Of a stretch of 64,000 bases of DNA, positions 1 through 64,000 are shown one piece after another. A program made the translations under genes and the position numbers. The notes under the pieces were generated by a model that made no database searches, was not told the origin of the DNA, and saw nothing but the letters and a program-made list of their open reading frames with translations. Position 1 is the stretch's first letter; each line of letters begins with the position of its first letter. Origin of the DNA: Eledone cirrhosa (taxonomy: Eukaryota); NCBI GenBank assembly GCA_964016885.1, contig OZ024743.1, positions 167,586,001 through 167,650,000 of the forward strand. The letters run 5' to 3'.

Positions 1-450
1 AAAAGAGAAGGGGAGGTTGTTTGGGTGACTCCCTTGGTGGTTTGAATGGTCTCTATTGTTGTTTCTTTTGCTGTTGCTGCTGTTGGTGCTTGTGTTGTTT
101 TTTGTCCCGGCATCGGTGTTGGCAGCAATGGAGATTTTTGACCCCTTACATTTTTGAGTTGAAGGCAGAAGGCTCTTAAGCCTCCACAGACGAAACAATA
201 CGGCCTTTTGCCCCCAGTCATTATGTGTAGGACCATCCCGTTTTGGAGGCGGATATGGTCCGGGAATTTTATATCTTCCGGCCTGATCTGAAGAAGTATC
301 TCCTGGTCAACCCCGGACCAGTCCTCCCTGGCTGTCTTCATTACCTCGACCGGGACAGTATCTGTCCTCTCAACGATCACGCATTCCAGGAGCCTCCACA
401 TGTCTAGGCCTGGGGAAATCCCATGAATGCAGACTCTCACTGATCTTTGC
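1..450 (-). pseudogene. Non-LTR retrotransposon ORF1-like (gag-like, Zn-knuckle) fragment running off the window edge
   Basis: The minus frame reads VRVCIHGISPG...FPDHIRLQNGMVLHIMTGGKRPYCFVCGGLRAFC followed by a P/T/Q-rich tail. This resembles L1/Tx1 ORF1 with a CCHC knuckle that has lost the GH segment. Confidence 0.5.
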
Positions 451-689
451 AGCAAACATTATCCTAGAACTTTTATTCGGGAAACTTCGACTACCCATTT
501 ATCGTAGGTTTAAACCAGAACATGGAGGCAATACTGCAAACCCAACAGTTCAAGGAGAGGAGTTGACTATACCCACTATTCTGGGTAGTCCCACACAACA
601 AATTGTTGTGTAAATTTCTAAAAGTTCATATCAATGTTGAGTATTGCAGCTCTGTCAAAGCAATACTATATGTCACAATATCATGGAAA

Positions 690-1680
690 ACATTCAAAAT
701 GAGAGGGGAGGAATTTTCTTTATCGATGCTGGCACAGGTAAGACATTCCCCATAAACCTCCTGCTTGTAAAAGTTCGCCAAAAGCAACATATTGCCTTTG
801 CTGCGGCTTCAAGTGACATTTCAACAATTGAATCTTTGGACTGGACAATAAGGATCTGAGAGAAAATACTTGCATGATGGGAGGAGTGACAATGGTTCTT
901 GCTGGTGATTTCAGACAAATTCAGCCTGTAATTCCCTGTGGGACCCGAGCTGATAAGGTCAATGTCTGTCTGAAAACATCCTGTCTCTGGCCCCACTTTC
1001 AACAGCTGAGCCTTACAACCAACATGCAAGTGCACTTGACTGGTGATGAAGATGTCAGTGAGTGTGTCATCCAACTACTTAAATGGGAAATAAGCTTCAA
1101 GATTCAGTATCAGATTGTGTGGAAGAATTCCTGCTAGTGGATAGTTTACAACCTGGTCTTGGGAAGTGATTGGGTCAACTGATTTGTTGAAAAGGACTCC
1201 AATGACCAGATTCAGTTGTCATTTGCCCATATCATTGAAACAGAACAAGAACTGATTGCCTGAGTGTTTCCAAACATTCAGATCAGACAATGTGATCCCA
1301 AATATCTCAGGGATCGAGCAATCTGAGCACCGAAAAGTGTTAATGTGAAAGAAATCAACAGGAAGCTGCTGGACATGTTACCGGGAGAGGAAAGATGCTA
1401 CAAATCAGTTGACCCAATCACTTCCCAAGACCAGGTTGTAAACTATCCACTAGCAGGAATTCTTCCACACAACCTGATACTGAATCTTGAAGCATCGGTT
1501 ATGCTACTTCATAATCTGGATCCTCCAAAGCTTTGCAATGCCACAAGACTCATCATCAAAAATATGATGCCCAATATCCTAGAAGTCACAATCATGCCAG
1601 GAAAGTTTGCTGGTGACAATTGTTTTATTGCCAGAATACCTCTGAAGCCAACTGATTTGCCATTTGAATTTCGAAGGAGC
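690..1680 (+). pseudogene. Helitron RepHel PIF1-type helicase fragment (frameshifted, internally deleted)
   Basis: Motifs FFIDAGTGKTF (Walker A), GGVTMVLAGDFRQIQPV...LTTNMQVH and PHNLIL...VMLLHNLDPPKLCNATRL...RIPLKPTDLPFEFRR are spread over several frames. Confidence 0.9.
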
Positions 1681-2278
1681 GCGCACACACACACACTTGT
1701 GTGTGTTTGTATGTATGTATGTCATGAGAGCCACTATAATTGTTGGTATACCTAATAGAAATAGAAAACAAATCTCCCTCAAACACGATCCTACTGTCAG
1801 AGGCAGTGAAAGCTACAGTTTAAAAATGTTAAACGTACTTTCCTGAATTACAAAAATGAGTAAGTAAATGTTTCATTCATTTATAAACCAATACTAAATT
1901 TATTTTCTATTTTATTTTATTTATGGTTTTCAAAATAGCCTTCACGTGTTGTTTGAATTTCAGAGGTTCTGATTGTACGAAAAACAAAAGATAAATAAAA
2001 CAAATCTAAATGTATTTTTGGTCATGCCCTTTTCACTGACAACATATCTAATTATTTATCTAGGTGGGAAGCATTATATGGCTGTAATAGGAAGCAGTAT
2101 TATCAAAAAACAACAACTGAACAAAACTAATAACATTTTTATCTAGATGATTTGCTTTGAACAACTGACAATAAATATTCTGCTATAATTTTTACTTTAG
2201 TTAAAATACAGCAATCATATTTCATTGGCAAAAAATTTTGTAATATGTACCGAACTATATTGTTACTTTCATAAAATA

Positions 2279-2306
2279 CCTGGGCATTGCCGAGTACCTC
2301 TGCTAG
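2279..2306 (+). mobile_element. Helitron 3' terminus (degenerate GC hairpin + CTAG|T)
   Basis: The sequence cctgggcattgccgagtacctctgCTAG|T lies downstream of, and on the same strand as, the helicase remnant. Confidence 0.7.
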
Positions 2307-2718
2307 TAATATATAAAAATAAAGTCTTCAAAGACATGTTGACTTGTATCAACAATATATAATACGCTTGTGTATTTGTCCGTCACAAGAGATGACTGAG
2401 GAAGGAAGGTGATGGCAAACTGAAGAAGGAAGTGGTGATAATGTAGACCGAGGAAGGAAAAGGTAATAACGTCGACTGAGGAAGGAAAAAGTGATAACGT
2501 CGACTTAGGGTGGCAGCGTCCAATATTCGCTACATCTCTGTCTATATGTATAGAGAATTGGCTACACACATTGGTTGTTATGATTATATGTGTGTTTGTG
2601 TGTGTACATATGTATGTTTGTTAAAATTATATTTATATATAATATTTGTGTGAATATATATGTTTGTGTGTGTTTATTTAGAAACATACATAGACCATAG
2701 AATTACAAACACACTCGA

Positions 2719-2805
<87 letters not shown>

Positions 2806-3420
2806 AACAGACACACTTAAAAAAAGTAATGATTATATACACACACATCTATGTGATGACTGAGGAAGGAGGGGAAGGAGCGAGAACTACAGGGGTCCAG
2901 CATTCTAAGATTCGTCACAGCTGTGTGTGGTGTGTGTATGTGTATCGATTTAGCTACACACATTGACTGTGTGTTTGTATATTTGTATCACTTGTCTGAG
3001 TACTCCTACATAAGGGCCACATCGACTACGTTTAAGGGCCGCTAGTATAACCAAAAAAAGCTCCTTCAAACACAGGCCCAAACGATCCCAAACAAGACTG
3101 GCGGACTTGATCTGGAACCCCAAGCACAAGAACATGGAATACCAGATCAAGTGGTCAGTTAAAAGACGTGTGGCCCAACTCCCCAACGACAAAAATCACT
3201 GCAGATTATGCCTGGCCGAAGCGGCTGAGATCATTAAATTGAAATCGGCCATGAACTCAAGATCTGACATAATTATAAACTGCAGACACACCAGAATGAC
3301 CTCCTTCTCTGCACAAACATTCGGCCGAGGGCCAACCTCTAACCCTGACCCAACATAGGGATAACCACCTTTGCGTTGTCACACCGTCCCTCATCTCAAT
3401 ACATTTGTCTTCTATAACAT

Positions 3421-3760
3421 GTAATCCATGGTAAGATCAGATCTTGTAAATACCATGTCGCACCCTTCACCCCCCCACCACCAACAACAAACACATCGCC
3501 ACACATCCCTCATCTTAATACCATTGTGTTCTATGTGTCTTCTCTGTCAGGTTTTAACTTGTAACCCATCGTAAAATCCGATCCTGTAAATATGATGTCG
3601 AACAAATCACCTCCACCACCAAACACATCGCCATACGTCCACCACCCCTCAGTCCAGTACCCAGTGTTCCCTATGTCACTTTTTAACCTGTAATCCATCG
3701 TAAAATTCGACCCTGCAAATATCATGTCGCAACCACCAGATACATCGCCATACTTACACA
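3421..3760. repeat. Three degenerate ~135-bp tandem units inside the PLE 3'UTR
   Basis: gtaa(t/c)ccat(g/c)gtaa...gatc(c/t)tgtaaata...atgtcg recurs at 3421, 3561 and 3690. Confidence 0.7.
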
Positions 3761-4282
3761 ACCATCAACACTACCAACACATATCATCCCTCCTTAAACA
3801 ACGCATGTGTGTGTTCTGTGTGTAAGTATATTTCTATAAACGCCATCTACACTAGCTCTCCCTATCTCTCTCTCTCTATATATATACACATGTGTATCTA
3901 TACAACGTATTTATCAGACTCAGTGTGTCTATGTATGTATCTCCTTATGGAAATGAAACCACGAACACAATCATCACACCACCATAAACACTGCAACCTT
4001 TCATCTTTGTCACAAACAACAACACCACACCCACACCACACACAAAAATCAGCCATATCTACATGCCAAACTGTCTATCGACAGCCAACACTCCCACTCC
4101 ACCGCCCACTTCAGCATACGACCGTCACCACCAAATTTTCACCAGACCCACCCCCACATAGACTACAGGCAAAAACATCCCTATGAATTAATCCACCAAT
4201 CAAAACAAACTTTAATGACTACCATTGGAACTTCTGACTTTATAATACAGCATGTATTCATTCTTCCATTAACATTACAAGG

Positions 4283-4367
4283 GGTCTGATGAGCCGCGGG
4301 TAACAGAGTCAGTTCAGATCGATACAGATCGAACCTTGAACCGATCAGTGGCGAAATGCGCATCACC
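4283..4367 (+). ncRNA. Type I hammerhead ribozyme
   Basis: GGT-CTGATGA-GCCGC...GTGGC-GAAA-TGCGCA(palindromic stem III)-TC-ACC. Confidence 0.8.
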
Positions 4368-4420
4368 AACCAATAAACCTGATGAAGGAGTAACCAATCG
4401 TCCTTGTTATCTTATTTCAC

Positions 4421-4649
<229 letters not shown>

Positions 4650-4655
4650 AAGTAA

Positions 4656-4757
4656 GTCCTTCATCAGTGGCCTTCCAAACGTCCTAGGCATTTCATCACT
4701 TTAAAGGCCATATAACTCAGGTTGGTGCGAACAACGACTAAAAAAAGTAGTTGGGAC
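4656..4757 (-). ncRNA. Permuted/pseudoknotted hammerhead-like motif, subfamily A (inverted copy)
   Basis: gtcc caactact..agtcgttg t tcgc a ccaac ctga gtta TA tggcctt taaa gtga t GAAA tgcc tag ga cg tttgg aaggcca CTGATGA a ggac. Confidence 0.7.
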
Positions 4758-5254
4758 ACCGCAGCTCCATTATTATCATATTTACACATATATTTTTTCC
4801 TCTGCTGCCACCCGTCTGTTTCGTTCTTTGTATCTTTACCCTTTCTAGCAGTCTCTCTCTCTCTGTTAGCCTCTTCCTCAACTTTCACTCACTCATTTTC
4901 TGTCACTACGTCTCCTCCTCCTCCTCTTTCTTCCCGTTTGACCTGTCCCAATTCTTTTCTCGCGCGCTCTTGGCCAAGCCGGTATGATTTTTTTTCTCTC
5001 TCTCTCTCTCTCGTCTGCGACTTCAGAGAACTTATGTTTACCGAATTCGCAGACCAGACCCCTTCTTCCTCCCGTTAGACCTGTGCGAAATTCCTTCCTT
5101 GCTCACATTTCAACCAGGTTTGATGGTCTTTAGTCTCTCGTTCACGATTTCACCGAGTTTATATTCATAGAAATCTGGGACTTGTCTCTTTCTTCTCACT
5201 TTCAGTTGCTTAAACCATTTTGTTTGTTCACCCCAGCGTCCCCTTTATTTACGT

Positions 5255-5356
5255 GTCCCAACGACTTTTTTTAGCCGTTGTTCGCACCAACCTGATGTAT
5301 ATGGCCTTTAAAGTGATGAAATGCCTAGGGCGGTTGGAAGGCCACTGACGAAGGAC
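5255..5356 (+). ncRNA. Permuted/pseudoknotted hammerhead-like motif, subfamily A
   Basis: gtcc caacgact..agccgttg t tcgc a ccaac ctga tgta TA tggcctt taaa gtga t GAAA tgcc tag gg cg gttgg aaggcca CTGACGA a ggac. Confidence 0.7.
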
Positions 5357-5403
5357 TTACTTTTTCATATGTAACCCATTTGCAACGCCGCAGCTCCATT
5401 ATT

Positions 5404-5450
<47 letters not shown>

Positions 5451-5541
5451 CGAAGGAAATGTGGTAAGGAACCAGGTGGACCATAACGCACCAAAGTACT
5501 CAATACTTAGGGTAGTAGAGTGGGTAATAGGAACCAGTAAA

Positions 5542-5635
5542 ACCCCGACGGCTGAGCTCAAGCCGTTTCGACGGCTAATTCTGGACTAAATGAAAATTTA
5601 TCCTGGTATTTAAATAGCCGAGCTTCTCAAGGGGT
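5542..5635 (-). ncRNA. Type I hammerhead, U3-A8 core variant
   Basis: ACCCC-TTGAGAA-G..CGGCTA...TAGCCG.C-GAAA-CGGCT tgagctc AGCCG-TC-GGGGT. Confidence 0.75.
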
Positions 5636-6748
5636 AATTCCATATATGGTCAAAGTGATTGTCAAAAGTCAGTAGTAATTCAGTGATTGCAAATTAGTAG
5701 GGGAGATGGTGGCTAAACCTGCCAGTAGGAGAAAGAGGGGAGGGGGTGGAGTAGACCCAATCATGCGTTGGTAGTGCCAGCTACAGCTGGGCATGAGGTA
5801 AAAGAAGATACTGGGGAGGGGGAGGGGGGAGGAAGTCGGAACGGTAGGTAGAACAATGAGGGGTAAAAATATATATGAAAGAAAAAATACTGAGAGTGAT
5901 GAAAAGCGAATAAGTGTAAAGAAAAAAGTAAAGCAAGTTCTACGACCTAAGTCTCTAGCTATTGTTAGGCTAGATAAATAAATAAATAAATAAATAAATA
6001 AAGAAATAAAGAAATAAATAAAGAAATAACGAAATAAGTAAATAAACTAGGTGGGACGGAATAGGCAAGGACCCTTTTAAGAGGTATAAGTACGTAAATC
6101 ATACGGTGACGGGTCAACAAATGGGGCCAAAATACTAAAGAAACTACCACGAAATAAATAATAAAGGTTTCTATTCCGGGCACAATGCCAGCAACCACCC
6201 AGTGCAGCAAAATAAACTAGTACGAGATAATAATTCTGAGTCCCGAAAAAAAATATACTAATGCTAACTCTAAAAGATCTTATACAAGCTACATGAAAGT
6301 TCGTACGAAGTAAAGGTAGAATACGGAAAAATAAATTCAAAATCCACCCCGCCCAAAAGAAAAGTAAAGAAAGAAATACTGAAACGAGAAAATAAGGCAT
6401 AAGTGCCACTAAGAAATATAGAAGGCACGGAAAATAGTGGGGGCGGTCGGAAAAAGGTGGCAAGTATCCGAGGTCTAATACAACTGCTATAAAAAGCGGA
6501 GTCCGCCAAATCTATCATAGACTAGGGGAGGGGGTGGGGTACTGAGGCTACAAGGGACCAAAGGGCAGCCTCGGGTGGGGTGGGCGAGAAAAGACGCCGA
6601 CAAAGAAGAAGAACTGGGGTAGAAGGACTAAGGAGGGATGGGGGGAAGAAGGAAATAAAGGAAGCGATAAAAGAATAAAAAGATCTTACGTCTCCCTTGG
6701 CAAGCAGGGGTTACCCATTGCAAAATCGGCAAGTGGGGTGTTATAGCC

Positions 6749-8269
6749 CTAGTCTACCCCCCCCGGGTCATTATGGGGTTTGAGGGCGAGGTAAGTCCTA
6801 CGCAATCTATGTTTACATGCAGTAACCAGTTCATCTTTCTTGTTTAGGAGTTGGTCCGTCGAAAACAGCATTTGTAAAGTTTCCTCCGAGCATAAATTGC
6901 ACGGACGGTGTCCTCCCGTGTAAGAATTGGCTCTGGACAGTAATCTCCAAGTGAGATCATAGGTGATGTTGTTGTCCTTGAGGTCCCATATGTGGCCCGA
7001 AAGTGTAGTGGCGTGACGCCGGGCCGGGTTTCGGAAGGTATGTCTATGTTGGTATAGCCGGGTCTTGAAGTCACATGCGGTTAGTCCTATATAAGCTTTG
7101 TTGGAGGTATCCGTCCTCACGTTGCACTGGTAGATCACATTACGGTCTCTGCATCTATTGTCGAGTGGGCAAATGGATCTATCCGGACAGTTACACCTCC
7201 TGGTCGGCTCTCCACTGCTATTTAGGTTATTTCTGCCATCGGGGTTGAGTTTTTTGTTGTTAGAGGAGACGATGTTTTGTGCGAAGTTTGGTGTAGTGCT
7301 GTAAGAGAGTTTGATGGTATTTTTGTTAATTATGTTGTGGTAGCGGTGTTGTAGTCGGAAGTGTTTTTCAATGAGCCTAAAGAATAGTTTCCCGATCGGA
7401 GTTGTCACCTCTGCGTTGTGGGGAGGATTGAACCATGTTATATTGCGTGAGCGGCGGTGTCTCCTGCTGGTTCCGCTAATGGGAGCTGGACAGTAGGATA
7501 TTTCCTCCCGGAAACCACTCCGCTTGAGGGCCTGGTTGTAATAAGGCGCATGTTCATCGAATATCCGCTCATTAGCTGACAAACGGGATATGCGGAGGGA
7601 GATGTTTTTGACCAGGTTGTTGGTGATGTTCCTAGGATGGTTTGATCGGCGGTGGATGTAGTGCAGCTTGTCATTAGGTTTCCTGTATGGGTAGTCCAGG
7701 TCGTTTTCGAGGTCGAGGGTCACGTCCAGGAAGTTTACTCGGGTCAGGGACGTTTGTAGGGTTATTTTAAATCCCCAGTCGCGGAAGAAGCTGATTAATT
7801 GTTTCCGGACCCGATCTGTACTACTGGGGTTGTACCCTTTAAGGGTAAGGAGCCCATCATCACGGTACAATCCACCACCGAATGCAGGAAACATATCAGT
7901 GAGTTTGGCTATTAGGAATAATCCTATAAGATCTGTGACCTCCGCCGAATCCGTGGCGCCCATGCTGACGTCGAAGGGTGAGTCGGGAGCTCTTTTTATC
8001 CATTTAGAGTCGTCAAAGAGTAAGACTGTCTTCCTGGCGTGGAGGATGATTTTTCTTTCCTGGTCGGTGATGGGCACTAGTGTTTCGGCGAAGTCCAAGG
8101 CGGCAGTAAGTTGCGGTAAGGTGATTGAAGCATAGTAGCTCTCTATGTTGAACTGTATGAATTTAGTGTCTCGTTTATCCTCCATATTGCTGAACCATGA
8201 GATTACTTCCTGGGTGTTGATCCATAGGCTAAGTCGGGCGTGTTGCTTGACTTTTGGTATCACGCGGTC
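6749..8269 (-). CDS. PLE reverse transcriptase + C-terminal GIY-YIG endonuclease (5'-truncated, uninterrupted frame)
   Basis: Motifs FNIESYYASI, SMGATDSAEVTDLIG, GGLYRDD, VNFLDVTLDL, CNCPDRSICPL, VIYQC...AYIG and CNLC...CKH. The first ~8 aa of the ORF-track call come from the inverted pLTR. Confidence 0.9.
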   Translation of the reverse strand, partial: DRVIPKVKQHARLSLWINTQEVISWFSNMEDKRDTKFIQFNIESYYASITLPQLTAALDFAETLVPITDQERKIILHARKTVLLFDDSKWIKRAPDSPFDVSMGATDSAEVTDLIGLFLIAKLTDMFPAFGGGLYRDDGLLTLKGYNPSSTDRVRKQLISFFRDWGFKITLQTSLTRVNFLDVTLDLENDLDYPYRKPNDKLHYIHRRSNHPRNITNNLVKNISLRISRLSANERIFDEHAPYYNQALKRSGFREEISYCPAPISGTSRRHRRSRNITWFNPPHNAEVTTPIGKLFFRLIEKHFRLQHRYHNIINKNTIKLSYSTTPNFAQNIVSSNNKKLNPDGRNNLNSSGEPTRRCNCPDRSICPLDNRCRDRNVIYQCNVRTDTSNKAYIGLTACDFKTRLYQHRHTFRNPARRHATTLSGHIWDLKDNNITYDLTWRLLSRANSYTGGHRPCNLCSEETLQMLFSTDQLLNKKDELVTACKHRLRRTYLALKPHNDPGGVD

Positions 8270-8303
8270 ACTTTTGACAATCACTTTGACCATATATGGA
8301 ATT

Positions 8304-8397
8304 ACCCCTTGAGAATCTCGGCTATTTAAATACCAGGATAAATTTTCATTTAGTCCAGAATTAGCCGTCGAAACGGCTTGAGCTCAGCCGTCGGGGT
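8304..8397 (+). ncRNA. Type I hammerhead, U3-A8 core variant (inverted pLTR copy)
   Basis: Same motif as 5542-5635, with G to T at the stem II closing base. Confidence 0.7.
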
Positions 8398-8409
8398 CTT
8401 TCTTACTGG

Positions 8410-8500
<91 letters not shown>

Positions 8501-8506
<6 letters not shown>

Positions 8507-10445
8507 ATACTTGGGGAGGGTCATATTTGTGTAATATTGCCAGAATTAATAACAGAACACACCCACTGTTTGGTTGGTTTTCGCTTTTCGCTTCTGTATC
8601 TTTTATATCGGTAATCTAATTTATTCGGTCCTCAATGTTGCCATTGACTGACCAACGGTAAAAAATAATACAGATACAATATAGACACAAACACATATAT
8701 ATAGTTTATCAAAGTTCTTTCGTTGCACATCTGCAACAACGTCAGTGGTGCTATTGTTTCCTCCCGTTGCATAGTATTTTCTACGCCATCTTTATTTAGT
8801 CTGTTTATATATTTATTTATTAGTTTATTTTATTTTGTCTTCTTTGGGCATGCATTTGCGTGTGTGTATAGTGTTTTGTTTGCGTGTGTGTATAGCGTTT
8901 TGTTATGCTATAGACTACGTTTCTAGTTTTACAGTTTATCCGGGGGTTTACCTTACATATGATACATTTCCTATTAGTACAGTGGGTTTTCTTAAAAGGG
9001 TAGGTTTTGCTGATCAGGGATTTTATGGTGGTTCCTGGCTTTTCTACCACCTTTATTTTTAAGTGGGTCTTTCTCAGGGCCTTTCTACACTGGTTATCTA
9101 ATTTCCCTCCAGGGGTAGCGTCCACAAACATGACACTCTGGTATCTATGGTTGTCGTACCATGAGGTGGCTTTCCCTATCTTATGTCTAGCCCTATCTAA
9201 GCTATTCCATGATTTGCTCCTGTATAATGGGCAAATTCCTTTCCTGTCCAGTTCTATGAGGGTCTTATACTCCTCCATGGCTCCTTCGTATACTCTGACC
9301 CTGTCTCTTTGGTTGTAGCCAGAGAACTGCATGCGGTTGATGAAGTGTTGGATGTGTCTTTCCATTTCTGTTGGGTCGCACATGCGGGACACATTCTTCA
9401 TCACTCGTACCAAATCTGCGATCAGAATATTAAACTTAGCACTACTGGACATTGCTGAGTTTTTGAGTATCAGGTATTTGGAGGCCACGGGTTTAGCATA
9501 ATGTGAGTGGAGAATTTGGGCTCTCTCGTCTATAGTGTAATCCAGATTTCCGTGTCTAATACAGGTAGTCTATTGTTAGGGTGTTTGGAAGGGTAGTCGA
9601 TAGTTACAGTTATACTCTGGTGTATGGAATTAGCTATCTGCTGGATGCTTTCCATTGTGCTACGTTCTAAATCAAACTTATTAGTGCTCTCTAGTGGGGA
9701 TGTTCTTATAACTATATTGATATCGTCTACGTAACGAGAGTACATGATGAGGTCTATGGAGCTCTCATTAAGGGGATCTTTAAGTCTCCTTTCCCACCAT
9801 ACCATAAAAAGGTTGGCAACATCACCAACTATGCTGCCGCCAATGGCTGCTCCCTCATTTTGGGTGTAGATCTTCTCGTTGAACTTGAATATGTGGCCCT
9901 TTAGGGTAGTTTTGATACTAGCGCCTATTGCATGTTCGACCATTTTTCTTACCTGATCATTTTTTTGGGGGGTCCGTATAGCTTTGGTCCACCCAATCCA
10001 CCTTCCTATGGGAGTCTTTTTAGCCATTGAGCTTATGGTGGGGGTCTACCTCTTATGGGTATACTGGGGCAGAAACGTCTAAGGTCATGGCTGTCTAGGT
10101 AGTCAGTGTCGTAGGTAAGTCTAAGTAGGAGGCCCCATATGGGGAGCAAATATAGCTAGCAACTACAGGATCTCCTACTTCCTCTCAATGGTTATACGCC
10201 CCATAATCAAGATGCCCCCAGATGTATGTGACAGTACAGAGGACCTCCTCAGCAGAATCACTGAGTGCAACAAAAACAGGAACCTATCCAACTGCATAAT
10301 AGGCAGCATGGATGTGGTATCACTGTACCCATCCATTAACATTGATTTTGCTGTGGAAAAATGTGTGGAGATGATCATTGAGAGTCAGGTGGAGTTCTGC
10401 GACCTCGACACAGACGAACTGGGCCTCCTACTTAGACTTACCTAC
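8501..10445 (-). mobile_element. Decayed PLE of a different lineage (Nematis-like?) with 5' inversion
   Basis: Minus-strand ORFs carry GAAIGGSIVGDVANLFMVWW, YSRYVDD, LPVLDTEIW, MQFSGY and CTNRKCIIC...NVVY. The plus-strand piece 10140-10445 encodes upstream RT (IGSMDVVSLYPSI). 8501-8790 is a pLTR-like 3' end. Confidence 0.85.
8710..8750 (-). ncRNA. Degenerate minimal hammerhead-like core
   Basis: ca-CTGACGT-tGTTGC..GCAAC-GAAA-gaac-TT-tg. A better copy (CTGAAGA) is at 46994-47031 (+). Confidence 0.45.
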
Positions 10446-10586
10446 GCGTGTATATACACATACACATATATATATAAATATATACATAAATATATATATA
10501 TACACACACACGTACACATACATACCCATACGCACATATATACATACATACACACACACATACATATACACACACACACACACACG

Positions 10587-14640
<4,054 letters not shown>

Positions 14641-14673
14641 TATAATAACTTGTGTGTTACACCTCTATTCTTT

Positions 14674-14711
<38 letters not shown>

Positions 14712-14805
14712 GTAGGAGGTGAGTTTTATTGAAGCACAATAAAGCAATGCAAATATCGGATAAGTAGCACTCAACAGTTTAAAAGATGATTAAAAAAGTT
14801 CCATG

Positions 14806-14875
14806 TATTTTATTATCCACATTTCAAAAACAAAATCATCCAGGGACGATATTTGCGTTCTCATCAGATAAAATA
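14806..14875 (-). ncRNA. Type I hammerhead (mutated copy)
   Basis: Reverse complement of 16742-16812, with stem III changed to TGTGGA. Confidence 0.6.
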
Positions 14876-15160
14876 GGGAGACATGATATGAAGCTTAAAA
14901 AAAACACACTTGTGAGCAAGGTAGTGGCTAAACAACATATGATAAATAAATTTAAAAGGATATAGGAGATTGGAAAAAAGGAAAGGAAGGGGAGAAAAGT
15001 AAGGAAGAGGAAGAAAGGAAAAAAGAAAAAAGAAAAAAGAAAAAAGAAAAAAGAAAAAAGAAAAAAGAAAAAAGAAAAAAGAAAAAAGAAAAAAGAAAAA
15101 AGAAGGAAAGGATAACGGAGGAAGATTATAAGAAGGAGGAAGGAGAGAGACAGAGAGAGA

Positions 15161-15231
<71 letters not shown>

Positions 15232-15409
15232 CAGAGAGAGAGAGAGAGAAACATTTAAACTGAGAAACGCTGTCATCACAGAGAAATAACTGAAAAAACG
15301 GTTGTAAAATTTATAAATAAATAAAATAAATTAATAAGATTTTAAATTTAAAAGTTAATGAGGTTTATGGATGATGATGCTGATGATTACAGATATAGAA
15401 ATTAAGTAT

Positions 15410-15591
15410 TGTTTCTACGTTAGGCACAAGGCCAGCAAACACCAGTGTATTACTGGTACTTTATTTTATCGACCCGGTAAGGATGAAAGGCAAAGTTAAC
15501 CTCGGCGGGATTTGAACTCAGAATGGCAAGGGCCGTAACTCTATGCGTCAAAGCATGGCGTCCGACCCTCTACCAATACTGCCAATCCACC
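15410..15591 (-). mobile_element. tRNA-derived SINE (MetaSINE-like central domain) with 18-bp TSD
   Basis: The TSD gatatagaaattaagtat is at 15392 and 15592. There is a B-box-like gagttcaaatcc and a gcctttcatcc..ggtcgataaaataaagtaccag core. Confidence 0.9.
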
Positions 15592-16741
15592 GATATAGAA
15601 ATTAAGTATACTATTTATTTAGGGTTTAAATAGTGAAGGATTTATTAAGAAGTGCAAAAATTTATTAAAAAAGTATTAAGATAAAATAAAGTGAAATAAG
15701 ATAAGGTGAATGAAAATAAAATTAGATGATTTATAAGCTTAGAAGACGATATAGGGTCCTAGTTTGTTTCAATAGATTGTATACTTTCGCAAAGTATACA
15801 GCTAATATCTTACTCCATAATTAAGATTAAAATCTTTTTCTCACACAAATATTTTTTACACATATACCCCTTTTTCTACCATATTTCAGTGCATTCTACA
15901 AAAGTTCATTCATACTATAACATTTTTGATCCCCTAATTGTTTAATTTTTTAATTTCTTTTAATAATATTTTGTAATTTTTTAACCTTTTAATTCACTAT
16001 AGCAAATTCCTTTATCTTCTTGGCGATACAAAATTTTTCTTTTAAATAGTTCATCTTTATATCATTTTTTTCTCAACATTACTTTTTAGTAGCTATATTT
16101 CCCAATTTTTTTACTTCAAATCTATTAATATTAGCATTAGGTGAATTTTGTAAACAAATTTTTGACGTAATGTTTTTTTCTTCCTCGTATTTTTTCGTTT
16201 TTCTCTTTTTCCATGCTTATATTAACTTAAATAATTACTTTTTATATTACAATCTATTGAAACAAACTAAGACCCTATATCGTCTTCTATGCTTATAAAT
16301 CACTTAATTTTATTTTCAGTTACCTTATCTTATTTCACTTTATTTTATCTTAATAATACTTTTTTAATCAATTTTTGCACTTCTTAATATATCCTTCACT
16401 ATTTAAACCCTAAATAAATAGTATACTTAATTTCTATATCTGTAATCATAAGCATCATCATCCATAAACCTCATTAACTTTTAAATTTAAAATCTTATTA
16501 ATTTATTTAATTTATTTATAAATTTTACAACCGTTTTTTCAGTTATTTCTCTGTGTGAGACAGTGTTTCTCAGTTTAAATGTTTATCTCTCTCTCTTTCT
16601 CTCTCCTTCCTCCTTCTTCTAATCTTCCTCCGTTATCCTTTCCTTCTTTTTACTTTTTTCTTTTCTTCCTTTCTTCCTTACTTTTATCCCCTTCCTTTCC
16701 TTGCTCACAAGTGTTTTTTTAAGCTTCATATTATGTCTCCC

Positions 16742-16812
16742 TATTTTATCTGATGAGAACGCAAATATCGTCCCTGAATGATATTTGCTTTTGAAATGCG
16801 CATAATAAAATA
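16742..16812 (+). ncRNA. Type I hammerhead ribozyme
   Basis: TATTTTAT-CTGATGA-GAAcGCAAATATC..GATATTTGCtTTT-GAAA-TGCGCA-TA-ATAAAATA. Confidence 0.85.
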
Positions 16813-16845
16813 CATGGAACTTTTTTAACCATCTTTTAATTTCTT

Positions 16846-16888
<43 letters not shown>

Positions 16889-17578
16889 ACACATACTTAC
16901 ATATACATACATACATAACATGCACATGCACATATCAACATGTGTGAGCCATTGAGAAGTAGTTTAGAAAGCAGAAATAACTAAATAAATAAATAACTAA
17001 TAAGCTCTCTAGCCTACATAGAGCACTCTTTTTTCCTGTACCTTTCCGACGGAAATACTTCATTTCTCCAACCGGGCATATTCTATATTACATATATGAT
17101 TGGCACCTTCCAGTCCGACAAGCTGAGCACTCTACAGTTTCAGGAAATTAACCAACATACACTATGGACGTTTATGAATTGGATTATTCTATTAAAAATA
17201 TACCTACTCCTTCCAACACCACCTATACCAAATTATTAATGGATAAAATTGAACAAGTCATAAAAAGAATGAGATGGAAGGCTATGATTTTCGATGGACA
17301 ATTCTGTGCTGATACTAACGACTACTTTGACATTAAATCTCGCAAATACCCACCTAGAGTTAAGGGCATGGCCAACTTCGAAATAAACCTTGTTAACATG
17401 ATTAATGAATTAAAATACCGTAAGTACAATAACAATTTTCAATCCAAACTCTTTAACTCTTTCTAATTTTAAACACTCTACAAATACTTTCGTTTTTTCT
17501 GACAAAACAAAAAATCTTTTTGAAGTAAATAACAATTCGTATAACCAACTATTAACAGATAGCATTATGACTAAATAT

Positions 17579-17765
17579 AAGGGCGGTGGATTGGCAGTAT
17601 TGGTAGAGGGTCGGACGCCATATTTGACGTATAGAGTTACGACCCTTGCCATTCTGAGTTCAAATTCTGCCGAGGTTAACTTTGCCTTTCATCCTTACGG
17701 GGTCGATAAAATAAAGTACCAGTATGCACTGGGTAATTGCTGGCCTTGTGCCAAACGTAGAAACA
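17579..17765 (+). mobile_element. tRNA-derived SINE with 15-bp TSD, inserted in the PLE ORF
   Basis: The TSD attatgactaaatat is at 17564 and 17766. It is the same family as 15410-15591. Confidence 0.9.
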
Positions 17766-18845
17766 ATTATGACTAAATATCAAATAGTTAACATTAATAC
17801 TTATAATACCATTAATAATGAAGCTCAAGCCCGAGCTACGACTTTAAAAATTGATAACCGGATTGAAAGCCTAGCTAAACGTAAAGTATATATTACCCTT
17901 AAAGACCATAAATTAGACTTTACTAATCGACCCAGTTGTAGACTAATCAACCCTGCTAAATCAGAAATTGGCCTTGCGAGTAAAAAAATCCTAAGAAATA
18001 TAATACTTCAAATAAGAACTAAGACTGACTTATCCCAATGGTTAAATACTTCCTCTGTTATTTCTTGGTTTAATAATATACAAGGAAAAAATAAGTGTAG
18101 ATTTACCCAATTTGATATTGTTGATTTTTACCCCTTTATCATAGAATCCTTATTAACTAAAGCCTTAGATTTTGCTAGACTTTTCATTAATATGAAGAAG
18201 TCGTTATCTTTCATGCTAGGAAAACACTACTCTTTGCTAACGAAGGTACTTGGGTTAAAAAATCAAGCCCTGAAAACTCTGTTGATGGTGCGATTGGCTC
18301 ATATGATAGTGCCGATTGTCTTTCTAACACTAAACACAATAACAGGAAAAGAAAAATTATTTGGTTTACACCCTCCTTCTCTCTAACTGTTAAAACTAAC
18401 GTAGGAAGAACAAATTCCTCGACCTCCTTGACAAACATTTTCCCCCTAATCATAGATATAATAAGATATTCAATAGAAATGTAGTTAAAATCAGCTACTC
18501 TTGCTGCCCATCAATGAAAAGTCAAATTACCAACTCTAATGGTACTAGAGTTAATCCAGGATGCAGTTGCAGGAAGCGGAAGAATGCCAATTACAGGGTA
18601 TGTGTAATACCAAATCTATTGTGTATGAGGCCAAATTGACACCGATGATTAATAACCACCCAGCCAGAAGTGAACGATATGTTGGCATGACCCAGGACAG
18701 ATTTAAAACCAGGTACTATGCACATGTCGCTTCTTTCAAACACCTTGAAAAAAAGAACAGCAACGGCGCTGGCAAATAAAGTGTGGGAGTTTAAAGACAA
18801 AAGCATTCCGTACACTATTGATTGGTCTATTTTAGACCATTCAAG

Positions 18846-19775
18846 AGAATACCAAATTCCCGAGTTCAAATCACGAACTGGCGCCATACAGAACCGTTCC
18901 CGGATGAGAGTGTATGATGAAGAAACAATCTTGTCTAGTGCCGTGTGTAAAGATAGAAGGCAGGGGCGGAAAGGTCAATGTAGTGCCACTAGAAATAGCA
19001 GCAGTAAAAACGACCAAAATGTTATCTCGACCAGGGGAGATTAATAATAATAAAGTATGTTTCCCTACATGCAAAATACATATAGGGACACATGTATTAT
19101 CCAACCGTATTCCAATGTGGTTCTATGGCAGGTTAATAAATTAACGAGCCAGAACATATATAATCAAGATTTAGCAAATAAGGAAAAGTTTTAAAGTAAA
19201 TTTTAAAAAGTTCACTGTACCTGCTATAATTACCCTTACCGCGCGGTTTCAAGTCTCAAAATAAATGGATAATCCATGCGGAAATTCATTGAGAAGAAGA
19301 CTTTCGTCAGAGGGTTCTTCTCACTCGGAGAATATAAAATTCCCGAGTTCAAATCACGAACTGGCGCCATACAGAACTGTTCCCGGATGAGAGCGTATGA
19401 TGAAAAAACAATCTTGTCTAGTGCCGTGTGTAAAGATAGAAGGCAGGGGCGGAAAGGTCAATGTACTGCCACTAGAAATAGCAGCAGTTAAAACGACCAA
19501 AGTGTTATTTCGACCAGGGGAGATTAATAATAATAAAGTATGTTTCCCCACATGCAAAATGATTTATTTTGAGACTTGAAACCGTACGGTAAAGGTAACC
19601 ATAGCAGGTACAGTGAACTTTTTAAAATTTATTTTAAAACTTTTTCTTATTTGCTAAACCTTGATTATATATGTTCTGGCTCGTTAATTTATTAACCTGC
19701 CATAGAACCACATTGGCATACAGTTGGATAATACATGTGTCCCTATATGCATTTTGCATGTAGGAAAACATACTT

Positions 19776-19780
<5 letters not shown>
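18846..19780 (-). mobile_element. Non-coding tandem + inverted HHR repeat (~483-bp monomer), retrozyme-like
   Basis: 18846-19078 is repeated at 19329-19560, and 19562-19779 is an inverted copy of ~19050-19266. Confidence 0.75.
19232..19315 (-). ncRNA. Type I hammerhead ribozyme
   Basis: ACCCT-CTGACGA-AAGTCT...AGACTT-GAAA-CCGCGCGG-TA-AGGGT. Confidence 0.85.
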
Positions 19781-19819
<39 letters not shown>

Positions 19820-19938
19820 CCAGAAGGGATATTCAATTTGTTGGTAATTCAACAAATATAAATGTTTATAACTGATTCAGAGCACTCGACAGATTTCTGG
19901 AGAATATTAAATAAATATAGTTTCCATTTATTTAATAT

Positions 19939-20070
<132 letters not shown>

Positions 20071-20484
20071 GTATATATATGTGTATATATGTATGTGTGT
20101 GTATGCATGTATATATGTGCGTATGGGTATGTATGTGTACGTGTGTGTGTGTGTATATATATATATGTGTGTATGTGTATATGCACGTGGGCGTATGTAT
20201 AGAGCTTTTTGTTTTTGTGTTTTTGTGTTTGTATGTTTGTATGTATTTATGTTCCTGTTCGTTTTTCTATGTAGACGCAAATACGCTTATGTGAGAAAGT
20301 ATACGTCTACGTACTATTACGTATATGCGCGTGGTTGAGTGTCTGTATGTTTATGTTCTGGATATTTATTTCTATTTATATATTTTTTTCCCCTATTTCC
20401 ATTCTGCCCGTTTTTCAGCCTCACTTTCATATTTCCTAAATTTTGTTTTCAAATCCATATTTCATAAAAACACCACGTTATTTA

Positions 20485-20545
20485 TTCATTCTGACGACTG
20501 AAGACATACATAACATCTGCCTTCAAGAAACCACTGGTAAATGAA
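20485..20545 (+). ncRNA. Type I hammerhead ribozyme in the PLE 3' pLTR
   Basis: TTCATT-CTGACGA-cTGAAG...CTTCAa-GAAA-CCACTGG-TA-AATGAA. Confidence 0.8.
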
Positions 20546-20638
20546 ATAATTATCTTATGTTGTTTATTACATAACTAATAAGCTCTGGAGCCTACATAGA
20601 GCATTCTTTTTTCCTGTACCTTTCCGACGGAAATACTT

Positions 20639-20705
<67 letters not shown>

Positions 20706-20708
<3 letters not shown>

Positions 20709-21296
20709 TAAAAAACAAAATAACAAAAAACAATAATGAAGAGTGCAGTACAAACAGTATTGGTATTAGGTTCCCGCTTAAGAGTGGGGATGGGGTGACG
20801 TTTCGGGCATAAGCCCTTCATCAGGAGAAAAGTGGGAAGGAAAGGAGTTCCGAGGGTGTGAGGGGGAGTGGTGGAAAGACATTGAAAGGGGAGGGATTAA
20901 AAAGAAGGAAAAAAAATGAAATGTGGTGAAAGGGTGTGAGGCGTGTAAAGGTGGTGGTGAGTGGATGGAGGGGAAGGGGGAGGAGGTAGAAGGAAACAGG
21001 GGATCCGAGCGAGGAGGGCGGAAGGTGGTGTGTGTGTATGTGTGTAGGTGTACGTGTGTGTATGTGTGGATGTGAGTGTGAGAGATTGTAGAAGAACGAG
21101 GTTCGTGTAATAGGAAAACCAGTGTGTACATGGGTGGGGTGTAAGTCGGCGTGTGTTCGCGTGGATGGAGAAGGGTCGGACGGAGTCCGGAGGCCGAGTA
21201 GGTGTATGCGTGGATACGCATGTGTGTGTGTGTGTGTTTTTGTGTGGTGTGGATACGTGGGAATGTATGGTTGCGTGTGTGCGAAAGTAGTGTAAG

Positions 21297-21332
<36 letters not shown>

Positions 21333-22478
21333 CCTGAATGTTTTCCCGGTGAGTGTATGGCAAGATGGTGAAAAATCCGTGTATAAATGGGTGGATGTCT
21401 AGAGCGTGTTTCCAGTGGTGTAGGATCCGTGGAATGGTGCGGAGTAAGTAGAAAGTGGTGGGTCGCGCGCCCAACAGGAAGTGGTCAAGAAGGTCAAGGC
21501 TGGCGGTGGAGAAGGCAGGGTGAAGGATGTGAGTGAGAGGAGATAGCAGTTAAGAGGATGACAGACAGGCGAGTGGTAGTTGGCAGGGGTGGTCTGTGTG
21601 TTAGTGTGAAATGTGTGTATGTGTGTGCGGAGGTGCGGTGGACAGGAGAGGAGGTGGGTTAGTGTGAAAAGTTGAGAGAGAGGGTGGTGGTGTGTGCGTG
21701 TATTAGTGGAGGTGTTAGTAGGATGTGTGTGTGGTGAGGGGGAAGAGGGTTGGGGGATGTTTAGTATTATTAGTGGTGGTGGGGTGGTCGATGTGGATGT
21801 GTAATGGGGGTTAGTGGTGGTAGTAGGGTGTGAGAATAGTGTGAGTGAGTGTATATATGTGCTGGTGTGTGTGTGCGTGTTGAAGGTGTGGGTGCGCGTG
21901 TGATAGGGGGAGAGGTGGGGGTTGTTAGTATTATTAGTTGTGGAGTGGACCAAGGGGGTGGGGGTGGTTGGAAGTGGAGGAGACAGTGAATCTAGGGAGT
22001 TTTTTAGTGGTATTAGTAGGGTGTGTGTGTAGGGGAGGAGGACGGTCGAAGGTTAAAGGAAGAGGGTGGAGAGTTGAGGCCGGGGAGTGCGTGGGTCTGT
22101 AGGGTGAAGATGGTGTGTTGTTCGGCCCGTTAGGCGGGTTACAGGGGTCCCATGGCATTCGATTAGGCCACAGACGGTGAGGTTGTTGGTGGAGTGTCCA
22201 GGGGAACCAAAGTGGCGGGCGATGGGGGAACTACCGCCGAGACGAATATCTCGGAGGTGCTCCGTGAACCGATCCGCCAGGTGACGTCCAGTCTGTCCGA
22301 CAGAGGTTGCGCTGCAGCGAAGTCTATAGACGAGGTTGGAGGAGGTGCAGCGGGAGGCATGCCGGACAGAGAGAGAGTGGCCGTTAGGACCCTGGAAGGT
22401 GGTGGTGCTGGTAATGTGGGGGCAGATGTGGCAGCGAGGTCTGGAGCAGGGAAGAGAACGGGGGGGGGGTGTAACAGG
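20706..22478 (-). mobile_element. 5'-truncated C-rich Neptune-like PLE (GIY-YIG remnant + 3'UTR)
   Basis: The minus strand reads PCSRPRCHICPH...NLVYRLRC..VGQTGRHLADRFTEHLRDI. An HHR core is at 20797-20824. Confidence 0.85.
20797..20824 (-). ncRNA. Minimal hammerhead core (no evident stem I)
   Basis: CTGATGA-A-GGGC ttat GCCC-GAAA-CG-TC. Confidence 0.6.
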
Positions 22479-22504
22479 ATATATATATTATATTATATTA
22501 AACA

Positions 22505-22608
22505 CTAGCTGAGTTATCCGGCTTCGCCCGGGAGAACAGTTAAGAGAAGACGGATAAAAGAGAAAACGACTGTATTGGATGTGTTTTCTGGTATGAGGTG
22601 AGACTGTA

Positions 22609-22660
<52 letters not shown>

Positions 22661-23076
22661 AAAACAATATTAAAACTTCCTTATTAGGGTGGGGGAGTAA
22701 ACTACCGATTAAATGGTAGCATTGGCCTTGGATTTTTAAATGTGAAATAACCAAAGTCAGTATGATCTTTTCCAGCTCCAAAGGACGTTATCTGAAACAC
22801 AGCAATATACCACAGAACATTGCTTCTGAAGTGTACGGACTGTAAGTAGTATATGGATAATAGCTGGAGGGTAGATTAATTTCAAATAGTATCAATTTTT
22901 CTTTGTTCTGTAAAACGACTTTATAAAAGCTAAGGCAATATTGTTAAAACTTCAACCGATACTTTTGTGGGACGTCACACACATCCTTTCTCTCTGAATA
23001 TTTAATTGTGACTCTCTCTGTATAAACAGCCTATCTCTCTCTTTCTGCCTCTCTCTCTGTCTCTCTCTCTCTTTAG

Positions 23077-23157
<81 letters not shown>

Positions 23158-23267
23158 GTGTGTGTGTTTGTGTGTGTGTTTGTGTGTGTTTGTGTGTGTG
23201 TGTATGTAGTTTTAGTGTGATTCAACCAATCAACCAATAAACATCTTTCTTTTATATTATATAGAGA
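22505..23267 (-). mobile_element. Non-autonomous Helitron (763 bp) in an A|T target
   Basis: The minus strand reads A|TCTCTATATAATATAAAAG ... CCCGGGCGAAGCCGGATAACTCAG-CTAG|T. Confidence 0.8.
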
Positions 23268-23369
23268 TTTTGAGGTATGTAGTAATTGATTGATAAATAT
23301 TTCAAAAAGCCGGCTCTACGTGGTAGAAATAAATAAAGGACAAACTATGTATCCTTCCTTAACTGGTCA

Positions 23370-24010
23370 AAAATGTAGTGGTAGTGTATAATGTTGGTGG
23401 TGGGTGGTGGTGTTGGTGTAGATGTATAGTGGCGTATTTGTAGTATAGAATTTTATGATGTAATATTGCAGTGGTGTCGCGGTGTCGTGGTGGGTTGGTT
23501 TGGTGTTGTGATGGTGTAACGATGTGGTGGTGTGGTGTTAGTGTATAATCTTTTAGCTGTGTAATGGTGTAGAATTGTAATGCTGTTGTGGTATAGTGGT
23601 GAATTGGTGGTGTGGTGTGGTGGTGTGGTGGTGTAGTGGAGGAGTAGCGCTGTAGTGTAGTAGTGTGGTAGTGTAGTCATGTGGTACGGTGGTGGTGTAG
23701 TGGTGTGGTAGTGTAGTGGTGTGGCGGCGTAGTGATGTGACAGCGTAGTCTGTGGCGGCGTAGTGATGTGGTGGTGTAGTGAGTGGTAGTGTAACGGTGT
23801 AGTGATGTAGTGGTTTATCGGAGTAGTGGTGTCGTGGAGTGGTTGTGTAGTGGTGTGGAGTGGCGGTAAGACATAATTTTATAGTTGTGCGGTGGCGTAC
23901 TGTGTGGCGGCGTAATTGTGTGGTGGTGTAATAGTGTAGTGAACTGGTGATATAGTGGTGTATTAATATAATGGAGTTGTGGCGTAATTGAGTGGTGGTG
24001 GGGCGGTGAC
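23370..24010. repeat. Degenerate (GTAGT/GTGGT)n low-complexity tract
   Basis: Direct observation. Confidence 0.85.
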
Positions 24011-24193
24011 AGGGAATTATTGTGTATTAAAGTGGGAGAATGTTCGTTCGAGAGGTAAGTGTGAATGCAGCAACAATGGTGTCAGGAAATGACATGGGAA
24101 AATGTCTGAAATGTACATTGTTGACTATGACCGGCATTGAATTGATGTCATATTTCAGGGCAGAATGTTATTGCTGATCTCAAATCACACCCC

Positions 24194-24255
<62 letters not shown>

Positions 24256-24479
24256 CCCACTCTTTCCCTCTGGCTGACTAAACACACACGTGCTTTTTCT
24301 CAAAAACAATTTTCTTTCCGTTCCATCCTTTTCTCACTCTATCAATCTATTTCATCTTTTATTTCACACTCTGACGAAGAACTAGTGGTCCGAAATGAAA
24401 ATATGTTTTCCTCCTATATCAAGCGTCAAACTAATATATTGCTTCATTGTACTGTATTTGTTGTTTCTGTTCACTTTTC

Positions 24480-24557
<78 letters not shown>

Positions 24558-24979
24558 ATGTATGTATGTATTATTGCATGTATGTGTGTATGTGTGGGAT
24601 ATAGTCAAATCTGTATCTATACAGAATAGAAGTAATCGAGACAGACATTTTTAGTATATAGACATGTAAACATGGGAAATATATTGAAAAATTAAATACC
24701 TTTAAGCGGTTTTCAAGCCTAGTTGGACTTTCATCAGTAAGCATGTAAATCAACTAAACTACTACAAAAATGTAATCTAGGAACTTATATATCCTATCAT
24801 TTATAGTATCATAATGAAATGGAAGTACTAATTTACATATTGTTATCAGTCATGCTGGTAGTTAATGAAGGTATATATTAAACTGAGCGCTAGAGGTGTA
24901 TATGAAGACATATACAATATGCTTATGAATAATAAACATATGAAAGCCTAGCTATAAAAGAAAAAAAAATTGGATTACG

Positions 24980-25110
24980 GGTACAGGCCATCTGATTGCC
25001 TTCCAAACAGTTTCCGTGTATTCAGTTCCACTCACAAGGTATAGGTCGATTCAAGATGTCAACTCGGGACCTAATAACTGCGAAGCGAACTTCTTAACCA
25101 AGCGGCCATT
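24980..25110 (-). mobile_element. Degenerate tRNA-derived SINE fragment (second family)
   Basis: The minus strand reads atggccgcttggttaagaagttcgcttcgca...ccttgtgagtggaactgaatacacggaaactg, resembling octopod SINEs as I recall them. Confidence 0.5.
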
Positions 25111-25463
25111 GTTTAGCGGTAGGTCAGTCTGCTAACCCCAAAACATTCCAGTCATAACTATATCGTTTGATTTATTTTGGACTACACTATCCATAATGTG
25201 ATTTTTATAAGATGGTTTAGAAAATGAGATTTGAGGGAGATTTTGCTGCTATTTTTAGCAGGTGGGGCGACCACGTAGAGCCACCTTTTTTGTTGATTGT
25301 AACTTACCGCTCTCAATCTGAAACCCATATTTGACATACGAGTCATCGACCTCTCGCTTGGATATATACACAATAAAATTAATTCAGTTCTCCACGCTCC
25401 CAGGCAGAGACTAACTCCATCCTAATTGGCATCTTCATTTCTTTCTTTTTCCCTCTCATCTAT

Positions 25464-25546
<83 letters not shown>

Positions 25547-26265
25547 ACTGTATCAAGATCAAGTCTTCTCCTCTCGAATGAGAAAGATTAAAATGTAAAT
25601 AAACTGCAACATACATAGAATTTCACCATTTAAGGCAGATGTTTTGATGCTCCTCTATTTACCTCACGCAAACGCGATATTTACCCATTTCTCATCTTAC
25701 TATTTACCCTTGGCCACCATAATATTTACCATACACCTGTCTACAAAATAGATATATATAATTTTTGGAGAAATGTTACGTTTTCCCCTTATCATTATTT
25801 TTTTATATCTTACGGAACAGGTTTGCATATGTTTCAAACAGGCAGTGATATAATTCCAGAATAGTCTTCAAAAGCTAGATTTAGCGTATACACGCGATCT
25901 GATACTGCATCTGGCTATGCGTGTGTCCATACATACATACATGTCCATATCCATATTTATACATACGTTTACACATATGTATGCATGAATGTGTGTGTGT
26001 TTGTATGTGGGTATGTATACATACGTACACACACACACACACATATATATATGTATGTATATATATATATATAGAGAGAGAGAAAGAGAGCAAACATCAC
26101 GGGCGCTCTATCTTAAAATTATTTTTGAAAAGCATTAGAAATGCGCAACCGGTAAAACTTAAAACCAAAACTGAATACTAACCAATACTATTACTAATTT
26201 TTACTTATTCCTAATTAAACTATTTTTCACTGGGAACAATTTGTCAGCATTTTCTTTTCCTTTTA

Positions 26266-26338
<73 letters not shown>

Positions 26339-26426
26339 TAACTCTGGAAAACCTTTTTGTTGAGTGCTTCCAATCTATTGTAAAACTCATTCTTTGATGT
26401 ATTCATTGAACCTTGTTTAACTTTTA

Positions 26427-26459
<33 letters not shown>

Positions 26460-26462
<3 letters not shown>

Positions 26463-28620
26463 CAAATTTAGACGGGAAAAAACAGAGAGGCAGTCAAATA
26501 AAGGTTTATTAGGTTCACGCTCTTGAGAGTGGGGGGTTGGGGAACGACTTTTCGGGCATAAGCCCTTCTTCAGGATAAATAGGTTAGGAAGGGAGTTCCG
26601 AGGGTGTGTGGAAATACATTTAGAAAAAAGGGGAAGGAGAACAAATAAAAATAAAAATAAAAATAAAAATAAAAATAAAAATAAAAATAAAAATAAAAAT
26701 AAAAATAAAAATAAAAATAAAAATAAACGTAAGAATAAATAATAAAATTAACAAGTGGTGGAAGGGTGGTGGCGGGTGGAGTTGGGCGTGGGAGGCGGGG
26801 GGTCGAAGTGGGGAAGGCTGAGGTTGGTTGTGTATGTGTGTAGGTGTACGTGAGTGTGTGTGCGTGTGTATGTGAGAGGAAGAACGAGGTTCCATGTTCA
26901 GGAAAAGGTGTGTGCGTGGGGTGGAGTGTAAGTCGGTGTGTGCGTGTGGCAGGAGGGGGCGGGTGTGGGGGGAGGGGCGTGTGGTTTCCGCAGGTTGAGT
27001 GTGTATATGTGGGGGTACGCACGTGTGTGTTTGTTTTTATACGTAGTGTGGATGTGGGTGACTTGGTGCGAAAAGAAATGTGAGTGTATGTTCGTGGGTA
27101 AATTCCTGAGGTAGTTCAATCGAGTGTGAGAAGAGAGGCTGGATATTTTTCATGTTATGGAGTGGATGGCTGGAGAAATGCCCGGTGGTGTAGAATCCAA
27201 TGTTGGTGGTGGTCGGAAGTGGGGGGAAGTGGGGTGCGCGCGCAACGGGAAGTGGTCAGAGGGTCAAGGCAAGGTGAAGAGATAGCAGTAGAGCAGGATG
27301 AAGAGATAGCAGTAGAGCTGGATGACAAGTGGAGTAAGGTCAGTGTGGTGAGGACTGTGTGTGTGTCTGTGTGTGCAGAGGTGCGGTGGACAGGGGAGAG
27401 GATGGGTAGGTGTGAAGGGTGGAGGGGGAAGGTGGTGAAGTAGGGAAATGGGGTGTATATTAGTAGAGGTGTTAGTGGGATGTTAGTATTGTTAGTTGTG
27501 GGATGGGCCAAGGGGGTGGGGCGGTGAAAAGGGGAAGTTTGTTAGAGATGTTAGTGGGGAATGTGGACGAAGGGTGGGCGGTCGAAGGCTAAAGGAATAG
27601 GGGTGGGGAGTTCAGGCCGGGTGGTGTGTGGGTCTGGAGGGTGAAGATGGTGCGTTGTTCGACCGTGAGGCGGGTGGCAGGTCTTCCATGGCATTGGACT
27701 AGGCCACAGACTGTGAGGTGGTGAGCGGAGTGTCCAGGGGTGCGAAAGTAGCGGGTGATCGGGGAACTCCCGCTGAGGCGAATATCACGGAGGTGTTCCG
27801 TGAAACGGTCCGCCAGGCGACGTCCAGTCTGTCCGACGTAGGTTGCGTTGCACTCCGTGCAGCGAAGTCCATAGACTAGGTTGAAGGAGGTGCAGTGGAA
27901 GGTGTGCCAGACAGAGAGAGAGTGGCCGTTAGGACCATGGAAGGTGGTGGTGTTGGTGGTGTGAGGGCAGGTGTGGCAACGAAGCCTGGAGCAGGGAAGT
28001 GAACGGGGGGGGGGGAAGAGCGTGGATTGGGGTAGGGAGCTGTGGACGAGAAGGGTGCGGAGATTGCGTGCGCATTTGAAAGAGGGGAGGGGTGGGGATG
28101 GGAAGATGGGGGAAGTGGAGTGGTCGGACTGGAGGCGTCGGAAGAGGCGGAGGATGGTGGGGTGGAGGGGTAGGGTGGAGTGGTGGTAGGTGATGGGGAA
28201 GGGGAGATGGTGGGTGGGTGTGCGGTGGCGTGGGATGAGGACGGTGGAACGGTGGACAGCACGGGCGCCTAGTGAGGACGGTGTGGACGAGGTAGGGGGG
28301 TAACCTCGCCGGATGAAATGGCTGACTAGGGAAAGGGCTTGGGACTCAAAATCAGCATCTCGGCTGCAGAGGCGGCGGATCCGGAGGAGTTGGGAGTAGG
28401 GAATAGAGTGTTTAGTGTGTGTAGGGTGGGAGGAGGTTAAGTCGAGGTAGGAGTGGGAGTCGGTGGGTTTGAAGAAGGCGGAGGTGACGAGGGAGCGATG
28501 GGAGGGGTCGATGGCGATGGAGATGTCTAAGAAGTGGACGTGGTGGTGGAGATAGAGGTGGTGAAGTGGAGGGAGGGGTGGAAGGAGCAGAAGAAGGAGA
28601 CGTTAACAAAGTGTAAAACG
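26460..28620 (-). mobile_element. 5'-truncated C-rich Neptune-like PLE (RT C-terminus + GIY-YIG, frameshifted)
   Basis: It reads FHPSLHFT..VHFLDISI..FFKPTDSHSYL..SSHP..SIPYSQLLRIRRLCS..RGYP and PCSRLRCHTC..NLVYGLRCTECNATYVGQTGR. It is homologous to 20706-22478. Confidence 0.9.
26546..26573 (-). ncRNA. Minimal hammerhead core
   Basis: CTGAAGA-A-GGGC ttat GCCC-GAAA-AG-TC. Confidence 0.55.
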
Positions 28621-28954
28621 AGGATGACCAAGGGGAACGTTGTGCGATGCAAAATTCCAACCAATCAAGAATATCCTCGCAATTTCACGACATAGCCACC
28701 GCAGCTATGACTGAATTGAGCATTTCCAGATAATGTAGTGGAAGTGGTGCTTGTCTATAAATCAAAATGGTGAAAGCAACTGACATATTTCGATCGTATT
28801 AGATTCCTTCAGCGAAGCATATTCACTTTGCAAGAATAGCCTAATAAGGATATTGGAAAAGAGAGAGAAAAATGTGCACAGACACACTGTCTCATACTCA
28901 CACTCTCACTCTCTCACACATACATATATACACACATATATATATACGTAAACA

Positions 28955-29018
<64 letters not shown>

Positions 29019-29272
29019 CACACACACATATATATATGCGTACATATTAATCTATACATGTATATACAATTATATGTATATACATTAAAACATTTCGTTT
29101 CTTCTTTTTCTTACTCTCGTCTATCGTTGTTTCTTCTATCTCCCATTCTTTGTTTTGAAGAAAGACTAACACCCGAAACGTTAATAGACCATTGAATACA
29201 GAATAGGCAGAGTGTAATATTATACAATAAATAACAAGGAAACAAACTGGCTAGGAATTATTATTATTATTA

Positions 29273-30836
29273 TAGTTGCATTTATCTTGCTTTATGTTCA
29301 TACGAGTTATCACCAAGTCACAACCAGTGACCTCAAGAGACAACAAGGTCCACAATGTTCAAGAAAGAACATACATACTCAAACATGCATCTTTAGTGTT
29401 TAGACTTGTGATGTACTTATATTGACAGAATCTTCCTTAGTATATGGGCAGTTCCCATTAGTACTATCTTTTGTATTTCTCCTATACGCGGGTTTCCTGG
29501 GATTTGCGATAAGTAATCATTAGACCCCTTAGGTATCATTCCCAGAGCGCCTACAACCACTGGTATTGTTTTAGTTCTCAATTTCCACATTTTTCCAATT
29601 TCTATCTCCAGGTCCTTATACTTGCTCAATTTTTCAAATGTTTTTATAGATACATTCTTGTCTATTGGAACGGACATATCAATTAGCAGGCATACCCTCT
29701 TTTTAAAGTCCTTCAATATTATATCAGGTCTATTTGCATCTATTTTTCGGTCTGTTTGGATGCTAAAGTTCCACAAGATTGAGATGTGATCTTTTTCAAG
29801 TATGGGAGGTGGTTGATGCTCGCACCAATTCTTTTGATGGGGCAGGTCAAAATGCTTACACATTATCTAATCTATGTATTGTGCAGCTCTGTCATGCCTG
29901 TTTAGGTATTCGGTTGGAGCTATAGGACTGCACATTGAAATTATATGGTCAATGGTCTCAGGTTGTTTTTTGCATACACGGCATAATGGGCTGCATCCAT
30001 TTTTTATTATGTTGGCTTGGTAATTTTTTGTTGGCAGATACTGATCTTGTGCCAATATAATCAGTCCTTCAGTCTCCGATTTCCGTCCAGAGGATGCCAA
30101 GCACTGATGGGTTAAAGTTTTGTCAACATCAGGATTGTTAGCTCGCTCTGGGTATTTTCCTTACAGAGGCTTTTCTTGCCATTTCTTAGCCAGTTTTTGT
30201 AGCAGTTCTTTCTTTGCAGTTACTTTTACCTGCTTTCCTTTTTCTGTGTTTTCCATTTCAGCAGTAAATGGGACTTCTGAAATTTGTAGTCCATTACTGT
30301 ATCTTTGTGCATCTTTTGTAATGGAATATGATCTTTTGATGCTTTCGTGTTTCAAAACGAGTTTGTTCATCCAATCATGTGATTCCCTTAGATATGTAGA
30401 TAATCCAATTGTTGCAGTTTTCAACGCAATGTCTAACTGGACTAACCCACGTCCTCCTTCTTTCCTAGGGAGATATATTCTATCTATATCTGCCTTAGGG
30501 TGATGCATCCTGTACATGGTTAAGAATTTTCGAATTTTTGTATCGAGCCTACGGATCTCTGTGCTTGACCAATTGATGACATTGTAACTGTAGGTTACTA
30601 CTGGTATGGCAAGCGTGTTTATGGCATCGATCCTATTCCTTACATTCAATTCCGTTCTTAAGATTGCTGTAACATTCCTTCCTTACCCTTTCCCTCATTG
30701 TCGAGTGCTTGATTCCGTCTCCTTCACAAACACCTAGATATTTGTAAGTTTTTTCTTGATCAAGTTCTCTTATCACGTTCCCCCGATCAAGATTAATGTC
30801 TGAACTCTTCAGCAGCTTTCCTCTGGTGAACGTTGC

Positions 30837-30837
<1 letters not shown>
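29273..30837 (-). mobile_element. 5'-truncated Dong/R4-type RLE non-LTR retrotransposon (family 1), decayed
   Basis: Motifs RIYLPRKEGGRGL, CRVC..ETIDHIISMC (CCHC), RHD and NRPDII..LIDMSVP..KYKDL (RLE). (TAA)n lies on both sides. Confidence 0.9.
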
Positions 30838-30892
<55 letters not shown>

Positions 30893-30905
30893 GTTATTGT
30901 TATTA

Positions 30906-32167
30906 CTCCTTGAGTCTCAGTCATTGATGTTAGTTAACTGGAAAGTTTGTTGGAATGAATATCAAGCCACTACCTGCAGCCTCAGATATTCAGGACGTAT
31001 CGGAGGGTTCTTGCTGTTCCCAGTAAGCATGCCTTTTGAAGCGTTCCAAAAAGCGTGAAGGGACCGATTTTCTTTAACCATCCCTGGAAACTTTTGGAGA
31101 TAGTCCCCAGTGCGCCTATGACAATCGGGATTACTTTGACTCCATGGCAGTTCCAAATCCTCTTTACCTCCCACTTTAAGTCCTGGTATCGGTTAATTTT
31201 CTCCCTCTCCTTCTCTTGCACTCTCGTGTCGAATGGGCAGGCCACATCCACAATCAGGCACGATCTTTTTTCTTTGTCCACAACCACCAGGTCAGGTCTA
31301 TTGTGTTCCAGTTTCTTGTCCGTCTGTATCCTAAAATCCCACAGCACCTTCACCTGATCGTTCTCTATCACCGACTCTGGCTTATGCTCATACTATTTCT
31401 CAGAATGTGGTAAATTGTTTACTTTGCACAGGTGCCAGTGGATCACCCTGCCCATCACATCATGTCTCCAGCCCTTATAGTGGGTCTGGGCTAGGTGTTT
31501 ACACTCGAATACAATGTGAGCCACAGTCTCCTCTCTCTCTCCACAGATCCTGCACAGTGGTCTAGCCTCCTCCTTGTAAATATGGTGTTTCAACCACTTC
31601 GTTTTGAGGGCCTGCTCCTGCGGAGCCATTAACATTCCTTCTGTAGCCTTTTTAAGGTCTCCTCTTCTCAACCAGTTCCATGTCTGTGGATCTCTAAATT
31701 CAGTTTTCTCAAATAAGGTACTATGAAGGGATTTTTCCTGAAGGCTGCTCTTTCTCCTTGATGTTATTTCCTCCTTGGACATCCCCTGGCCTATTGTCCC
31801 CTCCTTCAGTACAGTTCTGAGCATTGGCTCCTTACTATCAGTCACGTATTTGTGGAGGTTTTTTTTCTCCATCTGAACACAGTCCTCTATGCTGATAAGA
31901 CCTCTTCCACCCTCAGATCTCCTTAAGTAGAGTCTATCGACATCACTCCTCTTGTGGAACATGTTGTAGATAGTCAATAGCTTCCTAGTCTTTCTATCCA
32001 TTTCTTTTTGTTCAGCAACATCCCATCTCAGAATTCCCGCACTGTACCTAATAATAGACACAGCTCGGGAATTTACTGCGCTTATGGCATTTCTGCTGTT
32101 CACATGTGACTTCAATACGCTCCTTACTCTCCGAATGTATTCAGTTCTTAACAATTCCTTCATTTTT
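30906..32167 (-). mobile_element. 5'-truncated Dong/R4-type element (family 2, copy 1)
   Basis: ORFs at 31393-32163 and 30982-31371 contain the CCHC and RLE (HNRPDLVVVD) motifs. Confidence 0.92.
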
Positions 32168-32169
32168 TA

Positions 32170-32205
<36 letters not shown>

Positions 32206-32206
<1 letters not shown>

Positions 32207-35200
32207 CTTGAATCTCAGTCATTGATGTTGGTTAACTGGAAAGTCCGTTGGATTGAATATCAAGCCACTACCTGCAGCCTCAGATATTCAGGACGTATCG
32301 GAGGGTTCTTGCCGTTCCAAGCAAGCATGCCTTTTGAAGCGTTCCAAAAAGCGTGAAGGGGCCGATTTTCTTTAACCATCCCTGGAAACCTTTGGAGATA
32401 GTCCCCAGTGCGCCTATGACAATCGGGATCACTTTGACTTCATGGCAGTTCCAAATCCTTTTCACCTCCCACTTTAGGTCCTGGTATCGGTTAATTTTCT
32501 CCCTCTCCTTCTCTTGCACTCTCGTGTCGAACGGGCAGGCCACATCCACAATCAGGCACGATCTTTTTTCTTTGTCCACAACCACCAGGTCAGGTCTATT
32601 GTGTTCCAGTTTTTTGTCCGTCTGTATCCTAAAATCCCACAGCACCTTCACCTGACTGTTCTCCATCACCGCCTCTGGCCTATGCTCATACCATTTCTCA
32701 GAATGTGGTAGATTGTTTACTTTGCACAGGTGCCAGTGGATCACCCTGCCCATCACATCGTGTCTCCAGCCCTTATAGTGGGTCTGGGCTAGGTGTTTAC
32801 ACTCGGACACAATGTGAGCCACAGTCTCCTCTCTCTCTCCACAGATCCTGCACAGTGGGCTAGCCTCCTCCTTGTAGATATGGTGCTTCAACCACTTCGT
32901 TTTGAGGGCCTGCTCCTGCGCAGCCATTAGCATTCCTTCTGTAGCCTTTTTGAGGTCTCCTCTTCTCAACCAGTTCCATGTCTGTGGATCTCTAAATTCA
33001 GTTTTCTCAAAGAAGGTACTATGAAGGGATTTTCCCTTAAGGCTGCTCTTCCTCCTTGATGTTATTTCCTCCTTGGGTATCCCCTGGCCTACTGTCCCCT
33101 CCTTCAGTACAGCTCTGAGCATTGGCTCCTTACTATAGGTCACGTATTTGTATAGGTTGTTTTTCTCCATCTGAACACAGTCCTCTATGCTGATAAGCCC
33201 TCTTCCACCCTCAGATCTCCTTAGGTAGAGTCTATCGACATCACTCCTCTTGTGGAACATGTTGTAGATAGTCAATAGCTTCCTAGTCTTCCTATCCATT
33301 TCTTTTTGTTCAGCAACATTCCATCTCAGAATTCCCGCACTGTACCTAATAATAGACACAGCTCGGGAATTTACTGCGCTTATGGCATTTCTGCTGTTCA
33401 GATGTGACTTCAATACGCTCCTTACTCTCCGAATGTATTCAGTTCTTAACAATTCCTTCATTTTTTTGTTCTTTATGCCATCAGCCTCCAGAACGCCCAA
33501 ATACTTGTATCCTTCCTCAGAGTCAATTTCCTTTATCATCTCACCTGTTGGTATCTGGATCCCGTTACTTCTGCTCAACCTACCCCTCCTCATCACAATG
33601 ACTCCACATTTACCAATACCAAACTGCATACATATATCACTGCTGAAAATACGGACAGTGTCAACAAGCACATCCAACTCCTTCTCACTTTTCCCGAAGA
33701 GCTTAAGATCGTCCATGAAGAGGAGATGATTGATGGTAAGCTCTCCCCTTCCCAACTTGTATCCTGCTCTCACTTTTCGCAGCATAATGGTCAAGGGCAT
33801 CAGGGCAAGGACAAACAACAGAGGGGACAGGCTATCTCCCTAGAAGATACCTCTCTTGATCTTCACGCTTCCCAAGGATACTCCAGTTGATGTCAACTCT
33901 GTCTCCCAGGACCCCATACTCCTGCCCAGCAACTGTCTGATGTTATCTGCCACCCTGAAGATGTCCAGGCTTTTGGTGATCCAGGAATGAGGCACCATGT
34001 CAAATGCCTTTCTGTAGTCTATCCATCCCATGGCAAGATCAGTGTGTCTCCTCCTGCAATTCCCCATTACCATCTTATCAATAAGCAACTGGTCCTTTGT
34101 ACCACGTGACTTCTTTCGGCATCCTTTCTGTTCGTCCGGCAACAAGTTGTTTGTGTGGAGGTGATGGTAGATTTCCTCAGACACAATGCTCGTCAACAGT
34201 TTCCACATTACGGGCAGACATGTGATAGGTCTATAGTTGGTAACATCATTACCCTTGATTCGGTCTTTCATTATCAGAACTGTGGTACCTTTTGTCAACC
34301 ACTCTGGCACCTCACCCGACACCAAGCAGTCATTGAACATGGCCGTCAGCTTCGGGTGGAGGGATGTTAAATGTTTAATCCAATACCCCTGCACACCATC
34401 TGGGCCTGGTGATTTCCAGTTGGTTAGTTTTTTGGCTTGCCCCTTAAGAGTTTCAACTGTGATACTCAAATCAGTCTGTTGCTGTGCCTGCTCACCGATC
34501 TCCCTCTGTACTGTCTCAATCCACCCTGCCTGGGCATTGTGTCTAACATCCTGCTCCCATATTCCTCTCCAGAATGTTTTAGCTTGTTCCGCCCCAGGGA
34601 TCAAGTCGTTGCCTCTTTCTTTCCCCTCAAGCTGTCCAAACAGCATCTTCTGGTTGTTGTCGAACATGCGGTTCTGTTTATACTGACTGACTCTGTTCTC
34701 GTATCGCCTGATTTTGGCACTCTTTGCTACAATGCGTTGCTTCAATTCCTCTATGATAATATTTAGCTTTTTACTCCTAGTTTTGTATTTTATTTCCAGT
34801 CTATTTTTAGTGCCTATGTTTTTTAGTGTCCCATTCAGTAGTGACTCAAGCTTTCCTATGTCATTTCTCATTTCCCCGATTTGCCCACTCAGTCGCTTCC
34901 TCCACCACGGCTCTGCTCTTTCTTGTCTGTTGTTTCCTCTCGCTTTTATACCAAGTAGTTTCCTCACCGTATTTGCTGTTGCTTTGAGGATATTGTTGCA
35001 CTGGTGAAGACTCCTCGCCTCAAGGTATGGGATGACTTTGTTTACCCTAGCTGTTGTTTCTTTTAACTTTTTCCTGTCTACAAATCTTAGGTTCATAGGT
35101 CTCCCACTATCATTGTTCAACTCATCTACCACTAAATTTAGGATGTCAACCGAATCTTGTCCTAGCCCGTCAGCATTCATCTCCTCAGTGGCCGTATCTC

Positions 35201-35282
35201 TGTTCCAGGTATTATTTATCTCAGTATTCAGATCATTGTCTGCTTCGGGTGGTTCCTCCGTTCTCAGGACCTCCTCACCTTC

Positions 35283-35283
<1 letters not shown>
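32206..35283 (-). mobile_element. Dong/R4-type element (family 2, copy 2), RT-CCHC-RLE frame with a single nonsense codon
   Basis: Motifs KSPGPDG, YRPITCL, DYRKAFDMVPH, GIF*GD (TAG at 33840-33842, in frame), HLLFMDD, CRIC..H..C and RPDL..D. Confidence 0.95.
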
Positions 35284-35373
<90 letters not shown>

Positions 35374-35380
35374 GTTATTA

Positions 35381-35731
35381 CTCTTTGAGTCTCAGTCATT
35401 GATGTTAGTTAACTGGAAAGTTTGTTGAAATGAATATCAAGCCACTACCTGCAGCCTCAGATATTCAGGACGTATCGGAGGATTCTTGCTGTTCCAAGCA
35501 AGTATGCCTTTTGAAGCGTTCCAAAAATCGTGAAGGGGCCAATTTTCTTTAACCATCCCTGGAAACCTTTTGAGATAGTCCCTAGTGCGCCTATGACAAT
35601 CGGGATTACTTTGACTTCATGGCAGTTCCAAATCCTTTTTACCTCCCACTTTAAGTCCTGGTATCGGTTAATTTTCTCCCTCTCCTTCTCTTGCACTCTC
35701 GTGTCGAATGGGCAGGCCACATCCACAATCA
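35381..35731 (-). mobile_element. Short 3' fragment of the Dong/R4-type element (family 2, copy 3)
   Basis: It reads IVDVACPFD...RYVLNI and has the same 3'UTR as the other copies. Confidence 0.92.
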
Positions 35732-35732
35732 A

Positions 35733-36450
35733 TTCTTCTTCTTCTTCTTCTTCTTCTTCTTCTTCTTCTTCTTCTTCTTCTTCTTCTTCTTCTTCTTCTT
35801 CTTCTTCTTCTTCTTCTTCTTCTTCTTCTTCTTCTTCTTCTTCTTCTTCTTCTTCGCTCACTTATTCCTGATAGTGTCATGGGGGCAGAGTCCTCAAACA
35901 CACCTTCTAGGGAGTCCCGTGAGAAGCAACCGTCTTTCCTTAGACATGTCTGTCGTATCAGAGCTGTGATTTCTTAATTAGTAGAAGTAGTTGTTCTACC
36001 TCGAGTGGCTACGTGATCTTAGAGCTACGTACTCTACTGAGTAACGTTACCCCAAAGACCCTTCGGTGGAACCTCATTTTAGCCGCTTGTATTCGTGATC
36101 GAATACTATCTGTCGTTACCCAAAATTCCTGACCATAGGTAAGGGTTGGCATGAATACCAAATTGAAGATAGCGAGTTTGGCTTTTACACCTACCTCCCT
36201 TCTTCTGATGACAGAATACTAAAGCTGGCGCATTACTGCACCAGCTCCTGCAATGAAGATTATGAACATGAGAGGTGACCGTATGCACACTTGGCGGAGA
36301 CCGACAGCCAGATTGAATGATTTCGACTTAGCACAAATACTACTCAAACTAGAGCATTGGCATAGAGACATCAAAGCGGCAACAAGCTGTCCATCGATCC
36401 CATACTCATGCAGAGCCCTCGACAAAAGAACGTAGTCGTATACCTTTTCG
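35733..36450 (-). mobile_element. Decayed RTE-clade (Expander-like) 3' fragment with (GAA)n tail
   Basis: It reads ALHEYGIDG..VGLRQ.C..SPLMF. The 3' end is ctgcccccatgacactatcaggaataagtgagc(gaa)n. Confidence 0.7.
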
Positions 36451-37081
36451 TTGTAATATTTGTTGTTATATTTGAAATGAAGGACTTATCAAAACTACAA
36501 AAAAAAACAAAAAAAAACAAAAGCAAAAAGACAACAAAAAACAAAACAAGAGAAGTGTTAGCAACAACGCCACTGGTATGGTGTTAGCAATAATGTCATT
36601 GGTGAATAGACAGCAACGACAGTAACAACAAACTAATTTTCTGTGGGTATGTGTGTGTGCGCGTGTTTGTATGTGTGTTTGTGTGTGTATGTGTGTGTAT
36701 GTGTGCGTGTGTGTGTGTGTGTTCATCACTTGTCTGCTGCAAGACACAACTATACACATGTATACACAAATACACAGACACACACACACACACACACACA
36801 TACACACGCACATACGCACACATACACACACAGACACACACACACACATACACACGCACATACGCACACATACACACACAGACACACACAAACACACACA
36901 TAACCACAGAAAATTAGTTTGTTGTTACTGTCGTAGCTGCCTATTCACCAATGACATTATTGCTAACACTATACCAGTGGCGTTGTTGCTAACACTTCTC
37001 TTGTTTTTTTTTTTTTTGCTTTCTTTTGTAGTTTTGATAAGTCCTTCATTTCAAATATTACAACATAGTAAATATTACAAC
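36450..37081. repeat. ~200-bp inverted repeat around a CA/TG microsatellite
   Basis: 36450-36647 is the reverse complement of ~36903-37081. Confidence 0.85.
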
Positions 37082-37084
37082 ACT

Positions 37085-37778
37085 CCACGTCTGCTGTCAG
37101 GATCTAGACTGGGGTTCTTTTTCTGAGAGGTGAATCCTCACGTGGCGAAGAGAATACTTTGCTGAACTCCTAAACGCAGTCACAACATCTGATGTCCATG
37201 AGATGCATCTAGCACCGATAACTAAACTTTCCGCGGCTAAGGTCACAAGAGCAGTCAAAGAGTTCAAATGTGACAAGGCCTCTAAGGAGGAGGATATTCG
37301 GCCTGAGGTGTTAAGAGCCTGAAATAGAGAAGGTATTCTCTGGCGCTGACTCGTGTGTGCCGGGTAGCCAGGATATTTTGAAAGGCACCTAAGCAATAGC
37401 AATCGGGAGTGAGAATCCCAATTGTAAAAAAGGGAAACAAGAGACATTGCTCCAATTATAAAGTACTCTTATTGTAAAGCCTTCCCGGTAAAGTCTATGA
37501 TAAGTGTCTGGCAAAGAGATGTAAGGACATTGTCAAGTCCAAGCTAGCTTATGAACTGTGTGGTTTTCGTCCCGGACGCCACAAAGTCAACCCAAAATTC
37601 ATACTGCAGCAGATCTTCGAGAAATCGTGGGAGTATTACCAAATGGTGTAAGCTTGTTTCGTAGATCACGAAAAGGTATACGACTACGTTCTTTTGTGGA
37701 GTGCTCTGCGGGAGTATGGGATCGATGGACAGTTTATTGGTGCTTTAATGTCTCTATGCGAATGCTCTAGTTCGAGTA
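37085..37778 (+). pseudogene. RTE-clade RT fragment
   Basis: Motifs EDIRPEVLRA, CSNYK, SLPGKVYDKCLAKR, CGFRPGR and ALREYGIDG. Confidence 0.75.
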
Positions 37779-40161
<2,383 letters not shown>

Positions 40162-40231
40162 GAAGAATGGCATGCTGTGTTGTTGCGAATGTGCTACATA
40201 TGAGGTAAAAATTAGAAAGAGAAGCCGGGCC

Positions 40232-40335
40232 TATCCATCATCAGTGGTCTACTAGCCAACATAGGTATTTCTTCGCATTAAAGATCAGATACCTCCGGCT
40301 AGCGCGAACAATAACTAAAATAATTTATTGGGATA
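40232..40335 (-). ncRNA. Permuted hammerhead-like motif, subfamily C (inverted copy)
   Basis: tatcc..tcgc g ctagc cgga ggta TC tgatct ttaat gcga a GAAA tacc tat gt tg gctag t agacca CTGATGA t ggata. Confidence 0.65.
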
Positions 40336-40763
40336 AAAAGAATTGGGTGGGGAAAGATAGACAGGTAAACAAACAAGAATAGTGAGGCAACGTAAAGAGA
40401 GGAAAAATGAGAAAATCAAGTCAGTGATTCATTTGAACACAAGAACTTGCGAACATTGACGAGAAGACGAAAGACCATACGTACCGTGCGAAAAGTGAGC
40501 GAGGAAAGAATTTCGTACAGTGCCGGACGTTGGAGGAAGTGAGAGAGGGTGAGTAGCAGAGAGTGAGTGAGTGAAAGTGTGAGGAAGAGGCTAGCCGAGA
40601 GAAGGTGAATAGCAGATGGGGAGAATGAAAGTAAGAGGGAGAAGGAGAGAGAAGGGGGAGAGTTCAAATAAATCACTGACATGATTTTCTCAGTTTTCCT
40701 CTCTTTACATTGCCTCACCATTCTTGTTTGTTCACCTGTCTCTCTTTCTCCACCCATTTCTTT

Positions 40764-40867
40764 TATCCCAATAACTTATTTTAGTTATCGTTCGCGCTAG
40801 CCAGAGGTATCTGATCTTTAATGCGAAGAAATACCTATGATGGCTAGTAGATCTTTGATGATGGATA
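40764..40867 (+). ncRNA. Permuted hammerhead-like motif, subfamily C
   Basis: Same layout, with the core mutated to agatct-TTGATGA. Confidence 0.6.
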
Positions 40868-41317
40868 GGCCCAGCTTCTCTTTCTAATTTTTACTTCATA
40901 TGTATCACATTCGCAACAAAACAGCATGCCATTTTTCATTCCTATATGATTTCCTCTTCGCTGTGACCTGTCTTTTCCTCTTTCGTTACTGCTATCCTCT
41001 TTCTCTCTCCTTCTCCCTCTTACTTTCATTCTCCCCATCTGCTATTCACCTTCTCTCGGCTAGCCTCTTCCTCACACTTTCACTCACTCACTCTCTGCTA
41101 CTCACCCTCTCTCACTTCCTCCAACGTCCGCCACTGTACGAAATTCTTTCCTCGCTCACTTTTCGCGCGGTACGGATGGTCTTTCGTCTTCTCGTCAATG
41201 TTCGCAAGTTCTTGTGTTCAAATGAATCACTGAGTTGATTTTCTCATTTTTCCTCTCTTTACGTTGCCTCACCATTCTTGTTTGTTCACCTGTCTCTCTT
41301 TATCCACCCATTTCTTT

Positions 41318-41421
41318 TATCCCAATAACTTCTTTTAGTTATTGTTCGCGCTAGCCTGAGGTATCTGATCTTTAATGCGAAGAAATAACTATGATGGCTA
41401 GTAGATCACTGATGATGGGTA
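41318..41421 (+). ncRNA. Permuted hammerhead-like motif, subfamily C
   Basis: tatcc caataact..agttattg t tcgc g ctagc ctga ggta TC tgatct ttaat gcga a GAAA taac tat ga tg gctag t agatca CTGATGA t gggta. Confidence 0.75.
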
Positions 41422-41655
41422 GTCCCGATATTCTTTCTAATTTTTACTTCGTATGTATCATTCGCAACAACACAGCATGCCATTTTTCATTCCTATATGT
41501 GACCTGTATTTTTCTCTTCCATTACTGCTATCCTCTTTTTCTCTCTCCCCCTTCTCTCTCCTTCTCCCTCTTACATTCATTCTCCCCTCTTCTAGTCAGC
41601 TTCTCCCGGCTAGCCTCTTCCTGACACTTTCAGTCACTCACTCTCTGCTACTCAC

Positions 41656-42420
41656 CCTCTTTTCTATTATTATGTTTAGTAGTATTAGTAGGATAAAGTA
41701 TATATTTAATTTGTTCATTGCAACCGCTATTTTTAAGGGCCTTATTATAATAAGGGGCTGTTTTATTAAATATTTCATCAGAAGACGAGAGGGCTGATAT
41801 CCTACGACTAATATTAGGGATAAGGTTTTTAAATACTGTAGGGGCGGGCATGACCATCTATTTATATATTTTAAATTTTCATTAGGTTTATGATAAGATT
41901 TTAAAGAAGCAGTAAGCAAATCAAGATTAATATCGAGGAAGTTAGTTATAGTTAGATATAATTTGGTTTACACCACCCTTTTCATTACTAATGTAGGCAC
42001 AAATTTCCCTGATCTTTTTAGATAAGCATTTACCCCAACAACATTGTTATAATAAAATTTTTGATAGAAATTTGAACAAGATTAGTTCTTCTTGCAGTCT
42101 ATCTATGAAATCCAAGATTACCAACGGGAAAATACATAGAGAAAATCCAGGATGTTCTTGCAGAAATGCAGAAGAATGTCCTCTACAGGGCAAATCTAAA
42201 ATAAAATCTGTTGTATATGAGGCTAAAGTGACACCTGTAAACAGAAACCAACCAGCTTCAGAGGAGCGATATGTGGTCATGACTCAAGATAAATTCAAAC
42301 AAAGGTATTACGCACATGTCCTTTCCTTCAGACACTCGGAAAAAAGAAAACCTCGGCGCTGGCAAACAGAGTGTGGGAGATGAAATAACGTGTGATTCTA
42401 TATGTAATTGATTGGTTAAG
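41656..42420. pseudogene. Hydra-like PLE fragments in inverted arrangement (RT thumb on -, linker/GIY-YIG on +)
   Basis: Minus: NFLDINLDL..YHKPNENLKYI..NISRRISALSS. Plus: CSCRNAEECPLQG..VVYEAK..YVVMTQ. Confidence 0.85.
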
Positions 42421-42790
42421 TCAGTATTGTTTGTTTGGGTATGGTTGTTGTCGTTATTCCATTCGTTTTTTCTGTTTAACTTTGGTCGTCTTATTTCTAT
42501 CTCAGTAGCTTCTCTGATTAAAATGACAGATTAAAGTTTAAACAAAGAATCGCTGCTCTCACCCTTAACGGGATCTTCTGAAACTAAAAAAAAAATCAAT
42601 CTGTGGATACAGAAGTAAATATTTCGAAAAACGTTACAACCGAAGGAAAACGGGAAAACGATACTTTGGTTCGTGAAGACGTTCCCTGGCAATGAACGGA
42701 AAAAAGCGAAGATAATACCTCGTTATGTGGGGCGATGAGAACAATTATACGCGAAGACAAAACCCCATTTATGGTATAAATGGAGCCATT

Positions 42791-42838
<48 letters not shown>

Positions 42839-43287
42839 AAAAAAGATGAAATCGAAAATGCAACTGAAGTTTTTTTTAAAAAATATATATTTATTCTGTT
42901 CCTTTACCGGTTTCGCAGTTCTTCTGCTTTTCAAAAGTAGGATTGAGATGGAGGGTTTTGGTTTTTCTCACATCTGGTTGGTCTTTGAATGTTACTTCTG
43001 TTTTATATGGAAAAAAGTGGCTCGAAATGACAGGTTTTTAGAGAAGTAATTTGATTGGTTGGTGAATAAGTATAATAAATTTCGCGTCAGTTCGCGTTAC
43101 AAAGTTCTTATTATATTTACCGTCAAACACGGGGGGGCTCAAGTTGTTTTTTCATATATGAGTGAAGTTTGGTTGGTTGATGCAGTCACGTGAATAAGCA
43201 CATCAGCTTTTGTGCCAGTTTGTGTTTGAATTTCTTTTTATTTAAAAAAAGTGGCTCACGAAGGCTTATTTTTAAATAAATGTAACT

Positions 43288-43620
43288 TGATTGGTTATAA
43301 ATGAAATTATGACTGTCACGTGAACAAATACATTAAATTTCGCGCCCATATTTTGGAATTTTTTTATAGCCATTTAGAGAATTTTGTGCCAAACAAAAGT
43401 TAATGGTCAAGAAAAAGGGATGGAGAGAATTGTTCTGAGTATGACTGATGTGCTGAAATGTAATTTGATTGGTTATAAATGAAATTATGACTGTCACGTG
43501 AACAAGTACATTAAATTTCGCACCCGTATTTGGGAATTTATTTTGTAGCCTTTTAGAGAATTTTGTGCCAAACAAAAGATAATGGTCAAGAAAAATGGGA
43601 TGGGGAGATTTGTTCTGGTT
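43288..43620. repeat. Two ~177-bp tandem units with ttgattggtt motifs
   Basis: ttgattggttataaatgaaattatgactgtcacgtgaacaa occurs at ~43288 and ~43465. Similar motifs occur at 11960-12190. Confidence 0.75.
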
Positions 43621-43855
43621 CAGTGAATATGGCTGGTGTGCTGGGGTGTCAGAATTTAGACTTTCTATTGAAATAAAGAAAGTAGAGATATGTATGTTTA
43701 TTTGTGTGAGTGTGTATATTTTTGTGTGATTATACGCATTTATATGTAAATATATGCCCATATGATATCAGCGTACGTATATATGTATGTGCGTATAATT
43801 CATAATTACGAAATTTGTTTTGGTCATTGTGAATGTATATATTATTACCTAATTG

Positions 43856-43886
<31 letters not shown>

Positions 43887-44568
43887 GTGTATGTGTATTT
43901 ATGTATATGCATGTATGTATATATATATGTATGTATGTATATGTATATATATATAAAGTGTGTGTATTTATTTGTGTGTGTATATACATATATATATATA
44001 TTATATATTAGCATATATAAATTATTTGTGTGTATATCTATATGGTGTGTATGTGAACATTTTTTTTATGTTGCTTGTATGTGTTTATCTATGTGTGTAT
44101 TTGTGTGTATATATATGTGTAATTGTGTATGGGGATTCTTGAAAAACTATTCTTAGAGAAAAATGCATTGTGATACAGAGGGTACAAAAGCAGGCACTCA
44201 GAATTTTCAAGTTTCATTTAATCTCAGCAAACAAAGGCTTTTCATTAAGTGGCTGTATTAACATGTGTTAAAGTCTGAAAAATGTTCAGGACTTTACAAT
44301 CACATACATACACACACACGCCCCCACACCCACATATATATATAATATATATATATACATATACATACATACACACATACACTCACACACACAAGCAGAC
44401 ATATATATACATATATACACTCACATATACATATATATATATACATATACATACACATACATATACATACATATACGTATATATACACATATATTAATAT
44501 ATGTATATATAGGCTAACAAATGGAATGAGAATAAGAAGAAAGCAAGAACGGGGGTGTGGTGTGGAGT

Positions 44569-44670
44569 TTTCCTCATCAGTTGTCTACTGGGGGTCTCGG
44601 ATATTTCAACACTTTAAAGACAATATATCTACCCCCAGAGTGTTCAATAACTGGGTAAATTATTGGGAAA
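44569..44670 (-). ncRNA. Permuted hammerhead-like motif, subfamily D
   Basis: tttcc caataatt..agttattg a acac t ctggggg ta gata TA ttgtct ttaaa gtgt t GAAA tatc cga ga cccccag t agacaa CTGATGA ggaaa. Confidence 0.75.
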
Positions 44671-44924
44671 ACGGAGAAGAGAGAGAAGGAATATAGAAGG
44701 GAAAAGTGGAAGAAAAGAGAAAACAGCAAAAAAAGCAAACCGAATGTGTAAGCAACTGAAGGCAAGAGAATCCAAGACCACTGCGGTAACAGAACTTAAG
44801 TAAGTTCAAGAGCGTGTGATCGAACGAAAAGACACGACTGACCCAAGCGAGTGTAAGTGAGAAACGGACTGGTAGAAGGTCAGGCGAGGGAAACAATGAG
44901 GTGGCAGCAAGAGAGAGAAGGTGA

Positions 44925-44981
<57 letters not shown>

Positions 44982-45622
44982 AATATAGATTTAGCGATAA
45001 TCGCATTTCGGCGGGTAGAAAAGGCGAAACGAACCGCAAAATTCAGAAATAATGCTGGCAAGCGCTCCATAGTTAAAAAAACAGAGCTAAACAATATGTT
45101 AAGACGCCATACAAAAACTGACTGAAATAGTGGTCAAGAAAGCATTAACCACATAAGCCAAAAAGCAAATCAAGCTAAACAGTTCAAAATAAAATAAATG
45201 ATAAAAAAACAAAGACCTGGACCCATTGGAATTGATGTTAAAATCCAAATGCAGGGTTTCTATGACACCTAAATCAAAATACTGTCTGCTTAAAATTTTA
45301 AGCTTTAGGTATAATGACCGAACAAGGAATATCACGTTATCAACAGGTATTTTGCTCCGTACCAAATTTGTGAATGACACAGAGGCGCGTAAAAGCACAT
45401 GTGAAATTCACAAGGGGAAAAACACCAGATTTTGGCAAATGAATTCAGTATGTGTATACCATGCAAAAAATTGCATAAATAGCACAAATCGAATAAGCTC
45501 TCAACTGGGTAGTTTTTAAAATAAACTTATGCAATTAACCTGTTAATAACAATTATTAACATGTTAATTGTAAGAGTCGGGAGATTAATACAAATATAGA
45601 TATATATAGATTATATAGATAG

Positions 45623-45705
<83 letters not shown>

Positions 45706-45755
45706 TATATATATATAATATACATTTATATATTATATATAAATATATATATATA

Positions 45756-46025
45756 TTTAAGGAACGCGTCCTGAACCATCAGTCGACCTTTAGGTACCCG
45801 TACAAACGATCACCCACGAAACTCAGAAGCCACGTATGGTGCCTCAAGGACTCAGGTATAGACTACTCCATTCAATGGAAAGCCATCACTAAGTCCAAGC
45901 CATACGCAAGGGGCAATCCGTCTTTTAGCCTGCATATTGAAGAAAGGATAAATATTCTAAGGAGATTACGAAATAACGATTGCCTAAATTCAAGAAATGA
46001 AATCTCCTCACGGTTGTTCACATGT
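45756..46025 (+). pseudogene. Hydra-like PLE GIY-YIG C-terminal fragment
   Basis: FKERVLNHQSTF..LRSHVWCLKDSGIDYSIQWK..KPY..LNSRNEI. Confidence 0.75.
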
Positions 46026-46430
46026 CTGGAAACAGCTCTTGAATAACTACAAAGCTCCGGATTGAATAACAATAACATTCTAATTTTCTTATCAACTCGA
46101 ACATCTTTTCCGACGTTTGCAGTTATCTTACAGCTTTCACCCGTTGCTTTGTATCACTTGGGTGAAATGACCGTTTTCGCGCATGCGGGTTCATACGGAT
46201 GTTCTCCCTTTTTCGACCAGTACGAGATAAATATCCGCTAATTGTTCTCAGTATGGTGAACTAACTGTTGTGTTACCACTTATATATATATATATATAGT
46301 TGTATATAGTGGTAGCTATGGTGCTTCCATAGGCGGTATGCCAAAATTAGCACTCGATATTCATCAGAGTAGAGTGTAGATATTATAAAGGAAATGAAAA
46401 ATCAGTGATGCATCTGGACTTAGTTTATTT

Positions 46431-46521
46431 CGTGTTACAAATGTTTCGCCGGCATGTAGCTCGAGTCATGGTCCTTGTATGGATCTGGCTGATTCTACTT
46501 TTGTGGGTTCTTTCAGACACG
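46431..46521 (-). ncRNA. Degenerate type I hammerhead-like motif
   Basis: CGTGT-CTGAAAGA...GAAA-CATTTG-TA-ACACG followed by AATAAA. Stem II pairs poorly. Confidence 0.4.
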
Positions 46522-46746
46522 GGTGTTACGTCCGGAGCAATGATAAAATATATATATATATGTGTGCGTTTGCATGCGTGAGTGTGTATGTGTGCGTGAA
46601 TGATTATAAACTCTCTCACATGGTCTGATGGAATTAACCCTTTAGCATTTACATTACTCTATATATACTATATTATTTTCATGGTAAAGGCTTTATCGCA
46701 CATAATATAAAAATCTCATAGATTTAATATTATTTATTTTGAGAAC

Positions 46747-46779
<33 letters not shown>

Positions 46780-46790
46780 CAATTATATAT

Positions 46791-46929
<139 letters not shown>

Positions 46930-46948
46930 GTTTTTATAGTTTTGCGAA

Positions 46949-47241
46949 AAGATGGCGTAGAAAATACAATGCAACGGGAGGAAACAATAGCACCACTGAA
47001 GATGTTGCTGATGTGCAACGAAAGAACTTTGATAAACTATATATATGTGTTTGTGTCTATATTGTATCTGTATTATTTTTTGACCGTTGGTCAGTCAATA
47101 GCAACATTGAGGACCGAATAAATTAGATTACCGATATAAAAGACACAGAAGCGAAAAGCGAAAACCAACCAAACAGTGAGTGTGTTCTGTTATTAATTCT
47201 AGCAATATTACACAAATATGACCCTCCCCAAGTATAACAAT
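46949..47241 (+). mobile_element. Solo pLTR-like end, reverse complement of 8501-8792
   Basis: The sequence is near-identical and includes the CTGAAGA..GAAA core. Confidence 0.8.
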
Positions 47242-47250
47242 ATATATATA

Positions 47251-47650
<400 letters not shown>

Positions 47651-47651
47651 A

Positions 47652-49830
<2,179 letters not shown>

Positions 49831-49844
49831 CAAATATCTATATA

Positions 49845-50000
49845 TCTATATATCAAAAACAGAGGATGTCTGTCTGTTTCCCTAAAACTCGAGAAGTACC
49901 CAAACGTTTTTTTTCAAACTTTACACATGTAATCCGTATGGCCCCGGAAATGTTTTGAGCAAAAGAAAAATTTCAAATTATTCTGACCTCGGGATCGAAT
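49845..50000 (+). mobile_element. Possible Helitron 5' end
   Basis: A|TCTATATATCAAAAACAGAGGATGTCTGTCTGT. I did not find a matching 3' end. Confidence 0.4.
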
Positions 50001-50781
50001 TAGTGAAGTGGCCAATGTCTGTAAATAATGAGGGAGTGAGAGGGGAGGGAAAGAAACGGAGAGGCGAAGTGAAGAAGTGGCTCTCTACTCCTCCTCCTCC
50101 TTCTCCCCATTCGTCACAGCGTTTTTCGATAGAGGGGTGAAATGTGAACGAGTTACAGAGAGAAAGAGTGAGAGTGAAAGAAACAGACAGACTAAAAGAG
50201 GGGGATAGCGGGAGAGAAAGAGAGAGAGAGAGTGACAGACGTCGTCTTTAGAGAGTTGTATGCACCAAAGATACATGACAGTGGAATAACTATTGCGTGT
50301 GTGTCTACTATTTTGAGTTTCTAATCTCAGAGGGTTACATGCTTTTGATATATTCGGCTCCGTTAATTCGTAGAGCTATTTCAATTGTCGTGTAGACCTG
50401 GCTGCTATTTTTAGCGACGTGAGTCTGCGCGACGCGCTAAGTTTGGAAACCATGTGCGTTACATATACACACACTATCCAGTTCTTTATTTTATTTAGAA
50501 GTGAAGAGGATACTAATTCTTCACCTGCTGATGAGCCAATAATTTGATATACCTCTTCACAAATAATATTGCGAAACGGTTCCATCAAAAACCGTCCGAG
50601 TGAATAGTAGTTACCACAATACTGGTTTGTATTTATTTTCTTGATTTATTCTTAAATTGAGACTGGCAAACCATATTGTCTGTAGTTAGTATTTTTGTCA
50701 CCTTAGCGTTTCTGGTCCATTACCAATTGAACTCATACATGCATATGTCTGTGTTCATTTTTCTTTTTTGTTCAGTTATAC

Positions 50782-50847
<66 letters not shown>

Positions 50848-50896
50848 AAGATTGAAGAATAACATGGTCGGCTGTACGAAAAGGGTTTTATTTCAG

Positions 50897-51007
50897 GTAT
50901 TAACAATTGTTTCATTGATCAGGCGAGTCTAAAGGCCGCTAATCACTCGAAGCTGCGTCAGTCGACCTTAAATACAGTGTTTACCTCTGATCAAATCATC
51001 GGGATAC
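50897..51007 (-). ncRNA. Type I hammerhead-like motif, CCGATGA core
   Basis: GTATc-CCGATGA-tTTGATCAG...CTGATCAAt-GAAA-CAATTG-TT-aATAC followed by AATAAA. Confidence 0.6.
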
Positions 51008-51613
51008 TGGAGGTTTTACATATGGTAATGGTATATATAGAAACAACGGAGAATCAAAACAATAACATCGATAATAAAAGATAATGATAAAGAGGTACAG
51101 AAGTTACAGATGTAAAAATAAGTAAAAAAATAATAAGTACAGAATACGATTGCTGATAATAGTGGTGGTAGTGAGTAAGTGTATGTGTAAAAACGTGGTG
51201 ATGGTAGAGATAATACTAACATGAAAAGCAACATTAAATACATGCATACATACGTGGTGGTCAAATCTCAGATGGTTAGAGTAGAGAATAAGAAATAGTA
51301 ACAAATGACAGATAAAAGATAAGAAATAATAAATTAAAAATTAAGTGAGAGGGGAAGAGATACGAGGATGAGACATAAGGGGTAGGGCTAAGGACGGGGA
51401 AGGAGTAGATAGGTAGATAGAGAATAAACATTGAGAGGGAGAGTTTTGATATATGTATGTGTGAGTGGTAAATGTCTAGCATGCTGATTGTCTTATCTTA
51501 AAGGGAGTGATGTGGCTTTAGAGAGAGAGAGAAAGAAAGGTTAGGAGATTTATGATGTTGATCTAGTGACCAGTTGGTCAGTTGACAGCTAATAATAGTT
51601 GGATGGAGTGTCC

Positions 51614-52500
51614 TACTGCGGACTTTGCAATATGGAGCTGTTCCATATTTTAAAGAATGATAAAATGCTGCTTAACAGCAAAATAGAAACATCAATTTTC
51701 TGTAGGCACAAAGCAACTACCAAGTTCGCAAATTTCAAACCAACATGATTCGATCCAGCAATCTCAAAATTCGAGCTGAACCACCCGGATACCCCACTAT
51801 TATTAGCTGTCAACTAACCGACTGGTCACTAGATCAACATCATAAATCTGCTAACCTTTCTTTCACTCTCTCTCCCTAAAGCCACATCAAGCCCATTAAG
51901 ATAAGACAATCAGCATTAACATTCTGTGTGTAATATGCCTGATATTTTCCCTTTTACTTATACTCTTCTTATGACACCTTTCAATATTTTGATATCTTTT
52001 TACTGTAATATCACGTATATACTTGCTCTCATTTTGCATCTGTATTACCTTAATGCATACTATTACTGATTTTCTGTGTAATATGTTTGATATACTCACT
52101 TTTAGTAATACGCTCTTTATAACAGCTTCCAATATTTTGCTATCCTTACAATGTAATATTATTTTTTTACTCTTGTTTTTCAATATGATATCATTGACAC
52201 CGTTAATAATAATGAATCTTAATGAATGTTCTAAGCACTAGGAATGTAATTACTTGTTTAAACATTGTGTATGCTCCGATGATACCAGACAGTTGTCTTG
52301 AAGAAACGATCGTCAGCAATTAAACAAAAATTTGATTGTTTTATATTTTTTATTTCTGCTATATTTTTTATTTCTACATCTAATAATTTACATTGAGCTA
52401 ATTTTCTTACTGGTAATTGGGTGATACGATATATTACCCTTTCGTATTTATAATTGTATATAGATTATATATATAAGTATAAATACTATTATTATTGATA
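51614..52500 (+). mobile_element. Hydra-like PLE 3' fragment (ORF end 51614-51748 + 3'UTR); 51796-51916 is inverted at 51481-51600
   Basis: It reads CGLCNMELFHILKNDKMLLNSKIETSIFCRHK* and has an HHR at 52272. Confidence 0.75.
52272..52318 (+). ncRNA. Type I hammerhead-like motif, CCGATGA core
   Basis: TGCT-CCGATGA-..AGAC agtt GTCT..-GAAA-CGATCG-TC-AGCA. Confidence 0.65.
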
Positions 52501-52638
52501 TTAATATTATATATATATATATTTCCATCGATTTTTAATTTAATAGATGCTCGGATTTATCCCATAGAATCTTTAAGCTCATTCTACAGGTGGTATGGCG
52601 CATGTTTCTCAGACATGACATCCTTAATTTAATTTTGG

Positions 52639-52720
<82 letters not shown>

Positions 52721-53614
52721 CATTAATTGGGAAGGTTTGAATCGATGAGTGTATATGAATATTCGTAAAATTAAAGTATTCTCAGCGTGGAAGGTAGCCG
52801 TTACCAACTGTATACTATTTGCATATTAAAATTTGTGGGGTTAAGATATAACCACAAACCGAACGGGGAGTGTGTGAGAGAGAGAGGGGGAGGAAGAGAT
52901 GAGAAAAGAGGGGTTTATAAGGAGAGAAGGTAGGAAAAGGCCAGGAGAAAATGTGGACTAGAGTGATGGAGAGATGGATTTGAAAGATGGAGGGAAAAAT
53001 TAACAAGAATAAGGTACTTGGCGTTATTTGGATTGTCAGCGCCCTATCAATAATCTGCAATATGATATTGCATATAAACGAATATCCATATATATATATA
53101 TATATGTGTGTATACAAAAGAAAAGATTTCGCTTCAAGCATAGCTTTATACAATATGTATAGAAATTTCTAAAGAAATACGATTTTAGGAAGCCGTAGCT
53201 ATGCAAACACCGGGGGGCTAACGCCCTCTGGTGTTGTCCAGCAGAAGCAGGGGGACAACCGTATATGCATTTCAGGCTTGACTGGCCATCAGTTTGCGAC
53301 TGCTGGACTTGAAAACCGCCGATATATATATATATATATATATACAGATATGTGCATATATGTATGTATGTATATTTTTATATGTGTATATATATGTGTG
53401 TATGTGTGTGTGTGTATTTCCTTTTCTCACTAGTCAGTTCTTTCGCTGCTACAGATCACGTGACTAAATTAGCAGTCGCTATTTTCAATTTGCAAAGCCC
53501 TTTAAACTGTATGTTATTACTCTGAGGTTTATTCCTTGTCGAGTGCTTGGCTCCACTGCTGAAGGCATTCGTTGGCTTGGCTTGGCTGCTGATCGAACTT
53601 CGAATATGCTGTTC

Positions 53615-53728
<114 letters not shown>

Positions 53729-53822
53729 GGCAACACTCATCTTTTTCCATTTCTCCGAGGGTTATAAACCCCACTATCAGGCTAGAAATTTCTTTAGTCT
53801 AAAATACGGTGAAAGCTTATCA

Positions 53823-53881
<59 letters not shown>

Positions 53882-53926
53882 TAAACAAATAATGAATAAA
53901 CAATTCCTTATATTAAACAAAAAAAG

Positions 53927-54080
53927 TTCATTATTTAACGATCGTTTCTAGGATATATATGTGTTAGAATTGGTATGCATATTCAACAGATCTATGTACA
54001 AAATTATACAAAATTATACAAATTATCAAGATTAAATATACATACCAACACATATATACGCCGTCTTCAGAAATAATGAA
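53927..54080 (-). ncRNA. Type I hammerhead with long stem II
   Basis: TTCATTATTT-CTGAAGA-cgg..TATATATGTGTTGG...CTAACACATATATA..cta-GAAA-CGATCG-TT-AAATAATGAA. Confidence 0.8.
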
Positions 54081-54717
54081 GTATATTTATTGATAATAAC
54101 AACAATTCAAAATTTCAGGTCCGTTTGGGAACAAAATTGACCAATGAAAACACAAAGGGTTAAATGCAGTTCGGTGTGTGTATATACATATAAAACCCTT
54201 ACACATATTTTACAAAAATGTATGTATAATTTGTATACGCATACTGAAAGGATGGATGCAAATACAAAATTTCAAGGTTAATGTCTCTGTAAGTTTATAA
54301 TGCACAGATAAGATGCGTATTGACACAAGTATGAAGTTAAGTATATAAATATATTTTTTCATACTCACACATATCCGTACAATCACACATACACGCGCGT
54401 ATATGCATAAATATACACATAACCACGAACATACAAACACACACACACCCCCACTCACATTTATATATGTGGATATAAAATCATAAGCACATGGATATTA
54501 ATTCACTCACATAAAACACTGGCACACACATTTTTAGAACAAGATACAGAAATTAGGTGGGAGGGGGGGGGGAGGTCAGTATTCAACGGTCTGAGCAGAC
54601 TGCCTAATATAGATGTATCTATAAACTAAGAAAATAAAAAATAATAAATAAACATTAAAGAGGAAAGAATAGAAAGAAAAAAGAAAAAAGAAAAAAAGAA
54701 AAAAGAAATATATCAAG

Positions 54718-54759
<42 letters not shown>

Positions 54760-54980
54760 CATATACATATATATATATACACACACACATATATATATAA
54801 TATAATATACATATATATACACATAGACACACACACACACATACATAAATATACACACATATACAAACACATACATACATATACACACATCCACACTAAG
54901 AACATACATACACACACATATATAAACATATACATATACACACATACATACATATACACATATACATACAAATACACATA

Positions 54981-55035
<55 letters not shown>

Positions 55036-55345
55036 GTATATACACGTACATATACACACATATATACATATAATCACACATACTATATAGACACACATAT
55101 ATATAACCACACACATACATGCACATATACAACACTTACACACTAATATACATACAGATATACACATACATAGCTATATATACACACAAATATATACAGA
55201 CTTACATATATACATACAGACAAATACTTACGCATCTATATATCGGTATATACATATAAACACCACTACACTATCACACAACTTAGAAATACAAAGAGAA
55301 AGGTATATACCTATACACACATACATATACAAATAGAAAAACATA

Positions 55346-55383
<38 letters not shown>

Positions 55384-55409
55384 TACACATATACATATTT
55401 ATATATAAC

Positions 55410-55440
<31 letters not shown>

Positions 55441-55666
55441 CATATACACATACACACACATACACATACACACACATACATACATGTACACACACATAGA
55501 AATATATACGCATACACACATACACACATACATATAAAGTCATACACACACAAACACCTACACGAACATACACATACACATATATAAAGATATATATACA
55601 CACACACACACAACACATACACACAATCACATATATATAAAAAAAATAAATAATAAAGATATATAC

Positions 55667-55725
<59 letters not shown>

Positions 55726-56074
55726 CATATATATATACATACACATACATACACACATACATAGACAAACATGTACATACATACACGTACATCGATATAC
55801 ATACATATATATATACACACATAGACATATACATACATACACACACAACTTACATACACACATATATATACATGTATATTCATACATAGAATTAGATATA
55901 TAATCATACATACATATGCACTTACTTATACTCATATATACAAATACATACGCATCCATATATGCGTATATACATAAAAACGCCACTACAACCTCACCTA
56001 ACTCAGACATACAAATAAAAATAAAAAGGCATATGTATATACATATATACACGCATTAATAGAGACATATATAT

Positions 56075-56121
<47 letters not shown>

Positions 56122-56366
56122 CACACATACATTCATATATATATATATATAGATACCCACACACACATACCACCATAAATACACATACAAACACCCACAT
56201 ATACATATATATACACACGTATATATATATATATATATACACACACATAAAAAACAGACATGCACATATATATATATATTTTTTTACACTTATATATACA
56301 CATATTATATACACATACACAACCTCACATATACACACATACACATAAGTTATATTATAATAATAA

Positions 56367-56419
<53 letters not shown>

Positions 56420-56504
56420 CATATATATATATATATACATATAGACATATACATACATATATACACACATACGAATATAGACATATAATCACACATAGAC
56501 ACCC

Positions 56505-56537
<33 letters not shown>

Positions 56538-58185
56538 TACATATACACAGACACATATACACACTCACATATATATGTGTGTGCACACACACATATATAC
56601 ACACATGCACATATATACACATAAACACATATATGTGCATACATGCACACACACACACATATATCACATAGATACGAAGATAGACATATAAATAGAGAGA
56701 CATACATATATATACACAACACACATACACACACATACAAACACACACATATACATATACATATATATACATATATATATATTTCTATATATACATATAT
56801 ACATATATATATATATACATACATATATATACATACACATATACATACACACATTCACATACACATACATATATACATGCATATATACACATATATACAT
56901 ACATACACACACTCATATATACACACACAATCTTACATTCATATTTGCATGCGCATATATGTATTTTTATATTCAGATATAAATACCCAAACCTATATAG
57001 ACACCTACCTACATATATATTCATACATACACGCATACAAATACAGATGATAATAGTATGGGGGAAAGGGGGGGTTTGGAGAAGGGGATCATAGTAAATA
57101 TATGTTTCAAGAAACATAGAATATTTTCCGTATCTTGATCCAATGTATGTTTTTACATAGTTTCAGTGTTAGGAAATACAACAAACAAGAACTAAGGCAA
57201 AATCTATGCATCTCAAAATAAACAAGTATACCATTAATTATATGTTAACTAAACCAAAGATAGTTAACATATTGATTTCTAAGGTGTAAATTAGTTAGGT
57301 TTATAATATTTGAAGCAGAATTTTGAAGTTAAATAGTAGTAGAGTATTAATTATAGTATAACTAAATTAAAGTTAATAACGTTATGGTATCAATATTAGG
57401 AAATGAATTTAGTAATAGGGAAAAAACAAATAAAATAAAGTATTACATCGGTAGTAGAATATAAATTATAGGTTAACTAAATTAAAAATTATATATTTAT
57501 TTCTATAGTATATGTTAATTAGGTATATAATACATAAAACAGATATTGTATTTTATCAATAGCATAATATAATTATATGCAAATAGACATCAAAATTAAT
57601 ACATATACATATACATATACATACACATACATACATACATATATATACACATATATATATATATACACATATACACATATACATACACACACACATACAC
57701 ATACACATATACATATACATATCTTTTTCAAAAAATTGCATAGAATATATTAACTAGGTATATATCCAAAACACATCCCATTCTATGAATTACATGACCT
57801 TCTGCAATTCGTCTGTATAAGGATACTAATTTTAAGCAAATTAAAAATAAAATTTTTAGGTTGATTAAAATTAAAACCAAATTATAAATATATTTCTAAA
57901 ATGTATATTAATTAGGTCTATAATACTAAAAATTATTTCTCTGTCATTGGATACACGATATTATTTTGTTATATTTTATCTGTAAAAGAATTATAATAAA
58001 AGGTTTAAATAAATTAAAATTAATTTATAAATTAAATTACTAAGTATATATTAGTAATATTTAAAGGTTTTTCACAATTTATGATTACATAATATTTTAT
58101 ATTCTCATCTGTAATAAAATTTTAATTAAATTAAATTTATAGGTTAAATAACATTTAAATTAAATTAATTTCTAAAATAATGTTA

Positions 58186-60648
58186 TTAATTAGGTTTATA
58201 ATATTTAAATGTTTTTTTTAGTTTATGATTACACGATATAATTAATTCCTGTCGTTTATTTAATAAGATATCCTTAGACTTCATTATTTCAAATAGTTCT
58301 TGGGAACATAATCTACATTCATTTCTATTATTTTGATAAGGGGTGGCTCTTTTGAGCACACTCCAGGTCAAATCATATTCTATATTCTTATTTTTATAAC
58401 TATTGATTTTTTCTGCTAGAGATGTTGTATTAGCCAGTGCGGCATTTTTAAAACTATGCTTGTGGGTATTAAACCTTGTCTTAAAATTGTTAGAGGTAGC
58501 TCCTATATATGAGCAAATAGAATCTTTAGTTTTAACATTACATTTATAGACTATGTTGTTAACAAGACAATTCCCTTTTAATGGGCAGTTTGCTTTGTTT
58601 CTACAGTTACATCCTTTCGTTAATTCTGTATTTGAGGAGATATTATGGTTAATTTGATGTACTGGTGGTATACTTATGGTTTTCTTACATTTATATGCAT
58701 TATAGGCACTTATATTTTGTTTTATGTTATTTGTTGTAGAGTATGAGAATTTAACTGTAGACCTATTTAAGATTTGATGGTATTTGTGGTTTGGCGGGAA
58801 GTTTTTCTCAAGGATATAAAAAAATTTTTTAGCAATATTATCCTTAACTTGTAAATTAAAAGGAGCATTATACCAAGTAACCCGTCTATTACGGTTTCTA
58901 TGTTGTTTATTATTTTTATTATTTTTATAGGTTGTATCGTGATTTTTACTAGGAGGATTAATGTTAATGATCTCACCACAACTATTTTTAGTTATATTTG
59001 TAGATTTAGGTGTTTTATCCTTTTTATTAGGAGTTTTATTATTAATATTTATTAGAGTTGTATGATGAGTAGTTTTTTGAGAGTTACTATACTTTATATT
59101 AGAAGATTTGGTATTTTGGGGTATAGTGTGGGTGGCATTTAGGTGTGTACTTTTCATTTGGTGTTTGTTGGTAATATTATGTTGTATGCTTTCAGTATTT
59201 TTAGTAGAAGGTATATACTCTAATCTATTTTTGTGGCCACTTCTATCTAGAGCTTCGTTATAGAAGGTCGCATTTTTATCAAATACATCTTGGTTAGAAG
59301 AAAGGTTAGAAATTCTAAGTGATATATTATATGCAAGGTTTTTAAGGATAGATTTAGGGTGATTAGATTGTGAGTGTATGTAATGTAAGTTTTGGTTAGG
59401 TTTATGGTAAGGTTGGTAGATACCCGTAGCTAAATCTAAAGTTATATCTAGGAAATTTACTACTTTACTTGTTTTTTCAAAAGTAATATTAAGATTATAA
59501 TAGTCTTTAAGGAAAGTTCTAATAAGTTTTTTGTTTTTTTCAATTTCTGAAAGGCTAAGGTTGTTAGAAAGAAGAAGACAGTCATCACGATATAAACCAC
59601 CTTTGAGGTGGGGAAAAGAGGCATTTATGTTGAAAAGGAGAAAGAGGCCCACAAGATCAGTAATTTGGGCGGAATCGCTTGAACCCATAGTAATATCAAA
59701 AAGATTACTATATGTGTTTCTGGTCCAGTATTCATTCTGAAATTCAATAAGTGTTAGTCTAGCATGTGTAATAATATTAATGTCATCCAAAGTTAAGTTA
59801 GATCTATTTTTAGCAAATATCAATGCTTTGTTCAGGAGTATAGGTGATATAGAAGAATAGTAATTATCTATATCAAATTGTAGGAATGAAGCAGAAGATT
59901 TACACCTAATATTTTTAAACCAGTTAATTACCTGGGAGGTGTTTTCCCAGAGTGGTAAAATAACGTATTTTCTTATTTGTGGGATGACTCTATCTAAAAT
60001 TTTTTTGCTAATTATTCCAATATCTGATTTGGAGGGACATATAAGTCTAATAGAAGGATTTGAGTTAAAGTTAGATTTGTGATCCTTCAGGTTGAAGTGT
60101 GGTCTTTTCAATGCCAAAGGTTCAGTTCTATCTTCAATGTTTAGTTTTTTTACTATGTTGTGTGTTTTGTTGTTGATGTTGGTGAGTGACACATTATTAG
60201 ATTTTTTATAATTTTTTCTGAGTTCTTTATATATGAACTCGTTATAATGTTCAATATCCATATGATACAAGTTACCAGTTTTGTCCGAGTGGACATGGAT
60301 TTTTTTAGACTTTTTTAGGTCCAATAGGGTAGAATCAAGGTCCTTTTGAAAGACGGATTTATACTTTTTAAATTTGAGGTGTTTAATTAAATTAAAAAGG
60401 TCTTTCTCGAAGTCTTCAAGTAAAAAGTTGTGTGGTGGATTCTTGTAAGTATTGAAATCATACATATATTTCCGATCTGCTTGTTTAGATTTTCTATCGA
60501 AGTGGTAGGCTCTCCATCTAACCCTTCTGATAAAATTATTAGTTTTCTGAATCATAAGGAGTAAGAAGTCATCCTTAGAAGGTATTGGTATGTTTTTTAA
60601 GGAGGTTCCTAAATATTGTTTTTCCATTGTGATATGGATGATGGACAA
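58186..60648 (-). CDS. Intact PLE protein: RT + CxCx5C linker + C-terminal GIY-YIG (likely ATG at 60627)
   Basis: Motifs SLKNIPIPS, RWRA, SDKTGN, LKDHK, FDIDNYYSSI, MGSSDSA, GLYRDD, NFLDITLDL, CNCRNKANCPL, IVYKC..SYIG and CRLC..CNH. Confidence 0.93.
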   Translation of the reverse strand: MSIIHITMEKQYLGTSLKNIPIPSKDDFLLLMIQKTNNFIRRVRWRAYHFDRKSKQADRKYMYDFNTYKNPPHNFLLEDFEKDLFNLIKHLKFKKYKSVFQKDLDSTLLDLKKSKKIHVHSDKTGNLYHMDIEHYNEFIYKELRKNYKKSNNVSLTNINNKTHNIVKKLNIEDRTEPLALKRPHFNLKDHKSNFNSNPSIRLICPSKSDIGIISKKILDRVIPQIRKYVILPLWENTSQVINWFKNIRCKSSASFLQFDIDNYYSSISPILLNKALIFAKNRSNLTLDDINIITHARLTLIEFQNEYWTRNTYSNLFDITMGSSDSAQITDLVGLFLLFNINASFPHLKGGLYRDDCLLLSNNLSLSEIEKNKKLIRTFLKDYYNLNITFEKTSKVVNFLDITLDLATGIYQPYHKPNQNLHYIHSQSNHPKSILKNLAYNISLRISNLSSNQDVFDKNATFYNEALDRSGHKNRLEYIPSTKNTESIQHNITNKHQMKSTHLNATHTIPQNTKSSNIKYSNSQKTTHHTTLININNKTPNKKDKTPKSTNITKNSCGEIININPPSKNHDTTYKNNKNNKQHRNRNRRVTWYNAPFNLQVKDNIAKKFFYILEKNFPPNHKYHQILNRSTVKFSYSTTNNIKQNISAYNAYKCKKTISIPPVHQINHNISSNTELTKGCNCRNKANCPLKGNCLVNNIVYKCNVKTKDSICSYIGATSNNFKTRFNTHKHSFKNAALANTTSLAEKINSYKNKNIEYDLTWSVLKRATPYQNNRNECRLCSQELFEIMKSKDILLNKRQELIISCNHKLKKTFKYYKPN

Positions 60649-60970
60649 TTGAAAGAGCTCAACTAAATGTATATGGGTTTACAAAATCATACATATATAT
60701 ATGTATATACATAAATATAAAATTAATACACACATACAGTACAAAAATACGAATATTTCCGTGAAAATAGGAGCAAAATTATGTAGATAAATCTACCAAG
60801 AGTTTACGGTAGTGTCCAATCCGTATGAAGAACTCAATGTATTCCGGATATCATGGAAAGAAGAGATGTAATGAAAAATCACTTTCGGTGAAAGATAAAC
60901 GGTATACAGAGTCAAGATAAAATATTAAACAAATAATGAATAAACAATTCCTTATATTAAACAAAAAAAG

Positions 60971-61124
60971 TTCATTATTTAACGATCGTTTCTAGGATAT
61001 ATATGTGTTAGAATTGGTATGCATATTCAACAGATCTATGTACAAAATTATACAAAATTATACAAATTATCAAGATTAAATATACATACCAACACATATA
61101 TACGCCGTCTTCAGAAATAATGAA
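60971..61124 (-). ncRNA. Second copy of the long-stem-II hammerhead
   Basis: Appears identical to 53927-54080. Confidence 0.8.
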
Positions 61125-61768
61125 GTATATTTATTGATAATAACAACAATTCAAAATTTCAGGTCCGTTTGGGAACAAAATTGACCAATGAAAACACAAA
61201 GGGTTAAATGCAGTTCGGTGTGTGTATATACATGTAAAACCCTTACACATATTTTACAAAAATGTATGTATAATTTGTATACGCATACTGAAAGGATGGA
61301 TGCAAATACAAAATTTCAAGGTTAATGTCTCTGTAAGTTTATAATGCACAGATAAGATGCGTATTGACACAAGTATGAAGTTAAGTATATAAATATATTT
61401 TTTCATACTCACACATATCCGTACAATCACACATACACGCGCGTATATGCATAAATATACACATAACCACGAACATACAAACACACACACACCCCCACTC
61501 ACATTTATATATGTGGATATAAAATCATAAGCACATGGATATTAATTCACTCACATAAAACACTGGCACACACATTTTTAGAACAAGATACAGAAATTAG
61601 GTGGGAGGGGGGGGGGGGGGGAGAGGTCAGTATTCAACGGTCTGAGCAGACTGCCTAATATAGATGTATCTATAAACTAAGAAAATAAAAAATAATAAAT
61701 AAACATTAAAGAGGAAAGAATAGAAAGAAAAAAGAAAAAAGAAAAAAAGAAAAAAGAAATATATCAAG

Positions 61769-61828
<60 letters not shown>

Positions 61829-62047
61829 CATATACATATATATATATACACACACACATATATATATAATATAATATACATATATATACACATAGACACA
61901 CACACACACATACATAAATATACACACATATACAAACACATACATACATATACACACATCCACACTAAGAACATACATACACACACATATATAAACATAT
62001 ACATATACACACATACATACATATACACATATACATACAAATACACA

Positions 62048-62104
<57 letters not shown>

Positions 62105-62408
62105 GTATATACACGTACATATACACACATATATACATATAATCACACATACTATATAGACACACATATATATAACCACACACATACATGCACATATACA
62201 ACACTTACACACTAATATACATACAGATATACACATACATAGCTATATATACACACAAATATATACAGACTTACATATATACATACAGACAAATACTTAC
62301 GCATCTATATATCGGTATATACATATAAACACCACTACACTATCACACAACTTAGAAATACAAAGAGAAAGGTATATACCTATACACACATACATATACA
62401 AATAGAAA

Positions 62409-62454
<46 letters not shown>

Positions 62455-62480
62455 TACACATATACATATTTATATATAAC

Positions 62481-62511
<31 letters not shown>

Positions 62512-62733
62512 CATATACACATACACACACATACACATACACACACATACATACATGTACACACACATAGAAATATATACGCATACACACATACACACAT
62601 ACATATAAAGTCATACACACACAAACACCTACACGAACATACACATACACATATATAAAGATATATATACACACACACACACACACAACACATACACACA
62701 ATCACATATATATAAAAAAAATAAATAATAAAG

Positions 62734-62800
<67 letters not shown>

Positions 62801-63151
62801 CATATATATATACATACACATACATACACACATACATAGACAAACATGTACATACATACACGTACATCGATATACATACATATATATATACACACATAGA
62901 CATATACATACATACACACACAACTTACATACACACATATATATATACATGTATATTCATACATAGAATTAGATATATAATCATACATACATATGCACTT
63001 ACTTATACTCATATATACAAATACATACGCATCCATATATGCGTATATACATAAAAACGCCACTACAACCTCACCTAACTCAGACATACAAATAAAAATA
63101 AAAAGGCATATGTATATACATATATACACGCATTAATAGAGACATATATAT

Positions 63152-63196
<45 letters not shown>

Positions 63197-63290
63197 CACA
63201 CATACATTCATATATATATATAGATACCCACACACACATACCACCATAAATACACATACAAACACCCACATATACATATATATACACACG

Positions 63291-63322
<32 letters not shown>

Positions 63323-63445
63323 TAAAAAACAGACATGCACATATATATATATATTTTTTTACACTTATATATACACATATTATATACACATACACAACCT
63401 CACATATACACACATACACATAAGTTATATTATAATAATAAAAAA

Positions 63446-63486
<41 letters not shown>

Positions 63487-63573
63487 CATATATATATATA
63501 TATATACATATAGACATATACATACATATATACACACATACGAATATAGACATATAATCACACATAGACACCC

Positions 63574-63608
<35 letters not shown>

Positions 63609-63861
63609 TACATATACACAGACACATATACACACTCACATATATATGTGTGTGCACACACACATATATACACACATGCACATATATACACATAAACACA
63701 TATATGTGCATACATGCACACACACACACATATATCACATAGATACGAAGATAGACATATAAATAGAGAGACATACATATATATACACAACACACATACA
63801 CACACATACAAACACACACATATACATATACATATATATACATATATATATATTTCTATAT

Positions 63862-63894
<33 letters not shown>

Positions 63895-64000
63895 TACATA
63901 TATATACATACACATATACATACACACATTCACATACACATACATATATACATGCATATATACACATATATACATACATACACACACTCATATATACACA

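Follow-up and report, generated by a model that had tools for sequence, protein, structure and literature searches.

Can a hammerhead ribozyme be assembled from its conserved blocks in an order other than that of types I, II and III, and what would such a ribozyme do for the DNA that carries it? The question is raised by a motif of about 100 nt that recurs in the window (the whole stretch of 64,000 nt of Eledone cirrhosa contig OZ024743.1 analysed here). The window is microsatellite-rich animal DNA with 36% G+C, lying within a 3.0-Gb assembly, and it is filled with fragments of Penelope-like and other retroelements. A sequence-only reading had listed seven full copies of the motif and a partial copy at 37894; their coordinates and strands all match, and the segment layout and the cleavage coordinates proposed with them (5301, 38410 and 41365 on the + strand, 44624 on the - strand) check out as well. 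The copies, assigned to subfamilies A to D, and the insertion that holds those of subfamily C are the following:

41318..41421, + strand: subfamily C copy of the candidate split type-SGC hammerhead, with one stem III mismatch relative to its own subfamily
40764..40867, + strand: subfamily C tandem copy, 554 nt upstream of the copy at 41318; core broken (C3>U)
40232..40335, - strand: subfamily C inverted copy; GA of the kink broken
4656..4757, - strand: subfamily A copy in the inverted part of an insertion at ~4646-5407; stem III mismatch
5255..5356, + strand: subfamily A copy; stem III mismatch and broken kink GA
37894..37937, + strand: subfamily B partial copy, 5'-truncated and beginning at A'; first of a tandem pair
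38364..38465, + strand: subfamily B copy
44569..44670, - strand: subfamily D copy; helices and core all intact, kink-turn variant with 2n = U
40152..41660, both strands: whole subfamily C insertion, non-coding and adjoining (TA)n; boundaries approximate

All these copies sit in non-coding tandem or inverted units of 470-690 nt that are retrozyme-like. The subfamily C insertion consists of an inverted unit (~40152-40662, - strand) placed back to back with ~1.8 tandem units (~40662-41660, + strand), and the copy at 41318..41421, within the latter, is divided as follows:

41318..41322, + strand: E strand; pairs with 41417-41421 and closes both ends of the motif
41323..41344, + strand: hairpin F of 8 bp, an arm of the putative four-way junction
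41346..41349, + strand: helper strand A; pairs with 41377-41380 and replaces the stem II strand that normally follows CUGANGA
41351..41359, + strand: 5' strand of helix B and non-bulged strand of the kink-turn (4n C, 3n U, 2n G, 1n A)
41360..41365, + strand: block S, with the 5' strand of stem III and U16.1-H17; cleavage predicted after 41365, the site being placed by analogy
41366..41371, + strand: stem I strand D, 3' of the predicted cleavage site; pairs with 41403-41408
41377..41389, + strand: block G, with the stem II strand (A', 11.1), GAAA (41382-41385) and the 3' strand of stem III
41390..41401, + strand: bulged strand of the kink-turn and 3' strand of helix B; 3-nt bulge at 41390-41392, 1b G, 2b A
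41403..41421, + strand: block C without its stem II strand, with D', CUGAUGA (41409-41415), 10.1 and E'

One of these parts, hairpin F, is absent in an old subfamily (loci L037 and L061, this genome, C1), in which the E and A strands are contiguous.

Core, crossing helices and copy number

The hammerhead core (C3 U4 G5 A6 N7 G8 A9, G12 A13 A14, A15.1-U16.1 and H17) is present in the motif. In hammerheads of types I, II and III the circular order of the blocks is CUGANGA > GAAA > UH and the stems are nested, whereas here the order is reversed. The sequence-only reading held that a core ordered UH > GAAA > CUGANGA needs crossing helices, and this is borne out, all the named helices being found to covary.

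The covariation was measured in an alignment (A2) of 30 diverged copies, hand-picked at one per subfamily, of which 17 come from this genome and 13 from metagenome contigs. Over helices A, B, III and I, 91.3% of the cells are paired, and two-sided compensatory changes occur in 20 of the 21 pairs tested. The covariation score of 0.855 was reached by none of 500 shuffles, and slid registers scored 0.09-0.19 with 29-46% paired. Stem I is 96% paired with two-sided changes in all six of its pairs, helix A is 93% paired with such changes in three of four, and stem III shows them in four of four. In all families stems I and III lie flush against the core, and each base is used only once. The pair 10.1:11.1, which had also been said to covary, forms in each of the seven copies of the window, whereas of the 30 diverged ones only 13 have it and nine have C/C instead. 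Pseudoknot-free folding of five window copies, a method blind to crossing helices, gave z values of -0.04 to -1.5.

The copies of this motif are not the product of chance. The fixed-spacing 3' half (GAAA N7 GA N14 CTGANGA) has 25,677 matches in the genome, against 347 for the reversed pattern; when the GA constraint is removed, the matches rise to 37,470, against 4,395 for the reversed control. The GA of the bulged strand, which is fixed by the pattern, accounts for ~25,300 of the ~33,100 excess matches obtained without that constraint, and the extra non-GA matches are partly other hammerhead families, including ordinary type I (L244, L245, L251, L252).

Most search patterns fixed CUGANGA and GAAA, while U16.1 and H17 were left free in the genome pattern. 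Counts at unselected positions were taken from the 71 of 100 examined copies that have intact 5' helices, and they count copies rather than independent events. In this set U16.1 is kept in 70 copies, and position 17 is A in 51, C in 20 and G in none. All 13 core bases are kept across lineages with little similarity in stem sequence, and only positions 7 and 17 and the 1.1-2.1 pair vary.

As the sequence-only reading had expected, standard descriptors miss the motif, Rfam giving no hammerhead match at E<=10 at the window or at four outside loci. Over the whole window only microsatellite-driven matches were seen among those listed (150 of 249), the stretch 40170-41660 gave no hammerhead among 10 matches at E<=10, and the four outside loci gave none among two matches at the same threshold. 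Because standard descriptors and Rfam miss it, the fold is probably unannotated in many fish and invertebrate genomes.

Relation to type SGC and to the kink-turn

The order UH > GAAA > CUGAnGA was taken by the sequence-only reading to be undescribed. This claim fails, since the order has been published as 'type SGC' (the HRIMA-1 motif and its variants; Eckert, Friedrich, Weinberg and Weinberg 2023, PMC10085705), a type described from virus-like RNAs. There it comprises 583 sequences from metatranscriptome-type data, and its ribozymes cleave in vitro at the predicted site at 0.007-0.19 per min, do so during transcription, and need all four helices; the same paper places none of its RNAs in the genome of a known organism, except for one GCS candidate. 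Stem II of the published ribozymes pairs the segment preceding GAAA with the one that follows CUGAnGA, in many cases across a single bulged U (PMC10085705).

The motif shares with type SGC the block order S, G, C, the core bases, the mutually crossing stems I, II and III, a short linker leading from stem I into stem II, a similar sequence of the U/A-rich linker and the G-block, and a helix that braces the far ends of stems I and II (the published 'I', here B). Helix B covaries and joins the same two strands as the published 'I' helix, which suggests that the two are equivalent in three dimensions. The second junction that had been proposed at the distal ends of the stems exists and corresponds to this 'I' helix plus the kink-turn. 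The motif differs from the published type in four respects: stem II appears to be supplied by a 5' helper strand that meets E and F in a four-way junction; both strands of the bracing helix continue into stem III via the putative kink-turn; the length is ~100-125 nt, against the published 50-104; and the setting is an animal genome and its retrotransposons.

None of 180 distinct copies fits the published SGC descriptor, and the canonical stem II has 0 bp in 23 of them, 1 bp in 148 and 2 bp in nine. At L279, L088, L093, L094, L107 and L114, helix E (10-12 bp), hairpin F and helix A abut with no unpaired base between them, and the helper supplies a G opposite C11.1; this combination of helper G and 11.1 C is found in 10 of the 30 aligned rows, nine of them outside records. 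In the autonomous elements, helix E starts at the base after A9, and their sequences point to a perfect four-way junction in which core, E, F and A meet, helix A serving as stem II and carrying the canonical G-C pair at 11.1. An active fold might not be compatible with a junction placed right at A9. The window families have a weak stem II, with an E of 4-6 bp, and the one-pair 10.1:11.1 'stem II' of the window is a derived, shifted state.

Taken as a whole, the motif would be an SGC circle whose opening lies between A9 and 10.1 and in which a kink-turn makes the closure from 'I' to stem III. The opening would fall where published SGC ribozymes often carry a bulged U (PMC10085705), and because the RNA is opened there, the stem II strand (A) would come from the 5' end, clamped by helix E and hairpin F in the four-way junction. 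The A strand would then run via helix B and the kink-turn into stem III, with B bent back alongside stems I and II. Such a motif appears to work like a type-SGC hammerhead, yet it fails one defining feature of the type, namely the uninterrupted block C with its canonical stem II.

Between helix B and stem III, a 3-nt bulge is followed by tandem G.A / A.G, an arrangement that by its sequence is a kink-turn. The two loops had been noted earlier as '(ctga)' and '(nnnga)', and both are present, but their identity as the two strands of a kink-turn had been missed. On the non-bulged strand, which was unselected, 1n is A in 69 of 71 copies, and 2n is G in 68 and U in three. We take the kink of subfamily C to be of the CUGA / UGAUG box C/D form, and the variant with 2n = U presumably resembles Kt-23.

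In the 30 diverged copies, 3b.3n is unpaired in 22, being the only position that is mostly unpaired, and it adjoins the tandem GA; 3b=C or 3n=G, but not both, occurs in 18 copies, -1b.-1n is C.G in 20, and 2n is U in six. Published kink-turn folding rules agree with the pattern at 3b.3n and -1b.-1n (PMC8191799; PMC4382518). With a standard kink-turn (Kt-7, box C/D; PMC8191799) the element shares the 3-nt bulge, the G.A and A.G pairs, a mostly C.G -1b.-1n and a non-Watson-Crick 3b.3n, and it differs in being embedded in a hammerhead and in being lost in one subfamily. In that subfamily (L062, L069, L249) Watson-Crick pairs replace the G.A pairs of the kink, so the kink-turn is not universal. 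The intact RLE family, described below, has an extra A in the kink.

No natural kink-turn hammerhead was found in the literature, as judged by titles and the beginnings of abstracts. Weinberg 2015 and Lunse 2017, which reportedly deal with hammerhead variants with extra or missing helices, lay outside the scope of this search, as did Repbase Reports. Within its scope, no hammerhead was described with a four-way junction at stem II in a retrotransposon, with a kink-turn in Penelope, or in HERO non-LTR elements, and type SGC is known from PMC10085705 alone. Passages of PMC10162972 gave nothing relevant.

Carriers of the motif

Metagenome contigs scanned with an 18-base pattern gave 43 matches, of which 26 were judged to be chance and 17 contain the whole fold with unrelated stem sequences. 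One locus (L100) passed the helix filter and was dropped as an AT-rich chance match, and another (L082) narrowly failed it and was kept for its 78% identity to L111 and L099. Eight of the 17 folds directly follow an RLE ORF and four more match those by DNA, while three come without upstream sequence and two (L090, L116) show no RLE ORF. Because they fall into about four sequence families, several of them sharing a sample, the 17 do not represent 17 independent cases. The two loci with no RLE ORF nearby apparently have another arrangement of E and F. In viral contigs, no locus passed the helix filter among those opened (80 listed of at least 120 stretches), and no relative of the RLE protein was found.

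The ORFs of carriers L093, L094, L111 and L114 end in a zinc knuckle and a restriction-like endonuclease, in which CxxC..H..C, RHD and RPD..E..K can be read; we take these to be the CCHC zinc knuckle and the PD-(D/E)xK endonuclease motifs. Full-length homologues of the L114 protein carry a reverse transcriptase (PF00078), and their hosts are teleosts, lamprey, lancelets and bivalves. The carrier clade is presumably HERO-like, an assignment made from the WLWLRR-type C-terminal end and the host range, without a tree against named elements. HERO is listed as an RLE clade in which some families target microsatellites (PMC4640811). In L114 the E strand begins ~13 nt after the stop codon, and in L094 the stop codon itself (L094:559-561) is the UGA of the kink-turn, and the ORF spans the 5' half of the predicted ribozyme fold.

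This genome was also searched with the L114 protein, not with the RNA, which returned 152 matches, 25 of them examined as loci. The motif stands directly after the ORF in 21 of these (some with deletions), is degenerate in two and is lacking in two. Twelve more RLE loci, judged by eye, add another two or three lineages in which the motif is degenerate, and a more distant RLE lineage (L275, L418, L419, L421, L422; 31-41% identity to the L114 protein) that has no motif after its ORF and offers a natural control for the influence of the predicted ribozyme on insertion structure. A helix-only scan of the 37 protein-found loci located the motif in 16, all of one lineage, and the core is kept in 15 of these; it gave eight spuriously high scores as well, owing to (TA)n or chance, and failed to detect the degenerate lineages.

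The RLE element ends ~28 nt after E', and the predicted cut lies ~90 nt inside its genomic 3' end. Copies are solitary or 3.6 kb apart, and the intact family is small, with 18 tail matches. RLE elements, too, end in (TA)n, and inversions are found in L325 and L330. At L279, L280, L319 and L326, a 3' piece of 611, ~876, 132 and 115 nt, respectively, is joined to the first base of the element, at the same junction in each; this head-to-tail joining is present in four out of four RLE copies seen to reach the element's 5' end.

At 80 scanned loci and in the window, the motif lies in non-coding units of 470-690 nt that are often tandem, often have an inverted 5' part and end in (TA)n; arrays of up to five units occur (L072), and the 3' ends are variable. 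Outside the ribozyme, the short units have no significant similarity to the RLE element, with a faint resemblance of the tail seen by eye. As to what moves them, the balance leans slightly towards the RLE element: the only autonomous carriers found are RLE elements, which have (TA)n ends, inversions and head-to-tail copies of their own.

It is almost as likely that the short units are moved by Penelope-like elements that took up the SGC ribozyme in place of a type I one. The 5' inversions and the tandem repeats in (TA)n seen among the short units are Penelope-like habits. A very active Penelope-like family is present, with 150 of 150 scored matches at 98-100% identity, against the 18 tail matches of the intact RLE family, and animal retrozymes have been proposed to be Penelope derivatives (bioRxiv 10.64898/2026.07.22.740005). 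Yet no Penelope ORF is consistently linked to the motif at the 80 loci scanned, and a Penelope unit with a 784-aa ORF (L457) lacks CTGANGA on both strands and does not resemble the short units, in a check that covered one of several Penelope families and one full unit. For that one family, the Penelope pLTR as the home of the motif was rejected on the same two findings, the lack of a consistent ORF link at 80 loci and of a core in one full unit.

Penelope-like sequences in and around the window deserve mention in their own right. The segment at 6749-8383 (-) belongs with L457 (C1:437202500-437206400) to a very young Penelope-like family with a 3,531-bp tandem unit and copies that are 98-100% identical. 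A direct repeat with a period of ~7,044 bp and very long microsatellite-rich flanks is formed by 53926-57000 and 60970-64000, and inside it lies a Penelope-like ORF of 830 aa (58186-60678, -).

Several known ribozyme-bearing systems can be set beside the present one. The non-LTR retrozymes of animals (Cervera and de la Pena 2020, PMC7229834; Li, Clavereau and Pollet 2026, bioRxiv 10.64898/2026.07.22.740005) are likewise non-coding, low-GC tandem units with one hammerhead each and a very high copy number. Their hammerheads are of type I, their units measure 170-400 nt and they are tied to Penelope, whereas here a split SGC fold lies in units of 470-690 nt; circular RNAs have been demonstrated for them. 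Held against the definition of a non-LTR retrozyme, the short units are non-coding tandem units with a hammerhead, and this hammerhead is not of type I.

Penelope pLTR hammerheads also have the ribozyme in a terminally repeated segment, a 3'-partial copy followed head to tail by a full one, and 5' inversions. The carrier here, however, has a reverse transcriptase with a restriction-like endonuclease rather than with GIY-YIG, and the present motif contains a pseudoknot, lacks a palindromic stem III and probably acts as a monomer. The HDV-like ribozymes of R2 and L1Tc (PMC6765202) similarly place a self-cleaving-type motif in a non-LTR element, and in tandem both come to lie upstream of the next 5' UTR; the motif here differs in being a hammerhead and in its position at the stop codon or 3' UTR, not the 5' end.

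Ordinary hammerheads are found in the window as well. The segment 4270-4385 (+) is an ordinary type I hammerhead, typical of Penelope-type elements, with a long stem II insert, a palindromic stem III and a core CTGATGA at 4286, and a second CTGATGA lies at 4379. Two CTGANGA ... GAAA motifs that are related to each other and have a short hairpin as stem II, at 20770-20850 (-) and 26515-26600 (-), are probably minimal type I hammerheads, the latter located ~1 kb 3' of a Penelope-like ORF (27589-28602). An inverted and tandem array at 47931-49853, with a unit of ~550 nt, is type I hammerhead-like with a palindromic stem III (cores at 48097, 48637, 48962 and 49516); a family related to it, of the ordinary retrozyme-like sort, is common in this genome alongside the permuted family (L244, L245, L251, L252). 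Finally, an RLE-type LINE of another clade, which we take to be R4/Dong-like, lies in (TAA)n at 30161-35731 (-); its 3' portions recur in part at 30906-32168 and 35381-35731, and its 3' end showed no hammerhead core.

Predicted cleavage, possible role in replication and biological meaning

By analogy with its published relatives, the motif is probably an active, cis-cleaving type-SGC hammerhead in a new build, predicted to cut multimeric transcripts for circularisation. Cleavage at the analogous site is documented for published SGC ribozymes that bear the same linker and G-block signature (PMC10085705). Like the ribozymes of retrozymes and Penelope elements (PMC7229834; bioRxiv 10.64898/2026.07.22.740005; PMC6765202), the one here would divide multimeric or read-through transcripts into unit lengths. 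The two ends of the cut RNA would stay paired through E, A, B and III, an arrangement favouring their sealing into a circle, and reverse transcription, starting just 3' of the ribozyme, would pass the sealed site and run for more than one lap, giving head-to-tail copies. What the data show directly are the sequence, the covariation, the number of copies, the place of the motif in the elements and the head-to-tail junctions; from these we infer the three-dimensional fold, the geometry of the kink-turn, cleavage, the circles and the identity of the enzyme that moves the short units.

Head-to-tail junctions, tandem arrays and short units whose 3' ends vary are all in keeping with copying of more than one lap. 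At all four head-to-tail RLE loci the upstream pieces extend past the predicted site (90 nt), so the copied template was uncut or resealed there.

Breakpoints were collected from 98 copies that were picked by sequence 3' of the core only and that are not independent of one another. The predicted site is run through by 81 of them, and only two end there. Their 5' ends fall within the 55 nt up to the site in 17 cases, in the next 58 nt in three, further up to 550 nt in 52 and beyond that in 26. The breakpoint rate is 0.0034/nt in the 3' fragment (17 events) and 0.0022/nt upstream (55), a ratio of ~1.6 with a one-sided p = 0.08, computed over copies that are not independent; no sharp peak is seen at the predicted site. 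A pile-up of breakpoints near the site, once considered as proof of cleavage in vivo, is not found in this unbiased sample, and the first excess was rejected because the sample behind it had required the 3' half of the core. As a separate observation, the stretch 77-113 nt upstream of E', which holds hairpin F and strand E, contains none of the 5' breakpoints of the 98 copies, and three fall in the 56-113 nt upstream of E' (0.0007/nt, against 0.0025 further up).

That most copies run through the predicted site with no breakpoint peak would also be expected if the fold, although derived from a hammerhead, barely cleaved or did not cleave, and served as a docking site for the reverse transcriptase at the 3' end, tandems then arising by template jumping or read-through. 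The motif does lie 3' of the ORF, the usual place of a LINE recognition element, and within tens of bases of the start of reverse transcription, and none of the 180 copies has a canonical stem II. Even so, docking in place of cleavage is unlikely. The covarying helices are compatible with the core, which stems I and III abut without double use of any base, and the 13 core bases persist among lineages whose stems have little sequence in common; the absence of G at position 17 in the 71 unselected copies follows a rule that matters for cleavage and not for docking. Genomic copies with an intact site are also left in tandem by retrozymes and Penelope elements whose ribozymes are proven (PMC7229834). 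The docking and ribozyme roles could coexist.

An ordinary trans hammerhead, with a core active only across two RNAs or strand-swapped tandem units, is very improbable: the short units do form tandem and inverted arrays, the stem II of the window families is weak (E of 4-6 bp) and some animal retrozymes carry minimal type I hammerheads that need to dimerise (PMC7229834), but within a copy the spacing does not vary by a single base from one animal to another, a palindromic stem III is absent, RLE copies stand alone or 3.6 kb apart, and published SGC ribozymes cleave while they are transcribed (PMC10085705).

Four aspects of the motif are new as judged from its sequence. It appears to be a non-circularly permuted (type-SGC) hammerhead in an animal genome, in ~25,000 copies; its stem II is seemingly rebuilt by a 5' helper strand that arrives via a four-way junction; a putative kink-turn joins stem III to the bracing helix; and, both here and in metagenome contigs, RLE-type (HERO-like) non-LTR retrotransposons carry the same predicted fold at their stop codon. 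SGC hammerheads were previously known from one paper, with hosts that could not be named, and they now have a biological setting at the 3' end of RLE retrotransposons. The RLE group includes R2 and is being developed for gene insertion. The split build breaks the published assumption that the CUGAnGA block is uninterruptible, and the kink-turn is offered as an answer to the published open question of geometry, namely how the bracing helix reaches stem III.

More tentatively, a clade of RLE-type LINEs that is widespread among fish, lancelets and invertebrates, together with its non-coding parasites, may replicate via circular RNA produced by a caged hammerhead that holds its ends for resealing, and the kink-turn may let a host protein of the L7Ae family (15.5K/Snu13 or L30) switch the ribozyme. 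If true, this would be, to our knowledge, the first LINE with a circular RNA intermediate and, in the literature searched, the first natural hammerhead with a kink-turn, and its permutation would split one of the three hammerhead blocks that were supposed to be indivisible.
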